A DNA stretch of 64,000 nucleotides, taken from the sequence record OR699282.2; one strand, written 5' to 3'. This DNA is from Escherichia phage BAU.Micro_ELP-22. The notes beneath the pieces were generated by a model. It had not been told where the DNA came from and searched no databases. It worked only from the letters and a program-made list of their open reading frames with translations. Positions 1 to 64,000 of this stretch are shown one piece after another. The position numbers were made by a program, and so were the translations under genes. Positions within the stretch are counted from its first letter, which is position 1. Each line of letters begins with the position of its first letter.

Positions 1-23
1 ATAAAAATAAAGATCCTGAATAA

Positions 24-242
24 ATGGAAAAATACGATATAATTTACGATTATTATGGTAAGGCTTATATGAAGTGTGGGCGTTATGTTGAACTCTCTAA
101 TAGAGAATCAATAGATCCCCACACTCTTATAACAATTCATAATTCGTACTATAAAAAAGTTACAATAGCTAATTTTGCAACATACGTAAATAATCCTTTA
201 TTTCCTTACATTATTCAGTACTACTGTAGAGTTATCAAATAA
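24..242 (+). CDS. hypothetical protein (72 aa)
   Basis: Six-frame ORF, same orientation and tight spacing with neighbours; no recognisable motif. Confidence 0.4.
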   Translation: MEKYDIIYDYYGKAYMKCGRYVELSNRESIDPHTLITIHNSYYKKVTIANFATYVNNPLFPYIIQYYCRVIK

Positions 243-253
243 GGTAAAAAGAA

Positions 254-664
254 ATGTTAGCTGATGAATTTATGTCACTAAGTATCAAGATATTTGATAT
301 ACTAGGTGATGAAACAGATTTCAATCTAAGCGACAAAGATATTCCATTGGAAGATGGTGGATACTTTTTTGCGATTGGAACTACGTATAATCTGGATCTT
401 TCAAAGCCTATCAGTGATGATAGTGATTATAATGCAACAACATATTTTGATTTCCAGCTTGATGGACATAAAGAGCGTTTACTAACGTACAGACGTAAAG
501 GTAGTTTCAATAGAACCGAGATTACAATAATGGATTTTGAAAAACGCATTGAACTAGCTAAGAAACATCCATTCATCAGTACTCATACATTTAATAGACT
601 AATCGATCTATTAGATAATTATCCATATACAATCCGAGGGTCGTTACGTTTAAATGCAGAATGA
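254..664 (+). CDS. hypothetical protein (136 aa)
   Basis: ORF in compact same-strand array; no motif recognised. Confidence 0.45.
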   Translation: MLADEFMSLSIKIFDILGDETDFNLSDKDIPLEDGGYFFAIGTTYNLDLSKPISDDSDYNATTYFDFQLDGHKERLLTYRRKGSFNRTEITIMDFEKRIELAKKHPFISTHTFNRLIDLLDNYPYTIRGSLRLNAE

Positions 665-839
665 AATCTTCAAAAAAGAATACGATGGTGAAAGTCTCTA
701 TGATATTCAAAGAGACGTACATGAAGCATTCGATTCAAGATTTAACCCATTAGCTGAACAAATCCCACAAGATGAGTTTGGTTTTCAGGAAGGCACTTTC
801 ACAGTGACTATTACATGGAGTCCAGATGAGACTAGCTAA
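654..839 (+). CDS. hypothetical protein (61 aa)
   Basis: ORF overlapping the upstream stop by 11 nt, typical phage coupling; no motif. Confidence 0.35.
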   Translation: MQNEIFKKEYDGESLYDIQRDVHEAFDSRFNPLAEQIPQDEFGFQEGTFTVTITWSPDETS

Positions 840-942
840 ACTTGTAATAGGTTGTAGTGCACTTGCTGCATATATGCTTTTTTCCGCACCAACCAATGTA
901 TTACTGTTAATTTGGGCAGTTGTTATATTAGCAGTACTTTAA
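826..942 (+). CDS. small hydrophobic protein (38 aa, one predicted TM helix)
   Basis: Own translation MRLAKLVIGCSALAAYMLFSAPTNVLLLIWAVVILAVL, below the ORF-track size cutoff; followed directly by a terminator hairpin. Confidence 0.25.
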   Translation: MRLAKLVIGCSALAAYMLFSAPTNVLLLIWAVVILAVL

Positions 943-969
943 AGCACCCTAGTGGTGCTTTTTCTATTT
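943..969 (+). terminator. intrinsic terminator (agcacc-ctagt-ggtgct + T-run)
   Basis: Perfect 6-bp inverted repeat followed by TTTTCTATTT. Confidence 0.5.
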
Positions 970-1101
970 GTGCAAATAAAAACCAATGTGACTTTTCCTT
1001 GATATAGGTCAAGAGAAATAACCTGTTCTGACGCTATAATGTTGTCTGGTGATATTAAATATCTTCACCCCCAGATGATTTCAAAATACAAGGAATGTAC
1101 A

Positions 1102-2907
1102 ATGCAATTAGATAAATTATATACTGACGTAACGAATTTCCTCAATCAGAGCAATACTGATCTTACCAACGAAAATGCGAACAAAGATGCGAAATGCGTC
1201 AATACACACAGGGATTTACTTGCAGGTATCCTATCTAAGCATTATTCACAAGATGTTATTCCAAATGAGCTAATGCAGTGGCATAATGATGGTTATGGTC
1301 ATATTCATGATTTAGACTACTATATCAGCCCATTAACCAACTGTTGCTTAGTTAACTACCCAGATATGCTAAAAAATGGATTTACCATTGGTTGTGCCAA
1401 AATTGAAGAACCAAAGAGTTTTAGTGTAGCATGTACAGTACTGACACAAATTGTTCAGGCTGTTGCTAGTTCCCAGTATGGTGGACAATCGTTGGCTCAT
1501 ATTGACGTTGGTCTTGAACCTTACGTTCAAAAGTCATGGGATAAGCTGTTAGAAAAACAAAAGAAATATAATCTAAGTGATGAATTCATTGAAGAAGAAC
1601 TACGAAAAGAAGTATACGATGGCTGTCAAACATTACTTTACCAAACTAATTCAATGATTAGTACTAATGGTCAAGCTGCATTTATTTCTCTTAGTTTAGG
1701 TCTTAATACTTCTAAATTTGGTAAATTAATTACTGAACAGTACTTAAAAGTTCATGAGAATGGTTTAGGTAAAGATAAGATTACTCCAGTGTTTCCTAAA
1801 GTTATTTTCTTTCTACAAGATGGTATAAACATGAATGCAAATGATAGCAATTATGACCTCAAACAGTTAGCTATGCGTTGTGCATCAAAAAGAATCTATC
1901 CAGATTTTGTTTCAGTACCATTAAATCACAAAGTGACTGGAAGTAGTAGTACTGCTGTAACACCGATGGGCTGTCGTTCATTCTTAGGAAAATGGGAAGA
2001 TTCAAATGGAAATGAACAATATAACGGTCGTTTCAATTTAGGCGTAGTTTCTATCAATTTACCTCTAATTGCTCTTGAGAGTGCTTCTGATGGAGAGTTT
2101 TTTGATAAGATAGACGAGCACATGAATATTGCATATCGTGCTCAGATGAACCGTGTGGAGCGTTTAAAAGGCACTAAAGCGAAGCAGAATCCAATTTTGT
2201 TCATGGAAGGTGCATTAGCACGTTTAGGTGCAGAAGAAACCATTGACAAGCTATTTTACAATGGTTATGCTAGTATTAGTATTGGTTATGTTGGTCTTGT
2301 TGAATGTTCAGAAATCCTCACTGGTTCTATCAGTAAGGAGTTTTGTATGTCAGTACTGAATTATATGAAAGTAAAATGTGATGAGTTCAAAAAAGAAAGT
2401 AATATTGCTTTTAGTCTATATGGAACTCCAGCAGAGTCGCTTTGTTATAAATTTGCACGTTGCATTGAAGCAAAATATCCTTCAGTACTAAAACGTGATT
2501 ACATCACAAATTCCTTCCATCAACCAGTATGGGTAGAAAGTTCTCCATTTGATAAATGGAGTTATGAAGAAGGGTTTGCTTACCTAAGTAACGGTGGAAA
2601 CATCAGTTATGTTGAATCTCCAAACTTAGCAAACAACATTCAAGCACTTGAAACATTAGTTAACTATGCGTACACTAAGATACCATATTTTGGTATTAAC
2701 CAACCAGTTGACCATTGTTATGAATGTGGCTTCCAGGGTGAGTTCAGTGTAGATAAACATGGTTTCCACTGTCCTGTATGTGATAATCGTAATGAGAAGA
2801 CAATCTCAGTGATTCGTCGTGTTTCTGGGTACTTGGGTAATCCTTCTTCGCGTGGCTTCAATAAAGGCAAGCAACAAGAGTGTTGTGAGCGTATTCAGCA
2901 CAAATAA
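1102..2907 (+). CDS. nrdD: anaerobic ribonucleoside-triphosphate reductase, class III (glycyl-radical enzyme)
   Basis: NENANKD, QRDLLAGI, PMGCRSF, CYECGF...CPVCD zinc site and C-terminal RRVSGYLGNP glycyl-radical motif, matching E. coli/T4 NrdD from memory. ORF track starts at 1039 overlapping a TATAAT; start moved to the Met at 1102, which has an AAGGA RBS 7 nt upstream. No ATP-cone, as in T4. Confidence 0.9.
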   Translation: MQLDKLYTDVTNFLNQSNTDLTNENANKDAKCVNTHRDLLAGILSKHYSQDVIPNELMQWHNDGYGHIHDLDYYISPLTNCCLVNYPDMLKNGFTIGCAKIEEPKSFSVACTVLTQIVQAVASSQYGGQSLAHIDVGLEPYVQKSWDKLLEKQKKYNLSDEFIEEELRKEVYDGCQTLLYQTNSMISTNGQAAFISLSLGLNTSKFGKLITEQYLKVHENGLGKDKITPVFPKVIFFLQDGINMNANDSNYDLKQLAMRCASKRIYPDFVSVPLNHKVTGSSSTAVTPMGCRSFLGKWEDSNGNEQYNGRFNLGVVSINLPLIALESASDGEFFDKIDEHMNIAYRAQMNRVERLKGTKAKQNPILFMEGALARLGAEETIDKLFYNGYASISIGYVGLVECSEILTGSISKEFCMSVLNYMKVKCDEFKKESNIAFSLYGTPAESLCYKFARCIEAKYPSVLKRDYITNSFHQPVWVESSPFDKWSYEEGFAYLSNGGNISYVESPNLANNIQALETLVNYAYTKIPYFGINQPVDHCYECGFQGEFSVDKHGFHCPVCDNRNEKTISVIRRVSGYLGNPSSRGFNKGKQQECCERIQHK

Positions 2908-2915
2908 GGTAAATT

Positions 2916-3248
2916 ATGGATTTAAAGCCAATTGTGGTTAACAAATACAAAGAACCGTATGATGTGTATATTGGACGTGGGTCTAAATGGGGAAACCCAT
3001 TTACCCATATTAAAGATAAACAAACCAAAGCCGAGTTCATTGTTAGTACAAGAGAAGAATCAATTGAAAAATTCAGAGAATACATTATTGAACGTATTTC
3101 TTGTGGAGAAGTTAAGATTGATGAATTACTTGAACTCGCAGGGAAACGCCTTGGTTGTTTCTGTAAACCAAAATCATGTCACGGCGATGTTCTTGTCGAA
3201 ATAGTGAGTGCAATATTAGATGAATTACCAGACGATAATCAAGGATGA
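2916..3248 (+). CDS. conserved small protein, DUF4326-like (YDVYIGRGSKWGNPF motif)
   Basis: Motif YDVYIGRGSKWGNPF...CFCKPKSCHGDVL recalled as DUF4326-type; sits between nrdD and nrdG; 3' end overlaps the nrdG start by 29 nt. Confidence 0.45.
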   Translation: MDLKPIVVNKYKEPYDVYIGRGSKWGNPFTHIKDKQTKAEFIVSTREESIEKFREYIIERISCGEVKIDELLELAGKRLGCFCKPKSCHGDVLVEIVSAILDELPDDNQG

Positions 3249-3690
3249 TTTAGTAAATGGAGAGGGCGTTCGCTGCTCTTTATTTGTTAGTGGGTGTTCG
3301 CACGGATGTGATGGTTGCTTCAATGAAGAAGCATGGGATTACAGAAGTGGTCAATTGTTCAGTACTGAAACAGTTGAGATTATACTACAGGAACTAAAAA
3401 AACCATATGTTAGTGGTTTGTCACTTCTAGGCGGCGATCCATTAATGAAAAAGAATATAGATGAAGTTTTAAATCTATGCAAAGTAGTTAAAGAAACTTA
3501 TCCTAGTAAAACTATTTGGTGCTGGAGTGGGTATACTTTAGATGAGATTATGAAAAATCATGCTAAAGATATACTTCAGTACTTAGATGTATTAGTTGAT
3601 GGTAAGTTTATTGAGTCCGAAAAGAATTTAAAATTACCTTTCCGTGGTTCAAATAATCAAAGAATACTATATAAAAATAAAGATTTTTAG
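3220..3690 (+). CDS. nrdG: anaerobic ribonucleotide reductase activating protein (radical SAM)
   Basis: N-terminus MNYQ...VNGEGVRCSLFVSGCSHGCDGCFN with a CxxxCxxC-type cluster; 156 aa, same length and N-terminus pattern as T4 NrdG from memory. Confidence 0.85.
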   Translation: MNYQTIIKDDLVNGEGVRCSLFVSGCSHGCDGCFNEEAWDYRSGQLFSTETVEIILQELKKPYVSGLSLLGGDPLMKKNIDEVLNLCKVVKETYPSKTIWCWSGYTLDEIMKNHAKDILQYLDVLVDGKFIESEKNLKLPFRGSNNQRILYKNKDF

Positions 3691-3694
3691 CATA

Positions 3695-3718
3695 AGCACC
3701 CGTTGGGTGCTTTTTTAT
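3695..3718 (+). terminator. intrinsic terminator (agcaccc-gtt-gggtgct + TTTTTT)
   Basis: 7-bp perfect stem plus T-run immediately after the nrdG stop. Confidence 0.6.
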
Positions 3719-3724
3719 TATGTA

Positions 3725-3732
3725 TATAAATA
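3725..3732 (+). promoter_or_regulatory. T4-type late promoter box TATAAATA
   Basis: Exact TATAAATA about 35 nt upstream of the first large structural gene (3767). Confidence 0.4.
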
Positions 3733-3766
3733 CATTAACTAATATCTAATTTATAAGGGATATATA

Positions 3767-6463
3767 ATGTCAAAGAAAATATATGGTGGCTTAGATGTCA
3801 CACATAATGTGACAGTTAATGGTAAAAGAACAATTCAAGGAATAAATGAACAAGTTTTTGATTCCAACGGTAACTTGGAATTAGATACTTATTCCAGAGA
3901 TGAAGTACTAGATATAGTAAGTATGATGCCAATCTCCCATTATGGTTCACAAAACTATCTACCTGCGGGTGTTTCTGGGGATTTCAATGGTGCATCAGAA
4001 AACCAGTCACAACGTAGAAATAAAATTTTATTAGAAAACGATGGTACACTAGTACTTTTACGTAGTGGGACAAACGGTAGTGTTGAGGGATTATTTTATT
4101 CATATTTGGCTAACGCATTATCAGTTGATGACATGAGCCGTACAATTAACACCAGTCGTCAATACAAGCCTGGGTTTTTTGGTTCAAATAGAGTTGCGAT
4201 TGGTTTATACAATACTGATCCAAATATTTTACTCGGTAGATATATTGATACTTCTAACAGTACTAATGGTTTGTTCATATCAATTACCAATGGTACATTA
4301 GATGATAAATTGCATACTGGTTTTTTCGTTAACCAAGCAGATATATCACCTGAAGGTGGTATTGAATATGCTATGATGGCAGAAGATGGTTCTATATATG
4401 TTTTTAACGTACTTAATGAAAATAACCAACTACAATTAGTTGTTGTTAAAGTTGTTTATAATATAAGCAATGGTACTTATACTGCAACTCGAATTACTGG
4501 ATGGACTACTAAAACATTTTATAACACAACTTATTCTGCACAAAATAATATGGTTATTACTAATCAGGTAACATCAACAAATATTGCTGATAAACCTTAT
4601 GTGTATGTTCCACAAAATCTACGTGGTATTGGGATTTACATGACATCAATTGATTTATATGTTGCACAGCAGCCAGGAACGCAGAATTTCCGCTTTAGAA
4701 TGAACGGGGACGCTTGGTTTACAATGGCAACATATAATACACGTCCACAGCATAGTTACAGTTTTGTGTTCAATATGAGTACTAAACAATGTACATTAGA
4801 TGCAGGTAACGATATTGGTTCATATCAAGCACCATTAGTTATAACTAATACTGGTTCGGCATTAGTTCCTACTGGTAACGTTTTAAATAACGATCCATTG
4901 TATAACCATGCAAATGCAAGAAACATTTATAGTTCATATTTTTATTTGAATTCTGGTGAAGCTTTTTGTACTGCATGTCCAAACTTAGCAGAACCATTAC
5001 TTATGCAAAAAGCTAAGTTTCCTATTCAAATAGTTTATAGTATGCTGAATGTCCGTGCTGTACTTTCTACTGACTTCAAAGGTGGTATAGTTCGCCCGTC
5101 TTTTGGTTCAGCGGTTGGTTCATTTATTAATGGTGTAGAATTACTACCAGATAACAGTACTAAACAATATTCACGTGCATCAGGTAGTGGTGGATTTAGA
5201 CCATCATATGCAGTTCATAAAAGTACTCCTAATTTTACATTTAAATCATTATCTTTAGGAACAATACAAGGTTATGAACCTACAGTTGAACGTGCTAATG
5301 TTGATGATAATGCAAATAATAGAATTTTTATTAGTAGTATTTCTGGGTCAACTGTCACAACCAATGGTGGTATTTTTATGGTTGGGCAACGTTATTCACA
5401 ATCATTATCCTATGATAAAAACTTAAATGGCACAGGAATTATAAGCGTTACACAATCAGTACTGGACAATTTTAGAAATACTGAATATGCCAAAGTTCTA
5501 AGTGATTGGAATTTATCAGCACAAGCATACCGTGATATGACACTATTTGTTCCACAACAAACAGACATTCCAGCTTTTGTTATGTTGAGTACAATTACTA
5601 ATGATTATAGAAACTATATTAGAATTGCTGAAGTTAATGTCAATACTAGAGTTGGTAATATTACATCTATTACATTTAAGCGTTTAGTACTTGAGAATAC
5701 GTATGGTGATAACTTTACACCAACTGGGAATGGTTCGATTGCATCTTCTTCTGTTGGTTTGACAATATATGATGGTGGTTCATTCTACTTCATTGGTGGT
5801 TCTGACCCATTATCACATCCAACAATAGGTAATACTGCAACTCATCAATTTAGAGCATATGTAACTAAATCAACTGCACAATTTACAAGTTTTATAATTA
5901 CTGGTTCTCATGCCAGTTATGAACAAGGAAGTCAACCAGCAGCATTACCTGGTATTGGTTTTGGAATTTTTGAACCAATTGATTACTCAAATAAAATGAC
6001 ATTCAAAAAATATGGAACAACGATTGCAGACTATAATAACTGGACTGCACAAGGTAGCCCAATTAACGTAGTATCCCAGGACGTTGCTCAAGGGTTTATT
6101 GTATATTTTACAGAGGAAACACCAGTTATTCTTTCAGGTAAGTCATTTTCACTACCAGTTTCAAATATTGATTTGAGAACTATTAAGTCTAATCCAGCAA
6201 ATACAACATTTTATGTATATGTTAAATTGGAACAAGGATTGGCAAACTATTACATAACTACTGATGTTATTTCTGAAACAGGAACAACTGCATATAATAT
6301 TTTTTGGATAGGTACAATTCAAACTAATGCAATTCAAATCGAAACAATTAATATACAAAAACGTTCCCGTTTAGATATATTTGGTGCTTCACTTGAATCA
6401 GCAGGTTCATCGTTCCCAGTTAGCTACGGTCTACCATCACAAACAGGAACCATAAACTGGTAA
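3767..6463 (+). CDS. large virion fibre/adhesin-like protein, paralog 1 (898 aa)
   Basis: Long Ser/Thr/Asn/Gly-rich ORF; shares an N-terminal motif (RDEVLDIVSMMPISHYG, LRSGTNGS) and a C-terminal module (VVSQDVAQGF...KSNPANTTFY...SSFPVS.G.PS.TGT..W) with 6475 and 7079. Confidence 0.6.
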   Translation: MSKKIYGGLDVTHNVTVNGKRTIQGINEQVFDSNGNLELDTYSRDEVLDIVSMMPISHYGSQNYLPAGVSGDFNGASENQSQRRNKILLENDGTLVLLRSGTNGSVEGLFYSYLANALSVDDMSRTINTSRQYKPGFFGSNRVAIGLYNTDPNILLGRYIDTSNSTNGLFISITNGTLDDKLHTGFFVNQADISPEGGIEYAMMAEDGSIYVFNVLNENNQLQLVVVKVVYNISNGTYTATRITGWTTKTFYNTTYSAQNNMVITNQVTSTNIADKPYVYVPQNLRGIGIYMTSIDLYVAQQPGTQNFRFRMNGDAWFTMATYNTRPQHSYSFVFNMSTKQCTLDAGNDIGSYQAPLVITNTGSALVPTGNVLNNDPLYNHANARNIYSSYFYLNSGEAFCTACPNLAEPLLMQKAKFPIQIVYSMLNVRAVLSTDFKGGIVRPSFGSAVGSFINGVELLPDNSTKQYSRASGSGGFRPSYAVHKSTPNFTFKSLSLGTIQGYEPTVERANVDDNANNRIFISSISGSTVTTNGGIFMVGQRYSQSLSYDKNLNGTGIISVTQSVLDNFRNTEYAKVLSDWNLSAQAYRDMTLFVPQQTDIPAFVMLSTITNDYRNYIRIAEVNVNTRVGNITSITFKRLVLENTYGDNFTPTGNGSIASSSVGLTIYDGGSFYFIGGSDPLSHPTIGNTATHQFRAYVTKSTAQFTSFIITGSHASYEQGSQPAALPGIGFGIFEPIDYSNKMTFKKYGTTIADYNNWTAQGSPINVVSQDVAQGFIVYFTEETPVILSGKSFSLPVSNIDLRTIKSNPANTTFYVYVKLEQGLANYYITTDVISETGTTAYNIFWIGTIQTNAIQIETINIQKRSRLDIFGASLESAGSSFPVSYGLPSQTGTINW

Positions 6464-6474
6464 AGGATTACATA

Positions 6475-7062
6475 ATGGCATATAAAATAAGAGCAGACCT
6501 TAAGGCAATGCAACAAGTTACAGTTCAGGGTAAAAGTACTGGTCTTGGTGTATTAGGTAATAATATGACTTATTACCCAACAAATTCAAATGGGGAATGT
6601 ACATTCCCCTCTATTACCAAAGATGAAGTTAACTTTATTGTCAATGGATTACCACTTACACAATACGGAGAATTGTATGATGACGCTAGTCTAAATATTA
6701 CTTCATCAGGCTATAGTCTTACATTTAACAGACAGATACCATCATTTATTGGTGGTTATCTTTATAAATTTCCAGCAGTTTCTATTTTTGCTTCAACTGT
6801 TTCATCTGGAACACAAACACAATACGTATATGCAACGTTAGTTCTCGGTGAACCAATTTATAAAATATCACCAACACAAATACAAGAATCTGAAATTATA
6901 ATGTTTATTGGTACTCTGACCGTTGGTACAAGTGGTATTACAAATATAAACATTAATAAAGTATCCAGATTTAGTACATATAGACCTAGTGTTACACAAA
7001 AAGGTTCTTCATTCCCAGTCAGTACTGGAAAACCATCAGAAACTGGTACAATTGGTTGGTAA
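6475..7062 (+). CDS. short paralog (195 aa) carrying the N- and C-terminal modules of the flanking fibre-like proteins
   Basis: TKDEVNFIVNGLPLTQYG near the N-terminus and ...RPSVTQKGSSFPVSTGKPSETGTIGW at the C-terminus. Confidence 0.5.
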   Translation: MAYKIRADLKAMQQVTVQGKSTGLGVLGNNMTYYPTNSNGECTFPSITKDEVNFIVNGLPLTQYGELYDDASLNITSSGYSLTFNRQIPSFIGGYLYKFPAVSIFASTVSSGTQTQYVYATLVLGEPIYKISPTQIQESEIIMFIGTLTVGTSGITNININKVSRFSTYRPSVTQKGSSFPVSTGKPSETGTIGW

Positions 7063-7078
7063 ATTAAGGAAAAGAAAG

Positions 7079-9808
7079 ATGTCATCAAAACGAATTATAG
7101 GAAGTGCCGAGATCCTTGGGAACTTGGCAATTGGACAAAGGTACGCTATGCGTACTTTTAATGGAACCTCACCGAATGCCAATACTGGAATTGTTCAATA
7201 TCCAATATATAAGCGTTCAGAAGTTCAAAGTATTTTAGATATGTTGCCTATATCACGTGTAGGAGAAATGGATTACTTACCATTAAACGTAAGTGGGTCG
7301 TATGAAGGTGCTACACCTATGTCAAGTGACCAAGTAGTTCAGCCAACAATTATTGAAGATGATGGAACCGCCGTTGTTCTGCGTAGCGGAACCAATGGTA
7401 GTACTAAAGGTTTTTATTATTCATTTATACGAGAAATCAGAAATATAACTATGATTTCACAAGAAAGTGTTATTTCAACCAATTCAATGTATAAACCTTC
7501 AATTATGAGTAGTACTGAAAATATTAAGTATTTTATTGGCTCTAATGGTTATGAGATGCTTGGATGTTTAAGTACTGAAGATAATTATATTTTTACTATA
7601 ACCAATGGCACATTTAACGAAATATCACATATTCATGCTAAAGTGCCAAGTACTTCTTTTGGTAATGATATGCCAATATATACACATATTGTTGGGACAA
7701 AGGTTTATATTTGGTGTAAAGATAAAAGTGTTTCTAATTTAGGATTAGCACTTTCAATTTATACAGTAGAGCTAAGTGATGTGAAAGCAAGCTCAATGGC
7801 ATCATTAACAAAAGTTACTGGGTTATCAGGTCAAACTGTTCGAAACACAAGTTATTCTGCATCTAATAACATAAGAGTGTTCGATAAATTATATAGTGTT
7901 GGTACTAGCTCGGATTCATTATTCGAAGTTACATCACCAGTATCACGTGTAGAATTTTCAGACTATACAGACTTTAACATTCAAGCCAACGTTAGTCCTG
8001 ATTTATCAAAAATACGTGTAACTTTATATCCAACACATCGAATGGTTACACCTTTGTATATTTCAACAGTTTATGGTACTGGAATCAGTTTTGTTTATAA
8101 TATAAACTCAAAATCTATGTCACTAGATGGTAGTGCTCGTGCACCTGCAACTGTTTCATATAATAATGGATTTCAAGTTTCTAACCCATTTGAAATTAAT
8201 ATGGTCAACTTCACAGGGACAACTGCTGCTGGTGTATTAGGAAACGCAGGTGGTTTATGTCAAACTAAAGATGGTTTGGTATTTGCATCTAAATTTAGAT
8301 GGAGTTCAACTGAATTTTATGGTCTACAACGATATAAGGTTAGTGGTACACCGTTTGATTCATGGGTTGCCAGTACTAGAACCGCAAGTAACGTTATAAA
8401 TGCAAACGTTTTACCAGTTTTTGGTAGTGCTGTTGGTGCAAACCTTTTAGGTGTACGTTTCATCGATAATAGAAAAATATTATTAGCATGTTCTGGTACG
8501 TATGATGATGTAACATATAATTATAATAATACTGTTTTTTCTGAAATAGGTTCACAACCAACATATCAATATAACTCAGTTCAAAATAATACTACATTAA
8601 ATGGTTTTGCACCACAATCTAATCGTAAACAAATAGGCGATGATTTTACATACACTGCTATGATTTCTCTTGTTGATACCGATGGTAGTGTTAGATGCTA
8701 TGGAACATCATTCATTGAAGGTGTATATAAAACAAGTGGTGGATTATTAAATCCAGATACTTTAGAATTTGATGAAACATATACAATAGAACCAACGGTA
8801 TTAGAATCATTAAAACAAGATATTTTTGCTAATATAGGAAACTCTGGCATTGTTGGTACACTATCTGGACAAATTGTATTATATTATGTACCTGATAATA
8901 CTTTTTCTAAATCCATCGCAGTAGTTTCAGCATATAATCTTAACAATAACCAAGGTTATGCAATCTATGCCGAAGTTGATGTTGTATTATCTGGAACTAA
9001 CATAACTTCAGCTACATTGGTGAGTACTAGATATGAAACACTGAGTTCTGTTACAGGAATTATTACTGAAGCATATATGAAACGTTGTACTGGTCTAACA
9101 GTTGCAAAATATTCAGGATTTGGTTACATTGGTGTTGATGCCGTTCATCAATTTTCACAACCAGGTAATGCACAATTTAAGATGATGATAGCTAAAACAG
9201 TAGATGGTGTCATAACATCAAATCGTTTTTTATCATCTAGTTACATCCAACTTGGTGCAGCATATCAACATGGTGTTATTCCTGGTGTTGGTTTTGGATA
9301 TTACAATTTTCAAGATTCTGACTATCAAACCAAATCTGTATTCAGCGTTTTTGGTACAACATCTGCTGAAATGGATGGTTTAATTAGTGGAAATGGTAGC
9401 GTTAAAGAAAAGATTGTGGTAGTATCACAAGACGTTGCACAAGGATTCTCAGTGTACTTTACACGTGAAGTTCCGGTGTTTTTAGGTGGAATTTTCGACA
9501 GACTACCTATACAAAGTGTTGATTTAAGTACTGTAAAAAGTAACCCAGCTAATACTACGTTCTATTTGTATATACAAATGAACAGGAATACTAAGAAAGC
9601 GTCATATGTTATTAGTACTGAAACAATTGATGAATCTTTAACTAGCACTTACATTGGTAAGATAGTTACTGGAACTTCAGGAATAACTTCAATTGATACA
9701 GAAAAAGTAACTCGTTTTTTGACATATCGTCCAAGTACAACGAAACGTGGTTCAGCGATACCTGCCAGTACTGGTGTACCATCAGGTCCAGGTACACGTT
9801 GGAAATAA
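7079..9808 (+). CDS. large virion fibre/adhesin-like protein, paralog 2 (about 909 aa)
   Basis: ORF track starts at 6989 overlapping the previous gene; start moved to Met 7079 with AGGA RBS. Shares KRSEVQSILDMLPISRVG, LRSGTNGS and the C-terminal VVVSQDVAQGF...KSNPANTTFY...TGVPSGPGTRWK module. Confidence 0.6.
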   Translation: MSSKRIIGSAEILGNLAIGQRYAMRTFNGTSPNANTGIVQYPIYKRSEVQSILDMLPISRVGEMDYLPLNVSGSYEGATPMSSDQVVQPTIIEDDGTAVVLRSGTNGSTKGFYYSFIREIRNITMISQESVISTNSMYKPSIMSSTENIKYFIGSNGYEMLGCLSTEDNYIFTITNGTFNEISHIHAKVPSTSFGNDMPIYTHIVGTKVYIWCKDKSVSNLGLALSIYTVELSDVKASSMASLTKVTGLSGQTVRNTSYSASNNIRVFDKLYSVGTSSDSLFEVTSPVSRVEFSDYTDFNIQANVSPDLSKIRVTLYPTHRMVTPLYISTVYGTGISFVYNINSKSMSLDGSARAPATVSYNNGFQVSNPFEINMVNFTGTTAAGVLGNAGGLCQTKDGLVFASKFRWSSTEFYGLQRYKVSGTPFDSWVASTRTASNVINANVLPVFGSAVGANLLGVRFIDNRKILLACSGTYDDVTYNYNNTVFSEIGSQPTYQYNSVQNNTTLNGFAPQSNRKQIGDDFTYTAMISLVDTDGSVRCYGTSFIEGVYKTSGGLLNPDTLEFDETYTIEPTVLESLKQDIFANIGNSGIVGTLSGQIVLYYVPDNTFSKSIAVVSAYNLNNNQGYAIYAEVDVVLSGTNITSATLVSTRYETLSSVTGIITEAYMKRCTGLTVAKYSGFGYIGVDAVHQFSQPGNAQFKMMIAKTVDGVITSNRFLSSSYIQLGAAYQHGVIPGVGFGYYNFQDSDYQTKSVFSVFGTTSAEMDGLISGNGSVKEKIVVVSQDVAQGFSVYFTREVPVFLGGIFDRLPIQSVDLSTVKSNPANTTFYLYIQMNRNTKKASYVISTETIDESLTSTYIGKIVTGTSGITSIDTEKVTRFLTYRPSTTKRGSAIPASTGVPSGPGTRWK

Positions 9809-9813
9809 ATTTA

Positions 9814-9842
9814 AAGCTCGTCTATTGACGGGCTTTTCTTTT
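9814..9842 (+). terminator. intrinsic terminator (gctcgtc-tatt-gacgggc + T-run)
   Basis: Stem with one G-U pair followed by TTTTCTTTT after the 7079 gene. Confidence 0.45.
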
Positions 9843-9853
9843 ATGTGTATAAT
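9825..9853 (+). promoter_or_regulatory. sigma70-like promoter (TTGACG-17-TATAAT)
   Basis: -35 TTGACG embedded in the terminator stem, 17-nt spacer, -10 TATAAT; AGGAGG RBS before the 9876 ATG. Confidence 0.35.
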
Positions 9854-9875
9854 TGAATAAAAATAGGAGGAAATT

Positions 9876-10442
9876 ATGGTCAAAACTTTATTACCACCAC
9901 CAAAACGTCACAAAATCAAAGAAATGAAAGAACAACGTACATTAAAGATGTACAACAATTTAGTTAAGTTACTGTGTAAAAGTCCATCGCTCAAAGCAGA
10001 GTTTAAAACTGATGATGACCGTAAAGCACTAATTGAGATGAAATATATGCTCAGTAAAATGTCCTTTTACAAATTTGTAAAAGAATACGCATCTGACCCA
10101 TTTAGTCCTCGTTGGAGAGCCAAACCAAGAGAGTATTTTTACGGTGGTTCATATACAGATCGCATTCAAGACACAGTGATGGGAGTTGAATTTGAAATCG
10201 ATTATGAGCCGAATGGTGAGGAAATCTTGCAGATTGAGAAACGTTTACCAAGTGAAGAAGAAATTTATGTTTATGCAAGAAAACTTTCAACTTACAGTTC
10301 AAGAATTACTCTAGGCAATTTAGATTCATTAATTATTTTCTATACACGTGTTGGTGTAGATAAGATGGTAACTAAACTCAATGAACTTTCATTACAACAA
10401 AAACAGATTAATGCATACAAAGACATTACTGATTTATACTAA
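9876..10442 (+). CDS. hypothetical protein, tandem paralog family member 1
   Basis: Shares D-x-D-R-K-x-L-I-E-x-KY-x-LSK and a downstream W/Y-rich segment with 10449 and 10967. Confidence 0.5.
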   Translation: MVKTLLPPPKRHKIKEMKEQRTLKMYNNLVKLLCKSPSLKAEFKTDDDRKALIEMKYMLSKMSFYKFVKEYASDPFSPRWRAKPREYFYGGSYTDRIQDTVMGVEFEIDYEPNGEEILQIEKRLPSEEEIYVYARKLSTYSSRITLGNLDSLIIFYTRVGVDKMVTKLNELSLQQKQINAYKDITDLY

Positions 10443-10448
10443 TGAGGA

Positions 10449-10970
10449 ATGGATATGTTTTTTGGATCAGTTGGAAAACAAAACAGTACTTTAATTTGGC
10501 ATGAAATTATCTTTAAAATTATATCTAAAAGCTACTCACTAAAGGATATTATCACCACAGATAATGATAGACGTATCCTGTTAGATGCAAAATATAAATT
10601 GAGCAAACACCCTTTACTTTCTTTAATCATTGATTACGTTAATGATTATGAATCTAGTCGTTGGAAGTGGGAAGACGGCGGTTTATTTCGTGGAAAAACA
10701 TTCTACGGTGCGGAACGATATGTTTTCAGTGATGCATCAAATGGCGTTAAGTTTGTTATTAGAAACTTTAACTCCAAAGAAAATGATTATCTTGAAAGTG
10801 GAGTGAAAGTATATATCGATAATAATAGCAATGTCCTAACATATGACGAATCACTAATTATGTTACAAATAATGCGTGGTGTTGAAGGTGTAAGAAACAA
10901 CCTTACTAAATTGAAAATCCAGCAAAATGATATACATAATAGACAGAAAATTAAGGGTTTATATAAATGA
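10449..10970 (+). CDS. hypothetical protein, tandem paralog family member 2
   Basis: TDNDRRILLDAKYKLSK motif aligning with neighbours. Confidence 0.5.
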   Translation: MDMFFGSVGKQNSTLIWHEIIFKIISKSYSLKDIITTDNDRRILLDAKYKLSKHPLLSLIIDYVNDYESSRWKWEDGGLFRGKTFYGAERYVFSDASNGVKFVIRNFNSKENDYLESGVKVYIDNNSNVLTYDESLIMLQIMRGVEGVRNNLTKLKIQQNDIHNRQKIKGLYK

Positions 10971-11476
10971 TTTCATTTTTCAAAAAGAAACAAAAAGTTG
11001 ATGAAACAGGATTAGAATCGTTTCTATGGACTCTTATCATCAAAAAAAGTCCATTGATAAAAGAATATGCTATCAATGATGCTAATAGAAAAACTATCAT
11101 TGAATACAAATACGAATTATCAAAATGTGATCCAATCGTTTATCACTTTGCGAAGTACTGTTCAAAAAATTTATCGGATATCACAATAGACCATGAGTCA
11201 GTTCCAATGAGCTTTCCTTATGGTGATTGGGTAGATACTTTTGATATTTTTGATGGGTCCAATGGATTCAGTTTCTTTTACTCGTCAAATAAAGCAAATG
11301 TTCGTATTAAAACAGAGATAGGTTGGGCACAGCATAGCTCAAATAAAGAAGATTATAATTTACTAGCTGACGTATACCGAAGTGTGAAGAATTCAAAGGA
11401 TATTGATGAAAGAATTAAAAAGCAAAATCGTATTTCTTTATCACTTGAAACATACAAGTCAAAGTATGGTGGTTAA
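10967..11476 (+). CDS. hypothetical protein, tandem paralog family member 3
   Basis: NDANRKTIIEYKYELSK motif; 4-nt overlap with upstream gene. Confidence 0.5.
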   Translation: MISFFKKKQKVDETGLESFLWTLIIKKSPLIKEYAINDANRKTIIEYKYELSKCDPIVYHFAKYCSKNLSDITIDHESVPMSFPYGDWVDTFDIFDGSNGFSFFYSSNKANVRIKTEIGWAQHSSNKEDYNLLADVYRSVKNSKDIDERIKKQNRISLSLETYKSKYGG

Positions 11477-11478
11477 CG

Positions 11479-11880
11479 ATGACTACAGTTGATGATATCT
11501 ACAGCACTATACGCAATATGAGTACAGATAGAAAAGTATTTGGTGATAAAGAAAAATCTAAGTGTTATGGTATTGATTCTTTTGATATAATTTCTTATGA
11601 GTACAACACGAGTGGAAATAGTTCACTGAATATCGTCTGCCCTCGTGACCCAGAAAATAATTTTATGTATGTTGAAATTAATAATGATGGAATATTTTTT
11701 ACAAAAGTTTTTAAAGGTGGAATTAATTACGAACCAATTGAATGTATGAATGAAGAAACTTTCTTTCAAGAAGATACAATTATCAATTTAGGTTTTAGTT
11801 TTGATGATTATAAAACATTAGAACATGACTTTAATCGTTATTATAACGGTTTCTTAAAGGAGTTAACAATTTATCTATGA
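11479..11880 (+). CDS. hypothetical protein (133 aa)
   Basis: ORF in the same array; no clear motif. Confidence 0.4.
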   Translation: MTTVDDIYSTIRNMSTDRKVFGDKEKSKCYGIDSFDIISYEYNTSGNSSLNIVCPRDPENNFMYVEINNDGIFFTKVFKGGINYEPIECMNEETFFQEDTIINLGFSFDDYKTLEHDFNRYYNGFLKELTIYL

Positions 11881-13109
11881 ATAACCAATATGTTGAACAA
11901 ACAATAGTGAAACACTTGGCTGGGTCACAAGCCTACGGAACCAGTACACCTGAAAGTGATACTGATTATCGTGGTATTTTTCTTGCTAATAAAGAATTTA
12001 TTCTTACGCCATTCTATAAGGTCAAAGAAGTAGCTGATAAAAATGAAGAAGATACTAAATTCTATGAGTTAAATCAGTATTTAAAATTATACACTGAAGC
12101 CAACCCTAATATATTGGAATCACTATGGGTCGATCCAGAACACATTGTAGAAAGTACTGAGATTTATGACTATCTTCGTTCATTTAACCAAAAACTTCTT
12201 AGTTCCAAGATTGCATTTTCATACACTGGATATGCATATAATCAGATTAAGCGTATGACAAATCATCACGGTTGGATGGATAAAGAGCGTATTGCTGAAA
12301 AACGATTAAATGAGATTTTAGAAGAACACCCTGTCGATGAGGTTCTTGCGTGGATGTATGATTCATTCCCACAGTATCTTGTTGAACGTTTAGATACATC
12401 CAACTTACATCCATTTAATGCTAAAAAGATTGATTTTGAAAAATATATGCGTGATACGTCATTGCAGTTAGTTTCGAAAAATCCATTAAAGCAATATCAT
12501 TTTGTAAGATTAGTGCATAACTACACTACTGAAAAAATTCTTGATCGTGATTTCAATTTATTGAATTTTAATAATGGTTATGAACTAATTCATTACGGAG
12601 AAAACATTTTTGCGATTATTAAAAATCCGAATGAAAGCACTATCAACGGTGATGGATCATTGCGTTATTTTTCTAAAGAGCGTAGTACTGAAGAGTTGAA
12701 AACCAAACCAGAACTAATTGTCAAATTTAACGAAAAAGAATATCAGGAAAATAGTGAGAATAGGAAAAGTTATCATAAATGGAAAGAAAATCGTAATGCC
12801 AAACGTGCTATTTTAGAATCACAACACGGATACGATTGTAAACATGCTATGCACACAATCCGACTTTTGAATAGTGCAGAAGAAGCATTACAAAGTGGAA
12901 TTATTCAAGTTAAACGACCAGATGCACAAATGTTGATGGATATTCGTAATGGTAAATGGAAGTATGAAGAAGTATTAGAATATTTCGATGATAAAGTACA
13001 ATACATTCGTGATGTTCTATATAAGAAATCAGTACTTCCTAAAAAACCAAACATCAAGTTAGCATCAAAAATTATCATTGATATTAGAGAAATGCAATGG
13101 TATAAGTAA
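11877..13109 (+). CDS. Pol-beta-superfamily nucleotidyltransferase (410 aa), specificity unknown
   Basis: N-terminal HLAGSQAYGTSTPESDTDYRGIF = G-S-x9-S-D-x-D signature of minimal nucleotidyltransferases; further acidic residue in LWVDPE. Confidence 0.5.
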   Translation: MNNQYVEQTIVKHLAGSQAYGTSTPESDTDYRGIFLANKEFILTPFYKVKEVADKNEEDTKFYELNQYLKLYTEANPNILESLWVDPEHIVESTEIYDYLRSFNQKLLSSKIAFSYTGYAYNQIKRMTNHHGWMDKERIAEKRLNEILEEHPVDEVLAWMYDSFPQYLVERLDTSNLHPFNAKKIDFEKYMRDTSLQLVSKNPLKQYHFVRLVHNYTTEKILDRDFNLLNFNNGYELIHYGENIFAIIKNPNESTINGDGSLRYFSKERSTEELKTKPELIVKFNEKEYQENSENRKSYHKWKENRNAKRAILESQHGYDCKHAMHTIRLLNSAEEALQSGIIQVKRPDAQMLMDIRNGKWKYEEVLEYFDDKVQYIRDVLYKKSVLPKKPNIKLASKIIIDIREMQWYK

Positions 13110-13186
13110 CATATACAAGTGTAATGGTACTAAAAATGCCATTACACTCAATAAATACTCAATATAAATTAACACAAGGATTAAGT

Positions 13187-13315
13187 ATGGCACAACAAAT
13201 TTTCACAGATATCCACACTACCGGAGTTATTAAATTTCAAAATAATTTTTCAGGTGCAACTGGTGTAGACATTAAAAATGATGGTTTTAACATTGTCAGT
13301 ACTCGGATCTATTGA
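13187..13315 (+). CDS. small ORF (42 aa) overlapping the start of the next gene
   Basis: Start chosen at Met with AGGA RBS (ORF track 13124); ends inside ORF 13278, which is in the +1 frame. Confidence 0.25.
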   Translation: MAQQIFTDIHTTGVIKFQNNFSGATGVDIKNDGFNIVSTRIY

Positions 13316-13814
13316 TGGTGAAGATAGTTCTCTTAGTGATTCTGTGATTGCATCATTCGGAACTAATAAAAACAGTTCTTTTATTATATCTGGATGGACT
13401 GGAATGACTGATTCTGAAAATAATGTTAAGATAAAAGCTAAAGCTACTAACGAGAATCATGAAACAGAATGGGTAACATTATATGATAGTGCAAGTAATA
13501 AGTTATATAATGTATTAAGTTCTAATAATATTTTAATTAATCCACTGTCGGGTAATGCTGTTTTTAATATTAATTTATCTGATAGAAATACTACTATTTC
13601 GATTGGTGCGGCTCCTACTGAAGTTTATTCAATTACCATCCTATTAACACAACAAACAGGTTCAAACCTAGTTAATTGGGGTTCTAATGTTAAATGGTCA
13701 TATAACAGACCAGTTGTTCTTTCTTATGAAATTGGTGAAAAAGATATTATTTCATTAGAAACATATGATAAAGGAGTTACATGGTACGGTGCATTAATTA
13801 GAGCAGGAGTATGA
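13278..13814 (+). CDS. hypothetical structural-type protein (178 aa)
   Basis: Ser/Asn/Thr-rich ORF directly upstream of the large 13816 gene; start uncertain (no RBS at 13278). Confidence 0.4.
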   Translation: MMVLTLSVLGSIDGEDSSLSDSVIASFGTNKNSSFIISGWTGMTDSENNVKIKAKATNENHETEWVTLYDSASNKLYNVLSSNNILINPLSGNAVFNINLSDRNTTISIGAAPTEVYSITILLTQQTGSNLVNWGSNVKWSYNRPVVLSYEIGEKDIISLETYDKGVTWYGALIRAGV

Positions 13815-13815
13815 T

Positions 13816-16605
13816 ATGTTAAACAATAATATTGATAATATTGTACAACTTCTTTATGGGCATCACAAATTTATTGAAAGAAATACTGGTGATACAATAG
13901 ACCCAACAGTACAACATTATGTGGTGAATAATCAGGGTGTTTTGGCGAACAACCGTCATTTTATTAACTATTCTGCAATGGAAGGTCAACCAAACGGTGA
14001 CGGGACAACAGAAGGTCAAAGTCTATTAATTTTAGGATACATTTATGCGTATCTGGCAACAAATGATCCAATGTTTTTAGATAAAGCCAAATGGTACTGG
14101 GATGCATATCATCAGTACTTTTATGCTGGACGTGAATTACCAGATCCACCTACACCACTACAATGTAACTGGATAGTTAATGCCAAAGAACCTATATTGG
14201 CTAACTGGCCTTTAGCTGATGATGGATGGCCTACACATGGTGGTTTCAAGGGTGTAGAATTTACATTTACAAATGGACAATGTAAAATACCACATGGTGC
14301 ACCTTATTATGGTCAGTTCTTGGATAAAGTAACATTTGCATTCAAAGGTGCTTTAGCATGGAACCAAATAAATGCGTCAGTAAAAGCATTATTACCAGAT
14401 GGTAGTGTTGATTGGGATACACCAGGTGAACAATATGATGTTGACTGGATTATCGATTTCATGGGTAGAAAAATCGACTGGGATGGTAATATTTTAGCAG
14501 AAGGTTTTGACGAATCTGAAAAAGGAACTGTTCAATTAAAGAATACAACAATTAATGGTGTATATAAATTAAATTTTGCAAATCGTCAACCAGTAGAATA
14601 TGGTGGTGTGATAATTCAACGAAATGAAATGCAACACAACCGCCCACTTCATGTTCCAATTGATTTGGAATTTGCGGATAACGCATCAGATGCAGAATTG
14701 TGGTTTAGTGATGCTTCTTATTTGTTATATAAAATAACAAAAGAAAGAAAACATTATTTGGGTTGGAAATGTTCACTACTAACGTGTTATGCTTATGGTG
14801 ATATTGACTCCAGAGATAAATTTTTCAGACAAAGTACAATTGTAACCACACCATTCACTGATGGTATTTCCTATGAATATTTTTATCCAAGTGATGCTAT
14901 TGCTAAGTTTGGTAGAAATTCTCTAGGATATATTACTATCAGGCAAGACCAAAGTGCACAAAGTACAATGGAACAACAAGCTATTTGGTTCAGGGTCAAT
15001 GCTGATTCTAAATTACTTGTAGACTATGGTGGTGTATGTGATGATGGTAAGCCGTTATCATTTAAACCAGTACTGGAATTGTCAAAAACAAAAAATGACC
15101 ATGATGTTGTTCGTTATCGTTGTGGCTTACCGGAAAGTAAAGACCAAAATATCACACATTCATTAACACCTTTAAGTGCATTTGTTAGAGAAAAGAAAGC
15201 AGATGGTTCCCCTTATATAATTGCTGATAGTAGAATTGTTGTTCCTTATGGTGCAGCTACGTCCGAAATGATATATAGTACTGATATATTAGTTACACGC
15301 CGCGATACCATTAATCAGTTAGTTTGTGGTGAAGATGATGGTGCTGTTATTGGATTTTGGCTATTAGCAACAAATAAGTCTGAAGTTAAATCTTTTACCT
15401 ATCGTTCATATGAAGATGATTACAATATAAGAATTGTAGATGATAATGGTTGGAGATGGTGGTGGATGATTCCTGCAACACACGGGGAATGGACTACAAT
15501 CACACTAAGTCCCGATACATTACGTTTATCTGGGTATCAGCCAAATCATCCAAGTTCTGACCCAAGACCAGATGCACCAGTTTATAGTGAACTAGAAGAT
15601 ATTACTATTTTACCTGATACAACCCCAGTAGATGGTGTTACTGCAATAATTGATTGGTATTGTATTAATGACATTCCAGAATTATACACGGATGCTGACG
15701 GTGATGACTATACTATGACATTTTCAATAACAATTGCAGGTGAATCACCATATACTGCACAGTTAGGGGATTGTGTAATCAAAGATTATTTGTTAAACTC
15801 ATTGCATTACACACCAGGAACAATACCATTTTCTAACATCACTGACCCGTATGCGAACCAGTATTCAGGATGGCGTGGTTTACCGTATCCAGGTTATCAA
15901 TATCCTGTGATATATTGTTTTAAAGACCAGCCAGTAGATAACACACGCTTAGGAAACATGTTAAGCTTTATGAAAGATTCCCAAACATGGTTTACTCAAC
16001 AATTCGGTACTGTTGGTCCGTGTGCACAAGCATATGTTTGGAACCGCTGGGATAACTTAAAATATGGTGAACCAGATACATTTACTATGCTACATTGGGG
16101 TGATCAAGCATGGAGTGGGTATGAACCACGTGCGTTCTTTGGGGCTGCCAGAGCATGGCAAGAACTCGCAGAGAGAGGAATTGAACCACCAGCAGATCTT
16201 GTTGAATTTTGTGAGAATTGGATTCACTTTTTAATTCAATTTCAAAAAGATAATGATGGTCGTTCACCAACAATCTTCAATAAAGATGGCACAGTTGAAG
16301 GTCCAGATTGGGACTTTACAGGTCATATGTGTGGGTTGTGGTTAGCTGGGGCTTGTGCTGCTGGATTGGCTGGATGTAAAATAGAAGGTCTAACAACACT
16401 CGCTGATAACTTAGTTCTCGAACTTCAAAAGAATTATGTTATTGTAAATCCAGGTTCACCAATGAATGGTTCATGGAGTCCAGCAGTTAGAGAAGGTACT
16501 GATAATGGTATGTTTTTTGGTTTCTGGGCAGGTGAGATTATGCGTGGATTGGGATTATACTCAATGTACCGCTTAAACACACCAAATCGTTTCCGTGATT
16601 TATAA
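13816..16605 (+). CDS. large W/Y-rich protein (929 aa), putative tail-associated glycan-degrading enzyme
   Basis: Aromatic-rich composition (WYWDAYHQYFYAG, WRWWWMIP, GLWLAGACAAGLAG) reminiscent of alpha/alpha-toroid glycoside hydrolases; by impression only. Confidence 0.3.
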   Translation: MLNNNIDNIVQLLYGHHKFIERNTGDTIDPTVQHYVVNNQGVLANNRHFINYSAMEGQPNGDGTTEGQSLLILGYIYAYLATNDPMFLDKAKWYWDAYHQYFYAGRELPDPPTPLQCNWIVNAKEPILANWPLADDGWPTHGGFKGVEFTFTNGQCKIPHGAPYYGQFLDKVTFAFKGALAWNQINASVKALLPDGSVDWDTPGEQYDVDWIIDFMGRKIDWDGNILAEGFDESEKGTVQLKNTTINGVYKLNFANRQPVEYGGVIIQRNEMQHNRPLHVPIDLEFADNASDAELWFSDASYLLYKITKERKHYLGWKCSLLTCYAYGDIDSRDKFFRQSTIVTTPFTDGISYEYFYPSDAIAKFGRNSLGYITIRQDQSAQSTMEQQAIWFRVNADSKLLVDYGGVCDDGKPLSFKPVLELSKTKNDHDVVRYRCGLPESKDQNITHSLTPLSAFVREKKADGSPYIIADSRIVVPYGAATSEMIYSTDILVTRRDTINQLVCGEDDGAVIGFWLLATNKSEVKSFTYRSYEDDYNIRIVDDNGWRWWWMIPATHGEWTTITLSPDTLRLSGYQPNHPSSDPRPDAPVYSELEDITILPDTTPVDGVTAIIDWYCINDIPELYTDADGDDYTMTFSITIAGESPYTAQLGDCVIKDYLLNSLHYTPGTIPFSNITDPYANQYSGWRGLPYPGYQYPVIYCFKDQPVDNTRLGNMLSFMKDSQTWFTQQFGTVGPCAQAYVWNRWDNLKYGEPDTFTMLHWGDQAWSGYEPRAFFGAARAWQELAERGIEPPADLVEFCENWIHFLIQFQKDNDGRSPTIFNKDGTVEGPDWDFTGHMCGLWLAGACAAGLAGCKIEGLTTLADNLVLELQKNYVIVNPGSPMNGSWSPAVREGTDNGMFFGFWAGEIMRGLGLYSMYRLNTPNRFRDL

Positions 16606-16606
16606 C

Positions 16607-16635
16607 TTGACATAGAAAAAGTAATTATGTATAAT
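16607..16635 (+). promoter_or_regulatory. consensus sigma70-type promoter (TTGACA-17-TATAAT)
   Basis: Exact -35 and -10 hexamers with 17-nt spacer immediately after the 13816 stop. Confidence 0.5.
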
Positions 16636-16636
16636 C

Positions 16637-16667
16637 AGAGAACTTCATATGGAGTTCTCTTTTTTTA
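16637..16667 (+). terminator. intrinsic terminator (agagaact-8 nt loop-agttctct + TTTTTTT)
   Basis: 8-bp perfect stem and T-run; overlaps the predicted transcript start of the promoter above. Confidence 0.5.
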
Positions 16668-16679
16668 TAAGGTGATAAA

Positions 16680-17099
16680 ATGTTAAATGAACGTATTAAA
16701 AATGCACTACATGTATTGAACCAAGAAGTAAATTCTATTGATAAAAGTACTGACCGTTATAAAGTAATGCATGAAATCAAACAAGAATTGGAATCTATTA
16801 ATAAGGGAGAATGGTGGTATCTTCAGCCCGAATATCAAACTCGTGAATTAAACGATGTTGAAAAAGAAATTGTCAAATTCATCACTACTCGTTACTGTGA
16901 TACATCAGAGAATGATGTATCAGCGAACTTCAATCTTACTAAATTGGAAGTCGAAGAAAAATTCAATTTTGATTGGCTTGATTGGCTTGAAATGGTCATG
17001 GAACTAGAAGAAAAATTCAATGTTGAAGTTGATGAAAAGTTCGAGAATAATGAAACTAAGCTGTATGAACTAGCAGAACATATTCAAAAAATGCTGTAA
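16680..17099 (+). CDS. hypothetical acidic protein (139 aa)
   Basis: ORF with GGTG RBS-like sequence upstream; no motif. Confidence 0.45.
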   Translation: MLNERIKNALHVLNQEVNSIDKSTDRYKVMHEIKQELESINKGEWWYLQPEYQTRELNDVEKEIVKFITTRYCDTSENDVSANFNLTKLEVEEKFNFDWLDWLEMVMELEEKFNVEVDEKFENNETKLYELAEHIQKML

Positions 17100-17152
17100 A
17101 CCTATACAATTGTATACTCTAAATAATATCATCAACTATAGGAGATATTATT

Positions 17153-17527
17153 ATGAGTATGTTAGAAATAATTGTTTCAAAAATTCTGATTCCATTTTGG
17201 AAACCAATTTCTTTTGTATTATTGATTGGCGGTTCAGCTTATGCTGGTTGGGAAGCTAATACTTATTACAGTGGCTATCAACAAAGCATAGAGCAACAAA
17301 TAGCTAAAAAAGTTGATACCGCCTTGGATAAAATGCAACAAGAAAATGCAAAAAATTACCTTGAAACGAAAAAAATCATGGAAGATAATGCTAAAGTTAT
17401 TGAAACAAAGGTTCCTTTTATTGTAGAACGTGAAGTTTATAAGAATGTATGTTTAGATGAAGATGGTGTAAAAGTACTGAATGAACTAAAACAAAATTCT
17501 CAAGCTGCGAGGAATAAATTCAAATGA
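17153..17527 (+). CDS. i-spanin-like (inner-membrane spanin component)
   Basis: N-terminal TM helix (ILIPFWKPISFVLLIGGSAYAGW) followed by a charged coiled-coil-like region; 4-nt overlap with the lipoprotein gene. Confidence 0.5.
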   Translation: MSMLEIIVSKILIPFWKPISFVLLIGGSAYAGWEANTYYSGYQQSIEQQIAKKVDTALDKMQQENAKNYLETKKIMEDNAKVIETKVPFIVEREVYKNVCLDEDGVKVLNELKQNSQAARNKFK

Positions 17528-17832
17528 AAAAATTATTAGTTCCGTTTATTTCTTTTTTAATTATAAGTGGATGTGCCGAACAAGTAAAACTACAATCCCC
17601 TGCACCAATTAAACAAGAAATTCTGTTAGAAAGATGTGATGATGATACACCTCTACCACAAAAAATTATGATTGACAAAAATGGTTTTAAAGGTTATGAT
17701 GGTGCAGAAATTCTTAAAGTACTTACTCGTTGGGATGCAGTCTACAATGAATGTGCTTTAAAACACGACGCATTGATTAAAACTATTCGTGATTTACAAG
17801 GTAAAGATATTAAAATCAATATCAAGGAATAA
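17524..17832 (+). CDS. o-spanin-like outer-membrane lipoprotein
   Basis: Signal peptide with lipobox LIISGC; small size; immediately follows the i-spanin candidate. Confidence 0.55.
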   Translation: MKKLLVPFISFLIISGCAEQVKLQSPAPIKQEILLERCDDDTPLPQKIMIDKNGFKGYDGAEILKVLTRWDAVYNECALKHDALIKTIRDLQGKDIKINIKE

Positions 17833-17833
17833 A

Positions 17834-18445
17834 ATGAACAAATATCATGTTTACTATACGACAAAATTATCACTTCTTGAAGAATTAAATCAACGAAGTA
17901 CTAAGATGAAACGCTACACTTTAAATGGTATTACTTTTCGATATTTCCCACAAAAAGTTCTTACTTTTGTTAAGAATCCAAAATGCGTGGCATGTGGGAT
18001 TGAAGCTACTGAAGTACGCATTGAACGTTCATTATGTTCTGATCCAGTATATGGTAAACCACATTTAAATGTATATGCTGTATGTGGTCTTTATGAAGTT
18101 TTAATGACAGTTGACCATAATCATCTGGCATCTAAGGGTGGACCTGATTTAGAGTCAAACTTTAATACTATGTGCTCCAGATGTAATCAACTACGTTCGA
18201 ATAAAACTGAAACAGTTGATGAGTTTCTTGAGAAAGTTAAAGGTCGTAATCTTCTCCAAGAACATATGAATAATTTCTTTAATGTACAAAAAAAGAAAAA
18301 TAACATTGACAAGTCGAAACTACTAGAAGAACGTAGGTTACGTCAAGAATTATGGGAAACTGATCATCTATGGCATGTTCGAGAGTTTGGTCGTCATATG
18401 AAAGCTTTGAAAAAAGAACAGAAGAAATTGAATAAACATGATTGA
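17834..18445 (+). CDS. HNH endonuclease (free-standing, homing-endonuclease-like)
   Basis: CVACG...VDHNHLASKGG...N...CSRCNQLRSNK = HNH/zinc motif; start moved from 17789 to Met 17834 with AGGA RBS. Confidence 0.65.
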   Translation: MNKYHVYYTTKLSLLEELNQRSTKMKRYTLNGITFRYFPQKVLTFVKNPKCVACGIEATEVRIERSLCSDPVYGKPHLNVYAVCGLYEVLMTVDHNHLASKGGPDLESNFNTMCSRCNQLRSNKTETVDEFLEKVKGRNLLQEHMNNFFNVQKKKNNIDKSKLLEERRLRQELWETDHLWHVREFGRHMKALKKEQKKLNKHD

Positions 18446-18457
18446 TATGATATTATA

Positions 18458-18487
18458 GGGACTTGAGTATTCAAGTCCTTTTTTTTG
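18458..18487 (+). terminator. intrinsic terminator (gggacttga-gtat-tcaagtcc + TTTTTTTT)
   Basis: 8-bp perfect stem and T8 after the HNH gene. Confidence 0.6.
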
Positions 18488-18497
18488 GAGAAAATAA

Positions 18498-18854
18498 ATG
18501 AAATCTAAAATCTTTTTACCACAATTAATGTGGCATCTAGCAGAGTTAGATGAAAATGATGAATATACGGACTATGGTGCATGGGATGACAGTACTGAAA
18601 CTTTTAAACCAGATGTAAAATATAAAATCATCTGCAATGAAAGCAAAGGACACAAAAGGTGGACTGAAGAATTTGATCTCGTATTTCTTGACATGAGCAC
18701 AAATAAGTTTTATCATTGTAATTATGAACGAGGTTTAACAGAAGATAGACCAGTACAACCATTCAGTACTGAAACTGATGGTATTAAGTGCAATGAAGTT
18801 TCTGTTACCAGAGAAGAAATTATCACTTATCGAACTTTGTGGAAATATTTGTAA
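18498..18854 (+). CDS. hypothetical protein (118 aa)
   Basis: ORF with GGAG RBS-like sequence; no motif. Confidence 0.45.
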   Translation: MKSKIFLPQLMWHLAELDENDEYTDYGAWDDSTETFKPDVKYKIICNESKGHKRWTEEFDLVFLDMSTNKFYHCNYERGLTEDRPVQPFSTETDGIKCNEVSVTREEIITYRTLWKYL

Positions 18855-18855
18855 A

Positions 18856-19254
18856 ATGCTTAAAGAATTAGATTTTTCAAACTTAGAAATTATCAGTGCT
18901 GTAAAAAACATTTCCGATATGGGAGATGAGAAAGCAGTTCTTGTTACTATTACTTTTGTAAAAGAAAAAGATAGCTATAGCCATTTAACTGGTATTGAAG
19001 AACTAATTCATAAAACCAATCTTGAGAATGATGGTAAACTCATCAAGCTTCAGGCTTCCTACACGCAAAAAACGTCAAATTTTATAGACCTAAATAATGT
19101 AGTCAAGGTGGTATACAATCATCCTGAACACACATATAGGAACACGACAAGAAATGAAAATGTTGCTAACGATTCGAATATTATCGAAGATGTTGAATTC
19201 ATAAACACAATTTTTGATCGTTGTTCTAAGGATTTAAAAAAAGTATACATGTAA
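18856..19254 (+). CDS. hypothetical protein (about 132 aa)
   Basis: Start moved to the Met just after the upstream stop (ORF track 18778). Confidence 0.4.
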   Translation: MLKELDFSNLEIISAVKNISDMGDEKAVLVTITFVKEKDSYSHLTGIEELIHKTNLENDGKLIKLQASYTQKTSNFIDLNNVVKVVYNHPEHTYRNTTRNENVANDSNIIEDVEFINTIFDRCSKDLKKVYM

Positions 19255-19255
19255 T

Positions 19256-19283
19256 GGGACATTATATGTTCCAATGATATAAT
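19256..19283 (+). promoter_or_regulatory. promoter, GGGACA -35-like box, 16-nt spacer, TGATATAAT extended -10
   Basis: atGGGACA-n16-TATAAT; same architecture recurs at 30352 and 49365. Confidence 0.4.
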
Positions 19284-19289
19284 GTATAT

Positions 19290-19806
19290 AGAAAATGACA
19301 ACGGACATTGAAAAATGGACACTGAGAACCTACTTCTCTTGAAAATGTAAAGGATAGATGAGCTTTACCGTTGTAGCGAACAGCAGAAGAAACCTGTTAG
19401 AGTACTGGCATTCAAACAAACACGATGTAAGACCACGAATCACGGCGACACGGCTGTATAAAGAACTCCGATAAGCATACAGAGAGTTCCTAGATAGATG
19501 TATAAGGTTCGCACCTTACCAGATTTGCTAAGGGAGTTCAAGAATAGCGGACGCAATTTTTACAAGAAAGTTGCGTCCAAAATTTGAGAACAAGTACTAC
19601 TTTGATCGAATAGAGTTAGTACTGAGTGCTGTTGATGAAAAGACCAGCGACCGTTGCATATGACTGCGATAGAGAGAAACCGAGCAACCCGCTTTCGCTC
19701 TCTAAATTTTGGTACAAGAAAGATCCGTCCAAAATTTGAGAAATTCGCAATTCGATAATATCCGATGCCATCATCGTCAAGAGAGACTTAATTGTCTCTT
19801 TTTTAT
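19290..19806 (+). ncRNA. putative structured non-coding RNA locus (about 520 nt), no ORF over 15 codons
   Basis: Bounded by the promoter above and the terminator at 19781; visibly GC-richer than flanks; 30-nt direct repeat at 19561-19590 and 19723-19752; hairpins ggacgcaa/ttgcgtcc, aaggt-tcgc-acctt, cccc-tgc-gggg. Confidence 0.35.
19781..19806 (+). terminator. intrinsic terminator (agagac-ttaatt-gtctct + TTTTTTATT)
   Basis: Perfect 6-7 bp stem followed by a T-run at the 3' end of the non-coding locus. Confidence 0.5.
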
Positions 19807-19944
19807 TACCTTCATTCCCCTGCGGGGGGATGTAATAGTCCTCAACAAATCCCGTCAAGTTTTTAAAGTACATTATCATTTTCAGAAGGAACTAGTTTAC
19901 GAAGTAAACGCAGTGACTTCTTGAGTTACGAGAGAACGAAGTGA

Positions 19945-20373
19945 ATGAGTAACACAACGAAAATATCCGATAAATCCGAATTAACACAAATGTTATTCAA
20001 AGAATATTTTGAGTTTCAGATAAAAGACGAACAACAATTACCACAGCAATATTTGAAAAGAATTAAAGATCCGTCAGTAATTACTAAAGAAACTAATTTT
20101 TATAATAGTATTTTGGATTTCGTTAAATCAGTTCATACAACAAGACCTATTGTAGTTTTGTTTTTTGATAAATCTATTCCTTTAGTAGTTCCTGAAAATG
20201 TATTTTTTATTTCAGAAACTGATTTAAATAATCAAAGTACTGTAAGTAGATTAAGAAATTGCTTACTTGTAGTATGTGATTCTTCTTTGTATAATAACAG
20301 AATACTATGGGATAGAAGTAAACGCAATGCAGTTTCTGAAATGAATCCTGAAATTACCTTTATTATTAACTAA
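19945..20373 (+). CDS. hypothetical protein (142 aa)
   Basis: ORF downstream of the non-coding locus; no motif. Confidence 0.45.
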   Translation: MSNTTKISDKSELTQMLFKEYFEFQIKDEQQLPQQYLKRIKDPSVITKETNFYNSILDFVKSVHTTRPIVVLFFDKSIPLVVPENVFFISETDLNNQSTVSRLRNCLLVVCDSSLYNNRILWDRSKRNAVSEMNPEITFIIN

Positions 20374-20405
20374 ATAATAAGAGAATAACTCTAAGGAGAG
20401 ATATT

Positions 20406-20846
20406 ATGGAAGATATTAATGATTTACGACACGTAATGGACTTTATCGGAAGTACTGAAGAAGATAATTCGTATGATGAAGTACTATTAACTTTTATTGA
20501 AAATAGTTTGTTTTTAAGTTCTGCTGCACATAACTGGCACTTACAATGTCATTTTTATACAAAGCATTTACAATTAGATGAACTATATAAAGAATTACCA
20601 GAATATGTAGACGCATTTGTTGAAGGTATCATGAATAATCGTGGTGCTTTACAAGTTGGAACTGGTAATAGTTATCGTTTTACACCAATTGAAGATTGTG
20701 TACCAATTCTTGAAGAATATGTAGAGCAATGTAGAGCAATTCATGATATGCTTGAAGAATCAGGTGATTACGGCAGTGTAAACACATTAGAAGATATTAT
20801 GAGTTTTGTTGAAGGAACACTTTACAAACTTAAAGTTTTACAATAA
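20406..20846 (+). CDS. ferritin-like / Dps-like four-helix-bundle protein (146 aa)
   Basis: AAHNWHLQCHFYTKHLQLDELYKELPEYVDAFVEGI resembles the Dps ferroxidase-centre region, with His, His, Asp and Glu at the expected spacing. Confidence 0.35.
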   Translation: MEDINDLRHVMDFIGSTEEDNSYDEVLLTFIENSLFLSSAAHNWHLQCHFYTKHLQLDELYKELPEYVDAFVEGIMNNRGALQVGTGNSYRFTPIEDCVPILEEYVEQCRAIHDMLEESGDYGSVNTLEDIMSFVEGTLYKLKVLQ

Positions 20847-20853
20847 AATATAT

Positions 20854-20884
20854 GGAGAGTCATTGTGACTCTCCTTTTCTTTTG
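20854..20884 (+). terminator. intrinsic terminator (ggagagtca-ttg-tgactctcc + T-run)
   Basis: 9-bp perfect stem and TTTTCTTTT. Confidence 0.6.
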
Positions 20885-20894
20885 GACAAATAAA

Positions 20895-21512
20895 ATGAAA
20901 TCTCATGATTTAGCAAAATTACTACTATCTCAACCAAATCTAGAAATTTATCATTATGATGCAGAGAGTGACTTGCATTATCAGAATTTTGATAATAAAT
21001 TAATGGTCACCCCATCTGGCATTTTCACAACGGTAAAACCCACATCAGTTTCTGAAAATGTACTTACACCATACGAAACCCCGCTCTTGGGTCATGTACA
21101 AATTTTCTTTAAGGATGGTACTATTACTCCAAAATTGGAGGGTTCATCTATTCAAACTGTTCTTAACTTAGAATCTGGGTTGATATTTAACATTCCTTAT
21201 GAAAAGCCAATTGTTTTATTAGGTAAAAATCAATCAGCACCATCAGGGAATCAAAATGCTGTTTGGTATACACCCGATGATATTGATTTCATTTCTGTAC
21301 TGACAGAATATGAACCTAATACTTGGCATGGAACATGGGAAACTATGTCGTATGATGAAGCAATTGAATGTGGTAAAAATTTAGTTAAAATGTTATTTCC
21401 ACAAAAAGAAGAACTTTCACAAGAACAAATTGATTCATTTTCTAAAGATTTTCCTGATTCTGAATTCAATGTAAAAGTATCACCTTCTATGATTGATAAA
21501 ATTAAAAAATAA
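20895..21512 (+). CDS. hypothetical protein, paralog of 22248
   Basis: Start moved to the Met after the terminator (ORF track 20865). Shares DLAKLLLSQPNLEIYHYD, TPSGIF and YTPDDIDF...TWHGTWETMSYDEA with the 22248 product. Confidence 0.5.
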   Translation: MKSHDLAKLLLSQPNLEIYHYDAESDLHYQNFDNKLMVTPSGIFTTVKPTSVSENVLTPYETPLLGHVQIFFKDGTITPKLEGSSIQTVLNLESGLIFNIPYEKPIVLLGKNQSAPSGNQNAVWYTPDDIDFISVLTEYEPNTWHGTWETMSYDEAIECGKNLVKMLFPQKEELSQEQIDSFSKDFPDSEFNVKVSPSMIDKIKK

Positions 21513-21518
21513 AAGAGG

Positions 21519-21878
21519 TTGAACATGAGTGATTACCGCGTAACATCTGGACTAATGGCACGTCTTATTGAAGCAGTTCCTGAAGATGATTATGAAGCTA
21601 TTTCAGATCGTCTTTTTGACGCAGATTCTAAACTCCATATTACATATGATGGTGCATTGATTTACAGTACTGATATTGATATGTCTAGTTATGAATTTGA
21701 GATTTCTTTTGGTAACAAACTAACTACTGAAGAATTCGCTCGAAAATGTGAGCGTGAAGGATTCTGTATTGATATTAGTTCAGTTCAGCCATACACATCA
21801 CTGTGGTATGATGGTGCTGATAGTCCAATGTCTACTACATCTTTACAGGATTTTCTAAATGCAAATCAAAAAGATTAA
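21519..21878 (+). CDS. hypothetical acidic protein (119 aa)
   Basis: ORF with AGAGG RBS; no motif. Confidence 0.45.
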   Translation: MNMSDYRVTSGLMARLIEAVPEDDYEAISDRLFDADSKLHITYDGALIYSTDIDMSSYEFEISFGNKLTTEEFARKCEREGFCIDISSVQPYTSLWYDGADSPMSTTSLQDFLNANQKD

Positions 21879-22251
21879 ATTCCACCAGCATTGTTCTATA
21901 CATGAATGTGATGATTGTGGTATACAAATGAGTGACATTTATACAGTTTCCTGTAAAGGTTTCAAATTCACTCACGGTGAACCTGCTTATTGTTATGGTA
22001 CAGAAGAAGGTGATATCGAAGTAGTACTGAAAGAATTGTTCCAGTACTTGCAAAGTGTAGGTCATGATGTTACAATACCCACATATTATGAAGATGATTA
22101 TGATGCACATGTAGAAGAAAATACATATTATAATCAATTCGTTTATGGTAATGGTTTTATCACATACCTACATGAGAATGGTATTGAGGTAAAAACTAAG
22201 TACACCAGTGATGATTATGATGATGATAATTCTATGGAGATTGAAGATTGA
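21859..22251 (+). CDS. hypothetical Cys-rich acidic protein (130 aa; start uncertain)
   Basis: HQHCSIHECDDCG...SCKGF suggests a small metal-binding N-terminus; alternative start at Met 21928. Confidence 0.35.
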   Translation: MQIKKIKFHQHCSIHECDDCGIQMSDIYTVSCKGFKFTHGEPAYCYGTEEGDIEVVLKELFQYLQSVGHDVTIPTYYEDDYDAHVEENTYYNQFVYGNGFITYLHENGIEVKTKYTSDDYDDDNSMEIED

Positions 22252-22832
22252 AAGCAAAAGACTTAGCAGCACTGTTGTTGCAGAATCCTGAAATGGAAGT
22301 GTATCATGAGCACATGCACATTGATGACATGTGTGACGCTTATTATTCACCAGAAAATGTGTCTGGTATTGAAATTACCCCTAGTGGAGTATTCATCAGT
22401 ACTGAACGTATTGATTATAATTCTCAGCAAGAAATCAAAACTCCACATAATAAACCTCGCATTGGTGCTATTGACCTAGTATTTCATCAGGACCGTTTGG
22501 TGGAATATGATGAAGACGATGGTACTACCCGAACTGATGTTGAGAATGTTGTTTTTCGTTTTTATAATGCATACGAAGACCCAACTACTGGAGAAGATTT
22601 CTTCCGTGAGCTATTAGAGGATGGAGAAGTTTATGGTCAGGATGGTACGGTTTTTGTACTGGACCCTAACTATGAGCCAGATCACAATACATGGCAATTC
22701 TATACACCAGAAGATGTAATGGAAGTTAAAGTACTTACTGATCTTGACGATAATTGGAATCCTATGTATACTTCAATGACATATGAAGAAGCCAAAGAAT
22801 ACTTCGTTTCTAAACTAAACATTACAAAATAA
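22248..22832 (+). CDS. hypothetical protein, paralog of 20895
   Basis: DLAALLLQNPEMEVYHEH, TPSGVF and YTPEDVMEV...NWNPMYTSMTYEEA align with the 20895 product. Confidence 0.5.
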   Translation: MKAKDLAALLLQNPEMEVYHEHMHIDDMCDAYYSPENVSGIEITPSGVFISTERIDYNSQQEIKTPHNKPRIGAIDLVFHQDRLVEYDEDDGTTRTDVENVVFRFYNAYEDPTTGEDFFRELLEDGEVYGQDGTVFVLDPNYEPDHNTWQFYTPEDVMEVKVLTDLDDNWNPMYTSMTYEEAKEYFVSKLNITK

Positions 22833-22849
22833 TAAGGATTCACAAATTT

Positions 22850-23131
22850 ATGAAAATTGTTGCAAGTGCATGGATGAAACTACCAGATGGTACAACTGCG
22901 TTTGAAGAATATGGCTTTGTTGAAAGTGTCGATGAATTAAAGCGTTTCAAGTGTGAAAATGATGATGATGTTTTTGATATTGTATTTGTATATCATCATA
23001 TTCCTAATGATACTGATTATGAACATTATTATTATCATCCTGATTTGTTGGAAACACTTGTATGCGACAACTATCATGAAATTGATGAAAATACAGCTTT
23101 ACTAATGTTGAGTACCGTATCTCCGGTATAA
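22850..23131 (+). CDS. hypothetical acidic protein (93 aa)
   Basis: ORF; no motif. Confidence 0.4.
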   Translation: MKIVASAWMKLPDGTTAFEEYGFVESVDELKRFKCENDDDVFDIVFVYHHIPNDTDYEHYYYHPDLLETLVCDNYHEIDENTALLMLSTVSPV

Positions 23132-23139
23132 GGAGTAAT

Positions 23140-23619
23140 ATGTATAATCTTATAATTATCCGCGAACCATATGAATCTGACAACAGTTCAACTGATGGTG
23201 AGGTTTTAGTATATCAAAGTTATGAACAAAGTGGCATTGAACATGAATTAAAAGATTATTTACGTCAACATATATATCTATATCGTACTGAACCACGTGA
23301 ACAGTATGGAGATATAATGTTTATCGTAACTCATAATGGTGCAGTAATTGAACATGTAAATATGACAAATAACATGTATTTTCATAATTACACTGACACG
23401 TCTAAAGAATTAGGAAACGATTTCAAGTCTGTTTTCGATGCATTGCGTATCAATTTTTTTAAAAATGACAAATTCTGTACTGATATTAGATTAGAAGAAG
23501 CAAATACAAAAAAGAAACTTTCTCGAAAATACGAGAGTGATAGAAAAAAAGAACAAGAGATTCAGCGTTTACACGAATTGATGAAAAAATACCCTAATGA
23601 GGTACAACATGGCTCTTAG
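23140..23619 (+). CDS. hypothetical protein (159 aa)
   Basis: ORF; basic C-terminal tail. Confidence 0.4.
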   Translation: MYNLIIIREPYESDNSSTDGEVLVYQSYEQSGIEHELKDYLRQHIYLYRTEPREQYGDIMFIVTHNGAVIEHVNMTNNMYFHNYTDTSKELGNDFKSVFDALRINFFKNDKFCTDIRLEEANTKKKLSRKYESDRKKEQEIQRLHELMKKYPNEVQHGS

Positions 23620-23947
23620 AGGTTCAAATCAATATAAATGTATTGCAGAGATCAGGAAGAAAGATGGAACACTTGTAGACCGAGCATTGAAGCAAGAATA
23701 TAAAGAATTACGTGATGTGGTACATAATGATAGTTATGGTGGGATGCGTCGTCAAAAAATTTATGAATATCTAAAGAAAGGTTTAGAAATTCAGGTTAAT
23801 GGTCTTCATTGCATTCAAACAAAAAACGATCCTGATATTCTACGTTTGTTGAAAGAAGATAAGATTGAAATGTTTAATGTTCCTATTTCATTCTATGGTA
23901 ATAAACTAAAATGTAAGCATACTTTCTTGAGGATTAAAAATGGTTGA
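23597..23947 (+). CDS. hypothetical basic protein (116 aa)
   Basis: ORF overlapping upstream gene; no motif. Confidence 0.4.
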   Translation: MRYNMALRGSNQYKCIAEIRKKDGTLVDRALKQEYKELRDVVHNDSYGGMRRQKIYEYLKKGLEIQVNGLHCIQTKNDPDILRLLKEDKIEMFNVPISFYGNKLKCKHTFLRIKNG

Positions 23948-24164
23948 TTCATTTATGAAAAAAATCTTTAAAAAATTACTATCTGGATTTGAAAAAGCAG
24001 TAAGTCTTATTTTCAGTTCAGTTGTAATGGTTATTACAGTACTGGCGTTTTCTCTAGTACTGCATTTTGTACCATTCTGGTTAATCTTTATTGTACTTAT
24101 TGCTCTGCTAGGTGCACATGTTTATTATGTTTACCGTGACGCATTGGATGATGATAACGATTAA
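23940..24164 (+). CDS. small membrane protein (74 aa, two predicted TM helices)
   Basis: Two hydrophobic stretches (AVSLIFSSVVMVITVLAFSLVL and FWLIFIVLIALLGAHVYYVY) and an acidic C-terminus. Confidence 0.45.
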   Translation: MVDSFMKKIFKKLLSGFEKAVSLIFSSVVMVITVLAFSLVLHFVPFWLIFIVLIALLGAHVYYVYRDALDDDND

Positions 24165-24172
24165 ATGTATTT

Positions 24173-24198
24173 GACCTCACTATGTGGGGTCTTTTTTT
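24173..24198 (+). terminator. intrinsic terminator (gacctcac-tat-gtggggtc + TTTTTTT)
   Basis: Stem with one G-U pair plus T7. Confidence 0.5.
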
Positions 24199-24210
24199 AA
24201 GGAAAATTAT

Positions 24211-24663
24211 ATGCTTATAGAAACAGAAACATTTAAGCGTTTTATTGACGTATGTCGTGATACGTGTTTTTGTTATCTTTCATCACAAGAACAGTTCGAT
24301 GCAATGAGTGATGTGTTAGGATATCGCCGTTCGGTATTGATGTATTTTGATGGTCCTTTGATTGAAGTTCATGATGATGTGTATTCCCTACAATATGTAT
24401 CAATTAACAATGCGTTCATTTTTATTGCTGACTCGTACTCAATTGTAGTTGAGGAACGTGGTAAAGGTATACCAACAACACACTATATTGATTGTCAAAG
24501 AACTGATTGTGTTTATAGTTCTGGACTAATACAAACACCAATTCCATATCCTAGCATTTATATAAACACACTCCATCAAGAAATTATTGAGTACTGTAAT
24601 AGTATTTCTGATACAGATACACAGTATTTTCCTATTGTATTATTGAAAGGAGTTAGAACATGA
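24211..24663 (+). CDS. hypothetical protein (about 150 aa)
   Basis: Start moved to the Met after the terminator with AAGGA RBS (ORF track used a GTG inside the terminator). Confidence 0.45.
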   Translation: MLIETETFKRFIDVCRDTCFCYLSSQEQFDAMSDVLGYRRSVLMYFDGPLIEVHDDVYSLQYVSINNAFIFIADSYSIVVEERGKGIPTTHYIDCQRTDCVYSSGLIQTPIPYPSIYINTLHQEIIEYCNSISDTDTQYFPIVLLKGVRT

Positions 24664-25049
24664 GATGGCGTAAACGACACGTAAAAAGATTTGATAAAAT
24701 AATCAAAAAATATTACTCACATAAGTTAGATCCAATCATACTTCAACTAAGAAGTAGTATGTTTGATAGACGTTTTCCACAGTGTTTAGAATCGTACAGT
24801 CGTAAACGTTACAAGAATGAATACCTGGTATATCGTTATGATTTATCAGAATTCTTTTTGAATACTCGTGTATCTGTACCCATCAGACTGTACTCAAGGG
24901 TAAAACGAAGTAGGGTTCAAGATATTACATATGGATATCTTATGATTGAAATCGACGACCTCAATGAAAAAACTGGCAGAAATTACAGTACTTTATGTCT
25001 GGAAAACCATGATTCAATAAAAAGAATCATAGAAGAGTTGGGAAAGTGA
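24660..25049 (+). CDS. hypothetical basic protein (129 aa)
   Basis: ORF with 4-nt overlap; Arg/Lys-rich. Confidence 0.4.
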   Translation: MRWRKRHVKRFDKIIKKYYSHKLDPIILQLRSSMFDRRFPQCLESYSRKRYKNEYLVYRYDLSEFFLNTRVSVPIRLYSRVKRSRVQDITYGYLMIEIDDLNEKTGRNYSTLCLENHDSIKRIIEELGK

Positions 25050-25066
25050 GATTTTTAGTGCTATAA

Positions 25067-25423
25067 TTGGAGATGAGTATGAAATACATCGATAAAGGTA
25101 CAGTGGAGACACAGTACTGGAATATCCATATTGCTGGTGATATTCAAACAGCAAGAGAATACACAAGAAAATTTGCGTTTAAGCATGGCTTTTGTGTACA
25201 ATTAATTCCCTGTGAATATATCTACACTGGTGGTCTTGAAAGTGGGATGTGTGCTCGTATTATTCAGTACCCACGCTTTCCAAAAGAAGAAGTATATCTC
25301 AACCGAGATGTATTAAACTATGCAAAGGGTTTAGCTGAAGAGTTGTGTCAAAAGAGCTTTACTATAGAGCGAAATAATGATACAATTTATTATGAAAGTG
25401 ATGAACCTTTACACAAGAAATAA
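25067..25423 (+). CDS. hypothetical protein (118 aa)
   Basis: ORF with GGAG RBS. Confidence 0.4.
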   Translation: MEMSMKYIDKGTVETQYWNIHIAGDIQTAREYTRKFAFKHGFCVQLIPCEYIYTGGLESGMCARIIQYPRFPKEEVYLNRDVLNYAKGLAEELCQKSFTIERNNDTIYYESDEPLHKK

Positions 25424-25434
25424 AAGGAAAATAT

Positions 25435-25566
25435 ATGAATGGACTAAAGAAATTTGGTAAAGATTTTCTAAAATGTATACGCTATACATATGATGCAAAC
25501 CCAGAAATGACTGCTATTGTGGGTGTGTTTATTACACTTGTTGTATTAAGTTTTATTGTGGTGTAA
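25435..25566 (+). CDS. small membrane protein (43 aa)
   Basis: Own translation MNGLKKFGKDFLKCIRYTYDANPEMTAIVGVFITLVVLSFIVV with AAGGAAA RBS; below ORF-track cutoff. Confidence 0.3.
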   Translation: MNGLKKFGKDFLKCIRYTYDANPEMTAIVGVFITLVVLSFIVV

Positions 25567-25570
25567 AAGT

Positions 25571-25774
25571 ATGATTGAAATCAATGCTGATATCTATTGT
25601 AGTGCAGCACCAAATTACTTCATTTATGCTTTGAGTACATTTGGTGAAACTGACGGTGAAACTTTTGTTTTAGTAGATAATACGACATGGTACAAAACAA
25701 GTAATAAAATTCCTAAAGACGTTTTGGAAACATATGTTCGTATTGAAAATAAAAACATATATGTAAATTTATAG
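25571..25774 (+). CDS. hypothetical protein (about 67 aa)
   Basis: Start moved to Met 25571 (ORF track 25556 overlaps the small ORF). Confidence 0.35.
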   Translation: MIEINADIYCSAAPNYFIYALSTFGETDGETFVLVDNTTWYKTSNKIPKDVLETYVRIENKNIYVNL

Positions 25775-25781
25775 GTAAAAT

Positions 25782-26192
25782 ATGATTGAAATGGAAGGAA
25801 CTCTGGTGTATGATCCAGACCGTGGCACTATGAAAAAGAAGAAGGACTTCTGGTTAGTACTACAACTTCCATTACAGTTGGTTCGATACTACCAGTACTT
25901 CATCAGAACTGACTTACATATTGATATTAAAGACCCACAATGGGGAGCACATGTCAGTATCGTTCGTGGTGAAGTGCCACCAAATCCAGAGTACTGGAAA
26001 AAGTACGATGGAATGAAAGTAAAGATAAAGTTCAATCCTTGTATTGAGATAGTAAAAGATAAAAAGAATCCAGGTTCATTCTTTATCATTGAATTTGAAG
26101 ATGATTTCATCACACATATTAGAAATGAACTAGGACTACCAACCAAGTACTTTAAATATCACATCACTGTAGGTAGAACCTACTACGATTAA
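25782..26192 (+). CDS. 2H-phosphoesterase family protein (LigT / cyclic phosphodiesterase / Acb1-like), 136 aa
   Basis: Two H-h-[ST]-h motifs (AHVSIV near residue 57 and YHITVG near residue 127) about 70 residues apart, the hallmark of the 2H fold. Confidence 0.5.
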   Translation: MIEMEGTLVYDPDRGTMKKKKDFWLVLQLPLQLVRYYQYFIRTDLHIDIKDPQWGAHVSIVRGEVPPNPEYWKKYDGMKVKIKFNPCIEIVKDKKNPGSFFIIEFEDDFITHIRNELGLPTKYFKYHITVGRTYYD

Positions 26193-26360
26193 TGTGGTTT
26201 TTATGGTAAATATATCTTGTAATAAAATAAAAATATGCTATACTACTTAAACATTTGAAAAGAACGTTTTTGTACTGTAGAAAGTCCGATGAGGCTTTTG
26301 CAAATGGCCTCTTTGCCATCTTTGTGATTGCCCATCTTAACAATCAACAAAGGAGGCGTT

Positions 26361-27287
26361 TTGAAACAAGCGAAAAAAGCACTGAAAACTAAGACTACTT
26401 ATGGTGTTCTAGTTTGCACAGTACTTGTCGCTGCGATTGGATTTTATGGTTTTTCTCAAAATGATCGTGTATCATCATCGGACGAAAGTCAGGTACACAA
26501 TTTAAAACCACAAGTTACGCAAATTCAAAAGCAGGAATTACCAAAGGTAGAAATATCAAAGGATGTTCCACGCGGCGAGAAGCATTATACGGTTCAACCT
26601 GGTGATAGTTATTATTCTATTGCTAAAAAGTTTAAACCTAAAAATGTACAACTTGAAGAGTATGTTATTTTGTTGAAAAATATCAATTTAAATGCTACTC
26701 TTCATACTTCTCAGGGTATCTTTATCCCAACAAAAGAGGATTTGAAGAACGTATTGTTACCAGATGTGACTGTACTGTTTGATTATAATGATCCAGAAAT
26801 TGTCAATCACATCAAAGAAGCTGAAGGTTCAATTGAATTTCAGTCCAAGAACAAACGCCGTTTACTTGGTGGGAAAGTCGGAGTTCCTTTCCACAATTCT
26901 AAATTTCATCCTTACAAGGACATGAAAGGTAATTATACAATAGGTTATGGGCATTATTTGGGTAGAAAAGAATCTGATGCGATTAAGTACAGAAACGGTA
27001 TTACCAAAGCTCAAGCCAATAAACTTTTAATGCAAGATATGAAAAGAACATATAATGACTTTTTATTATTGATGCAGAAAAAAGAAGCAGTAAATCTGAC
27101 CAAAGAACAACAACGTATTCTTTATGAAATGTCCTATACAATGGGTGTTGATAAATTAGCAACGTTTAATAAACTTTGGAAAAGTGTGAAAAATGATAAC
27201 CCTAAGAAATTTAAAAAAGAAATTATGAATTCCTTATGGTATCGTCAAGTTACAAACCGAGCAGATTTGTTGTTAAGTTCACTCTAA
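26361..27287 (+). CDS. membrane-anchored LysM-domain lysozyme (GH24, T4 lysozyme-like catalytic region)
   Basis: N-terminal hydrophobic segment (YGVLVCTVLVAAIGFYGF), LysM-like HYTVQPGDSYYSIAKKF, then YKDMKGNYTIGYGH and WYRQVTNRADLL matching T4 lysozyme motifs from memory. Start set at TTG 26361 after AGGAGG; ORF track 26328 is also TTG. Confidence 0.6.
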   Translation: MKQAKKALKTKTTYGVLVCTVLVAAIGFYGFSQNDRVSSSDESQVHNLKPQVTQIQKQELPKVEISKDVPRGEKHYTVQPGDSYYSIAKKFKPKNVQLEEYVILLKNINLNATLHTSQGIFIPTKEDLKNVLLPDVTVLFDYNDPEIVNHIKEAEGSIEFQSKNKRRLLGGKVGVPFHNSKFHPYKDMKGNYTIGYGHYLGRKESDAIKYRNGITKAQANKLLMQDMKRTYNDFLLLMQKKEAVNLTKEQQRILYEMSYTMGVDKLATFNKLWKSVKNDNPKKFKKEIMNSLWYRQVTNRADLLLSSL

Positions 27288-27303
27288 AAAAGGAAGGTGA
27301 AGT

Positions 27304-35016: not shown

Positions 35017-37680
35017 ATGGCAGGAGATCTACTCTCACCTGGCGTTTCCATTTCAGTAACTGATGAAAGTATGAGTACCGCTGCTGCTCCTGGCACTGTA
35101 CCACTATTTGTAATCGCTACTGCTGAAGACAAACTTGTCCCAGGAAGCAGTGCAATAGCTGCGGGAACTACTAAAGCAAACGCTGGAAAACTACAGCTTC
35201 TAACATCACAAAAAAGCTCACTTGATACCTATGGTACACCAATTTTTCAAATGAATAACGGTTCTGTTGTTCAAGGTGATGAACTAAACGAATATGGCCT
35301 ACATGCAGTATATTCTTATCTAGGCATTACTAACCGTGCATATGTAATTCGTGCTGATATCGATCTAGCACAACTAGCACCAAGTGCTGAAGCACCAACT
35401 GGCCCAGTATCCAATGGTACTTTGTGGTTTGATACCGCACAATCACAAGTAGAAGCGTATGTAGCGAAGAAAGATAGTCCAAGCAGTTTTTATGATTGGC
35501 AACTTAAGCCAGTAACTATTGTAAGTGCTGAAGAAGTTGAAGATGTAAGTCTAGTAGGTTTAAATGTTGATGATTTAGTTCTACGTTACAAACCAAGCAA
35601 TGGTCAGATGCTAATGTATAAACGTTCTGCTTCTGGGCTAGTGCAAATGGAAACTTATCTATCACCAATTAACAAAGTTCCAGTTGGCTCAACTGTAGAA
35701 AAAGGTAACATTTGGATTCGTGATGGTTACACCCAAAATGGTTCAAACTATTTTGGTACTCGTTTTGTTATTAAACGTTATGCATCCCTAACTCAAGTTT
35801 GGAATATTGTACCAGCATATACTGGTAATTCATTCCAAGAAATTGAAGCGAAAAGTGGTGTACTAAACAATAGTTATATCGCATCTCGTTTTGATGAAGA
35901 TAGTAAGAGTTTCTCTTTCTATATTCAAAGTGCAAAACTAACAACAATTAGTGCTCCTGCTTTGCCACTTGGTGAAACTATTATTGAACAAGCAGGTGCT
36001 GATAGTTATATGACTTTTGTTTATTTGAATAAATCAGTTAAAGTACTAGCAGTTCCACAAGGCGGTGTTATTAATACCCAAACTATCATCAATAATCTAA
36101 ATGCAAATGCTGAAATTATTAACGATGGTTTTAAATTTAAACGTGAAACTAATGGTGGTTTAGTTGTTTCCAATACAAAAGGTTACAGTTTCAAAATCAC
36201 ACAAAGTGGTGATGATATTTTTGCTGAATCTGAACTACAAAAACTAACAGTAGATAGTAACAACTACTCTCTAATTAACGTGAATAACTTCCGTGTTAGT
36301 TATTCAGTACCACGTAGTGTAGCAAAAGAAGGAACTCTCTGGTATGATTTCGGGAACTCCGATAATCTAACTGTAACTATGTATGTTGCTGATGTTGCTA
36401 ATGATGAATGGGATCTAGTACAAGAAGAAAACAAATATGTACAAGTTGATGAACCAGCGGCTGACCGTTTAATTTGGGTTTGTCCTTTGTCTCAAGGCAT
36501 TGATGGTTATGATTTCTATCGTAACGTTGATGGTGAATGGGTTAAACTTGACAGTACTGATCAAAGTACACTAAATGGTATGATTTTCCAAGACTTTAAT
36601 TTCCCAAGCCAAGTTCCTGCTGCGGCATTGTATCAAAATGGTATGCTTGCAGTTGACCTAGGTAACACTGAAGGTGTTGTTAAGAAAATGGTTAATGGTC
36701 AATGGGAAGTTGTTAGTGGTGTAAGTCTTGATGGTGCTGGCCTATTTGGTCGTGCTGCACAACGTCAACTAGTAGTTGAAGCACTAGCTGCTGTTATTAT
36801 TGGTAATGATGACATTCGTTCTGAATTTATTGATTTTAACCTAATTTGTGTACCTGGTTACGTTGAAACACTTGATGAATGTGTAACTTTAAACACTGAT
36901 CGTAAAGAAACTGCATTTATTGTTACTGACGTTCCAGCACGTTTGAATCCAACTGGAAACGGTAGTGCTGTACAACAATGGGCTACTAATGCTAACAATG
37001 CACCAAGCAACGGTTCAGTTGGTCGTACAACTGCTTATGATTATGCTGCTCAGTATATGGGTTGGTGTCTAAGTACTAACGTTGATGGTGAAGAAGTTGC
37101 AGTTCCTGGTAGTACTATTGCAATGCGTACATATGCATACAGTGATAGTGTTAGTTATGTATGGTATCCACCTGCTGGTACAACTCGTGGTGTTGTAACA
37201 AACGCTGCAAGTACTGGTTTTATCAACAGCGAAGGTGAATATCAACCAGTAGTATACAACCAAGGTCAACGTGACGTTATGTATACTAACAACATTAACC
37301 CAATTGCAATGCGTCCTAACCGTGGTTTGCTTGTTTATGGAGATAAAACTCTATCTGCTAATCAAACTTCTGCACTAAGTCGTGTTAACGTTGCTCGTTT
37401 AGTTGTTTATATTCGTCGTCAACTAGAAATTATTTCCGAACCATTCCTATTCCGTTTGAATACTCCAAGTACTCGTCAGGAATTTAGTGGTGTAGTTAAT
37501 AGCTTCTTGGCTGAAATTGTTCAACAACAGGGTCTTTATAACTTCGCAGTGGTTTGTGATGAAAGTAACAACACCGCAGAGCGTATTGACCGTAATGAAC
37601 TTTGGATGGATATTGCAATTCAACCAACTAAGAGTATTAACTTCATTTACGTACCAATCCGTATCGAGAAAACTCAATAA
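35017..37680 (+). CDS. contractile tail sheath protein (T4 gp18-like), 887 aa
   Basis: N-terminal LLSPG and C-terminal YGDKT...FAVVCDESNNTAERIDRNELW...IQPTKSINFIYV match the T4 gp18 terminal domains from memory; GGAGGA RBS. Confidence 0.85.
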   Translation: MAGDLLSPGVSISVTDESMSTAAAPGTVPLFVIATAEDKLVPGSSAIAAGTTKANAGKLQLLTSQKSSLDTYGTPIFQMNNGSVVQGDELNEYGLHAVYSYLGITNRAYVIRADIDLAQLAPSAEAPTGPVSNGTLWFDTAQSQVEAYVAKKDSPSSFYDWQLKPVTIVSAEEVEDVSLVGLNVDDLVLRYKPSNGQMLMYKRSASGLVQMETYLSPINKVPVGSTVEKGNIWIRDGYTQNGSNYFGTRFVIKRYASLTQVWNIVPAYTGNSFQEIEAKSGVLNNSYIASRFDEDSKSFSFYIQSAKLTTISAPALPLGETIIEQAGADSYMTFVYLNKSVKVLAVPQGGVINTQTIINNLNANAEIINDGFKFKRETNGGLVVSNTKGYSFKITQSGDDIFAESELQKLTVDSNNYSLINVNNFRVSYSVPRSVAKEGTLWYDFGNSDNLTVTMYVADVANDEWDLVQEENKYVQVDEPAADRLIWVCPLSQGIDGYDFYRNVDGEWVKLDSTDQSTLNGMIFQDFNFPSQVPAAALYQNGMLAVDLGNTEGVVKKMVNGQWEVVSGVSLDGAGLFGRAAQRQLVVEALAAVIIGNDDIRSEFIDFNLICVPGYVETLDECVTLNTDRKETAFIVTDVPARLNPTGNGSAVQQWATNANNAPSNGSVGRTTAYDYAAQYMGWCLSTNVDGEEVAVPGSTIAMRTYAYSDSVSYVWYPPAGTTRGVVTNAASTGFINSEGEYQPVVYNQGQRDVMYTNNINPIAMRPNRGLLVYGDKTLSANQTSALSRVNVARLVVYIRRQLEIISEPFLFRLNTPSTRQEFSGVVNSFLAEIVQQQGLYNFAVVCDESNNTAERIDRNELWMDIAIQPTKSINFIYVPIRIEKTQ

Positions 37681-37686
37681 AACACT

Positions 37687-37714
37687 AAGGGAACCTTTTG
37701 GTTCCCTTTTTTAT
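37687..37714 (+). terminator. intrinsic terminator (aagggaacc-tttt-ggttccctt + TTTTTT)
   Basis: 9-bp perfect stem and T-run after the sheath gene. Confidence 0.7.
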
Positions 37715-37759
37715 TGATTAAAATTAAATACCTTTATATTGATGTTATAAAGGAACATT

Positions 37760-37885
37760 ATGGATATGGAAGAAATACTAAAAAAAACAATACAAGATGT
37801 CAGTAAAATAGTTTTAACTCAGTTGGAATCAGTACACATACTAAATATATTTTTAAAAAATTTGGAAGATTGTCGGTATAATTGA
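37760..37885 (+). CDS. small ORF (41 aa) in the sheath-tube intergenic region
   Basis: Own translation MDMEEILKKTIQDVSKIVLTQLESVHILNIFLKNLEDCRYN with AAAGGA RBS; speculative. Confidence 0.2.
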   Translation: MDMEEILKKTIQDVSKIVLTQLESVHILNIFLKNLEDCRYN

Positions 37886-38075
37886 AAAATACGAAGTATA
37901 CACAAATGGAAAATGGTCTATATCAGTAAACTATATTGACCACACTAAACGAAAAAGATACTTATATTGTGTTAATATTAATTGGTTCCCTGTTGATGAC
38001 ACTTTAGTTAATTAAAAATATACTTCCAGATAGATAAATAATATAAAGATGTCATTCCATAATAGGAGAATATAA

Positions 38076-38762
38076 ATGGCTACAATGCTTGATCGATATG
38101 GCGTACCGCTCGCTGGCGGTGGTCGTATCTCTATGAAACAACCAAAAGCAAAATACAAATTTCGTGTTATTTTCTTTGGTTTTGGTACTAATGATGATGG
38201 TAATATGATTACACTAGACACCAATACAGTTGGGGCAGTATCTGTATCACATGAAAATGTCACTGTTCATAGTTACAACAGTTCTGCACACTATAAAGGT
38301 AAGTACACTTGGGATACAATTGATGTTGCTTTCCGTGACTCAGTAGGTAATGCTTCTGCTAAAGCACTATACAACCAAATGCGTAAAGAATTCAACTACT
38401 ACAGTCAAGAATCTCGCATGACTGATTCACAATTTAAATTCGAAATGTGGATTCAAGAACTTGATGGTTCTAATAGTGAAAATACAACAAACTTGTTTGA
38501 AGGAACATTGAGTACTTGGGTATGTCAAGGTTGCTTTATTGAATCCAGCAACTTTGGTGATTGGGATTATTCCTCAAGTGAAGCACAAGTTATTTCAATG
38601 ACTGTTCAACCAGATGGTTGTGCTAAATTGGGTCCAAATGGCGAAGCGTTCGGTGATGAAGTTAGTGGCTTCGGTAATCCATCAACTGCTACCTCTATTT
38701 CTGGTGCACAAACTAATATTAGTAGTACTACTCTACCAGATAGTAACTTCTACGAAAATTAA
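38076..38762 (+). CDS. tail tube protein (gp19 family), paralog 1
   Basis: KAKYKFRVIFFGFG and YTWDTIDVAFRDSVGNASAKALYNQM fit the gp19-family pattern; AGGAGA RBS; directly downstream of the sheath. Confidence 0.6.
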   Translation: MATMLDRYGVPLAGGGRISMKQPKAKYKFRVIFFGFGTNDDGNMITLDTNTVGAVSVSHENVTVHSYNSSAHYKGKYTWDTIDVAFRDSVGNASAKALYNQMRKEFNYYSQESRMTDSQFKFEMWIQELDGSNSENTTNLFEGTLSTWVCQGCFIESSNFGDWDYSSSEAQVISMTVQPDGCAKLGPNGEAFGDEVSGFGNPSTATSISGAQTNISSTTLPDSNFYEN

Positions 38763-38783
38763 TTTTATTTAAACTTAATATAT

Positions 38784-38812
38784 AGCCTCGAATCTATTCG
38801 GGGCTTTTTTTA
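38784..38812 (+). terminator. intrinsic terminator (agcctcgaa-tcta-ttcggggct + TTTTTTT)
   Basis: 9-bp stem with one mismatch plus T7. Confidence 0.5.
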
Positions 38813-38857
38813 TGCTAAATAAAGTATAATGCCTTATAAAATAAAAAAGAGGTTGCT

Positions 38858-39634
38858 ATGGCAAATAACATGATTAATAAATATGGCGTTCCTTTACCAT
38901 CGGGGCGTAATCGTTCAATGCTACAACCGAAAGCAAAATACAAGTTTCGTGTTATTGTGTATAATTTCGGTACTGATATAGATGAACGTGATCACATCGC
39001 ATTAGATGTTGATAAAATTGATAGACCTACTGTAACATTTAGTACTCATAAACTATATCAATTTACTACTAATACTTCCTATATAGGTAGTCATGATTGG
39101 GAACCAATTACAATATCTATCCGTGATTCAGTTGGTAATGCATCAGCAAAAGCATTATCACGCCAATTACAAAAACAACTTGACTTTCAACGCAGAATAA
39201 CTTCAAGAAGTGACCAAGATTATGGTTCTTATAAATTTGGTTTGGTTATACAGATGTTGAGTGGACGTAACTCAGATGATACACTAGGAAATCTAGGAAG
39301 AGATACTCTAGTAGATGCTGCAACTGCTGCAACAAATAATTCTGGCTTAGTAAATGCAGTAGATCAATTTATTGGTGGTTCTTCATATAACAGTGCTGGT
39401 GTTATGGAATACTTTGTTTTAACCGGATGTGTTATTCAAAACATATCATACGATTCATTAGATTATAGCTCAAGTTCTCCAGTTGAAATGGTAGTGACTA
39501 TCAAACCAGATAATTGTATACAATTTGATAATATTGAAGAAATGTATAGTACCAGAATTAATTCACTTTTACCTGAAAATGTCAATCAAGGTTTAGATAT
39601 CATTGATCGTGTTTTTGGTAGTGTAGGATTTTAA
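38858..39634 (+). CDS. tail tube protein (gp19 family), paralog 2
   Basis: N-terminus MANNMINKYGVPLPSGRNRSMLQPKAKYKFRVIVYNFG and WEPITISIRDSVGNASAKAL nearly duplicate the 38076 product. Confidence 0.6.
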   Translation: MANNMINKYGVPLPSGRNRSMLQPKAKYKFRVIVYNFGTDIDERDHIALDVDKIDRPTVTFSTHKLYQFTTNTSYIGSHDWEPITISIRDSVGNASAKALSRQLQKQLDFQRRITSRSDQDYGSYKFGLVIQMLSGRNSDDTLGNLGRDTLVDAATAATNNSGLVNAVDQFIGGSSYNSAGVMEYFVLTGCVIQNISYDSLDYSSSSPVEMVVTIKPDNCIQFDNIEEMYSTRINSLLPENVNQGLDIIDRVFGSVGF

Positions 39635-39645
39635 GGAGATAATGA

Positions 39646-41753
<2,108 letters not shown>

Positions 41754-41780
41754 CTTAAACGACCTTATGGAGTTATTAAA

Positions 41781-42317
41781 ATGAATAGATTACAACAAAT
41801 CCTAACTGAAAAGAAACCAGTTTATGAATACCGAGTTAAGTTTGCAGTTGAACCAACACCTGAACAACTTAGTAAAGTAACACAGCGACTAATGGATCGC
41901 TATGATGCGTTTGAAATTGGAGCACTAAAGAAAACAATTTTTATGGAAAAACCATTAGATTTCTATGAATTAGATTGTGGTGAAATTTGGATGTTTGACT
42001 TTAAATGTCATCGTGGCGTTCAATCAAATGTACTAATGTATGAAATTGGCAATTTACTAAGCATGACAGAAGCATTGATTCGTGTTCGTAGTAAAGATGA
42101 ACCTCGTCAAATTGAAATGACTGATTTGGAAGATGATATCGATTTTGATGATGTTGATGAACCAGTTATTGGAGTGGATTTTGGCAAACCAGAAGACAGT
42201 TATGACTTAGCTGGACAACAACGTGCAGACACTGCCGTTGATGATGCAATTGAAGCATCGAAAAAAGACAATAAATACTCTCAATATATGAGTGCTGGTT
42301 TTGGTAAAAAGGATTAA
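41781..42317 (+). CDS. hypothetical acidic protein (178 aa)
   Basis: ORF with GGAG RBS; acidic C-terminal half. Confidence 0.45.
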   Translation: MNRLQQILTEKKPVYEYRVKFAVEPTPEQLSKVTQRLMDRYDAFEIGALKKTIFMEKPLDFYELDCGEIWMFDFKCHRGVQSNVLMYEIGNLLSMTEALIRVRSKDEPRQIEMTDLEDDIDFDDVDEPVIGVDFGKPEDSYDLAGQQRADTAVDDAIEASKKDNKYSQYMSAGFGKKD

Positions 42318-42320
42318 CAC

Positions 42321-42863
42321 ATGAGTATACTTAATGAAATGTTAGATTATGAAGACAATGAGTTAAATGAAGCTCGTCCTTATAGTCGTTCACAAAGTGC
42401 AGTTGATAGTGCAAAAGGAAAAGTAAAAGGCTTTTTTGGTAGTGGACAGATTGAACAAGGTGCACAAGAAGTTGGTGCTGAAGCCAACCGCTTATGGGCA
42501 GAGTTTAAACGTTATGTTGGACGTAAATATGGTAAAGCTCAACCATCAGTACCTTACGCTGATGTGGCACAGTTTTTTAAAGGTAACAATCTTGATATTA
42601 AACATTTAGGGAACAATCCTCGTCGTTCTTTTACACCAAAAGATGTAGGTACTGCTCTATTAAATGCTGCTCGTGATATAATGAATGACTACCGTGACCA
42701 ACAAGGTGGCGAAGAAAGTTCAGAATCACAACCATCACAATCGACCTCAACTGAGCAACCAGCACAACAAGAACAACCAAAAGCACAAGGTTCCAGTATC
42801 CCTGATGCTCTACAAAAATTAAGTCCAGAGCAACGCGACCAACTGTTACGTATGCTTTCTTAA
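42321..42863 (+). CDS. hypothetical protein with low-complexity Gln/Ser/Glu-rich C-terminus
   Basis: ORF; no motif. Confidence 0.45.
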   Translation: MSILNEMLDYEDNELNEARPYSRSQSAVDSAKGKVKGFFGSGQIEQGAQEVGAEANRLWAEFKRYVGRKYGKAQPSVPYADVAQFFKGNNLDIKHLGNNPRRSFTPKDVGTALLNAARDIMNDYRDQQGGEESSESQPSQSTSTEQPAQQEQPKAQGSSIPDALQKLSPEQRDQLLRMLS

Positions 42864-42876
42864 GGAGAATCAACAC

Positions 42877-44394
42877 ATGGATAATTTTTTCAGTACTGAA
42901 ACTACCACAGTTCCTAATGGATATGTATATACGTCACATACTGGTGCAAAATATGTATTTCTTGAAGGATTCTGGTTCAATGACAATAATATGTTAATGG
43001 TAGACCCTAGAAAATACCCATCCATGTACGCAAGTGCTCGACAACAGATTGTCGAGCACAATCTAGCTTCAAATGAATATAAGATTGGTAACAAATATAT
43101 TGTTGAAGGTAAAGAGTGTACATTTATTGGTGAAAACCGTTTCAATTCAAAAGATGGAATTCTATTAACTGAAAGTGAATTCATCACTGAATTAATGGCA
43201 GATGATCATCGAGTATATAATGTTTCTAAAGAAACACTACAAAAAGAATGGAATGCATTAAAATTTTACATTCTTCCACCATATGCTGATGATATATCAA
43301 TTCCAGCAGGTATGGAAGTAAGTGGTTTTAAATTTGTTCCAAAGAATCACCGTTTTGTTGATATGAAATCAGGCCGAGCAGTTGATCCAGCAATGACCCG
43401 TAAACTATCAGATGAAGGTATGCGTATTGCTCGTCAGTTAGCTTCTAAAAATAAACTAATTCCAATCAAATCAACCTTAGTACAAGGCAATACACGTTGT
43501 GAGTGGAATGGTAAAGAATTTTGTGATAATGATGGTAATGTAGTAATTCCAGAACAAAATGCACATGCAATTATTAATGCATATCAGCAATTTGTTAAGA
43601 ATAACCCAAGTGATTTTCCAACATTAACTGGTGAACAAGAACATAGTGAGCAACGTTTTGGTTCAGGTGAAAAGCCACAACAAGCTTCACAACCTGCTAA
43701 ACAGCCAGTATTTGCAACTAAAGAATCAATTAATGAAGCAGATGAAGAAATTGAAGAATTTGAAAGCATTACTGTTCCTGACGGTTATAGAATGACTTCT
43801 TCTAAAGGAAAAACATACGCTAAGAAAAATAACTTGTGGTATGATATCGAAAGTAAAAAGCAACTTAACACAAGTGCTTCTAAAAGTGTTGAACGAGCAG
43901 CACAGCGTGATATTTTCCGTCATAACAATTCCGGTGCTATGAAAATCGGTACAAAAGTTAAATCCAAACAAGGCAAAGAATATTCGTATGTTGGTGGTGA
44001 CAGATTCATTAGTGCTGATGGTAAGTTTATACCAAAAGCAACTGCTGCTAAATTACTTGCCAAATATGAACAAGATAAAGAAGTTAAAAGTGATGAAACA
44101 CCTGAAGTAGACTCTGGTACTGAGCAAATTCAATCAAAAGAAGAACCTAAGAAAGAACCAGAATCTGAACAAAAACCAGACGAAGTTTCTGAACCAGAAA
44201 CTAAATCTGAAACAATTGCTGGTGATGATGTACAATCATTAGCTTCTAAAATTAAAGAGTCACCTTATGCTAAAAAAATCACAGTACTACTAACTCGTGG
44301 TGATGAGGTTTCTCTACTTGCTGCTGACATTTTACTTTCAGGTAAAAAGGATGAAACAGTGCAAATTTTAAAATCATTAAATAATAATGATTGA
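42877..44394 (+). CDS. repeat-containing protein (505 aa)
   Basis: Internal duplication (TVPNGYVYTSHTGAKYVF vs ITVPDGYRMTSSKGKTYAK; NRFNSKDGILLTESEF vs DRFISADGKFIPKATA); Lys/Glu-rich linker. Confidence 0.5.
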   Translation: MDNFFSTETTTVPNGYVYTSHTGAKYVFLEGFWFNDNNMLMVDPRKYPSMYASARQQIVEHNLASNEYKIGNKYIVEGKECTFIGENRFNSKDGILLTESEFITELMADDHRVYNVSKETLQKEWNALKFYILPPYADDISIPAGMEVSGFKFVPKNHRFVDMKSGRAVDPAMTRKLSDEGMRIARQLASKNKLIPIKSTLVQGNTRCEWNGKEFCDNDGNVVIPEQNAHAIINAYQQFVKNNPSDFPTLTGEQEHSEQRFGSGEKPQQASQPAKQPVFATKESINEADEEIEEFESITVPDGYRMTSSKGKTYAKKNNLWYDIESKKQLNTSASKSVERAAQRDIFRHNNSGAMKIGTKVKSKQGKEYSYVGGDRFISADGKFIPKATAAKLLAKYEQDKEVKSDETPEVDSGTEQIQSKEEPKKEPESEQKPDEVSEPETKSETIAGDDVQSLASKIKESPYAKKITVLLTRGDEVSLLAADILLSGKKDETVQILKSLNNND

Positions 44395-44416
44395 TAACTA
44401 AAAGGATTTATTTAAA

Positions 44417-45397
44417 ATGGCTAAAAAAATTAATGAAGCACAAGTTAAAATCGATATCGCAGGTTTAGAATCTGATGATTTGGAAACTCTATCACGTATG
44501 TTAGCTCTTGCTGGTCAAGCTGAACGTCAAGACCCAGTAGTTGCTGCTCCAGTACCATCTATGGGGTCTATGACTCCATCTCTTCCACCTATTGCTCCAC
44601 TAGATCTCGATTCTATTGGTGCTGAAGAAGAAATTGGTGGAATTGAAACTTCAGTTGAAGACCCACTAGCAGCGGCAGTTGATGATCTTTCCGCTGATGT
44701 TGGTGATTTTGGTGCTGACACAGATGAAGTTAGTATGGATGCTGAATTTTCAGAACCAGGTGTAGAAGGTGAAGAAGATTTTTCTCTTGACCTTAGTGGT
44801 CAACCTCAACTAGAATCAGTTGAAGAAGACGATGAGGAAGAAGAGGAAATTATTGAAGAAGAATTCGATTTTAGTCGTATGCTATCCCTTGCTGGTATTA
44901 ACGAAGAAGAAGACGAAGATTTTTCCGTAGAGGGTAATCCTGCTACCGATAAAGAAATGAAAGATACCCAATTTCTACCAGATCTAAGTATCTCTGAAGA
45001 TGAAGAACCATCTAACAGTACTGATTATGGTCCATATGAAACAGAAGCTGATGCCGTTCGTGATGGTCAACTAAAGACTAATGGTGTTGAAGGTGACCAT
45101 TTTGTTGTAATTGCAAAAGGCAATCAATTTTATTGGAGACGTGTTGTAGATGAAGATCTTGACAATCGTCCAGAACCTGAGTATTATGATAATGAAGGGA
45201 ACGAAAATCGTGTTCATAAATTTGAACCAAAATTCCCAGGCACTGCATTAGGAGATAACCCACTAAATGTTAATGAAAGTGAAGAAGATGATTCACCTGA
45301 AGGTAACATTGACTTGGAAGATGATTCTGATGAAGAAGTAGAAGATATTTTTGAAAGTCTCCAAGAAAAATACAAGAAATTTTTAGGAGACAAATAA
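44417..45397 (+). CDS. highly acidic protein (326 aa) with internal repeat
   Basis: Asp/Glu runs (EEDDEEEEEIIEEEFDF) and a repeated LSRMLALAGQAERQD / FSRMLSLAGINEEED motif. Confidence 0.5.
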   Translation: MAKKINEAQVKIDIAGLESDDLETLSRMLALAGQAERQDPVVAAPVPSMGSMTPSLPPIAPLDLDSIGAEEEIGGIETSVEDPLAAAVDDLSADVGDFGADTDEVSMDAEFSEPGVEGEEDFSLDLSGQPQLESVEEDDEEEEEIIEEEFDFSRMLSLAGINEEEDEDFSVEGNPATDKEMKDTQFLPDLSISEDEEPSNSTDYGPYETEADAVRDGQLKTNGVEGDHFVVIAKGNQFYWRRVVDEDLDNRPEPEYYDNEGNENRVHKFEPKFPGTALGDNPLNVNESEEDDSPEGNIDLEDDSDEEVEDIFESLQEKYKKFLGDK

Positions 45398-45398
45398 T

Positions 45399-45794
45399 AT
45401 GCAATATAATTATCGTGAACTAGTTGAAGCGTTAGACGAAATTACCGGAAGAGATGAAGACGAAAGTTTTTCAGTTGAAGTTGAATCCGATGTTGTAGCA
45501 GTTGATGTTCTTAAGGATATTACCAAATGTCTTATTGATATTGTTGATAAGATTAAATCTGGTGAAGACCAAAAAGAAATTGTAGATAAACTACAAAAAG
45601 CCTGTGACATTTTGTCTGACATTCGATATAATGATGAAAGTACTGAAGTTGCTGATGAAGAAGTGTTGGAAGCCATTGCAGGTTGTTTTGGAACTGAAGG
45701 TATGGGACCAACAATTGACAAAGAAGGCGTACAACACTATAATGAGCCTGGTGCACCATCTTATGCTGCACGTCAAGGTTTTGTTGGAGACTAA
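45399..45794 (+). CDS. hypothetical acidic protein (131 aa)
   Basis: ORF coupled to upstream stop. Confidence 0.45.
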   Translation: MQYNYRELVEALDEITGRDEDESFSVEVESDVVAVDVLKDITKCLIDIVDKIKSGEDQKEIVDKLQKACDILSDIRYNDESTEVADEEVLEAIAGCFGTEGMGPTIDKEGVQHYNEPGAPSYAARQGFVGD

Positions 45795-45797
45795 TAT

Positions 45798-46178
45798 ATG
45801 TTTCCAGAACCATCACATAACAGTACTGAATATCAAAATAATGTACTTTCCAAAGTTAGGGAAGTACATGAATCAGATTCAGAAATAACAGACCGTATGC
45901 TTCTGATGTCAATTTTTGAAAATTTCAGAACTGGCGGTGGTTTACGTCTTAGCAAGTTTGGGTATGGAATTTGTAAAGAAAATAATCTTTATGAATTTAC
46001 AAAAATCCCCTTGCAAAGAGAATTTAAAAGTTCTATAATGTTTACATCACTTGACAGAATATGTACTTCACCTTATTATGTTGAAGGTCAGTACATATAT
46101 CTGACAGATGCAATGATAATAACTGAATTAACATTGTGTTGTGATGATTTTAAACAGTTATTTTCTATTCATATGTAA
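45798..46178 (+). CDS. hypothetical protein (126 aa)
   Basis: ORF; no motif. Confidence 0.4.
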   Translation: MFPEPSHNSTEYQNNVLSKVREVHESDSEITDRMLLMSIFENFRTGGGLRLSKFGYGICKENNLYEFTKIPLQREFKSSIMFTSLDRICTSPYYVEGQYIYLTDAMIITELTLCCDDFKQLFSIHM

Positions 46179-46201
46179 GAAAAATGAATTAAAAATAAAT
46201 G

Positions 46202-46229
46202 TTGACAAGATAGAATGATGTGATACAAT
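46202..46229 (+). promoter_or_regulatory. consensus sigma70-type promoter P1 (TTGACA-16-TGaTACAAT)
   Basis: Exact -35, 16-nt spacer, TACAAT with upstream TG. Confidence 0.55.
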
Positions 46230-46295
46230 AAGCATCAGACATAAAGTTTTCAAGCGACACAAGATGTGAGTTTGAAAAAAAAAGAAAAAAAGTGA

Positions 46296-46323
46296 TTGAC
46301 AAGTTGAAACGATGTGATATAAT
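46296..46323 (+). promoter_or_regulatory. consensus sigma70-type promoter P2 (TTGACA-16-TGaTATAAT)
   Basis: Near-duplicate of P1 (TTGACAAG...GATGTGATATAAT) 94 nt downstream. Confidence 0.55.
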
Positions 46324-46492
46324 GTTCACATCAAGACAGCAAAGAGATTTACCTTTTAAACACACGGATGATTCATGAAGTAACAAAGGAACTGATAAGT
46401 TAAATTATTTTAACACAGTTCCTTTACTTTTGCCCACGGATTGGCTATAATAGAAACTTAAACGATTTTATCCAACAAAAGGAAATATATAC

Positions 46493-47818
46493 ATGACTAC
46501 TCAAAACGATATCCTGAACGTTAAACTGACTCCAAAGAAAGCTAAAGAAGCAATGGCACTAGCTGACATGATTCAAGATAGCCTGATGATTTGGGGTAGC
46601 CCAGGTATCGGTAAGTCTGCAATCGCTCGTCAATACGCTGATGAAAATTACCCACTGCGTAAAGATAACGTAGCTAAAATCGAGTTCATGAAACAACAAA
46701 TCGAAGCTGACCCTGAAAATGCTGATCAGCTACGTCGTGAACTGGCTGCATTTGAAGCAAAACTAATCGACCAAGATACTAACTTTATCGATTTCCGTTT
46801 GTCTCAAATCGAACCAAGTGACCTTCGCGGTATTCCAGTACCAGAGAAGCTTTTCCGTAAAACTGACGGTTCTCTTCTGAAAGAATCTGAGCTTGCCGAA
46901 GCAAAAGATTATGTAGCTGAAACTGCGGTAGTATGGGCTGCACCTAAAGTTCTGAAATTGTCCGAAGATTGGAAAGGTGTTATTCTGTTTGACGAAATTA
47001 ACTCTGCAATGCCTATTGTTCAGGCAGCGTCTTATCAGCTAATCCTCGACCGTTGTGTTGGTGAGATGAAGCTACCTAAGACTGCACTGATTCTTGCAGC
47101 AGGTAACCGTGAAACTGATGGCGGTGTAACTTTCTCTCTTGCTACACCACTGCGTGACCGTATGACTCACATTGAGATGATTCCTTATCATCAAGATTGG
47201 ATTAACGATTATGCGATTGCAAAACGTTTGAACCCAGCAACTGTTGCGTTCATCAACAACACTGGTTCTAAGTACTTTAACACACTTAGTCCACAAGATC
47301 CTTCTCACAGTGGTGGTACTTCTCCACGTTCATGGGAAGCAGTAGCACGCTACGAAGATCTCAAGAAAACTAAGACAATTGATAAAGAAGTGTTCCGTGC
47401 AATGATTGCTGGTCGTGTTGGTGAAGGTGTTGCAACTGAATACATTGAGTACGTTGAGAACGTTGCTAAACTACCAGATACTATGTCTATTCTGTCTGGT
47501 GAAATCAAAGAAATCGACGCAACGCTGGATATTTCTGCGAACTACTTTATCACTCTGAACTTGGTTTATAAAATTATCGACCTGTTCAATGAGAAGCAAG
47601 AACAACGTCTACCAGTGGAAGAATGGGGTAAACTGTGTAACAACTTCATCACCTTCCTAGACCATAACTTCTCTGCAACTCAAGCAGAACTGGCAGTACT
47701 GGCAATTCGTACCATCACGCTTCATAAGGTTGCGATTTCCATTAAAGATGTACCAGCGTTTAAAGATTTCATCGCTAAGTACTCTGATCTTGTACGTAAA
47801 GCACGCTCTCTTGGCTAA
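46493..47818 (+). CDS. AAA+ ATPase, MoxR/CobS-like (441 aa)
   Basis: Walker A MIWGSPGIGKSAIARQY and Walker B VILFDEINSA; codon choice (ctg, cgt, ggt, atc, ttc, aaa) differs visibly from neighbours. Confidence 0.7.
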   Translation: MTTQNDILNVKLTPKKAKEAMALADMIQDSLMIWGSPGIGKSAIARQYADENYPLRKDNVAKIEFMKQQIEADPENADQLRRELAAFEAKLIDQDTNFIDFRLSQIEPSDLRGIPVPEKLFRKTDGSLLKESELAEAKDYVAETAVVWAAPKVLKLSEDWKGVILFDEINSAMPIVQAASYQLILDRCVGEMKLPKTALILAAGNRETDGGVTFSLATPLRDRMTHIEMIPYHQDWINDYAIAKRLNPATVAFINNTGSKYFNTLSPQDPSHSGGTSPRSWEAVARYEDLKKTKTIDKEVFRAMIAGRVGEGVATEYIEYVENVAKLPDTMSILSGEIKEIDATLDISANYFITLNLVYKIIDLFNEKQEQRLPVEEWGKLCNNFITFLDHNFSATQAELAVLAIRTITLHKVAISIKDVPAFKDFIAKYSDLVRKARSLG

Positions 47819-47839
47819 TTAACAAAGAGTTGTTGACAA

Positions 47840-47868
47840 GAAGGATGCCTAATGGTATCCTTCTTTTA
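47840..47868 (+). terminator. intrinsic terminator (gaaggatgcc-taat-ggtatccttc + T-run)
   Basis: 10-bp stem with one G-U pair plus TTTTATC. Confidence 0.5.
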
Positions 47869-47892
47869 TCTTAACTAAACGAGGAAATATAC

Positions 47893-49317
47893 ATGTCAGA
47901 TAACAAATCTACTTCAAGATTCAATGAAGTATCTCCGGCACTCCAGAAAGAATGTCAAGAACGTCTGGTTCTGGCTCGTACATCTTTGATGTTAACTGCA
48001 CCATTCTTTGGTGTACTCGCTTCACGTTTACGTCCAGTTCCTAATAATACATGGTGTCGTACTCTAGCAGTGGATGGTAAACATCTATTCTACAACGTAG
48101 AATTTGTAATGGGCATTCAAGACCCATCTAAAAAGAAAGAATATGAAGAAGCTATTCGTGAAAAGCACCCTGAAGTTACAGACGAACAATTAAAAGAAAT
48201 GACTGAAGGTTTGACTGATGAAAACCTTGTTGCTGTAATTTGTCATGAAATTCTACACTGTGCTTACGATCACTTCCTTCGTCGTGGTATGCGTGATCCG
48301 CAACGTTATAACCGTGCAGCGGATTATGCCATTAACCAAATCATCGTTCGTGAGAAAATTGGAAAAATCCAAAGTTCATGGTTGTATGATAAAAAATATG
48401 AAGGTATGACCGCAGAAGAGATTTACATTCTTCTTGAAGAAGAAGAACAAAAAGAAGATGGTGAAGGTGAAGGTCAACCACAAAGTGGTGGTGGCGAAGG
48501 TGAAGGTAAAAATCGCGGTACTTTTGGCGATATTAAAGATGGTAAGGGTAAACCAAAAGGTACTACCATTGACCAGCATGACGTTCCACAAGAAGGTCAA
48601 GAGGGTGGTTCAAGTGAACAGCAAAAACGTGATTACATGGATGATTTCAAAACAGCAATGATGAATGCTGCTCGTGCAGGTGGTACACCAGCAGAAATCG
48701 CTCGTATGATTAACAACTTTAAAGAACCAAAGATTGACTGGCGTTCAAAACTTCAACGTACACTTCGTAGTTGGTTGAAGTCTGATGCAACATATCAAAA
48801 TCCGAATCGTCGTTCTTGGGGTGCAGGTTTTGGTTCTAATGGTTCATTCTATGGTAATCCAATTTACCCAGGGATGAAACCAGATGATGATATTGATATT
48901 GCGATTGCACTAGATGCTTCTGGGTCTATTTCTGAAGATATGCTTCGTGATTTCATTAGTGAAGTTCTTGGCATCACTAAACAATTCAAACAGTTTAAGA
49001 TTCGTATCATGACTTTTGATACTGAAGTTTATACTGTAAAGGATTACAAAACTGGCGAAGAACGTAAGATTCTGGAATATCCAGTAAAAGGTGGTGGTGG
49101 TACTGACTTTGAAGCAGTATGGGTTCATATGAAGAACGACAACTACAAGCCTAAACAGCTTGTAATGTTTACTGATGGTGAACCGTGGCAGTCATGGGGT
49201 GATCCAAACTACTGTAAAACACTGTTCGTGATTCACAGTAACCCAAATAAAGTTGCACCATTTGGTGAGACTGTACACTACGAATATGAAGCTGATAAAA
49301 AGCGTCAACGTAGTTAA
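47893..49317 (+). CDS. vWA-domain protein with N-terminal HExxH putative metallopeptidase-like domain (DUF2201-type partner of MoxR ATPases)
   Basis: ICHEILHCAYDH (HExxH) in the N-terminal half, Gly/Glu-rich linker, then vWA MIDAS-like DIAIALDASGSIS and ...MFTDGEP. Confidence 0.6.
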   Translation: MSDNKSTSRFNEVSPALQKECQERLVLARTSLMLTAPFFGVLASRLRPVPNNTWCRTLAVDGKHLFYNVEFVMGIQDPSKKKEYEEAIREKHPEVTDEQLKEMTEGLTDENLVAVICHEILHCAYDHFLRRGMRDPQRYNRAADYAINQIIVREKIGKIQSSWLYDKKYEGMTAEEIYILLEEEEQKEDGEGEGQPQSGGGEGEGKNRGTFGDIKDGKGKPKGTTIDQHDVPQEGQEGGSSEQQKRDYMDDFKTAMMNAARAGGTPAEIARMINNFKEPKIDWRSKLQRTLRSWLKSDATYQNPNRRSWGAGFGSNGSFYGNPIYPGMKPDDDIDIAIALDASGSISEDMLRDFISEVLGITKQFKQFKIRIMTFDTEVYTVKDYKTGEERKILEYPVKGGGGTDFEAVWVHMKNDNYKPKQLVMFTDGEPWQSWGDPNYCKTLFVIHSNPNKVAPFGETVHYEYEADKKRQRS

Positions 49318-49330
49318 GTACTAAATAATG

Positions 49331-49358
49331 AGAACGGAATTTTCCGTTCTCTTCTTTT
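49331..49358 (+). terminator. intrinsic terminator (agaacgg-aatttt-ccgttct + T-rich)
   Basis: 7-bp perfect stem plus CTTCTTTTAT. Confidence 0.55.
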
Positions 49359-49364
49359 ATAAGT

Positions 49365-49392
49365 GGGACAACTTATAAAAATATGATATAAT
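49365..49392 (+). promoter_or_regulatory. promoter, gtGGGACA-n16-TGATATAAT class
   Basis: Same architecture as the sites at 19256 and 30352. Confidence 0.4.
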
Positions 49393-49426
49393 AGTTAATG
49401 TACCAATATACATGGAGAGTATTAAA

Positions 49427-49672
49427 ATGGAACAAGAAAATAATCAAATTCAACTAACCCTTCTAGACCTAATCAATGCTGCAAAAATCATGGAAGCTGC
49501 TGTTGCACGAAACACCTTTAAAGTTGAAGAACTTGTCGAGGTTGCTCCAGTTGTATCTAAATTTGTTTCTTTTGCAAATGTCGCTCTTGAAGATATTAAA
49601 GCACAAGAAGATGCAGCTAAAGAAGAAGCTGAATCACAAGATAGTGAAACTCAAGAAGATAAAGGAGAATAA
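49427..49672 (+). CDS. small acidic protein (about 81 aa)
   Basis: Start moved to the Met with GGAGAG RBS (ORF track 49412). Confidence 0.45.
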   Translation: MEQENNQIQLTLLDLINAAKIMEAAVARNTFKVEELVEVAPVVSKFVSFANVALEDIKAQEDAAKEEAESQDSETQEDKGE

Positions 49673-49674
49673 TT

Positions 49675-50331
49675 ATGGCAGCTATTCGTCATGTTGGTGT
49701 AATGCGTAATACAGGTTCTCGTGTTTTTGTTGTTTGGCGTTCACTACCAGATGATCCTGAACACTGCCTTATCGTTTATCGTGATTCACTACCAGAAGCA
49801 TATGTTCACGCAGTAACTGATATTGTTATGGGTCATGGTCAATCTAATATTGATTTGTGGGAAGTAATGCATAAAATTGGTTATCTCGATGGACGCAAAA
49901 TGCTAGATGTTCTACACAACATGCAGCATCTACGTCGCGTTCGTACTTGTGACATTGATATGCACACTGGTGGTAATAATAAAATTTCTCTTGATGTTCT
50001 AAACAAAGCATTAGATGAGAATCAAGCGAAAGTACAAGAAGATGGTAAAGTAAAAGACTTTAACCCATTCAATCCACAAGAAGCAGACACTAAAGTAGAA
50101 GAAGCTACTATTGTAGAAAAACTTCTCTCTGATGCACAAAAATTTGAACAACTGGCTAAAGAACATTATGAACGTGCATACAATTTAGAGCCAAGCTTGC
50201 GTCCGCAAACACAAGTTGTTGAACAACCGAAAGATAGTAAAACAATTTATCTAGAAATTCCAGAAGGTATTTCACAGACTAAAGCTATTGAGAAAGTAAA
50301 ACAACTATTTGCAGAACGTAAAGCAAAATAA
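49675..50331 (+). CDS. hypothetical protein (218 aa)
   Basis: ORF coupled to upstream stop; no motif. Confidence 0.45.
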   Translation: MAAIRHVGVMRNTGSRVFVVWRSLPDDPEHCLIVYRDSLPEAYVHAVTDIVMGHGQSNIDLWEVMHKIGYLDGRKMLDVLHNMQHLRRVRTCDIDMHTGGNNKISLDVLNKALDENQAKVQEDGKVKDFNPFNPQEADTKVEEATIVEKLLSDAQKFEQLAKEHYERAYNLEPSLRPQTQVVEQPKDSKTIYLEIPEGISQTKAIEKVKQLFAERKAK

Positions 50332-50334
50332 AAT

Positions 50335-50928
50335 ATGAAAAAGAATGAATTAGATGAAGCAATTAAAGGTTTATCTAATGTATGTTTTAGTGGCGGGGCA
50401 GCAGGTGCTGACCGCCTTTTTTCTATCTATGCAAAAAATAATGGATTTGAAGTTATTAATTTTTCATTCAAAGGTCATGAGCATAGTGTAGATGAAAGTA
50501 CTATATTAGAAATACCATCCAATATTCTATCTGATATTTCTATATTAAATCAACTAAACATTGCATGTTACTCGTTGCAGCGAAAAGTGCCAAAGCCTGG
50601 TTCTTATGTTTACAACTTACTTGCAAGGAATAGTTATCAGATACTTAATACAGAAAGAATATATTGTATTGCAAATATCACATCACCAACTAAGGTAAGT
50701 GGTGGTACTGCATGGGCAGTACAGATGTATATGGATTCAGTTGAAAATCCTGAAATTTATTGTTATGATATGAATTCACGTTCAGTATTTTATTTCGATA
50801 CAGTACTGAAAGAGTTCACACAAACATTCGTCGTTCCAGCACCACATGGTAACTGGACTGGTATTGGTTCACGCAATGCCACAGAAAAACATATGGAACA
50901 TTTTATTACATTTTTCAAGGAAGAATAA
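50335..50928 (+). CDS. Rossmann-like protein with glycine-rich loop (SLOG/LOG/DprA-like)
   Basis: VCFSGGAAGADRLFS near the N-terminus resembles the phosphate-binding loop of SLOG-type domains; weak. Confidence 0.25.
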   Translation: MKKNELDEAIKGLSNVCFSGGAAGADRLFSIYAKNNGFEVINFSFKGHEHSVDESTILEIPSNILSDISILNQLNIACYSLQRKVPKPGSYVYNLLARNSYQILNTERIYCIANITSPTKVSGGTAWAVQMYMDSVENPEIYCYDMNSRSVFYFDTVLKEFTQTFVVPAPHGNWTGIGSRNATEKHMEHFITFFKEE

Positions 50929-51857
50929 TGAAACAACTACAAGAACTATATCAAAAAATTCTAGATGAAGGCGTAGAAAGCGTTGACCGTACTGGTGTTG
51001 GAACAATCAAACTTATCGGTCAACAAATGCGTTTTGACCTTAAAGATGGTTTCCCAGCAGTGACGACAAAACGTCTAGCTTGGAAAGCAATGACTTCAGA
51101 ATTACTATGGTTTATTGAAGGTTCCCATGATGAGCGTCGCCTTTGTGAAATTTTGCATGGAACTCGTGATACAGAAAAGAAAACTATTTGGACAGATAAT
51201 TACCTAAATCAAGGCGTTGCTCTTGGTTATACTGATGGTGAGTTAGGTCCAGTGTATGGTAAGCAATGGCGTGAATGGGAAGATTATAAATTTAGTTCCA
51301 GTACTGAAGAAATTCAAGAATTAAAAGATAAAGGATACAAAGTTATCGATTATACTGGTTCACATGGTGTTGTTATGAAACGTACAACTGACCAATTACA
51401 GGAACTAATCAATGGTATAAATTCCGATCCATATGGTCGTCGCCATATTCTAAGTGCATGGAACGTTGGTGAGCTTGATGATATGACGTTGCCACCTTGT
51501 CATAGCTTTGTACAATTTTGTGTAGTACAAGGGAAACTAAGCTGCATTCTACATCAAAGATCCGCTGATCTATTTTTGGGAGTTCCATTTAATATCAGTA
51601 GTTATTCACTACTAACTCATATGATTGCACAAATTACGGGTTTAGATGTTGGTGAATTTATTTGGAATGGTGGTGATTGCCACATTTATAAAAACCACGT
51701 TGAACAAGTAAAAGAACAACTACAGAGAAAACCTCGTGAATTACCTGAATTATGGCTTGATCCTACAATTACTAATATTGAAGATTTCACAATGGATTCT
51801 TTCAAATTAATGAATTACAATCCAATGCCAACAATTAAAGCACCGATGGCTGTATAA
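50928..51857 (+). CDS. td: thymidylate synthase (ThyA family), uninterrupted
   Basis: DRTGVGT, LPPCHSFVQF (catalytic Cys), HQRSADLFLGVPFNISSY and GGDCHIY match ThyA along its length; contains a 30-40 aa insertion relative to E. coli ThyA; 1-nt overlap with upstream stop. Confidence 0.9.
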   Translation: MKQLQELYQKILDEGVESVDRTGVGTIKLIGQQMRFDLKDGFPAVTTKRLAWKAMTSELLWFIEGSHDERRLCEILHGTRDTEKKTIWTDNYLNQGVALGYTDGELGPVYGKQWREWEDYKFSSSTEEIQELKDKGYKVIDYTGSHGVVMKRTTDQLQELINGINSDPYGRRHILSAWNVGELDDMTLPPCHSFVQFCVVQGKLSCILHQRSADLFLGVPFNISSYSLLTHMIAQITGLDVGEFIWNGGDCHIYKNHVEQVKEQLQRKPRELPELWLDPTITNIEDFTMDSFKLMNYNPMPTIKAPMAV

Positions 51858-51860
51858 AAG

Positions 51861-51891
51861 AAAAGGGAGAACTGATGTTCTCCCTTTTTTA
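51861..51891. terminator. bidirectional intrinsic terminator at the convergent gene junction
   Basis: gggagaac-tgat-gttctccc flanked by an A-run on one side and a T-run on the other; lies between the td stop (51857) and the minus-strand fibre gene stop (51892). Confidence 0.6.
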
Positions 51892-53856
51892 TTATCTAAT
51901 TGTTACCAATGTTCTTCCGTCGAAACGTACATCAGGTGTTGAAGGTATACTGAACACTACGTTAGTGCCGTTAAACGTCACGCTATCGACCTCAACACGA
52001 GTATAGACACCAGGACTAACCTGTTCCTGTATCTCTGCTGTGACGATGTTTGAGGCTGTTACAGTAAGGGTGTAGTAGTTACCACTTAAGACCCAAGATG
52101 AAATGGTAAAAGCATCGGTTCTCACTGAACCTGAACCAATTGGAACCCATTGACCTTGAACTTTTTGCATTGAAGTACGCTCGGTATTGGAGTATGCAAT
52201 CATACCATCAACGCCAACAGAGTTATCAATAGTAGCTAGTACTGGTAATTGGATACCATATCTATTAAAACGTGTTCTTATAGTTCCATTATCATAGATA
52301 CTTACATCAGCATAATTACCCATTGATAGTTTTAAATCAGAACTAACTAATTGGATTGTACTTTGATTAGTAGCACTTTCTAATGTAATTATACCATTAG
52401 CTAATAGATTTATATTTTTAAATTTATTAGTTGTTCCATTAAAATTAGTATTAGCTGTAAAAGTACTAACACCATTAACTGTAATGGTATCTGATGCAGC
52501 ATCACCTAATGTGGTATTACCTTGAATGTTCAAATTACCACTAGCAGTTATATTACTAGCTGATGTATCCCCAGTTAATGTACTTGTACCATCAACAACA
52601 ATATTACCATGAAACGCACTTTCGCCATTTTTAAATTCAACTTGAACTTTATTCATTGAACTAAATGAAATAATATTACTACTAGCACTTAATCCCACAT
52701 TAGTATTAGTTGCATTATCAAATCTTAGTACTGGCGTTGATGCAGGTGTTGATGTTGATTGATATAATGTTAGTGTTGAATTATTAATTCGAACACGTTC
52801 TGTACCAGCAGTACTGAACCCAATTGCGTCATCGGCTGGATGAAATATACCAGTATTAGCATCGGACCACTTAGTTGGGTCATTACCTGGGTTATTCGTT
52901 GGGTCAAACGGATTATTGTTAAATGTCAATGCTGGTGCTGCTGCACTTCCATACACCACCCCAAAACGCCCAGAGCCGTCTGTTCCATCATTATACATGG
53001 AATCACCAGTTCTACGTAAACACTCAATCACAACGTTATCTATGGATGTTTGAACGGTCCCTGCGTTTGTCCTAAATTGACGATGATTTGCAATCATTAC
53101 AGTATTGTCATATAATACTGAAGCAGCGGAAATGCTTGTTCTTGACTGGCGTAGACGTATGTTTTTATCTTCAGTTATAATAATCCAATCACCATCTGAT
53201 AGTGCGGTTTGGTTCATTGGAACACCTGAAGCAAATGGTTTGGTTAAGTCAGCATCTGTTGCTAAATTTTTAAGACCATCATGACCAGTACTCGGAATAG
53301 ATGCAGGAATAATTCTAGCGAAAGCGTATGTTACTAGTTTAGCACCAGATATATTTGGATTAGAGTCAACATAATATAAAATTTCAATCCAATTACCTTG
53401 TCCAGTTGGATTTGTAGGAGTAAATGTAACAGGACTTGTTTGTGGATTATTTGCTTCATAATGGGCTTGTGCGGCATCCATAATACCACGAACAACATAA
53501 TAATCACCATTTAGTGATGCTGCTGGTGCTGGTAGTGGAGTTTGTGCTAAAGGTGGATCAATATCATCTGGAATAGGATTATATGTACCAACAAATTGTA
53601 AACCACTAGTTACTGAATCTGGTAATTGGGAAGTAAGAAGTTTACCATTTGCATCTAAGTTTGCAAAACGGCGATATGCCATCGTACCATCTTCAAAATC
53701 CAGAACACCTTCAAACGATTTCCATTCCTTATTGTATCTAATCATCCCTGATCTTATTACATCAGCGGTTTCTTTTGATGGTGCTTTCGGTAACTCTAAA
53801 AAAGATTTACTATCAATAATTACACCACCATCACCTCTAATTCGATTTATACTCAT
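51892..53856 (-). CDS. tail fibre protein (654 aa)
   Basis: Thr/Ser/Asn/Gly-rich with beta-helix-like repeats (TLTGDTSASNITASGNLNIQGNTTLGDAASDTITVNGVSTF); ATG with GAGGAAA RBS; TATAAAT late-like box about 25 nt upstream. Confidence 0.6.
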   Translation of the reverse strand: MSINRIRGDGGVIIDSKSFLELPKAPSKETADVIRSGMIRYNKEWKSFEGVLDFEDGTMAYRRFANLDANGKLLTSQLPDSVTSGLQFVGTYNPIPDDIDPPLAQTPLPAPAASLNGDYYVVRGIMDAAQAHYEANNPQTSPVTFTPTNPTGQGNWIEILYYVDSNPNISGAKLVTYAFARIIPASIPSTGHDGLKNLATDADLTKPFASGVPMNQTALSDGDWIIITEDKNIRLRQSRTSISAASVLYDNTVMIANHRQFRTNAGTVQTSIDNVVIECLRRTGDSMYNDGTDGSGRFGVVYGSAAAPALTFNNNPFDPTNNPGNDPTKWSDANTGIFHPADDAIGFSTAGTERVRINNSTLTLYQSTSTPASTPVLRFDNATNTNVGLSASSNIISFSSMNKVQVEFKNGESAFHGNIVVDGTSTLTGDTSASNITASGNLNIQGNTTLGDAASDTITVNGVSTFTANTNFNGTTNKFKNINLLANGIITLESATNQSTIQLVSSDLKLSMGNYADVSIYDNGTIRTRFNRYGIQLPVLATIDNSVGVDGMIAYSNTERTSMQKVQGQWVPIGSGSVRTDAFTISSWVLSGNYYTLTVTASNIVTAEIQEQVSPGVYTRVEVDSVTFNGTNVVFSIPSTPDVRFDGRTLVTIR

Positions 53857-53901
53857 TTAAATATTTCCTCAGAATAGATTTATATGATGTATTTATTTTA
53901 G

Positions 53902-53934
53902 TTAAAAGAAAAGGCCAAGCATAGACTTGACCTT
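53902..53934 (-). terminator. intrinsic terminator on minus strand
   Basis: Minus-strand hairpin aaggtcaag/cttggcctt (one mismatch) followed by TTTTCTTTT after the 53944 gene. Confidence 0.45.
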
Positions 53935-53943
53935 AATATGTTA

Positions 53944-55680
53944 TTAAACTACAGAAACTCCACTCATTGAAGGTGGAACGATTTGTTCAGCAATTAATAA
54001 TAAATTAGTTACTGTAAACTTACCACCATGTGACATTAACGTAATAGGTGTTCCATTAGTTACTAGGTTACCATTTTCATCAACACTTAAAAATGTATTA
54101 AATGAAATAGTATCAACCGTGATAGTTGGTGTTCTAACTTGATTGATATTATTAAATTGAGTATTTGTAAAATTAATAGCAAAACTCATATTAGACGAAC
54201 TAGTAGTCCATGTACCGTATATATTTAATTTGAAATTTAGAGAGGAATTGAAATTATAAACATTTAACTTATTACTTGTTGTATTGAAGAAACTATCTAG
54301 TGTTCCACTAGTGGGTGTGAATGATTTAAGTATTTGAATTAAATTTTGTTCAATTCCATCAGTGAATTGTATATTTAAGTTTGAATAATATAATTCTCTT
54401 TTTCGACGAATTAGGTTAGTAGTATTATTACCATTAACAAATAATCCAGTACTATCTGATGTTAATATATTACCAGAGGTATTACTGATTTTAGATGAAA
54501 TTACATTAGCGTCAATAGATATACCATTTCCCGCAGTATATGAGGATGGCCCAGATGGAACATACAACCCATTTACGTCAGTTGTTAACGTATTTCCTGG
54601 CGTTGTGCTTATTTTAGTTGAAATTGTTTCAGAACTAATAGATATACCAGTACCACCAACGTAATTTATTCTTGTATTAGGTACAAATAATCCAGTACTG
54701 TCAGTAGATAGTATATTACCAGAAGTAGAACTAATTTTAGTACTGATTACTTCACCACTGATAGAAACACCGGAACCAGCACTATAAGATACTGAATTAT
54801 CAGGCACAAATAAACCATTACTTGTAGAAGATAGTATGTTTTCTGATGTCGGGTCAACCTTCACACTTATTACATCATCACTAATTGAAATTCCATTTCC
54901 TCCATTATAAGTAATTGAGCTATTAGGTACGAATAATCCATTAATATCTGATGTTAGTATATTACCAACAGTAGAACTAATTTTAGTACTTATTTGGTCA
55001 TCACTAATAGTAATGCCAGTACCAGCATTATAAGTTATCGAATTATCCGGCACGAATAGACCAGTACTATCAGTTGTAAGGATATTTCCTAAAGATGTGC
55101 TTATTTTTGATGATATAATATTATTATCTATTTTAATACTTTCACTACCTGTATATGTTACGGTATTATCAGGTACATATAAACCATCTTCGGCAATCGT
55201 GAGGATGTTACTAGGTGATGTACTGATTTTAGTTGAGATAGTATTATCACTTATTGATACACCCGTGCCACCAGAATACACAATTGAGGTATTAGGTACA
55301 TATAAACCATTAGCATCAGATATCAGAATATTTCCAGAATTTAAACTCACTTTAGCAGATATAACATTTGTATTAACATCTATACCATTTCCAGCTACAT
55401 AACTTACAGTATTATCAGGAACATACAAACCATTAGAATCATTACTAAGAATATTGCCTTGTGTTGAACTTATTTTTGTGGATATTAAATTAGAAGATAT
55501 TGATATACCAGTTCCACCTTGATAGTTAATAGTATTATCTGGAACATATAAACCATCACTTTCATGAATTAAAATATTTTTATTTTTAGTACTAATATCA
55601 GGCACTGGTATCTTGCCTATTAGTTCGCCGTCATAACTGATATCACCATTTACAATAATATCTGTTCTTATATTATACAT
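53944..55680 (-). CDS. tail fibre protein built from about 12 tandem 33-aa repeats
   Basis: Repeats of the form GNILT.DSTGLFVPDNS.TY.AGTGI.IS...ISTKIS.T.; start moved to ATG (55680) with AGGAAA RBS (ORF track used TTG at 55704). Confidence 0.6.
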   Translation of the reverse strand: MYNIRTDIIVNGDISYDGELIGKIPVPDISTKNKNILIHESDGLYVPDNTINYQGGTGISISSNLISTKISSTQGNILSNDSNGLYVPDNTVSYVAGNGIDVNTNVISAKVSLNSGNILISDANGLYVPNTSIVYSGGTGVSISDNTISTKISTSPSNILTIAEDGLYVPDNTVTYTGSESIKIDNNIISSKISTSLGNILTTDSTGLFVPDNSITYNAGTGITISDDQISTKISSTVGNILTSDINGLFVPNSSITYNGGNGISISDDVISVKVDPTSENILSSTSNGLFVPDNSVSYSAGSGVSISGEVISTKISSTSGNILSTDSTGLFVPNTRINYVGGTGISISSETISTKISTTPGNTLTTDVNGLYVPSGPSSYTAGNGISIDANVISSKISNTSGNILTSDSTGLFVNGNNTTNLIRRKRELYYSNLNIQFTDGIEQNLIQILKSFTPTSGTLDSFFNTTSNKLNVYNFNSSLNFKLNIYGTWTTSSSNMSFAINFTNTQFNNINQVRTPTITVDTISFNTFLSVDENGNLVTNGTPITLMSHGGKFTVTNLLLIAEQIVPPSMSGVSVV

Positions 55681-55702
55681 ATATTTTTCCTTATAATGAA
55701 AC

Positions 55703-55729
55703 AAAAAAAGGTCAACTATTGTTGACCTT
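55703..55729 (-). terminator. intrinsic terminator on minus strand
   Basis: Minus-strand hairpin aaggtcaac-aatag-ttgacctt followed by TTTTTTT after the 55736 gene. Confidence 0.55.
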
Positions 55730-55735
55730 TATTAA

Positions 55736-56515
55736 TTAACGTATACGTTCAGGAATATCAATACCTTCATATACCCAAATTGCAGCTTGTTGTGCTTTAT
55801 AAATTGCATCAGGATCTAAATCATCAACCGCATCAATTGCAGAACACTGTTTATCACATTCGGTAAACAATTGCTCAATCATTGCAAATGCTTCAGTATA
55901 TAGTTGTGTCATTTCAGCAGCAGATAATTTAACAATTGCATCATCAAGAAAAATAGAAACACTTTCAGAGCCTGAAGTGACTTGTGTATAATAATTAAGA
56001 AGCATTTGACGACCAGACATATCAGTACTGTAACGATGACCATTGAACATATAACCAGAATTCATACGATTTGTACGTTCTGATATAGTTCTTGCTTTTA
56101 AATCAGCTTTAACATCTGCTATTGGCATATCAATATAATGATATGTTTTAAGAACAGTTAGTGCTTTATATTCTTCGGTAGCGTCTTCTAAAAATTCAAC
56201 AATAGGTTGATTTTCATCTTTTAATTTAATAAACTCCAACGGTTGTTCAATAGCATTAACATTTCCAACATTTTTATACACTAACCACCAAAAACCTTCT
56301 TCTTTTCTAACAGCATCATTAGGTTCTACTGGGGAACCATCTTTACTTGAAATACCATAAAGAGTTCTAATATCACTATAAAGATAACGATAGGTTTGTG
56401 GATCTTCTGGTGTTGCACCAGGACGTTCTTTAAGTCCTTTTACACCAATTGGATTGGAAATAATGTTTCCCAATTCATAATTTTCTTTTGAATTTCCTTT
56501 CACATATGTGAACAT
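55736..56515 (-). CDS. hypothetical protein (259 aa), possible fibre assembly/chaperone by position
   Basis: ORF immediately downstream of the giant fibre gene; no motif. Confidence 0.45.
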   Translation of the reverse strand: MFTYVKGNSKENYELGNIISNPIGVKGLKERPGATPEDPQTYRYLYSDIRTLYGISSKDGSPVEPNDAVRKEEGFWWLVYKNVGNVNAIEQPLEFIKLKDENQPIVEFLEDATEEYKALTVLKTYHYIDMPIADVKADLKARTISERTNRMNSGYMFNGHRYSTDMSGRQMLLNYYTQVTSGSESVSIFLDDAIVKLSAAEMTQLYTEAFAMIEQLFTECDKQCSAIDAVDDLDPDAIYKAQQAAIWVYEGIDIPERIR

Positions 56516-56579
56516 ATAACTACCTCACTTGTTATGATGGTGTCACCCAAAATGAGTGACACCTTTATTATTATAATTA

Positions 56580-59500
56580 TTAAGCTGTACGTTGTGCAAT
56601 AAACATATCTGCTACTGGACTCACACCGTCATAAATGACTTGGTAAATGGTCACACTACCAGCAGTTTTGTTTAGAGTTCCATCAACAACCGCATAAGTA
56701 CCGTCAGTAGTAAAGTTTCTATTACCTGTTGCATCTTGTTTTACATAAATGTATACTGAAGATGCTTTACCACCACCAATTAGACCAGTGATTGGTGCTA
56801 GAGTTGTATCTTGATCTAGAGTGATAAAGTATACGTTGCTAGTACCGTCTGGGGTCCAAGTACCAGTTGGTGCGATAACAGAAGAAGTTACTTGATTAGG
56901 AATAACATCATATTTTTTAGTAGTTACTGTTGTAGTAGTTAGGTCAGCATTAGTAGTTGTTAATTGACCAGTTACAGTTACATCTTTATCAAATACCGCA
57001 TTTTCTTTGAAAGAAGATGTTGCATTGACAGTTAATGTATCAGCAGCAGCGTCACCTAAAACAACACTACCATTTGCAGTCATTAAACCAGTAACAGTTA
57101 AAGTACCACCGATGGTTGCTGCTCCAGTAACAGATGCACTAGCAAGTGTTGCTGCACCAGAAGTAGTAATGGTAGTTACTGAAGTTGCTGCTAGGGTTGC
57201 AGTACCTGTTGCAGAAATATCACCACCAACAGTTAGGTTACCAGAAGTAATTCCAACGGTTCCAGTAATGTTAGCACCACTTGACATTGTTACTGCACCA
57301 CCAAATGAACCAGTAGTAGTTACTTCAAGGGTGTTCCCTTTTAGTAGACCAGTTGCAGTAATACTTGTACCTGCGGTAATGCTAGTACCAGCAGCAACAC
57401 TGTTGGTTGCAGTTAATGATTTAACAGCTACATCAGAGTTTGCTTGGTTTAGTGTTGCGTTTAGAAGACCAGTTACTGTAAAGTTACCGTTGTTAACTAC
57501 GTTACCATTGATTGTTAAGTTGTTGTTTTGTGAACCAACATCACCAATAGTTGCTGATTTGGAAATCAACTCTGCACCAGAAGTAATGTTACCCGCTGCA
57601 CTAATAGTGTCAGCCGCAACAACTGCATAAGGTTCAATTGTTTGACCACTAACGTCAATATCAGCGTTGATACCACCATCTACACGCAAGGAGCCTGCAA
57701 TGTAAGTATTAGGGAAAATCTGAACTGTCTCTGGTTGATCACCAATTTTAGTACCAATAATAACATCAGAACCAGTTTTAACTGCACCAGAGGTTGTTAG
57801 AGAACCTAAAGTTGTAGCACCAGTTACGCCTAATGTTCCACCAATTGTTGCGTTATTGGTAACTGCTAATGCAGCACCTTCACCATTAAGAGCGATTGAT
57901 GGAGCAGATACTGCACCAGTTACGCCTAATGTTCCACCAATTGTTGCGTTGCCATCTGAATGTAGAGTTGTAGCTACAGAAAGACTGTTAGCAACTACAT
58001 CAGTACTAGCTAAATCCAATGCACCTGGGGTTAATGTACCAGTAATGTTAACATTATTACCAAAGGTTGCTGCACCAGTCACATCTAGTGTAGTACTAAA
58101 TGTACCAGAGGTTGCAGAGATTGCACCTGAATCTAGTGATCCAACAGTTGCTTTACCAGTTACACCTAAAGTTCCACCAACAGTTCCATTTGTGGTTACA
58201 TCCAATGTACCAGTACTTAGTTCTTGTGCGGTTACCTTACCGGATGCAGTAACAGTTGAAGTGGAAACGCCACCAGTTAGAGTACTAGCACCAGTAACAC
58301 TTAATGTGGTTGCAGCAGTTACGCTATTTACGCTAAGATCAGCACCGGATAAGTCCAAACCACCTTCAGGAACAAATACACCCTTAACAGTTAGTTTTTG
58401 TACTGTACTATCACCTGTTACATCCAAGGTAGAAGCAGTTAAACCACCATTCATACTTGCTGCACCAGTAACACCTAGTGTAGTGGTTACAGTAGCACTA
58501 TTAAGTGTTGAACTACCAGAAATATTAGCACTAGGAGCAGTAATAGTTCCAGAATCAACTTGTATACCACCTGCAACAACCTGAATTCCACCAGCATTAA
58601 CTGTTAGTTTACCAGCAGTATTCAATGTATTTGAAACTGTTGTTGCACCAGTTAAAGTTGTAGTACCAGTTACACCTAAGTTACCAGAAATAGATGGACT
58701 ACCTGTAATATTACCAGTAGTTAGTATCAAATCAGTACCTACGGTAGTGGAGCCAGTACTTTCTAGTGTTACACCAACGATGTTTGCAGAACTTAGGTTA
58801 ATAGTACCATCAACAGTTAAGTTACCTTGAACGGTTGCATCACCTAGAGAAGTTAATGTCTTCACAGACACATCAGTTGTGCTAAGATCAATAACACCCG
58901 CAGTTAGTGTTCCAGATACTGCTAAATTACCAGTAATCGCGGTATTTTTAGTAATGGATACATTTTCTGCCGCTGAAGTAATAGAACCAACAGTAAGTAC
59001 ACCACCAACAGTTGCGTTATTAGTTACATTTAGAGCAGTTCCAACACCAGATAGTGTTGCTGACCCACCAGTAATTGCACCTGAGATTGAAGCTGTTGCT
59101 GCTGAAACATCACCAGAAACTACTGCATTTGTTGCATTTAGAGCAGACACTGTTACTTCAGTACTTTGAACTTTAGGTAGAACGTTGATACCTTCTGCAC
59201 TACTAACTGTAATAATACCAGTACTTGTTATAGATTTAACAGATACATCAGCACCACTTAAATCAACTGTACCAGAAACAACAAGATCTCCACCAATATT
59301 TGCTCCAGCGGTAGTAGTAATGGATTTTGCACTTACATCAGTTGTGCTCAAATCAATTGCACCTGGTGTTACTGTACCAGAAACTGTTAGGTCACCAGTA
59401 ATAGATGTATTATTGGAAATAGATACACCATCAACGTTACTAATTGTTGGGGTTTCTACAGAAACTGCTTTAACTTTACCTGAAGAAGTTACGTCAGCTA

Positions 59501-62105
59501 CGGTAGATGCACCAGTAACATTCAAATTAGTAATATTTGCAGTTGTTGAACCAAGGGTTGCAATAGTTGCATCAGTACTTTGAAGTTTAGGTAGAACACT
59601 ACTAATTGTGGATTCATTACTAACAATTGCACCAGTACTAGTTAAAGATTTGACAGTAACATCAGCCGTAGTAAGATCTACTGTACCATTAACAGTTAGG
59701 TTACCACCAATAGTTGCACCAGCAGTAGTAGTAATGGATTTAGCATTAACATCAGTTGTTGCTAGATCGATAGAGCCTGGAATAACTGCACCAGTAACGG
59801 TTAGGTCACCAGTTACATTTGTATTATTGGAAATAGTGACACCACTTGCATTTGAAATGGTTGGGGTAACCAACGATGCAGTTGTAGTTTCACCAGTTAC
59901 AGTTAAAGTTGACCCAACTAGAACAGATGAGCTTGAGTAAATTGTACCCAAATTAGCAGATCCGGAAACAGTTATATCATCAGCATTAACAGTAGTTGCC
60001 GTTATGGTAGTACTATTAAGTACTGGAAGTACGTTAGCATTAACAAGATCATTACTTTTAACAATACCAGAAGTAGTTAATGATTTAACATTAAGGTCGG
60101 CTGCTGATAAATCAAAAGAGCCTTGAACTACTAAATCACCACCAATAGTTGCACCAGCAGTAGTAGTGATTGATTTAGCATTAATATCGGTAGTGCTCAA
60201 GTCTAGAGAACCAACAGTTAAGCTACCAGTAATATCAACATTTTCTGTAAAGTTAGTATTACCACTAATAGTTGGTGCAGTCAGAGTTGTTGCACTAATA
60301 TTAGTACCGTTAATTGTTTGCCCACTTACAGTTCCACTCGCAGTGATAGTAGGAGCCGTTACTTCAGTAGATGCACTAATTGTTGGTGCAGATACAGAAG
60401 TTGTACCAGTAATAGAACCAGAACTTACTGAACCAGCGGATAATGCACCAGAAAGAGTTGCAGTTGTACCAGCAATATCACCAGTAACAGTTAGTTTAGC
60501 ACCCACGGTAGTGTTACCAGTACTTTCAAGTGTTGCACCTTTAATATTTGCTGCCGCGACAACAGAATTAGGTGTTAGATCCTGACCACTAACATCAACA
60601 GTTAGTCCAGTTACTGTTCCAGTAAATTCAACATCATTAAGAATTGCTTTACCACCAACTTGTAGGAATGGTGTACCTGGAGCTTGTGTTTCGTTACCAG
60701 TAATAGTTAGGTAATCTAGTTTGTTTAGACCGTTACCAGTAATACCATAAGTGGAAAGAGAAGCGTTACCGAAAGTTGCTGTTTTAAGAACGTTCAATGT
60801 AGAAGGAGAAACAACTTCTGATTGAACTTCGTTAGGTAGAATAACTGTTGGGCGTTGACCTGGTGCAGTATATCCAAAACCTAGTTTCACTGCCGCATCT
60901 TGACTATTTTGACCTAAGCTGATAGCTTTAAAGGATGCAGTACTGTTATAACCAGTAATATTAGAACCAAGAGTAACACCACCAACTAATGAAGTTACAC
61001 CAGTAACGTTCAAAGATACTGCATTGATATCGTCTAGTTGGAACGTTCCACCAAGAAGTCCAGAAACATTAATGTTATTAAAATTAGCAGTACCAGTACT
61101 TTCGATATTTGGAATAGTTGCAGTTCCGGTTACTTCAAAGTCCGCAACTTTAGTTTTGCCTTTTTGAACTTCTAATAGTGGTGTGTCTGGTGATTGTGTA
61201 TTGTTACCAGAAACTGTTAGATAATCTAATTTGTTTAGACCATTACCAGTAATACCATAAGAAGATAATGACGCATTACCAAAAGAAGCAGAGGTCAATA
61301 CTGTCAAGTTTGCAGGTGACATTAGCTCGGACTGAATTTCGTTTTGTAGAATAACAGTTGGGCGTTTACCAGGAGCAGTGTAAGGGAAGCTTAATCTGAA
61401 GGTTTGTGATTCAGAGTTAGAACCAATACGAATGTCTTTAAAAGTAGCAGTACTGTTAATACCAGTTACGTTAGCACCGAAAGTTACTGCACCTTGTTGG
61501 TTAGATGCACCAGTAACGTTCAATGTTACTGCATTTAAGTCAGATAGATTAAACTCACCACCAAGTGTACCACTAATTGTCACATCTTTAAATGTAGCAG
61601 TACCAGTACTACTAATATCTGTTGTACTTACATTAGTAATTTCTGCGGTATTAGCAGTAATTTTATCAAATGCAGCAGTAGTCCCAACATCAGCAGTAAT
61701 ATTACCTTTAAATGCTGTTGTTTCAGCAACTTCTAAGTTTTTAACTTTAGTTGCTTGTAGAGTGGTTGTACCAGCAGTTTGTGTAAAATCAGAACCAACT
61801 GATACAGTACCGTTAAAGGTAGCGTTTGAATTAATTGTTGCTGTATCAGACCCGACAACTGCACTACCGATTGTAGTATTACCCTCAACACCAAGACCAC
61901 CAGAAAGTGTTGCTTTGCCACCTACATCTAAAGTAGATGTAATATTGGCAGTTGATGATTCAATGGCAGTAAAAGTTGCATTTGCAAAAGTTACAGTACC
62001 ATTTACAGTTAGGTTATTATTGAAAACAGCATTTCCTTTGACTAAAAGATCCTTACCAACCGTACCAGCACCAGTAATATCTAAGTCAGTTTTTATTGAG
62101 TACAT
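56580..62105 (-). CDS. giant repeat-rich tail fibre / adhesin (1841 aa)
   Basis: Continuous minus-strand ORF, extremely Thr/Gly/Ser/Val/Asn-rich; ATG with GGAGGG RBS; two about 180-aa tandem repeats and four or more about 140-aa repeats (TTDVNAKSITTTAGATIGGDLVV.G..DLS.ADLNVKSLT.SG). Confidence 0.7.
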   Translation of the reverse strand: MYSIKTDLDITGAGTVGKDLLVKGNAVFNNNLTVNGTVTFANATFTAIESSTANITSTLDVGGKATLSGGLGVEGNTTIGSAVVGSDTATINSNATFNGTVSVGSDFTQTAGTTTLQATKVKNLEVAETTAFKGNITADVGTTAAFDKITANTAEITNVSTTDISSTGTATFKDVTISGTLGGEFNLSDLNAVTLNVTGASNQQGAVTFGANVTGINSTATFKDIRIGSNSESQTFRLSFPYTAPGKRPTVILQNEIQSELMSPANLTVLTSASFGNASLSSYGITGNGLNKLDYLTVSGNNTQSPDTPLLEVQKGKTKVADFEVTGTATIPNIESTGTANFNNINVSGLLGGTFQLDDINAVSLNVTGVTSLVGGVTLGSNITGYNSTASFKAISLGQNSQDAAVKLGFGYTAPGQRPTVILPNEVQSEVVSPSTLNVLKTATFGNASLSTYGITGNGLNKLDYLTITGNETQAPGTPFLQVGGKAILNDVEFTGTVTGLTVDVSGQDLTPNSVVAAANIKGATLESTGNTTVGAKLTVTGDIAGTTATLSGALSAGSVSSGSITGTTSVSAPTISASTEVTAPTITASGTVSGQTINGTNISATTLTAPTISGNTNFTENVDITGSLTVGSLDLSTTDINAKSITTTAGATIGGDLVVQGSFDLSAADLNVKSLTTSGIVKSNDLVNANVLPVLNSTTITATTVNADDITVSGSANLGTIYSSSSVLVGSTLTVTGETTTASLVTPTISNASGVTISNNTNVTGDLTVTGAVIPGSIDLATTDVNAKSITTTAGATIGGNLTVNGTVDLTTADVTVKSLTSTGAIVSNESTISSVLPKLQSTDATIATLGSTTANITNLNVTGASTVADVTSSGKVKAVSVETPTISNVDGVSISNNTSITGDLTVSGTVTPGAIDLSTTDVSAKSITTTAGANIGGDLVVSGTVDLSGADVSVKSITSTGIITVSSAEGINVLPKVQSTEVTVSALNATNAVVSGDVSAATASISGAITGGSATLSGVGTALNVTNNATVGGVLTVGSITSAAENVSITKNTAITGNLAVSGTLTAGVIDLSTTDVSVKTLTSLGDATVQGNLTVDGTINLSSANIVGVTLESTGSTTVGTDLILTTGNITGSPSISGNLGVTGTTTLTGATTVSNTLNTAGKLTVNAGGIQVVAGGIQVDSGTITAPSANISGSSTLNSATVTTTLGVTGAASMNGGLTASTLDVTGDSTVQKLTVKGVFVPEGGLDLSGADLSVNSVTAATTLSVTGASTLTGGVSTSTVTASGKVTAQELSTGTLDVTTNGTVGGTLGVTGKATVGSLDSGAISATSGTFSTTLDVTGAATFGNNVNITGTLTPGALDLASTDVVANSLSVATTLHSDGNATIGGTLGVTGAVSAPSIALNGEGAALAVTNNATIGGTLGVTGATTLGSLTTSGAVKTGSDVIIGTKIGDQPETVQIFPNTYIAGSLRVDGGINADIDVSGQTIEPYAVVAADTISAAGNITSGAELISKSATIGDVGSQNNNLTINGNVVNNGNFTVTGLLNATLNQANSDVAVKSLTATNSVAAGTSITAGTSITATGLLKGNTLEVTTTGSFGGAVTMSSGANITGTVGITSGNLTVGGDISATGTATLAATSVTTITTSGAATLASASVTGAATIGGTLTVTGLMTANGSVVLGDAAADTLTVNATSSFKENAVFDKDVTVTGQLTTTNADLTTTTVTTKKYDVIPNQVTSSVIAPTGTWTPDGTSNVYFITLDQDTTLAPITGLIGGGKASSVYIYVKQDATGNRNFTTDGTYAVVDGTLNKTAGSVTIYQVIYDGVSPVADMFIAQRTA
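57817..57950. repeat. 38-bp exact direct repeat pair inside the giant fibre gene
   Basis: gcaccagttacgcctaatgttccaccaattgttgcgtt at about 57817-57854 and 57913-57950. Confidence 0.6.
58780..60300. repeat. four or more tandem copies of an about 420-bp coding repeat unit
   Basis: Recurring acatcagttgtgct(c/a)a(a/g)atc...accagtaat... blocks at about 58.85, 59.3, 59.7 and 60.15 kb. Confidence 0.5.
60640..61720. repeat. two tandem about 540-bp coding repeats (about 75-80% identical by eye)
   Basis: Blocks beginning at about 60640 and 61180 share long collinear stretches (ttgtttagacc(g/a)ttaccagtaataccataag...gttgggcgtt...). Confidence 0.55.
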
Positions 62106-62202
62106 TTATACCCTCCATTATAACCTTGTTAATATGTATATATTTAGTTTTATTATGCTGTTATCCAACAATTAATATGTTATTTGACAAAAGCAAATAT
62201 AA

Positions 62203-62236
62203 TAAAAAACCAGACTTATTTAGAACAAGTCTGGTT
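62203..62236 (-). terminator. intrinsic terminator on minus strand
   Basis: 10-bp perfect stem aaccagactt/aagtctggtt with T-runs on both strands, after the 62244 gene. Confidence 0.6.
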
Positions 62237-62243
62237 AATTTTT

Positions 62244-63140
62244 TTACTTACCAGAGATTACAATCTTACCACTGAAAGAAATATCAGAAGTGAAGATTAC
62301 ATCACCAGTACTACTAATTTGTGTATCAGTCACTACCAATTCAAATGGAGATGACGCAACACTCCCAGGTGTTTTATTTGCATAAATTGAAATATACAAA
62401 TTATCTGGTGTTTGATTGTGTTCAGATGCAGGAATAGTGATTGTAAAATCACCAGCACTAGAAACCCAATCTGCTTGGTTTACCAATTTACTATAAGGTA
62501 CTGTCATTGTTGTTGCTCCTATAATGTTTACTTTAACACTTGCATAATCTGTGATTTGACCAATCACATCAATTGTTATATCCCCAATACCACTAACTGT
62601 TACTGTGGTTTGGAATACTGATTCCAATGCAACATTACCTGGGTCACCTTGTAGTTGGATCATAATATCAGAACCTCTACCATGAACTGATTCTGGTAGT
62701 GTGTAAGTATAATGATCAGTAGTATCTGGTACTAATGTAAATGCAGAAACAGGAACTATTTCAGTAGTTACATATGAACTATCAGTCCCAGGTGAGCTAC
62801 CTTTAAATGGTTTCCAAATACCAAGATCTTTAATATAAATTTGAAGAACATTAGTACTATCAACCAAAAAGTAAACGTCACCATCTAGACCGATTGAATC
62901 GGATGGTGCTGTTGTTCCACGTAAGATACCAGAACTACCACCACCACTGTGTGCGTTTAAATATCCCAATGTAACCAAGTGTGTGTTTGCAGTTGGTTCA
63001 CCTGCTGAAATTGGAAGAAGTTGTGTTCCTGAGTAGTTTTGAATTTGCACAACACTACCATTTGTGGTAATCTGTGCACCATTCTTCCCAAGAATGAAGG
63101 ACTTCTTCATGGTTCCTTCTAAATTAGAAAAAACTGCCAT
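62244..63140 (-). CDS. tail fibre / receptor-binding-like protein (298 aa)
   Basis: Ser/Thr/Gly-rich; ATG with AAGGAGA RBS. Confidence 0.5.
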   Translation of the reverse strand: MAVFSNLEGTMKKSFILGKNGAQITTNGSVVQIQNYSGTQLLPISAGEPTANTHLVTLGYLNAHSGGGSSGILRGTTAPSDSIGLDGDVYFLVDSTNVLQIYIKDLGIWKPFKGSSPGTDSSYVTTEIVPVSAFTLVPDTTDHYTYTLPESVHGRGSDIMIQLQGDPGNVALESVFQTTVTVSGIGDITIDVIGQITDYASVKVNIIGATTMTVPYSKLVNQADWVSSAGDFTITIPASEHNQTPDNLYISIYANKTPGSVASSPFELVVTDTQISSTGDVIFTSDISFSGKIVISGK

Positions 63141-63156
63141 TTTAATATAATCTCCT

Positions 63157-64000
63157 TTATGGTAGGGTTATGTAAGTTACGGGTTGGGCAGCTTTTAATG
63201 CTGCACCAGCGGCAGTTGCTGTTATGATAGGATCTGCAATATCAATTCTATATACGTTGTTTACAACATACACTGCACGAGTTATATACGTTCTCAAATC
63301 ACCACCATTTTCACCAGCACCGGATATAATGATCTCAGTACCAGCAGCTTTTGCATATTGGTTTTCACCCCATGACACACCCAATGCTTCTATGTATGTT
63401 TGTCCTACTACCGTTTGTCTAATTGTGTCATATTTTCCGAAAAAAGAACCACCAACAGTTACAATATATTTTCCACCCGATTGTTTATGAATAATCGTGC
63501 CTTCAGAGAAATAGCGTCCCCCAGGAAAAGTATCGTATGGAATATAATATTGCTCAACTACAGGTATCAGTACTGGGCCACGGTGACCTGTACCATCGAT
63601 TGCAGTTGTAACTTTAAAGTTATTAGATGATTGGTCTATTCTGTCTACATACATTTTAGAAAAACTATATTTTGAAACATTACAATCATCTTGAACAACA
63701 CAGTTAGTCCAATTAGTATAAGTATATTTAGAGCGAGTATAGATACCACCACCTTCGCCTTCGGTAGAGAGGTGTTGACCAATTACATCTAATTCTTTAG
63801 TTCTAATATCACTAAATTTAGATGATGATGGCAAACCACGCCAAAGGATTTTAGAACAGGTGATATTGCTCAATTCTGTATTATTTAACCAATTATCAGA
63901 ACCGGAAGTATAAACAAGTATAGAAGACTCTGGAATATAGAGATTAGAAATTTTAAAGTTTCTAGGTGGTCCAGCAAAACGACCAGAAGTTACACCCCAG
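63157..64000 (-). CDS. structural protein, 5'-partial (runs off the window end)
   Basis: Minus-strand frame is open from 63157 to the window edge; the ORF-track start at 63873 is an internal TTG. Confidence 0.45.
   Translation of the reverse strand, partial: WGVTSGRFAGPPRNFKISNLYIPESSILVYTSGSDNWLNNTELSNITCSKILWRGLPSSSKFSDIRTKELDVIGQHLSTEGEGGGIYTRSKYTYTNWTNCVVQDDCNVSKYSFSKMYVDRIDQSSNNFKVTTAIDGTGHRGPVLIPVVEQYYIPYDTFPGGRYFSEGTIIHKQSGGKYIVTVGGSFFGKYDTIRQTVVGQTYIEALGVSWGENQYAKAAGTEIIISGAGENGGDLRTYITRAVYVVNNVYRIDIADPIITATAAGAALKAAQPVTYITLP

Follow-up and report, generated by a model that had tools for sequence, protein, structure and literature searches.

Predicted tandem sigma-70-type promoters and a structured leader RNA precede a codon-adapted MoxR-class ATPase gene in an Asteriusvirus jumbo phage

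RESULTS

Organization of the locus

The window, that is, the whole stretch of 64,000 nucleotides analysed here, derives from an Asteriusvirus jumbo coliphage of the PBECO4/121Q group, with a genome of 350 kb and 66% A+T. The locus contains two candidate promoters, P1 and P2, followed by a 169-nt leader, the gene for a MoxR-class AAA+ ATPase and the gene for its partner, a VWA-like protein with a metallopeptidase domain (Table 1). The order of small gene, ATPase gene and VWA gene is shared by Asteriusvirus, Alcyoneusvirus (RaK2, K64-1) and Mimasvirus (CBB, GAP32), and is likewise kept in Eneladusvirus (BF), Munch, Hallingskeid and Yersinia phage fHe-Yen9-04 (Yen9-04). The loci gathered from IMG/VR through the ATPase alignment were nearly all ~30% identical and useless for comparing leaders; that of Yen9-04 alone helped. 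Scans of the window for tRNA and Rfam families returned only chance hairpin matches, far under the gathering scores; the phage as a whole has seven tRNAs.

Table 1. Coordinates of the genes and predicted signals at the ATPase locus
Feature	Position	Strand	Details
A/T-rich tract upstream of P1, UP-element-like	46179..46201	+	88% A+T in the 25 nt before the -35; putative function
Promoter P1	46202..46229	+	-35 TTGACA 46202-07; 16-nt spacer ending TGA, TG 46221-22; -10 TACAAT 46224-29
A-tract upstream of P2, UP-element-like	46272..46295	+	GAAAAAAAAAGAAAAAAAGTGA; 80% A+T
Promoter P2	46296..46323	+	-35 TTGACA 46296-301; 16-nt spacer ending TGA, TG 46315-16; -10 TATAAT 46318-23
Box 1	46362..46371	+	ACACGGAUGA; first invariant leader GGA, 46367-69
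Leader hairpin and U-tract, intrinsic-terminator-like	46385..46431	+	arms AAAGGAACUG 46385-94 and CAGUUCCUUU 46416-25; U-tract UUUACUUUU
Candidate promoter P3	46423..46451	+	TTTACT-17-TATAAT (10/12); overlaps U-tract and box 2
Box 2 small hairpin	46432..46445	+	GCCC-ACGGAU-UGGC; loop GGA 46438-40
Shine-Dalgarno	46479..46484	+	AAGGAA, 9 nt before ATG; third GGA, 43 nt past box 2 GGA
MoxR-class AAA+ ATPase gene	46493..47818	+	441 aa; 121Q gp563, phAPEC6 gp265c, 'N4 gp24-like'
Inter-gene hairpin, intrinsic-terminator-like	47838..47865	+	12-bp stem, loop of 4, UUUUAU
Partner gene, zincin-like metallopeptidase and VWA-like domain	47893..49317	+	474 aa; 121Q gp564, 'N4 gp25-like'
Bidirectional terminator closing the two-gene operon	49330..49351	.	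followed by next promoter
Next promoter	49365-49392		GGGACA-16-TATAAT with TG

The ATPase and its VWA/metallopeptidase partner

The ATPase belongs to PHROG 1297 (E = 3e-107), and the Walker A, Walker B and sensor/arginine residues of its AAA+ module (G35, G38, K41, S42, D167, E168, N205, R206, R223 and R279) do not vary, or hardly vary, among 26 homologues. Searching the PDB with the single sequence of either protein was unproductive, and the family profile and a structure model were needed: the profile matches midasin (E = 9e-14), and the top Foldseek matches of the AF2 model (pLDDT 86) are NorQ (E = 6e-7, TM on target ~0.6) and CbbQ2. Of the Pfam profiles, the protein reaches the cut-off of PF00004 only (21.3 vs 21.2), and homologues at ~30% identity carry PF07726, PF07728 and PF20030. 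The original prediction had labelled the protein MoxR/CobS-like, which is right as a class, the best matches being NorQ and CbbQ and the likeness to CobS a class resemblance only. A chaperone function is probable.

The partner shows HEILH (HExxH) and MIDAS (DASGS) motifs in its translation, and matches DUF2201_N (2e-35, 123 bits vs a cut-off of 23.2) and DUF2201 (7e-21, 75 bits vs 26.4). It has no HNH domain, although RefSeq and PHROG 1314 label it 'HNH endonuclease'.

As in NorQ/NorD, CbbQ/CbbO and CobS/CobT, a MoxR-class AAA+ ATPase gene adjoins a gene for a MIDAS-containing VWA protein. The ATPase differs from those of known MoxR-VWA pairs by an insertion of ~70-100 residues between Walker A and Walker B and by its position below the curated AAA_3 cut-off (16.7 vs 27), and the partner, unlike CobT, carries a peptidase domain. 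This very pair, whose VWA protein has a metallopeptidase at its N terminus, is the jumbo-phage 'group 2.2' MoxR-vWA pair described earlier (Iyer et al. 2021, PMC7824862).

The two genes are separated by a terminator-like hairpin, the 5' side of which is overlapped by TTGACAAG at 47833. An equivalent inter-gene hairpin is found in GAP32 and Yen9-04, and also in a PA5oct-like phage with an ATPase of only 26% identity.

Two near-consensus promoters in tandem

P1 and P2 share one intergenic region and are both directed at the ATPase gene. Both have the consensus -35 hexamer (6/6), and their -10 hexamers match at 5/6 positions in P1 and 6/6 in P2, so that the hexamers of P1 (predicted start ~46236) score 11/12 and those of P2 (predicted start ~46330) 12/12 with TG. 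The -35 hexamers start 94 nt apart, and the 28-nt cores are identical at 23 of 28 positions. These coordinates bear out the exact -35, the 16-nt spacer, the extended -10 and the 94-nt spacing of the original prediction; its shared pattern holds as well, with the spacing corrected from n8 to n7, as TTGACAAG-n7-GATGTGATA(C/T)AAT (8 + 7 + 13 = 28 = 6 + 16 + 6). In the 64-kb window, P1 and P2 are the only two sites with at least 11/12 hexamer matches and TG, against 0.52 +/- 0.62 expected by chance (first-order Markov simulations, 64 kb, both strands). The UP-like tracts before them are 80-88% A+T with long A-tracts, against the genome background of 66%, and UP-like elements also precede the RpoD-like promoters of this phage group (CBB paper). 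A further promoter-like site, at 46051 within the upstream gene, lacks conservation and was rejected.

Comparison with related phages showed both promoters in every Asteriusvirus relative, P2 at identities as low as 81%; P1 is present in RaK2/K64-1 as well, and its -10 reads TATAAT in most relatives. Where identity is 81-96%, the two promoters are retained while the flanking bases drift. P1 and P2 can be read as conserved, nearly ideal sigma-70-type promoters, which are presumably in use and strong; the cassette would belong to an early/middle temporal class. The literature searched yielded no transcript or start-site data for any Asteriusvirus, and likewise no transcriptome of a RaK2-like enterobacterial phage. 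A point against high output is that a 16-nt spacer, taken together with all consensus elements, can slow promoter escape.

The two promoter units align over ~90 nt with a score of 58 (shuffles, 33.3 +/- 5.3; maximum 53), and they are the products of an old tandem duplication; phage SP27 has three copies. P2 is the orthologue of a single extended -10 promoter that lies at the same place in other genera and is followed there by the same 5' AUYAAGACAG, box 1, hairpin and box 2. The ATPase promoters of CBB, GAP32, BF and Yen9-04 belong to the second promoter class of CBB, with TGAAACG at the -35 (TGAAACG-N16-TATAAT). A TGAAACG box is present in the P2 spacer, the only place in this genome where it lies near a -10; we treated it as a relic or a coincidence and not as a member of that class.

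The genome has 13 copies of the promoter core TGTGATATAAT, of which 11 are intergenic and one lies before the tRNA cluster, mostly 19-45 nt from a gene start. It is a recurrent module of the phage's own promoters. An inverted repeat across the P2 -10, GATGTGA-N8-TCACATC, was considered as a CRP site and rejected for its wrong spacing; it recurs at another promoter, and two recurrent promoter modules account for it, TGTGATATAAT and a motif of the start region, ACATCAA.

Codon usage places the ATPase with the capsid and sheath genes

The distinct codon usage that had been noted for the ATPase gene was confirmed by computing CAI and GC3 for each ORF of the window: with Sharp-Li E. coli weights, its CAI is 0.46, against a mean of 0.258 (sd 0.061) for the 65 ORFs of at least 100 aa. 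Among the 387 ORFs of that length in a 99.8%-identical complete genome (mean 0.25), it ranks second; the CAI of the partner is 0.42. A principal component analysis of RSCU, which uses no external weights, agrees, placing the ATPase sixth and the partner eighth of 146 on the first component, and on this main axis the ATPase groups with the major capsid and tail sheath genes. CTG makes up 41% of its Leu codons, CGT 85% of Arg and GGT 89% of Gly, with ATC at 46% and TTC at 65%; AGA, AGG, CGA, CGG, ATA, GGA and GGG are absent altogether.

The original prediction had offered recent acquisition of the gene with its own promoters as one explanation of this composition. The GC content (0.42) and GC3 (0.34) of the gene do exceed the window average, and homologues of the ATPase are spread over widely differing phages (815 phage records), as horizontal transfer would lead one to expect. 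However, the codon shift takes in optimal codons whether they end in G/C or in A/T (+0.14 each) and leaves out non-optimal ones (GC-ending -0.02, AT-ending -0.17), and it correlates with E. coli optimality (Spearman rho 0.51, p = 3e-5). The shift is aimed at host-optimal codons; it is the phage's own high-expression pattern, on the codon axis of the capsid and sheath genes, and not a foreign composition. Moreover, at least six genera share the synteny and the leader, the TGTGATATAAT core is the phage's own recurrent module, and no mobility genes flank the locus. Recent acquisition is therefore extremely improbable.

Across phages, the CAI of the ATPase gene is 0.46 here and 0.55 in EJP2, against 0.27-0.34 in CBB, GAP32, BF and Munch. 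Codon adaptation is strongest in the E. coli phages with a consensus -35, in a comparison of ~8 genomes that applies E. coli weights to some hosts other than E. coli.

The very high expression proposed for the ATPase is supported indirectly, by the promoters, the host-optimal codons, the shared codon axis with capsid and sheath, and mass spectrometry of virions. The orthologue in phAPEC6, gp265c, was detected in purified virions with 6 unique peptides and 19% coverage, a non-quantitative detection, and the VWA partner is not listed among the virion proteins of that phage (PMC7247149). The ATPase is not reported in virions of CBB, nor noted as a virion protein in the 121Q annotation. That such expression would be unusual for a chaperone-type ATPase, as had been argued, seems less compelling, given that the protein is the hexamer-forming member of a pair proposed to act in virion assembly (PMC7824862).

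A conserved, structured leader RNA

In the leader, two invariant GGA motifs flank a covarying, terminator-like hairpin. The upstream motif, box 1, is found as NGGA(U/A) 5-15 nt before the hairpin in Asteriusvirus, RaK2, Munch, Hallingskeid, BF, CBB, GAP32 and Yen9-04, and is missing only in the rearranged EJP2. The hairpin has a 10-bp basal stem with GC, directly followed by the U-tract (fold z = -3.3). It shows two compensatory pair changes across genera, with 89% of cells paired, and its covariation score was reached in 0/500 shuffles of an alignment of only 11 related sequences, suggesting that its structure is maintained by selection. The hairpins of BF and CBB pass the criteria of the terminator scan, that of the window fails the loop-size limit only, and a terminator is annotated at this position in phage G17. 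A fraction of transcripts would probably terminate here and at the inter-gene hairpin.

The GGA of box 2 is invariant in 11/11 sequences, and its stem covaries at three pairs (C-G / U-A / A-U). The loop reads ANGGAN in A4, BF, CBB, Yen9-04, GAP32 and RaK2. A clean hairpin with such a loop is formed in A4, RaK2, BF, CBB, Yen9-04 and EJP2; the stems of the window and of ph0011 are mismatched beside the loop. All Asteriusvirus relatives share the -10 of the candidate promoter P3, and Hallingskeid has it as TGGTATAAT; BF, CBB, GAP32 and Yen9-04 lack it. The initiation region of the VWA gene, GAGGAAATATACATG, is nearly identical to that of the ATPase gene. Against the proposed high expression, a terminator-like hairpin stands between the strong promoters and the ATPase gene, and P3 might be the working promoter.

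Another possibility would be that P1, P2 and the hairpin with its U-tract form a separate unit that makes an abundant small RNA of ~100 nt (~195 nt from P1), the ATPase being expressed mainly from P3. The conserved hairpin scores as a terminator, and the leader is atypically long, as the distance to the gene is 19-45 nt for the other TGTGATATAAT promoters and P3 would leave a leader of 35 nt. The leader is also more conserved than the adjoining coding DNA in relatives of 81-87% identity, and the related phage PA5oct has highly transcribed ncRNAs. On the other hand, BF, CBB, GAP32 and Yen9-04 have no recognisable promoter from the hairpin to the ATG, and read-through must therefore express the gene there. 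The hairpin loop varies freely, as would be the case in a simple terminator, and no family was matched when 46180-46520 was scanned permissively against Rfam, which gave chance hairpins only. In EJP2, a strong TTGACAAG promoter downstream of the hairpin feeds the gene directly. We regard a separate small-RNA unit as unlikely.

The GGA motifs suggest a different role, in which the leader would be a post-transcriptional element bound by host CsrA/RsmA that tunes translation or stability of the ATPase mRNA or titrates CsrA. CsrA dimers would bind the two invariant GGAs, one in an ANGGAN loop, and in Asteriusvirus also the GGA of the Shine-Dalgarno sequence. Enterobacterales have CsrA/RsmA, and the hosts of these phages are all Enterobacterales. 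The short covarying stem of box 2 (3-5 bp) with its invariant loop GGA fits such sites, and box 1 matches the SELEX consensus RUACARGGAUGU at 9/12 positions. The GGA is invariant and the following UU is not, a better fit to CsrA than to the RNWUU site of RNase E, and variable arms around a conserved, non-palindromic centre favour an RNA loop over a DNA operator. CsrA binds with high affinity where GGA stands in the loop of a short hairpin (ANGGAN), and its dimers bridge sites separated by 10-63 nt (PMC7652899), a range that includes the 43 nt between the GGAs of box 2 and the Shine-Dalgarno sequence in Asteriusvirus. However, the likeness to CsrA targets is one of sequence, GGA hairpins arise by chance ~0.2 times per kb, mostly at Shine-Dalgarno sequences, and the box 2 stem is mismatched next to the loop in the window and ph0011. 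Here, 71 nt separate box 1 from box 2, outside the reported range; in BF, CBB, GAP32 and Yen9-04, box 1 is ~45 nt from box 2 and the Shine-Dalgarno sequence lacks GGA. When ANGGAN hairpins ahead of genes were counted over the whole genome, Shine-Dalgarno sequences prevailed and the count was not informative. We found no phage-encoded CsrA homologue by tblastn (E. coli CsrA query), and no example of a CsrA-type leader element in a lytic phage mRNA turned up in the literature searched. CsrA/RsmA binding as the function of the leader is accordingly unlikely, and it is quite unlikely that the leader engages CsrA/RsmA so as to link expression of the chaperone genes to the physiology of the host or, being a short terminated RNA made abundantly from two to three very strong promoters, to soak up CsrA during infection.

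DISCUSSION

Our analyses indicate that P1 and P2, the structured leader, the ATPase gene and its VWA/peptidase partner probably constitute a native, strongly expressed phage operon. The MoxR-VWA pair itself is already published; the expression signals around it are previously undescribed, and the leader is the new part.

We propose that an ancestral extended -10 promoter before a MoxR-type ATPase gene was complemented, in the E. coli/Klebsiella lineages, by a consensus -35 and an A-rich upstream tract, and was then tandemly duplicated, to two copies here and three in SP27. As a result of this strengthening and duplication, host RNA polymerase with sigma-70, or with the phage's own RpoD-like sigma, could start at either promoter. 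The transcripts would pass the leader, where the GC hairpin and U-tract probably stop a fraction, and the read-through mRNA would be translated efficiently into the ATPase because the gene uses the codons preferred by phage and host and avoids all rare ones. The second conserved terminator, after the ATPase gene, would lower transcription of the partner, and the ring-forming ATPase would therefore be made in excess over a single-copy adaptor.

Several known systems resemble parts of this arrangement. The T7 A1/A2/A3, T5 early and rrn P1-P2 promoters are closely spaced, near-consensus sigma-70 promoters with A/T-rich upstream tracts that point in one direction, those of T7 and T5 being read by host RNA polymerase. 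P1 and P2 are likewise in tandem, near the sigma-70 consensus, preceded by A/T-rich tracts and directed into the same transcription unit. In contrast to those systems, they are recognisable duplicates (~90-nt unit, 23/28 core) of polymorphic copy number, they combine a consensus -35, an extended -10 and a 16-nt spacer, and they feed one two-gene operon through a terminator-containing leader and not a whole early region. In T4, an early promoter and a terminator precede a delayed-early/middle gene that has its own downstream promoter. The order of strong sigma-70 promoter, read-through intrinsic terminator and candidate P3 just after it is similar, but the interval between promoter and terminator is only a ~100-nt leader free of protein-coding genes, no middle system of the MotA/AsiA type is known here, and several genera lack P3. 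Finally, in glgC, a leader regulated by CsrA has a high-affinity GGA hairpin upstream and a further site at the Shine-Dalgarno sequence. The leader described here resembles it in the sequence of its short hairpin, with a loop GGA ~40 nt upstream of a GGA-containing Shine-Dalgarno sequence; it differs in that the Shine-Dalgarno GGA is missing in half of the genera and in that the element lies in a lytic phage mRNA.

Few phage gene pairs of unknown role are as widespread as the MoxR-VWA pair, for which the 815 phage records include N4-like, rV5-like, cyanophage and jumbo phage genomes. The expression signals described here put the ATPase in the class of the capsid and sheath proteins, which argues for a stoichiometric or bulk role and not a trace catalytic one. 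Candidate roles of this kind are the assembly or remodelling of many substrates, possibly with virion association, and the ATPase is predicted to accumulate in excess over its partner.

P1 and P2 are also candidates for compact, very strong E. coli promoters, of which the related phages supply a defined series of variants, and the leader, with its terminator hairpin and GGA hairpin, is a candidate for an undescribed regulatory RNA. Promoter strengthening, gain of promoter copies and codon optimisation appear to co-occur in the E. coli-infecting lineage, and the locus may thus offer a clean natural example of how phages tune gene expression.

A probable native high-expression cassette

The best-supported reading of the locus, and a probable one, is a native two-gene high-expression cassette, in which duplicated strong promoters would feed a MoxR-class AAA+ ATPase gene and its partner. 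Behind the optimally coded ATPase gene would come an attenuating terminator, and behind the partner gene a final one, a design that may place the ring-forming ATPase in excess over its adaptor.

Positions 45800-48200 match the Escherichia jumbo phages UB, JP4, PBECO4, 121Q and phAPEC6 (genus Asteriusvirus, genomes of about 350 kb) at 99.6-99.9% identity. In 121Q, virion structural genes (gp554-561) lie on the upstream side, and a DprA-like gene and thymidylate synthase lie downstream. The 126-aa ORF that is gp562 in 121Q (PHROG 15638, E = 5e-74) is missing from the phAPEC6 annotation, where ~700 nt before the ATPase gene (MK817115.1 4196-4894) are left without annotation.

Features of the ATPase locus and the corresponding genes of phage 121Q
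Feature	Coordinates	Strand	Description
P1, tandem promoter	46202-46229	+	TTGACA (46202-07), 16 nt, TACAAT (46224-29)
P2, tandem promoter	46296-46323	+	TTGACA (46296-301), 16 nt, TATAAT (46318-23)
P3, candidate promoter	46423-51		TTTACT-17-TATAAT; overlaps U-tract and small hairpin
ATPase gene	46493-47818	+	MoxR-class AAA+
Hairpin and U-tract	47838-65		12-bp stem, between ATPase and VWA genes
Partner (VWA) gene	47893-49317	+	metallopeptidase and VWA-like
Bidirectional terminator	49330-51		ends operon; new promoter comes after
gp562 of 121Q			small hypothetical gene, just before gp563
gp563 of 121Q			annotated 'ATPase'
gp564 of 121Q			annotated 'HNH endonuclease'

Twin promoters

P1 and P2 had been predicted to be twin near-consensus promoters, and this was confirmed: the hexamers, the 16-nt spacers and a TG one base upstream of each -10 can be read in the sequence, and long A-rich tracts precede both. 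Their cores are near-identical (23/28); the spacing in the shared pattern is n7, not n8 as originally given. Exactly two sites in the 64-kb window combine at least 11/12 matches with TG, where Markov simulations expect 0.52 +/- 0.62. The two units can be aligned over ~90 nt, starting in the A-tract and ending near +40, with a score of 58 versus 33 +/- 5 for shuffled sequences, and are therefore a tandem duplication.

Four more plus-strand TTGACA/TATAAT pairs (at least 11/12; 45159, 45604, 45715 and 46051) all lie in coding sequence (45159-46079) in the 1.1 kb 5' of P1; the single one checked in relatives, at 46051, is not conserved. This 1.2-kb stretch holds half of the window's 12 plus-strand sites with at least 11/12. 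Within the small upstream gene (45798-46178), TTGCAA-17-TATAAT is followed by GTTTACATC (46011-46048), which resembles the start region of the phage early promoters (..TATAAT AGTTTACATCAA); TCTATAAT, which uses a rare ATA codon, is unchanged in every relative, RaK2 included. This site may be an internal promoter aimed at the ATPase operon.

Genome-wide counts were taken from the complete genome of ECO103 4-12-1 (OR844650.1, 99.8% identical). Its presumed early regions contain a large TTGACA-N9-AGTACTG-TATAAT promoter family with 16-nt spacers, indicating that such spacing is normal for this phage. About 30 near-identical TTGACA-N9-AGTACTG-TATAAT-N5-ACATCAA promoters stand before small genes at 301-322 kb and 2-40 kb, presumably the early region, and several of these genes rank among the genome's highest in codon adaptation index (CAI). 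The core TGTGATATAAT has 13 occurrences, of which 11 fall between genes; most of the sites are 19-45 nt from a start codon. One such promoter (about 34124) is directly 5' of the tRNA cluster. Behind another, on the minus strand at about 18600-18770, lie 170 nt or more of relatively GC-rich DNA, possibly a non-coding RNA, and no ORF of at least 100 aa occurs for 1.8 kb.

Conservation and origin of the promoters

The P1 and P2 hexamers are retained in relatives of 96, 92, 87, 84 and 81% identity while nearby bases drift, and P1 has a perfect TATAAT in most relatives. In SP27 (LC494302.1 273267-273678), P2 has been duplicated again together with the initial ~45 nt of the leader (96 nt in all), which gives three tandem promoters in an intergenic region of 410 nt versus 314. 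Near-identical phages thus differ in how many copies of the promoter they carry.

In the Klebsiella phages RaK2 and K64-1, the locus has a lone TTGACA-16-TATAAT promoter, again with TG. In Munch, Hallingskeid, Serratia BF, Pectobacterium CBB, Cronobacter GAP32 and Yersinia fHe-Yen9-04, the same position holds just one extended -10 promoter, which reads TGTGATATAAT or TGGTATAAT and whose -35 is weak, e.g. TGAAAC or GGGACA; that of CBB fits the phage-specific class TGAAACG-N16-TATAAT defined by the CBB authors. Comparison with these more distant genera thus makes P2 orthologous to an ancestral promoter, which acquired a consensus -35 and was afterwards copied. In EJP2 (OQ411014.1 611-930) the elements are rearranged relative to the other genera: an extended -10 promoter comes first, then the hairpin and a 12/12 TTGACAAG-type promoter, and finally box 2 (the small leader hairpin) and the ATPase gene.

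The leader

The leader, the 169 nt from P2 to the ATG, is unusually long for this promoter class and is the sole undescribed element at the locus. All genera share its order: 5' AUYAAGACAG, a first NGGA(U/A), a GC hairpin with CUCUUUUG or UUUACUUUUG after it, then a second GGA in a small hairpin, about 40 nt from the SD. The large hairpin shows compensatory variants (GGAACUG/CAGUUCC, GGCACUG/CAGUGCC, AGCACUG/CAGUGCU) around a freely varying loop, and its BF and CBB versions were recovered by the terminator scan. In the small hairpin, the GGA is unchanged in 11/11 sequences, three stem pairs covary, and the loop is ANGGAN in most lineages. The covariation score of both helices was reached by 0/500 shuffles, with slid controls lower, in a small sample of related sequences.

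Two other readings concern this leader. P1 and P2 could chiefly produce a small terminated RNA, with the ATPase gene served by P3, which is retained in Asteriusvirus and Hallingskeid and absent from other genera; we consider this unlikely. The GGA motifs could also be CsrA/RsmA sites. Their shape agrees with published CsrA-site rules (PMC7652899), but the agreement is one of sequence likeness, and such binding seems distinctly improbable. Under the favored cassette reading, the leader would carry a leaky terminator that stops transcription in part.

Codon usage

The ATPase gene has a CAI (E. coli codons, Sharp-Li weights) of 0.46, against a window ORF mean of 0.258 (sd 0.061), bearing out its predicted distinct codon usage; the partner reaches 0.42. 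The two rank 2/387 and 11/387 among ECO103 4-12-1 ORFs of at least 100 aa, and the ATPase value exceeds that of the putative major capsid gene (391-aa ORF, 0.43). The gain lies in E. coli-optimal codons, both G/C-ending (CTG, ATC, TTC, AAC, TAC, GAC) and T-ending (CGT, GGT, TCT, ACT). The gene shows no enrichment of non-optimal G/C-ending codons and contains no AGA, AGG, CGA, CGG, ATA, GGA or GGG. In an RSCU PCA of 146 genes, free of external weights, the ATPase gene is 6th and the partner 8th on an axis headed by this putative capsid ORF of 391 aa and by one of 887 aa that is regarded as the tail sheath.

The pattern is the phage's own high-expression signature and not foreign composition. 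The very high expression proposed in the original prediction is supported, indirectly. The recent acquisition proposed alongside it is rejected because of this signature and the conserved synteny across genera. Among orthologues, CAI is highest in EJP2 (0.55) and is 0.27-0.34 in CBB, GAP32, BF and Munch; the coincidence of the highest values with a consensus -35, in E. coli phages, is suggestive, from few genomes.

Downstream elements and the protein pair

Hairpins equivalent to that in the ATPase-VWA spacer occur in GAP32, Yen9-04 and even a PA5oct-like phage, where ATPase identity is down to 26%. At 47833-47865, a third TTGACAAG begins 5 nt upstream of the hairpin behind the ATPase gene; together with a TG and, after 17 nt, TATCCT, it makes 10/12, so the descending arm of this terminator may also serve the VWA gene as a weak -10.

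The ATPase falls in PHROG 1297 (815 homologous phage records). Its remote homologues bear the MoxR-type Pfam domains AAA_3, AAA_5 and bpMoxR, its family profile matches midasin, and the structures nearest to its AlphaFold model (pLDDT 86) are NorQ and CbbQ, MoxR ATPases whose partners are the VWA proteins NorD and CbbO. A long insertion from Walker A to Walker B (residues about 50-150; the Pfam AAA match covers residues 32-229 for 128 profile positions) is modelled as a pair of long helices plus a small beta unit. The partner combines DUF2201_N (metallopeptidase-like, HEILH zincin motif) with DUF2201 (VWA-like, DASGS MIDAS motif). RefSeq (121Q gp564, GAP32_211) and PHROG 1314 label it 'HNH endonuclease'; a Pfam search found no HNH, only DUF2201_N and the VWA-like domain, and the label looks like a propagated misannotation.

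The phAPEC6 'structural proteome' includes gp265c 'ATPase' (49.5 kDa, 6 unique peptides, 19% coverage), orthologue of the ATPase described here, and lacks the partner, gp264c (PMC7247149). Because thymidylate synthase was likewise detected (PMC7247149), the gp265c signal may reflect lysate abundance, not packaging; CBB_216 has no structural flag in the CBB paper.

Exactly this MoxR-vWA pair, with fused metallopeptidase, was published from 'group 2.2' jumbo phages by Iyer et al. 2021 (PMC7824862), who propose that it acts in assembling virions and in proteolytic processing. The kinds of element at the locus are also already known. The locus is a well-documented but ordinary case, and its leader provides one modestly novel RNA lead.

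Follow-up and report, generated by a model that had tools for sequence, protein, structure and literature searches.

The gene pair analysed here encodes a MoxR-class AAA+ ATPase and a protein joining a zinc-peptidase-like domain to a vWA domain, and, as judged from sequence comparison, it is a genuine, conserved two-gene module, tightly linked in many phages and bacteria. The two genes lie within the window (the whole 64,000-nucleotide stretch of DNA that was analysed), which comes from an Asteriusvirus jumbo phage infecting E. coli (99.9% identity to slurp01), and they are the counterparts of genes 563 and 564 of phage 121Q. The first-pass annotation of this DNA had read them as a MoxR ATPase accompanied by a peptidase-like/vWA protein, a reading borne out by profile searches and gene linkage. 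The probable explanation, in our view, is that they form a dedicated two-component, ATP-driven MoxR-vWA machine, orthologous to N4 gp24/gp25, which would carry out MIDAS-targeted remodelling and cleavage in early or middle infection.

The pair itself is already known. It corresponds to gp24 and gp25 of phage N4, which are among the 14 core genes of N4-like phages (PMC2784036, PMC4193335), and it also features in a survey of jumbo phages, in which group 2.2 was described as carrying a MoxR AAA+ - vWA chaperone-cochaperone pair with an N-terminal metallopeptidase domain (Iyer et al., 2021; PMC7824862). The earlier statement that its role in phages is not established stands with regard to experiments, but overlooks these publications. 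Literature searches returned nothing relevant on DUF2201, nothing on phage N4 together with CRISPRi-ART, and a single, unrelated expression paper on sll7028/sll7029. The present analysis adds a positionally conserved hairpin between the two genes, a five-gene synteny around them, intein sites within the motifs, and the finding that the widely used “HNH endonuclease” label is unsupported. Coordinates of all features are given in Table 1.

Table 1. Location of the gene pair and of the surrounding features in the window.
Feature	Position	Strand	Basis
up126, small upstream companion gene (126 aa, phrog_15638)	45798..46178	+	synteny, iterated HMM search
Two tandem near-consensus sigma70-type promoters (predicted), upstream of ATPase gene	46202..46323	+	consensus only
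MoxR-class AAA+ ATPase, N4 gp24 family (121Q gene 563)	46493..47818	+	motifs, profiles, fold
Terminator-like hairpin between ATPase and vWA genes	47838-47865	+	12-bp stem, 4-nt loop, then T-run
Zincin-like (DUF2201_N) + vWA/MIDAS (DUF2201) putative adaptor, N4 gp25 family (121Q gene 564)	47893..49317	+	profiles, motifs, model
Terminator-like hairpin after vWA gene	49330..49351	+	followed by a promoter-like site (49365-49392)
dn86 (86 aa, acidic C-terminal tail, phrog_13789)	49412..49672	+	synteny
dn218 (218 aa, phrog_15894)	49675..50331	+	synteny

The ATPase belongs to the MoxR class at family level

Both open reading frames were recovered as originally annotated (441 and 474 aa), with strong PHROG family matches (phrog_1297 at 2.9e-107 and phrog_1314 at 6.7e-128). 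The Walker A (GSPGIGKS, residues 35-42, nt 46595-46618) and Walker B (ILFDEIN, residues 164-170, nt 46982-47002) motifs reported for the ATPase are present, and are accompanied by a sensor-1 motif (AAGNRE, 202-207), PLRDRM (219-224) and SPRSW (277-281). Across 24 ATPases, down to 32% identity, residues G38, K41, S42, E168, N205, R223 and R279 never vary, and conservation at G35 and D167 reaches at least 90%. The protein also has two clade-specific insertions (residues ~55-97 and ~118-146). Its predicted model shows extra strands at 115-123 and at 140-148, after beta2 (98-102) and before the Walker B strand (163-167), which are candidates for a helix-2 insert, and a DxRL...DxxGxP motif is conserved; the pre-sensor-1 region (208-222), where a beta-hairpin would be expected, is modelled with a pLDDT below 50.

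Taken alone, the window ATPase barely reaches Pfam thresholds (AAA, 21.3 bits vs. a cut-off of 21.2; AAA_3, 16.7 vs. 27), and its MoxR membership thus rests on family-level transitivity and on fold. At family level, significant matches to MoxR-type profiles and structures were found: shorter members match AAA_3/AAA_5, the family profile matches midasin (4e-17), and in fold comparison the predicted model is closest to CbbQ and NorQ. Single-sequence searches of the PDB gave nothing significant, and neither protein matched NCBIfam. Of the initial “MoxR/CobS-like” assignment, the MoxR part holds at family level, but “CobS-like” is too loose, and a CobS/CobT identity was rejected since no CobS or CobT model in Pfam (E up to 0.1) was matched by either protein or by the 24 ATPase homologues.

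A zincin-like domain fused to a vWA domain

The second protein matches Pfam DUF2201_N (“Putative metallopeptidase domain”, PF13203; E 2e-35, 123.2 bits vs. a cut-off of 23.2) followed by the vWA-like DUF2201 (PF09967; 6.9e-21, 75.1 bits vs. 26.4), as anticipated from the proposed peptidase-like and vWA domains. Among the 120 homologues listed, PF13203 was found in all and PF09967 in 119 as well. Its HEILH motif (residues 118-122, nt 48244-48258) opens the longer stretch HEILHCAYDH (nt 48244-48273) and is followed by AADYAIN (142-148), while the DASGS motif (341-345, nt 48913-48927) lies within a vWA domain (334-465) which also includes GGGGT (400-404) and FTDGE (426-430). The Gly/Glu-rich linker that had been described between the two domains (residues ~186-240, nt 48448-48612) indeed contains 16 Gly, 7 Glu, 5 Asp, 6 Lys and 6 Gln over 55 residues, and is predicted to be disordered (pLDDT 30-54), as is a second linker at ~295-331.

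Residues H118, E119, H122, H127, D341, S343, G344, S345, T404 and D428 are invariant across 16 sequences, down to 42% identity, and D144 and E175 are invariant too. A complete MIDAS (D341, S343, S345, T404, D428) is found on a vWA fold, and the best 60 matches to the full model in a fold search were all vWA domains. In the N-terminal domain, the predicted model places HEILH within a helix (109-128) with strands (47-67) upstream. A profile of this domain matched the M48 peptidase 3c37 (1e-4) and the minigluzincin MJ1213 (3e-4) in the PDB, then BepA, HtpX and Ste24, over an alignment that takes in the HExxH region and the substrate-binding edge strand; Peptidase_M48 was matched by 16 of 21 members, and a profile of the whole protein had no match in the PDB, in which the profiles of the N-domain and of the ATPase were the only informative ones. 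H127, D144 and E175, all invariant, are candidates for the third zinc ligand, in a region that the aligned templates stop short of.

These conserved motifs suggest that the protein may be an active protease. Three family members carry inteins, inserted exactly at HExxH|C and WNxA|CDY, as would be expected if these sites are critical for function. In some distant bacterial homologues the catalytic Glu is lost (HMLFH and similar) and both His are kept, so that the N-domain can persist without peptidase chemistry.

The “HNH endonuclease” label carried by PHROG 1314 and by many GenBank records is not supported by domain content, as a Pfam scan of the window vWA protein revealed no endonuclease domain. 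This label plausibly originates from the intein-bearing members (LAGLIDADG) or from HNH genes inserted between the two genes (G7C gp24.1). The rV5-like gene labelled “anti-sigma factor” beside the metallopeptidase was rejected as the ATPase homologue, the true one being located 3.6 kb away. Overall, this corrects a widespread mis-annotation of these genes as “HNH endonuclease”, “anti-sigma factor” or “T4 gp25-like”.

Linkage, distribution and neighbouring genes

To evaluate linkage, we considered the 126 loci of the viral and bacterial collections encoding a homologue of the vWA protein. The ATPase homologue was present on the same strand in 120 of them, which confirms the link suggested between the two genes and leads us to reject a chance adjacency, and it was the adjacent upstream gene in 79 of the 111 scored loci. 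The pair is also linked in the N4-like phage G7C and, 3.6 kb apart, in the rV5-like phage RudolfGeigy, and forms plain chromosomal two-gene operons in Saccharibacteria and in a deltaproteobacterium. With at least 6,400 family clusters (50% identity, E 1e-30 or better), it turns up in several groups of large virulent phages that are unrelated to each other. Since N4, the BASEL rV5-like phages and Asteriusvirus infect E. coli K-12, its function is genetically tractable, and finding the client would account for a phage function that is both widespread and conserved.

Three small neighbours complete the five-gene synteny. The upstream gene up126 was found in 73 loci by iterated HMM search, always on the same strand and mostly two genes upstream of the vWA gene, and at one locus (L055) it forms an in-frame fusion with the ATPase. 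Downstream, dn86 (61 loci, +1 to +3 from the vWA gene) and dn218 (78 loci, mostly +1 to +5) are on the same strand as well. None of the three matched Pfam, and synteny inside a single phage lineage may be a matter of shared ancestry rather than of function. Beyond these genes, nucleotide- or DNA-metabolism genes adjoin the pair in several lineages: ThyA and a SLOG/DprA-like protein in the window, dCTP deaminase and ThyX in G7C, a 5'-3' exonuclease and a radical SAM protein in marine T4-likes, and a ligase and beta clamp in a Rhizobiales element.

A conserved hairpin and host-type promoters

The terminator-like hairpin noticed earlier in the intergenic spacer was confirmed, with TTTTATCTT directly after it. 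It folds at -21.8 kcal/mol (z = -5.2; none of 200 shuffles folds as well) and is overlapped by a promoter-like site (TTGACA at 47833, then TG-n-TATCCT). Its position between the ATPase and vWA genes is kept across divergent phages, in which 44 of 66 spacers satisfy a strict terminator rule vs. 14 of 257 controls (Fisher p 1e-25), and 89% of spacers vs. 13% of controls have a local fold energy of -12 kcal/mol or lower (Mann-Whitney p 9e-24). No known RNA family from Rfam was detected in the whole window, including this hairpin and the long spacer at 46179-46492.

A cluster of near-consensus sigma70 sites starts at ~45.7 kb, past the structural block. One such site precedes up126 (45715-45743, 12/12), and the ATPase gene is preceded by two tandem sites, both with a TG extension (46202-46229, 11/12, and 46296-46323, 12/12), and by a third, weaker one (46423-46451). 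A further promoter-like site (49365-49392) follows the second hairpin, ahead of the next gene. Exact TTGACA-N15-18-TATAAT occurrences number 3 in 64 kb vs. 0.23 expected, and these sites are putative promoters on the strength of their consensus. A T4-type late promoter (TATAAATA) was not found upstream of either gene, and this motif is depleted in the window. N4 gp24 and gp25 are middle genes, outside the list of virion proteins (PMC4193335), and 121Q genes 563 and 564 have no structural annotation, in contrast to their neighbours. From these consensus promoters and the N4 example, the ATPase and vWA genes are probably transcribed from host-type promoters in early or middle infection.

Proposed mechanism and alternative roles

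Based on homologous systems, the ATPase would assemble into a hexameric ring, on which the vWA protein would dock by its C-terminal vWA domain, in the “finger-in-pore” manner of NorQ-NorD, CbbQ-CbbO and midasin. The metal site of the MIDAS would then capture an acidic residue of a client protein, and the M48/minigluzincin-like zincin domain, held by two flexible linkers, would cleave this client, or a segment that ATP-driven remodelling has exposed. The intercistronic hairpin is most likely a leaky terminator or an mRNA 3' end, either of which would lead to less adaptor than ATPase being made, in agreement with the several-to-one ring:adaptor arrangement of NorQ-NorD. Our mechanistic template is the NorQD cryo-EM study (PMC13036017).

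As the N4 products are not part of the virion and the transcription is probably early/middle and host-type, we regard a protein acting inside the cell in the phase of DNA metabolism or host takeover, of either host or phage origin, as a likelier client than a component of the virion. This bears on the published proposal (Iyer et al., 2021), in which the MoxR ATPase and its vWA cochaperone would help to assemble heads or tails and the fused peptidase would process structural proteins, by analogy with an Acidianus two-tailed virus pair needed for tail development (PMC7824862, section 3.4.5). The pair in the window does come directly after a block of virion genes, the gp24/gp25 homologues of roseophage RPP1 have four virion-protein genes close by (PMC4193335), and the head-decoration gene gp17 is upstream of gp24 in G7C. 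We nonetheless consider virion morphogenesis rather unlikely, given the middle rather than late expression of the N4 genes, the predicted host-type promoters in the window and the DNA- or nucleotide-metabolism neighbours in most lineages. Moreover, the module is common to N4-like podoviruses, to myoviruses of very different architecture (rV5-like, Rak2-like and marine T4-like) and to bacterial chromosomes without virion context.

The machine could instead be a metal-insertion chaperone and not a protease, opening a client metalloenzyme (e.g., a phage nucleotide-metabolism enzyme), with the His/Asp/Glu-rich N-domain serving to hold the metal or deliver it. MoxR-vWA systems known for metal insertion include NorQD (Fe), CobST (Co), BchID (Mg) and CoxDE. 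Structurally, both parts of the pair are closest to metal-insertion systems (NorQ/NorD, CbbQ and BchI/BchD), thymidylate synthase and other nucleotide-metabolism genes recur close by, and the distant homologues that have lost the Glu retain the two His. The order of N-domain, linker and vWA also parallels that of NorD (PMC13036017). This reading is nevertheless improbable, because the HExxH Glu never varies within the phage clade and is kept by most bacterial members, the homology of the N-domain to true peptidases includes their substrate-binding edge strand, and no client metalloenzyme co-occurs consistently, ThyA being within range in 15 loci only.

Finally, a host-takeover or counter-defence weapon that recognises and destroys a specific host protein (e.g., a defence or stress factor) would explain the spread among unrelated virulent phages, and would fit the predicted early/middle expression context (PMC4193335 for N4), the presence in several unrelated lytic lineages and in mobile-element-like bacterial regions, and the MoxR-vWA modules found in conflict systems (PMC7159879), but it is very improbable, as PADLOC has no match for either protein, the pair is a highly conserved, universal core of N4-like phages across very different hosts (PMC4193335) when typical anti-defence genes are patchy and fast-evolving, and it is an ordinary operon in bacterial chromosomes too.

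Returning to the two-component remodelling and cleavage machine, it is tempting to speculate on a fuller scenario, which we put forward tentatively as one possibility. The pair would be no virion-assembly chaperone but a site-specific protease or remodeller of the early/middle phase, driven by ATP and guided by its MIDAS. Its target would be a protein of DNA metabolism or takeover, from host or phage, and N4-like, rV5-like, Rak2-like and marine T4-like phages would have conserved this activity as a core function. The conserved attenuator hairpin would set the ratio of the two subunits, and up126, dn86 and dn218 would be clients or regulators.

Comparison with known systems

The N4 gp24/gp25 pair of the Schitoviridae is homologous to the pair in the window, in the same order, linked and non-virion (PMC2784036, PMC4193335). 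The window ATPase matches G7C gp24 (E 7e-25) and the vWA protein G7C gp25, of which only the C-terminal half aligns (tblastn). The jumbo-phage ATPase differs from N4-like gp24 by its two insertions (~55-97 and ~118-146), and the N4-like genes either abut or have an HNH gene between them, and lack the intercistronic hairpin of the window.

Likened by description, the pair reported from T4-related jumbo phages of gammaproteobacteria has the same architecture (Iyer et al., 2021, Viruses 13:63), the examples given (ASV44729.1/ASV44728.2) being from another phage; the expression context in the window does not favour the role suggested there, virion assembly and processing. The Acidianus two-tailed virus also encodes a MoxR-vWA pair (cited in PMC7824862), again likened by description; this virus is archaeal, the partner has no peptidase domain and the proteins are reportedly linked to the virion tail.

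With M48 peptidases and minigluzincins (HtpX, BepA, Ste24, MJ1213 projannalysin), the N-domain shares an edge beta-strand and the HExxH helix in a profile match of ~50-60 residues only (E ~1e-4), and the alignment does not extend to the downstream part, which holds the third metal ligand. The window protein has no membrane segments, and its zincin domain differs from those of M48 peptidases and minigluzincins in being fused to a vWA domain and interrupted by a long, acidic, disordered loop.

The top fold and profile matches are the NorQ-NorD, CbbQ-CbbO, RavA-ViaA, BchI-BchD/CobS-CobT and midasin group, in which an AAA+ ring of the helix-2-insert clade is associated with a vWA partner; the putative ring here would be of this kind, and its partner likewise has an intact MIDAS. 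The Pfam CobS, CobT, CbbQ_C and ViaA models had no match in the pair. The NorD layout of N-domain, linker and vWA resembles that of the window protein (PMC13036017), but none of the NorD, CbbO, ViaA, BchD/CobT or midasin-type partners has a zincin/HExxH domain, and the clients of NorQ-NorD, CbbQ-CbbO, RavA-ViaA, BchI-BchD/CobS-CobT and midasin are cellular metalloenzymes or pre-ribosomes. Identifying the client of the module described here would add a protease-bearing variant to a MoxR-vWA mechanistic family otherwise known mainly for metal insertion.

Domain composition of the gene pair

The window comes from an Asteriusvirus, a jumbo phage infecting E. coli. Over the region encoding the ATPase and the vWA protein (46493-49317), identity is 99.9% to vB_Eco_slurp01 and 99.2-99.7% to PBECO4, 121Q and relatives. 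The 121Q counterparts, genes 563 ("ATPase") and 564 ("Zn-dependent hydrolase"), lie after a structural gene block annotated by MS and before thymidylate synthase. Both ORFs agree exactly with the first-pass annotation, and every motif it quoted was located in the window proteins.

Features of the gene pair, its surroundings and two homologous loci
Feature	Position	Size or basis
Virion structural protein	44417-45397	326 aa
Spacer upstream of ATPase	46179-46492	314 nt
Hairpin and T-tail in upstream spacer	about 46385-46425	10-bp stem
ATPase ORF	46493..47818	441 aa
ATPase insertions	about residues 55-97 and 118-146
Intercistronic hairpin	47838-47865	12-bp stem
Zincin-vWA ORF	47893..49317	474 aa
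N-domain, helical and beta	residues 15-190	AlphaFold model
Gly/Glu/Lys loop, disordered	residues 190-240	AlphaFold model
Helices, within Pfam peptidase model	residues 242-296	AlphaFold model
Second disordered linker, then compact vWA domain	vWA = residues 334-465	AlphaFold model
Protein before thymidylate synthase	50335-50928	197 aa
Intein-bearing locus	L040:4573-6900
up126-ATPase fusion	L055:3740-5059	438 aa

The second protein had been described as peptidase-like with a vWA domain, and Pfam bears this out (DUF2201_N, "putative metallopeptidase domain", 2e-35; DUF2201, "vWA-like", 6.9e-21). Across 16 homologues, down to 42% identity, HExxH and H127 (HEILHCAYDH) as well as the complete MIDAS (D341-x-S343-G-S345, T404, D428) are invariant, and in a wider N-domain alignment including bacterial members the H, E and H of HExxH, H127, D144, E175 and Y178 stay invariant. 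Against solved structures, the N-domain profile matches the M48 peptidase 3c37 (1e-4) and the minigluzincin MJ1213 (3e-4), and it also matches BepA, HtpX and Ste24; individually, 16 of 21 family members touch Pfam Peptidase_M48. The AlphaFold model (pLDDT 72) divides the protein into four parts. Distant homologues with reversed gene order, the ATPase being downstream (L043-L046 from Firmicutes MAGs, and L030), carry an HxxxH that lacks the catalytic Glu (HMLFH, HITMH, HVLLH, HVTLH), and L030 has lost the first His; judging from these motifs, they are probably pseudo-peptidase versions.

In some family members DUF2201_N is interrupted by inteins (Intein_splicing/Hint plus LAGLIDADG) at two independent sites, both within the most conserved motifs: between HExxH and the next Cys (HEVLH/C...HN/CVYEH, P0289), and immediately before the invariant Asp of WNxA(C)DY (WNxA/C...HN/CDY, L040 and P0295). 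Functionally critical motifs are favoured intein sites, which supports a functional zincin active site; D144 is thereby a sequence-based candidate for part of it.

The ATPase alone barely reaches Pfam AAA (21.3 bits), two insertions disrupting its profile alignment, and homologues of shorter length, about 360 aa (E 1e-43 to 1e-50), bear AAA_3, AAA_5 and bpMoxR. Its family profile matches the midasin AAA ring (4e-17), the structures nearest to its model (pLDDT 83) are MoxR-clade, with NorQ ranked first by Foldseek, and homologues retain Walker A, Walker B, sensor-1 N205, R223 and the arginine of SPRSW. Together, these support the MoxR-like half of the earlier "MoxR/CobS-like" label, while its CobS-like half found no specific support.

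Linkage, distribution and gene order

Using the vWA-protein alignment, we fetched 45 bacterial and archaeal contigs (one genome per species) and 80 IMG/VR loci. A same-strand homologue of the window ATPase is encoded in 120 of 126 loci, so that the two genes are indeed linked in related genomes; five of the six exceptions are contig ends with the upstream DNA missing, and in the sixth (L036) 4.7 kb of upstream sequence gave no ATPase match. Of 111 scored loci, 79 have the ATPase gene immediately ahead of the vWA gene. The N4-like phage G7C has the order gp24, HNH insert, gp25, and in the rV5-like RudolfGeigy the two genes are 3.6 kb apart. The vWA protein was found by tblastn in 684 phage records in total, and searching 1.84 billion representative proteins with a profile returned 6,462 clusters at E 1e-30 or better. 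Plain two-gene operons occur in a Saccharibacteria genome and a deltaproteobacterium, and Rhizobiales loci (L018-L028, including L021 from Pseudochrobactrum) place 1-3 small genes between ATPase and vWA, accompanied by DUF3150, an ATP-dependent DNA ligase and a beta sliding clamp, a setting that points to a mobile element or a replication module of prophage type.

The pair is part of a syntenic block of five genes in the T4-related lineage, up126, ATPase, vWA, dn86, dn218, whose small extra genes (126, 86 and 218 aa) were found in 73, 61 and 78 loci, respectively, and showed no known domains. At a single metagenomic locus up126 is fused in frame to the ATPase, which could be real or an assembly error. 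Between the block and thymidylate synthase, the window encodes a protein with a weak SLOG/YAcAr match (Pfam, 5e-4) and a PHROG 768 "DprA-like" match (1e-26).

Transcriptional signals

The terminator-like hairpin previously noticed between the genes is present in the 74-nt spacer, followed by a T-run (-21.8 kcal/mol, z = -5.2), and across ATPase-to-vWA spacers it is kept in position, not in sequence. Under a strict terminator rule, 44 of 66 such spacers of at least 40 nt scored positive vs. 14 of 257 other same-strand spacers from the same loci (Fisher p 1e-25), and, scored by local fold energy, 89% of 62 unique spacers vs. 13% of 201 controls reached -12 kcal/mol or lower (p 9e-24). The hairpin may terminate transcription leakily or stabilise the 3' end, keeping adaptor expression below that of the ring-forming ATPase.

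Near-consensus sigma70 promoters start at 45.7 kb, and some lie directly upstream of the ATPase. The unusually long upstream spacer contains a tandem pair of near-identical consensus promoters, TTGACAAG...GATGTGATA[C/T]AAT, then a hairpin and a third promoter-like site; it could encode a short leader or small RNA, and no Rfam match was found in it. The T4-type late promoter core TATAAATA is strongly depleted in the window of this T4-related phage (1 occurrence vs. 11.1 expected from shuffles).

Annotation and probable role

Family genes in GenBank and PHROG 1314 widely carry the labels "HNH endonuclease", "homing endonuclease" or "T4 gp25-like", none with domain support, and no endonuclease domain was found in the window vWA protein. 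"gp25-like" here means N4 gp25, not T4 gp25, and the mislabels probably stem from this confusion and from intein- or HNH-containing relatives. The rV5-like "anti-sigma factor" label, likewise lacking domain support, sits on a neighbouring gene other than the ATPase homologue.

The first-pass annotation held the role in phages to be not established, and our literature search found no experimental work on the family. The pair has, however, been published as a prediction, and the finding is therefore already known: Iyer et al. described it in T4-related phages, mostly of gammaproteobacteria, and proposed virion assembly and proteolytic processing by analogy with Acidianus two-tailed virus (PMC7824862). 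The pair does follow structural genes in the window, among them an extremely acidic, low-complexity protein (phrog_15988) with long Asp/Glu runs and no Pfam domain found, and lies near virion genes in roseophages. Nevertheless, we consider morphogenesis rather unlikely and an intracellular function, early or in the middle of infection, more probable, because of the sigma70 promoters, because nucleotide- and DNA-metabolism neighbours recur in four lineages, because the module occurs in cells without any virion context, and because the homologous N4 gp24/gp25, which belong to the 14-gene core of N4-like phages, are middle genes not among the listed virion proteins (PMC4193335). A metallochaperone acting without proteolysis is a lesser, improbable rival, and a role in counter-defence seems more improbable still.

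The first-pass observation is confirmed and its reading of the pair supported; the conserved hairpin as a putative attenuator, extended synteny and active-site inteins are small new leads, and the function of the pair is a tractable question. By analogy, a hexameric ATPase would hold a single zincin-vWA adaptor and, by rotating or pulling at the cost of ATP, would expose the client for cleavage by the tethered zincin. The template we propose for the phage pair is that of NorQ-NorD, CbbQ-CbbO and midasin, in which the vWA domain inserts a finger into the AAA+ pore and acidic client residues are bound at the MIDAS (PMC13036017).

Follow-up and report, generated by a model that had tools for sequence, protein, structure and literature searches.

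SLOG proteins and their phage relatives

In DprA, YspA and LOG proteins, the "GSR"-type strand of the SLOG fold comes first and the SGxAxGxD strand second. DprA has further domains at its N- and C-termini, enzymes of the LOG family act as phosphoribohydrolases on nucleoside monophosphates, and the SLOG sensor domain of ThsA (Thoeris) binds 3'cADPR. ThsA belongs to the same superfamily as the phage protein described here and sets a precedent for a SLOG pocket that holds an ADP-ribose-derived immune signal. A further family, cpYpsA (PF12694, "circularly permutated YpsA SLOG family"), presumably includes the "putative molybdenum carrier protein" of Syntrophus aciditrophicus (PDB 3imk). In the YpsA clade, GxD/E is the predicted substrate-binding signature (PMC6459960). 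Viral YpsA-like SLOG domains were surveyed by Iyer, Burroughs, Anantharaman and Aravind (Viruses 2021, 2022; PMC7824862, PMC9503650); in the parts of these papers drawn on here the functional assignments are predictions only, the domains being proposed to process or sense ADP-ribose derivatives, and SLOG-guanylate-kinase fusions are reported.

Here the analysis concerns a 197-aa protein encoded in a 64,000-nucleotide stretch ("the window") of Escherichia phage BAU.Micro_ELP-22 (OR699282.2), an Asteriusvirus (PBECO4/121Q-type jumbo phage) sharing 99.7% identity with UB, JP4 and PBECO4 and 98.3% with 121Q. Like the viral YpsA-like SLOG and YAcAr proteins as portrayed in the portions of the surveys used, members of its family are phage-encoded, enriched in jumbo phages and mostly stand-alone, carry a GxD signature and are occasionally fused to NADAR, DUF4326 or polyvalent-protein modules. 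The family is already catalogued as PHROG 768 and, going by those same portions, falls within the viral SLOG class of the two comparative-genomics papers.

The SLOG gene, its junction with thyA and the transcription unit

The gene encoding the SLOG-fold protein occupies positions 50335..50928 on the plus strand (197 aa, PHROG 768, identical to 121Q gp567 by tblastn). Its TAA stop codon (50926-50928) has one base, 50928, in common with the ATG (50928-50930) of thyA, so that the initial annotation was right to place the ORF directly upstream of td with a 1-nt overlap. The thyA/td gene (50928..51857, plus strand) encodes a canonical thymidylate synthase of 309 aa, as judged by Pfam (Thymidylat_synt, E 4e-101) and by comparison with E. 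coli ThyA (E 9e-81), with the PCH, SAWN, PFNI and C-terminal KAPMAV motifs conserved and the catalytic motifs intact. A ~33-residue insertion relative to E. coli ThyA (aa 119-151 of the phage protein) splits the alignment in two blocks. The Shine-Dalgarno-like sequence AAGGAAGA at 50917-50924 lies within the 3' end of the SLOG gene, so thyA has its own putative ribosome-binding site, from which it would be translated. The 1-nt overlap was discarded as a sign of functional coupling and carries little information, since overlaps are routine in the window (20 of 83 same-strand neighbour pairs overlap and 31 of 83 lie no more than 5 nt apart). The junction also varies among relatives, with a 2-nt gap in RaK2 and one or two small ORFs inserted in GAP32 and XaC1.

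A consensus scan for promoters and hairpins covered positions 45500-52500. A terminator-like hairpin after the vWA/metallopeptidase gene (49330-49351, plus strand), a sigma70-like promoter with an extended -10 (49365-49392, plus strand) and a 12-bp-stem hairpin in the interval between thyA and the convergent gene (51861..51888) led us to propose a probable unit of four genes on the plus strand, encoding an 86-aa acidic protein (49412..49672), a 218-aa protein (49675..50331), the SLOG protein and ThyA. The promoter is probably the start of this unit and the distal hairpin probably a bidirectional terminator closing it, ahead of a convergent tail-fibre-like gene on the minus strand (51892..53856); the SLOG gene would thus be transcribed from ~49.37 kb as the third of four genes, with thyA last. 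Both upstream proteins are confined to RaK2-like phages, and the model of the 218-aa protein, an N-terminal SH3/KOW-like barrel followed by helices, gave no functional clue.

Several further features of this region were recorded. Sigma70-consensus promoter-like sites number 35 in 45500-52500 as against 24.8 +/- 5.4 expected from shuffles; they are dense at 45604-46451, upstream of an AAA ATPase gene (46493..47818), and two of those in this cluster agree with the consensus at 12 of 12 positions (TTGACA-N17-TATAAT, 45715-45743; TTGACA-N16-TATAAT, 46296-46323). The region 46493..49317 encodes this MoxR-like AAA ATPase, followed by a terminator-like hairpin (47838-47865), and then a protein with a DUF2201_N metallopeptidase and a DUF2201/vWA region (Pfam 2e-35 and 7e-21); the pair is N4 gp24-/gp25-like according to notes on RaK2. 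The DUF2201/vWA protein contains a Glu/Gly-rich low-complexity stretch; PHROG 1314 and numerous GenBank entries call it "HNH endonuclease", apparently an annotation error passed on from record to record. On the minus strand, 53944..55704 encodes a 586-aa protein with about a dozen tandem ~35-aa repeats ("...GNILxxDxxGLYVPDN(S/T)..."), presumably a tail-fibre or whisker component.

Comparison with dihydrofolate reductase

In T4, frd lies immediately upstream of td. This analogy of position is all that speaks for a non-canonical dihydrofolate reductase (DHFR) or another folate-cycle enzyme in the frd slot, a reading that deserves practically no credence. The two genes are alike only in the slot upstream of td and its stop-start overlap, being unrelated in sequence and fold: no DHFR similarity was found in Pfam, NCBIfam or PDB sequence searches, and fold searches with the SLOG protein returned no DHFR, in agreement with the earlier remark that the protein does not resemble DHFR. 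In addition, a tblastn search with RaK2 Frd located a canonical frd, 54-56% identical, in every Asteriusvirus checked, adjoining RNase H at ~100 kb from td (16422-16952 in JP4, 253483-254013 in PBECO4), and frd is also encoded by RaK2 (gp148) and CBB (CBB_313). The DHFR or folate-enzyme reading was rejected on these grounds.

Distribution of the family

By tblastn, the SLOG gene was found in 85 phage records, including RaK2-like jumbo phages (of enterobacteria, Erwinia and Xanthomonas), Agrobacterium phage Atu_ph07, Sinorhizobium phage Phosso, Caulobacter phage Cr30, crAss-like phages and the N4-like Klebsiella phage Pylas. A word-indexed search gave 106 matching proteins, and an exhaustive profile search gave 2,809 representatives at 50% identity (1,965 at E <=1e-10), mostly stand-alone proteins of 175-210 aa. 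Together with 15 invariant columns in the family alignment, these counts indicate that ORF 50335..50928 is a real conserved gene and no chance ORF. When the family profile was used for another word-indexed protein search, no further named or Pfam-annotated relatives appeared. Some variants, of the Phosso type, reach 304 aa through a ~100-aa C-terminal extension for which Pfam was blank; a candidate homologue of this extension was dismissed at an hhalign probability of 0.1%.

Scanning 185,579 species genomes with one stringent peptide pattern yielded 13 loci, of which Flavobacterium, Myroides and Paenimyroides account for 11. Flavobacterium sp. xlx-214 (locus L102) and Paenimyroides ummariense (L109) have the same gene order by ORF lists, and Pfam annotation of the former places the SLOG gene before a WYL-WCX regulator and topA, with housekeeping genes on the flanks. 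Specifically, the chromosomal homolog at L102 4986-6482 (27-31% identity) is directly upstream of the regulator and topA, and the flanking genes are miaB, a sigma54 activator and lptE.

Motifs, fold and circular permutation

Motif conservation was assessed in an alignment of 63 sequences (A1). The glycine-rich loop FSGGAAGADRLF of the 197-aa product (aa 18-29; 50386..50421, plus strand) has S19, G20, A22, G24 and D26 invariant and contains the GxD signature of the YpsA-like clade as G24-A25-D26. The R98-N99-x-x-Q102 helix motif (50626..50640, plus strand), with R98 and Q102 invariant and N99 in 61/63, is by motif order what we take to be the counterpart of the DprA "RNR" and LOG "RK" motifs. 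A second glycine loop, SGGTAWAVQ (aa 122-130; 50698..50724, plus strand), has G123, T125 and A128 invariant and W127 in 61/63, with Q at position 130 in 56 sequences, E in six and V in one; it appears to sit where LOG has PGGxGTxxE and DprA has SGS. The segments SGGAxGAD (19-26) and SGGTAWA (122-128) are thus invariant or nearly so throughout. Finally, the C-terminal strand GIGSR (aa 176-180; 50860..50874, plus strand) has G176, I177, G178 and R180 invariant.

The protein folds into a Rossmannoid alpha/beta sandwich of three layers, and the structures nearest to it are those of SLOG members. A glycine-rich loop follows a core strand, and further on another strand leads into a second conserved loop and a helix. 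The S19-G-G-A-x-G24-A-D26 motif directly follows the first strand, and G176-I-G-S-R180 is on the last strand, which precedes the last helix. From the strand order of the model, the first SLOG strand and helix have been moved to the C-terminus, as in cpYpsA, so that the order of the GSR and SGGAxGAD strands is reversed around the chain ends. By the model and the de-permutation scores given below, GIGSR is the first strand of the SLOG fold in its displaced position, the hallmark of the circular permutation.

The structurally closest protein was 3imk, ahead of DprA, although family HMMER profiles did not recover it from the PDB. The phage family exceeds 3imk and cpYpsA in length by ~40 residues and has a helical insert at aa ~57-102 as well as an additional beta-hairpin at 150-164. 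The permutation was also examined by shifting aa 166-197 to the N-terminus. In this order the scores of short-linker relatives against Pfam DprA rose from 15.8 to 23.9 bits (P0089) and from 16.2 to 24.6 bits (P0095), with the alignment lengthened by ~30 profile positions over the GSR strand. The four best PDB matches of the de-permuted family profile were DprA chains of Strep. pneumoniae and H. pylori (E 0.12-0.26), with a collinear GIGSR...SGGAxGAD alignment, whereas the profile in native order found no DprA chains. The de-permutation scores are individually weak; being consistent with the strand order of the model and the match to 3imk, they lead to the assignment of a permuted, cpYpsA-like SLOG. 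The window protein is therefore a SLOG domain that stands alone, is circularly permuted and belongs to the YpsA/cpYpsA/DprA branch.

Database thresholds and the "DprA-like" label

At the level of sequence the protein stands outside PF12694, PF10686 and PF02481, as all matches are below the gathering score. Pfam YAcAr (PF10686), itself a SLOG family, gave 20.2 bits against a gathering score of 28.2; the match is partial (aa 6-44, profile positions 21-60 of 66), the glycine loop being the sole segment matched, and the score did not gain from de-permutation. For cpYpsA (PF12694, gathering 26.2 bits), no match to the window protein was obtained at E up to 1, and the best relatives reached 17-19.5 bits, all below gathering. 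DprA/Smf (PF02481, gathering 29.6 bits) did not match the window protein in native strand order; relatives scored 15-26 bits in native order and up to 24.6 bits after artificial de-permutation. Nor was there a match to Pfam LOG (PF03641): compared with LOG and PpnN (YgdH), the window protein is permuted and, in the register deduced for PGGxGTxxE, the Glu position is Gln in 56/63 sequences. The initial proposal of a SLOG/LOG-type nucleotide-binding domain thus holds for the SLOG fold, through structural neighbours and motifs, and fails for the LOG family. PDB sequence searches with the protein and the family profile gave WD-repeat designs and an epimerase fragment as best matches, which were judged spurious. 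NCBIfam and PADLOC returned zero matches, so the window protein is no recognised defence-system component.

PHROG 768, named "DprA-like DNA recombination-mediator protein", was matched significantly (E 1.3e-26; aa 4-161 aligned with positions 23-181 of the 191 in the profile). Taken literally, the name implies an ssDNA-binding mediator that loads a UvsX/RecA-type recombinase or protects ssDNA, replacing UvsY. The motifs, the gene order gp47-gp46-SLOG-peptide deformylase in Cr30, the WYL-topA context in Flavobacteriaceae and the absence of UvsY from RaK2 would all suit such a role. However, all Pfam DprA matches are below gathering (29.6 bits) and the PDB E-values are 0.1-0.3; and compared with the DprA/Smf Rossmann domain (including Shosta ShosA), the protein is permuted and has none of the additional N- and C-terminal domains of DprA. 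It is acidic (pI 5.75, net charge -4), a weak argument, and basicity is no consistent trait of the family (median pI 6.7, above 8 in 19/63). Moreover, 3imk is nearer to it in structure than DprA is, and the nucleotide-metabolism, NAD-salvage and NADAR contexts described below would be left unexplained. We therefore regard a recombination mediator as unlikely, and the "DprA-like recombination mediator" label of PHROG 768 and GenBank as unsupported and probably misleading.

Gene neighbourhoods

Proteins encoded within 5 kb of the SLOG gene were clustered for 88 loci, representing 28 SLOG lineages at 60% identity. The commonest neighbour was a T4 gp1-type dNMP kinase, present in 13/28 lineages (Pfam DNMK 44-62 bits against a cutoff of 27.1). 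It is immediately upstream of the SLOG gene in 9/28 lineages and 31/80 loci, usually overlapping it by 1-34 nt, and four of these nine lineages have no tail-sheath gene downstream. A thyA neighbour was found in only two of the 28 lineages, both RaK2-like. The prevalent coupled partner is thus the dNMP kinase and not thyA, whose adjacency is a lineage-specific placement in an early nucleotide-metabolism operon and shows no direct partnership with ThyA. The kinase pairing is itself partly inherited synteny among related megaphages.

In the window, a T4 gp1-type dNMP kinase gene (34296..34922, Pfam DNMK 44 bits) is directly followed by the tail sheath gene (35017..37680), and this junction is the slot of the kinase-SLOG-sheath arrangement in Atu_ph07-like megaphages. 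The comparison suggests that the SLOG gene may have moved, or been lost and regained, between Asteriusvirus-type and Atu_ph07-like lineages. Around ~33000-38000 of the window, annotation coordinates of JP4 (PQ330092.1) are 1 nt off, owing to an indel between both genomes.

Other phages showed further contexts, such as dCMP deaminase ... SLOG ... NadM-Nudix ... NAMPT ... PhoH, or an adenylosuccinate-synthetase-like gene, SLOG, one ORF and a histidine phosphatase gene, with PRTase_3 and TelA further on. In a metagenomic phage (L015, 3503-4885), a protein of the adenylosuccinate-synthetase family (Pfam 8e-29) is encoded directly upstream of SLOG, with histidine phosphatase, PRTase_3 and TelA genes in the vicinity. 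No NADAR or Macro gene adjoins the SLOG gene in the window. Coupling to thyA or dNMP kinase is not reported in the sections of the Iyer et al. surveys consulted, nor are the virion-RNAP fusions described below.

These neighbourhoods bear on the possibility, which we consider real if on the doubtful side, that the protein is a dNMP-pool enzyme or a regulatory subunit working with thymidylate synthase and dNMP kinase, for example an N-glycosidase that clears non-canonical or unwanted (d)NMPs ahead of their phosphorylation, or a component of a dNTP-synthesis complex that senses nucleotides. Translational coupling to thyA in the window, a kinase (DNMK above gathering) immediately upstream in nine lineages, four of them without the downstream sheath gene, and the dCMP deaminase and adenylosuccinate-synthetase-like genes near SLOG in other phages all point this way, as does the nucleoside-monophosphate phosphoribohydrolase activity of LOG-family enzymes. 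The SLOG-guanylate-kinase fusions noted by Iyer et al., in the parts of their work drawn on, fit as well. Yet thyA adjacency is limited to the RaK2-like lineage and broken by small ORFs in GAP32 and XaC1, gene overlaps are routine in the window genome, and phage nucleotide-metabolism genes cluster with many unrelated early genes; in addition, the LOG catalytic Glu position is usually Gln, and fusions to NADAR, DUF4326, ART and an injected virion RNA polymerase would go unexplained. The initial annotation had taken coupling to td to suggest a role in nucleotide metabolism: the overlap is uninformative and thyA adjacency is RaK2-like only, and what lends the idea support is the dNMP-kinase coupling in 9/28 lineages.

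Fusions to large proteins and proposed function

Fusions are a small minority in a family of mostly stand-alone proteins. In the virion RNA polymerase of Pylas, SLOG is at aa ~980-1144, N-terminal to the RNAP domains, and in a crAss-like phage it forms the C-terminus of a 4,329-aa protein. A 2,277-aa protein (L097) contains NADAR, SLOG and DUF4326, the NADAR and DUF4326 matches being weak and below the Pfam gathering scores. Others of 2,942 aa (SLOG, then NADAR), 4,050 aa (a polyvalent protein with SprT-like, ART-PolyVal, SF1 helicase, DUF7831 and SLOG), 3,021 aa (SLOG, then a 2OG-Fe(II) oxygenase) and 368 aa (a histidine phosphatase, then SLOG) were also found. The 4,329-aa protein (L004, crAss-like cr113_1, NC_055896.1) includes a DFDID motif, and its RefSeq name for the whole protein is "DprA-like DNA recombination-mediator protein"; the 1,595 codons inspected at 2-4786 contain 18 in-frame TAG codons, consistent with TAG-to-Gln recoding.

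The NADAR, DUF4326 and ART fusions and the NAD-salvage neighbours agree with the description of viral YpsA-like SLOG domains given by Iyer et al., so far as the passages drawn on extend. A phage NADAR reverses DarT1 DNA ADP-ribosylation (PMC11257639). A literature search found no experimental work on phage SLOG proteins as anti-defence factors. The presence of one SLOG copy per low-copy injected protein argues for catalysis and against stoichiometric sequestration, and the large number of invariant polar residues is in keeping with a defined ligand pocket. The reading that we favour, though with somewhat less than even confidence, is that the SLOG protein is an enzyme that processes a ribosyl linkage in a nucleotide or ADP-ribose compound, with an ADPr-type substrate. 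By analogy with other SLOG structures, the SGGAxGAD and SGGTAWA loops, with D26, R98, N99, Q102, T125, W127 and R180, would form one pocket holding the phosphoribosyl part of the nucleotide; the protein would act as an enzyme and not as a stoichiometric binder, and the linkage would be processed as in LOG-type SLOG enzymes. Given the Gln at the LOG Glu position in 56/63 sequences, a LOG-like reaction would depend on a different base, D26 being a candidate, or the protein may only bind its ligand. The most probable substrate class would be NAD+/ADP-ribose-derived molecules from host defences, either soluble signals or ADP-ribosyl adducts; a (deoxy)nucleoside monophosphate, with dNMP kinase or thymidylate synthase sharing in its handling, would come a close second. 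The coupling to dNMP kinase and thyA supports the nucleotide-metabolism idea about as well as the ADP-ribose contexts support theirs.

A speculative proposal, which we hold to be unlikely as it stands, would unite both lines: an N-glycosidase or "gatekeeper" in deoxynucleotide supply, co-translated with dNMP kinase in most lineages or with thymidylate synthase in RaK2-like phages, that destroys or senses aberrant or defence-modified (d)NMPs, such as ADP-ribosylated ones, before phosphorylation. If true, nucleotide-pool quality control would be tied to counter-defence, which would explain the metabolic coupling as well as the NADAR, AlkB-like and ART fusions.

Implications

For the window alone, the outcome is mainly a corrected annotation, to SLOG and not DHFR, and the recognition that the position next to thyA is lineage-specific. 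Added here to the catalogued family are an explicit circular permutation, the dNMP kinase as prevalent partner, fusions to two unrelated kinds of giant virion protein, the WYL-topA context in Flavobacteriaceae and caution on the "DprA-like recombination mediator" label. A function, once established, would serve to annotate a domain of ~2,800 representatives (50% identity), which is found among jumbo phages, megaphages and T4-like phages and also within virion proteins of the N4-like and crAss-like groups. A dNMP-directed activity, if true, would add an extra step to the classical T4-type scheme of dNTP synthesis, and a hydrolase of ribosyl linkages directed at immune signals or adducts derived from ADP-ribose would, if true, be a new class of phage counter-defence enzyme.

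Follow-up and report, generated by a model that had tools for sequence, protein, structure and literature searches.

A probable giant modular fibre of an Asteriusvirus with a phiTE-type distal end and a shaft that varies by whole repeat modules

A gene on the minus strand of the Escherichia phage BAU.Micro_ELP-22 genome (sequence record OR699282.2) very probably encodes the giant virion fibre of 121Q/phAPEC6/PBECO4-type Asteriusvirus phages, a protein with a modular shaft and a phiTE-type distal end in which the number of modules would change by unequal crossover. Within the window, which is the 64,000-nucleotide stretch of DNA that was analysed, positions 56580..62105 of the minus strand form a single ATG-initiated open reading frame of 1841 codons plus stop, with a calculated product mass of 180.3 kDa. 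Its orthologues are 121Q gp571, phAPEC6 gp256 and PSLUR01_00469 of slurp01. The DNA is 99.4% identical to slurp01 and 98.9% to both 121Q and phAPEC6, the full-length identity to 11 Asteriusvirus records is 98.8-99.4%, and the protein shares 99.6% of its residues with 121Q gp571. At E <= 1e-10 there are 24 homologues, most of them on contigs of tens to hundreds of kb and several on contigs of about 350 kb. The PHROG 4549 profile "tail fiber protein" matches with an E value of 2.8e-226 (754.6 bits), and ESI-MS/MS of the virion proteome detected phAPEC6 gp256, which is listed as a tail fiber protein of 180.38 kDa, by 15 unique peptides (PMC7247149). Together with the profile matches to the phiTE long tail fibre described below, these data bear out an earlier note on this DNA, which had called the gene a fibre gene from the letters alone. 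The gene is already known: it has been deposited and labelled tail fibre and its product has been seen in phAPEC6 virions, so little in it is new in kind.

Repeat modules were defined by BLASTP self-comparison of the protein in 100-residue windows, by HMM mapping and by DNA comparison. Self-BLASTP of the whole protein gave the diagonal alone, and the 100-residue windows were used in its place. The same limitation applies to a tblastn search of the window with the fibre protein, which returned the self-match alone and may have let a weak paralogue escape. Family A, on the minus strand like all modules, has two units of 170 residues (510 bp) at aa 155-494, or 60624-61643. Both A1 (aa 155-324, 61134..61643, HMM score 328) and A2 (aa 325-494, 60624..61133, found by self-BLASTP and HMM) are seen in the self-comparison, and A2 is homologous to phiTE residues ~180-352. 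The two are 58% identical in protein overall (55-67% over the self-BLASTP windows, at an offset of 169-170 residues) and 64-66% identical in DNA. Two tandem units of about 540 bp had been proposed at 60640-61720; their number stands, while their length and borders are replaced by those given here. A linker segment of the shaft (aa 495-605, 60291..60623), which carries the DVSGQDLTPNSV motif, aligns with phiTE residues 305-446 and gives a weak match to the C-type HMM. It is followed by family B at 58611..60290, with four units of 145, 138, 155 and 122 residues (435, 414, 465 and 366 bp; HMM scores 120-196). Their limits are aa 606-750 (B1), 751-888 (B2), 889-1043 (B3) and 1044-1165 (B4), with self-BLASTP offsets of 145, 138 and 155 residues, and each contains an internal sub-repeat of about 30-35 residues. 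These four units correspond to the "four or more" units of about 420 bp noticed before. Family C comprises two units of about 112 residues at aa 1229-1453 (57747..58421), C1 at aa 1229-1341 and C2 at aa 1342-1453, which are 51% identical in protein. This third repeat family was absent from the earlier note. The HMMs of families B and C cross-match each other's units.

The repeat units within the gene are 57-71% identical in DNA, against 34.6 ± 3.0% (maximum 43%) for random in-frame 420-nt segment pairs taken from the same gene. Residue autocorrelation, compared with 200 shuffles, peaks at lag 170 (z = 8.6), with further signals at lags 155, 145 and 138 (z = 4-5). The description of the repeats as nested is also upheld by the autocorrelation, which gives lags of 30 and 35 residues in the B region (z 5.5 and 4.5) and of 6 and 11-12 residues outside it (z 2.6-4.2). 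The longest exact repeat, a 38-bp pair already placed at 57817-57950, was located as two copies at 57817-57854 and 57913-57950 (minus strand, offset 96 bp). It lies inside C2, and each copy encodes NATIGGTLGVTGA. An exact 30-bp pair is present at 59703-59732 and 60138-60167, with an offset of 435 bp. The two match places per record that appear in the DNA search most likely reflect these internal repeats. Thr, Gly, Ser, Val and Asn account for 59% of the residues, and for 69% when Ala is added. To say that the protein consists almost entirely of the first five was an overstatement. Charged and aromatic residues are more frequent in the A units and in the C-terminal 116 residues, neither of which resembles simple repeats.

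The modules lie between two ends of very different distribution. The N-terminal region (aa 1-154, 61644..62105, minus strand) has no phiTE counterpart and occurs only in Rak2-like jumbo phages; tblastn with aa 1-330 found 58 records only, and all those listed are jumbo phages of ~337-386 kb. It gave no significant match in the PDB and is presumably the virion-attachment end. The distal shaft (aa 1454-1725, 56931..57746, minus strand) is conserved in the family, 70-100% identical even in divergent orthologues, and homologous to phiTE residues ~456-680. The protein ends in a C-terminal globular domain (aa 1726-1841, 56583..56930, minus strand), predicted to be a beta-rich tip. Among the eight orthologues compared this is the most conserved part of the fibre: seven of them keep it at 94-99%, some with shaft modules that are just 20-60% identical. 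Phage records with this domain number 309, rV5-like Vequintavirinae among them. A Foldseek search of the tip model against BFVD matched many phage fibre proteins, one of them named for a C-terminal fibre domain; against the PDB nothing was found at E <= 0.001, the best match being the tailspike of Acinetobacter phage Solidus (E 0.4). A tip that is 94-99% conserved and common to phages of many hosts is unusual for a receptor-binding tip that determines host range.

The sole PDB match of the fibre is the phiTE long tail fibre (PDB 9CUY chain g; phmmer E 2.4e-29). A profile of the A units matches residues 180-352 of this chain (E 3.6e-45), and a profile of the distal 390 residues matches residues 456-793 (E 1.6e-49). 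The matches start at about residue 180; phiTE residues 1 to ~175 gave no alignment with the fibre. The phiTE fibre is a baseplate-attached trimer of which residues 14-171 were modelled from density, and the rest is predicted to be an extended beta-helix of 512 Å (PMC11972413). The evidence for a trimer in phiTE covers the N-terminal part only (PMC11972413). The parts of the phiTE fibre that align with the protein studied here lie outside the experimentally resolved density (PMC11972413). The phiTE anchor and the N-terminal region are unrelated, so the mode of attachment found in phiTE is not transferable.

These comparisons give a probable architecture. An N-terminus of about 150 residues specific for jumbo phages is followed by a shaft of two A units, the linker, four B units and two C units, and this by a distal section of about 390 residues. 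The shaft is rich in Thr, Gly, Ser, Val, Ala and Asn, and the distal section ends in the predicted beta-rich tip of ~116 residues. A beta-helix-type fold of the shaft is plausible. By analogy, the fibre most likely forms a beta-rich homotrimer with a length of roughly 100-120 nm, and its conserved tip would most likely be positioned far from the virion and contact the host surface or accessory virion proteins. AlphaFold2 monomer models were poor for the shaft and the A module (mean pLDDT 49 and 65); the model of A2 with the linker and B1 was unusable, with a mean pLDDT of 49 and 28-45 for the A unit. In the C-terminal section roughly the final 100 residues reached a pLDDT of 85-94, and the prediction was confident nowhere else. 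The fibre protein matched no family of Pfam or NCBIfam above threshold. Pfam bactofilin (PF04519) scored 18.2 bits, below its gathering cut-off of 27.9, and no YadA family was found at E <= 0.01 in the Pfam search, although some records name homologues "YadA domain protein" or "autotransporter". A precomputed assignment to PF26209 is present on 22 of the 24 homologues; no mention of this family was found in the literature.

Another position on the virion has to be considered. Instead of a baseplate fibre, the protein could form the hairs or whiskers of about 120 nm that stud the tail sheath and possibly also the capsid in phages of the phAPEC6, fEgEco12 and CBB type; we consider this unlikely. 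The genes for the hairs are left unassigned in the literature (PMC5259590, PMC7247149), and homologues of the fibre are present in CBB, phAPEC6 and fEgEco12, all of which are described as hairy. The baseplate of phAPEC6 is described as bearing six short fibres, and the virion as having further "hairy" fibres that are unassigned; gp256 was named there just as an in-silico fibre candidate (PMC7247149). The dimensions would be consistent with hairs: those of CBB measure 119 ± 10 nm (PMC5259590), and scaling of the predicted phiTE fibre (793 residues, 51 nm) to 1841 residues gives ~119 nm, whereas the baseplate fibres are short in CBB (~29 nm, PMC5259590) and in phAPEC6 (PMC7247149). However, the figure of ~119 nm comes from crude scaling of a model that is itself a prediction, and the nearest characterised relative, the phiTE fibre, is attached to the baseplate (PMC11972413). 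GAP32 also has a homologue, yet no hairiness is reported for this phage and the CBB authors expected the hair genes to be absent from it (PMC5259590). The phAPEC6 hairs moreover occur at three rings of the sheath and on the capsid (PMC7247149), which would need several attachment sites. The literature on fEgEco12, JP4 and Erwinia jumbo phages and a 2026 review of jumbo phages hold nothing specific on the fibre gene or the identity of the hairs. The fibre nevertheless qualifies as a testable candidate for these unexplained tail hairs. If it does form them, gain and loss of whole A and C modules would tune hair length, and the hairy-myovirus phenotype would obtain both a gene and a length-setting mechanism.

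The name under which the gene is often deposited implies yet another arrangement, that of a T4 gp34-type proximal half-fibre whose C-terminus carries connectors and a separate distal half-fibre. We judge this improbable. Records of 121Q, SP27, UB, ph0011, BF17, fEgEco12, CBB, GAP32 and others carry the label "long tail fiber proximal subunit", virion structural genes follow directly downstream, and a highly conserved C-terminal domain would fit a protein-protein joint. BLASTP, however, gave best E values of 1.7 against T4 gp34 and 0.13 against gp37, the Pfam and NCBIfam searches had no gp34-type match, and the C-terminal domain is the one that also terminates the 793-residue chain of phiTE and further phage fibre proteins. 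The gene downstream of the fibre shows no similarity to T4 gp35 (E 7.7). It lies at 55736..56515 on the minus strand and encodes 259 residues with a DUF4376 domain (Pfam PF14301, E 4e-9; PHROG 17968, E 8e-94), and its 121Q orthologue, gp570, carries the annotation of a virion structural protein. Neighbours resembling gp35, gp36 or gp37 were not found next to the fibre gene, the downstream domains being DUF4376 and Sf6-knob domains. From its adjacency, the gp570-like protein is a possible partner of the fibre. The proximal-subunit label is thus unsupported by the sequences, in which no basis for it could be detected, and appears inherited rather than tested; the fibre is in fact related to the long tail fibre of the phiTE/rV5 type.

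The surroundings of the gene are those of virion genes. It sits between gp570-like and gp572-like virion genes, beside the gene of a colanic-acid-degrading protein. The latter belongs, with genes for a tail protein and for a protein with a knob domain, to the cluster of minus-strand virion and host-recognition genes in which the fibre gene lies. The gene order around the fibre is kept in 121Q, UB, JP4, ph0011, UE-S1 and slurp01. Behind the preceding gene, the upstream intergenic region (62106..62236, minus strand) has a predicted hairpin resembling a terminator at 62208-62236, and a putative ribosome-binding site, GGAGGG, is located 5 nt ahead of the fibre ATG.

Comparison of the gene among related isolates, proposed earlier as a check, supports a shaft of variable length. 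Alleles of 1827, 1834, 1841, 1959 and 2129 residues were found among the isolates, and the large differences equal exactly one A unit (170 residues) and one C unit (112 residues). Over the 24 homologues (1049-2120 residues) there are 1-3 A units, about 3-4 B units and about 1-3 C units. The fibres of UB, JP4 and PBECO4 are 112 residues longer and have three C modules. JP4 has a further 170 residues, a third A unit at A2, and its middle A unit is A2-type to about nt 360 of the unit and A1-type from there on. The extra C unit of UB, JP4 and PBECO4 is also chimeric; it starts as C2-type and ends as C1-type, with the junction at a GGTLGV(T/I)G motif, and in UB it is 90% identical to its neighbour. 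GGTLGVTG/GGTLGVIG is part of the peptide motif encoded by the 38-bp pair. The third A units of JP4, P0002 and P0011 have independent origins. Such chimeric junctions are typical of unequal crossover. Unequal homologous recombination between short stretches conserved within the modules probably shifts module number over evolutionary time, the outcome being length alleles that differ by whole modules. The expectation that the gene is recombination-prone and may vary in length is therefore well founded, with five allele lengths, whole-module differences and extra units that are chimeras of their neighbours. A link between long alleles and host was considered and dropped; O157 hosts are found both for the alleles with an additional C unit (UB, JP4, PBECO4) and for the 1841-residue allele (E9.1).

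Mis-assembly can befall tandem coding repeats, and the repeat structure or the lengths could then be an artefact of collapsed or expanded repeats. We hold this to be very improbable. The units are too diverged to pose a serious assembly hazard, with at most 71% DNA identity (57-71%) and a longest exact run of 38 bp, far under read length. The same allele lengths turn up in separate assemblies: exactly 5526 bp in eleven independent records at 98.8-99.4% identity, and 6390 bp in JP4 and CRJP21. The reading frame is also intact, and its product is 99.6% identical to that of 121Q.

The plus strand of the fibre gene contains open reading frames of 96-247 residues. Counted as stop-free stretches, seven antisense frames of at least 100 residues are present, nearly all in one frame and the longest of 281 residues. 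Shuffles of codon order gave 5.4 ± 1.3 such frames and a maximum of 222 ± 59 residues. Read in the minus-strand frame, the substitutions relative to four orthologues fall mostly at third codon positions; the counts against ph0011, for instance, are 170/98/501. The long plus-strand frames are a product of the codon composition of the fibre gene, and the earlier description of them as spurious was correct. That they are real genes, as in the PBECO4 RefSeq record where three of them are annotated as hypothetical proteins (gp549-gp551), is scarcely credible in view of the third-position bias, the frame lengths reproduced by shuffling and the detection of the minus-strand product by mass spectrometry in phAPEC6 (PMC7247149). 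The PBECO4 mis-call arose because that record is linearised inside the fibre gene, and the antisense frames have already misled at least one RefSeq annotation.

Copy-number variation of diverged tandem modules is ordinary phage-fibre biology. The module map and the evidence for unequal crossover nevertheless provide a rational basis for the engineering of fibre length, and the map aids the reading of allele differences among therapeutic Asteriusvirus isolates.

The fibre can be compared with several known systems. The 121Q, phAPEC6 and slurp01 fibres are encoded by the same 5526-bp gene with the same neighbours and differ by point differences only; a 586-aa knob-domain gene two genes downstream is present in the window but not in 121Q, slurp01 or phAPEC6. 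The likeness to T4 gp34 is a functional analogy only, both being very long, beta-rich, repeat-containing fibres of contractile-tailed phages. Repeats of bactofilin or YadA-type beta-solenoids and trimeric autotransporters are like the fibre in composition and in their short beta-strand periodicity. The nearest structurally characterised relative is the fibre of the Pectobacterium phage phiTE, a vequintavirus (9CUY/9MJN chain g, 793 residues), which shares the A-type module, the distal section and the tip, the last of these also present in rV5, PVP-SE1, phAPEC8 and others. Both fibres have recurring D-L/V-x-G-x-D-I-x-P-x-S-V motifs. The phiTE fibre has a helical-bundle N-terminal anchor, which is missing here, and one A module instead of two; no matches to the B and C series were detected in its chain, and the Asteriusvirus protein is 2.3 times as long. 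The Asteriusvirus fibre could accordingly be described as a fibre of the phiTE type with a different anchor, in which duplication of modules would have extended the shaft ~2.3-fold.

A single ORF with an ATG start occupies 56580-62105 on the minus strand and encodes an 1841-aa protein (calculated mass 180.3 kDa, pI 4.2), with a putative GGAGGG ribosome-binding site 5' of the start codon. The region is 99.4% identical to slurp01 and 98.9% to 121Q, phAPEC6, G17, Sharanji and others, which are Asteriusvirus jumbo myophages of about 350 kb, and the gene is 121Q gp571 and phAPEC6 gp256. It also matches PHROG 4549 (tail fiber) at E 2.8e-226. The gene is thus already known, both annotated and detected by proteomics as a phage fibre: the virion proteomics that the earlier note had asked for exists for the near-identical phAPEC6 gp256, listed among the virion proteins as a "tail fiber protein" of 180.38 kDa and identified by 15 unique peptides (PMC7247149). 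A terminator-like hairpin (62208-62236, minus strand; 13-bp stem, then a T-run) lies upstream of the fibre cistron and closes the preceding gene, and a second hairpin, GGTGTCAC...GTGACACC (56540-56570, minus strand), directly follows the fibre stop codon without a long T-run.

The same-strand neighbours are host-recognition and virion genes. A 259-aa DUF4376 protein (55736-56515, minus strand), which the 121Q record calls a virion structural protein, adjoins the fibre downstream and may be its tip partner or assembly factor; it additionally gives weak matches to the tail-fibre families phrog_10508 and phrog_2837. Between the gp569-like and gp570-like genes lies a 586-aa ORF (53944-55704, minus strand, listed with a TTG start); an Sf6-type tail-needle knob domain (PF16532, E 3.6e-27; phrog_1030) forms its C-terminal part. 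Similar DNA (87% query coverage) is present in PBECO4, CRJP21 and UB, while 121Q, slurp01, phAPEC6, SP27, Sharanji and others match no more than the initial ~80 bp of the interval, and the gene looks like a variable accessory-fibre cassette. Further minus-strand neighbours encode a virion structural protein, a colanic-acid-degrading protein and a tail protein. The ORF at the window edge (63157-63873, minus strand) aligns with positions 471-709, towards the C-terminal end, of the profile of the colanic-acid-degradation family PHROG 6117, in parallel with 121Q gp573, and by this profile match is probably a depolymerase-type tailspike that starts beyond the window.

A precise module map of the giant fibre, new here, was built from windowed self-BLASTP, residue autocorrelation, unit alignments and HMM mapping. 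The N-terminal region (aa 1-154) is followed by the tandem units A1 (aa 155-324) and A2 (aa 325-494), each of 510 bp, and by a linker (aa 495-605). Four B units come next, B1 (aa 606-750, 435 bp), B2 (aa 751-888, 414 bp), B3 (aa 889-1043, 465 bp) and B4 (aa 1044-1165, 366 bp), then a spacer (aa 1166-1228), C1 (aa 1229-1341) and C2 (aa 1342-1453) of ~336 bp each, a distal shaft (aa 1454-1725) and the C-terminal domain (aa 1726-1841; window 56583-56930). DNA identity between paralogous units is 57-71%, against 34.6 +/- 3.0% (maximum 43%) for random in-frame 420-nt segment pairs from the same gene, which shows that the off-diagonal structure is genuine rather than an effect of composition. B and C modules have the core motif ITGxLTVxGxxxPGxIDLSxTDVxxKSLT...GGxLxVxG in common. 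The repeats are nested, as the earlier note had proposed, with prominent autocorrelation lags of 30 and 35 residues in the B region and of 6 and 11-12 elsewhere. That note's observation holds and its interpretation is supported, with minor corrections. Its A and B arrays are real, as is the 38-bp exact pair, located as stated there at 57817-57854 and 57913-57950, but the A units are 510 rather than ~540 bp and family C had been overlooked; a 30-bp exact pair also connects B1 with B2. Thr, Gly, Ser, Val and Asn, proposed to form almost the entire protein, account for 59% of its residues (69% including Ala), and neither the A units nor the C-terminal domain are of low complexity.

AlphaFold2 was run on monomers with alignments of 13 sequences. 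Only the last ~100 residues gave a confident model, which is beta-rich (pLDDT 85-94). Its predicted fold had no significant match in the PDB, but in BFVD it matched many phage fibre proteins, including the phiTE fibre, collagen-repeat fibres and a protein whose name refers to a C-terminal fibre domain. Monomer modelling is often poor for obligate oligomers, but the alignment was shallow as well, and the poor quality of the A2-linker-B1 model (mean pLDDT 49) therefore proves nothing. Composition, periodicity and homology to phiTE would be consistent with a trimeric beta-helix.

In all but one of the eight orthologues compared, identity in the C-terminal tip domain is 94-99%, and these seven include some with no more than 20-60% identity in the shaft (B, C) modules. 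Such a mosaic suggests either exchange of the tip or strong constraint on it. Because the tip is so conserved and is common to phages of many hosts, it fits a conserved ligand or an accessory-protein docking site better than a fast-evolving specificity determinant.

The giant fibre is most likely a homotrimeric, beta-rich protein of three functional parts, in which the jumbo-phage-specific N-terminus would anchor it to the virion, the modular shaft would act as a spacer whose module number sets the length, and the conserved distal section would display the tip domain. Scaling from the 51 nm predicted for the 793 residues of phiTE, the fibre could be ~100-120 nm long. At low probability, it could instead be the tail "hair" of phages such as CBB, phAPEC6 and fEgEco12, to which no gene product has been assigned in the literature (PMC5259590, PMC7247149). 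For CBB, a hair length of 119 +/- 10 nm and baseplate fibres of only ~29 nm have been reported, yet GAP32 has a homologue of the giant fibre and hairs were not reported for it (PMC5259590).

Length variation between isolates, which had been anticipated, is borne out by intact alleles of 1827 aa (UE-S1), 1834 aa (ph0011), 1841 aa (121Q; identical 5526-bp length in 11 records), 1959 aa (UB) and 2129 aa (JP4; equal span in CRJP21). In global alignments the large differences correspond to entire modules: JP4 carries 170 aa more in the A array and 112 aa more in the C array, and UB and PBECO4 have 112 aa more. The middle A unit of JP4 is a chimera, of A2 type for approximately the first 360 nt and then of A1 type. 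The extra C unit of UB starts as C2 and ends as C1, with the junction at a GGTLGV(T/I)G motif that is part of the peptide encoded by the 38-bp exact pair of the window. Unequal crossover between tandem units classically yields such a unit, with the front of its downstream and the back of its upstream neighbour. At the sequence level, we regard these chimeric units as direct evidence, new here, that the length alleles arise via unequal crossover. The 24 homologues (1049-2120 aa, E <= 1e-10) follow the pattern of an N-terminal region, 1-3 A, ~3-4 B and ~1-3 C units and a distal section, with a C-terminal domain resembling that of the window in 13. The metagenomic homologues P0002, P0011 and P0012 likewise have a third A unit. 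The parentage of these units differs (in P0002 A1 and A2 are 81% identical, in P0011 A3 is like A2), so there were several gains or losses. PF26209 is precomputed on 22 of the 24, and P0024 additionally has PF26208. In the fEgEco12 and BF17 lineages the whole gene is tandemly duplicated (~1906 aa and 1638-1644 aa); the C-terminal domain of the copy adjoining the gp572-like gene is 54% identical to that of the window, that of the other copy 94%. TH47 has one gene only, of 1652 aa.

Within Asteriusvirus, positional orthologues (69-78% identity) are more similar than paralogues (56-62%), and by this comparison the units in the window's allele are old and diverged. The patches usable for recombination within it are short, 19-38 bp only. 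For these two reasons the description as recombination-prone applies over evolutionary time and does not show that the gene is unstable in culture. These reasons also make collapse of the array in assembly unlikely, and the same length in 11 independent assemblies also argues against it.

The plus-strand ORFs, suspected to be spurious, are indeed by-products of codon composition, since codon-order shuffles match the observed runs. In one antisense frame, stretches of 281, 240 and 220 aa are free of stops, compared to a longest run of 222 +/- 59 aa after shuffling, and seven runs of >= 100 aa were observed versus 5.4 +/- 1.3. Counted by codon position (1/2/3) in the minus-strand frame, substitutions number 170/98/501 (against ph0011), 211/122/611 (UE-S1), 7/2/54 (121Q) and 55/27/270 (UB); in these sequence comparisons the third-position excess marks that frame as being under purifying selection. 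Antisense ORFs have already misled annotation: in the PBECO4 RefSeq record (NC_027364), 317-4993 corresponds to window ~57000-62175 and is annotated with three plus-strand ORFs, gp549-551, and the fibre is omitted. The fibre ORF runs past the end of that record because it was linearised inside the gene, and the separated C-terminal piece is UniProt L7TJS0, a 515-aa "YadA domain protein".

Many records label the giant fibre gene "long tail fiber proximal subunit", as T4 gp34 is called. A gp34-like identity was rejected, as the best BLASTP E-values were 1.7 (gp34) and 0.13 (gp37) and the downstream gene is unrelated to gp35. Searches of the fibre against NCBIfam gave no match, and against Pfam only bactofilin, below threshold. 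Among proteins of solved structure the only relative is the long tail fibre of Pectobacterium phage phiTE (793 aa; PDB 9CUY/9MJN, chain g), whose residues 180-352 are matched by the A-unit profile (E 3.6e-45) and residues 456-793 by a profile of the distal 390 aa (E 1.6e-49). The phiTE fibre is a trimer attached to the baseplate wedge, and its model in density covers no more than residues 14-171, the remainder being predicted as an extended beta-helix of 512 Å (PMC11972413). Its N-terminal anchor is without counterpart in the giant fibre. The N-terminal region and A1 are confined to 58 records, those listed being all Rak2-like jumbo phages of Escherichia, Salmonella, Yersinia, Erwinia, Serratia, Pectobacterium (CBB), Cronobacter (GAP32), Xanthomonas and Klebsiella aerogenes, with RaK2 absent among them, whereas the C-terminal domain is found in 309 phage records, including rV5, PVP-SE1 and phAPEC8. 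From the phiTE homologies and the unlike distributions of the two ends, the giant fibre reads as a long tail fibre of the phiTE/rV5 type, a corrected family assignment that is new here, with a different anchor and a shaft expanded through module duplication.
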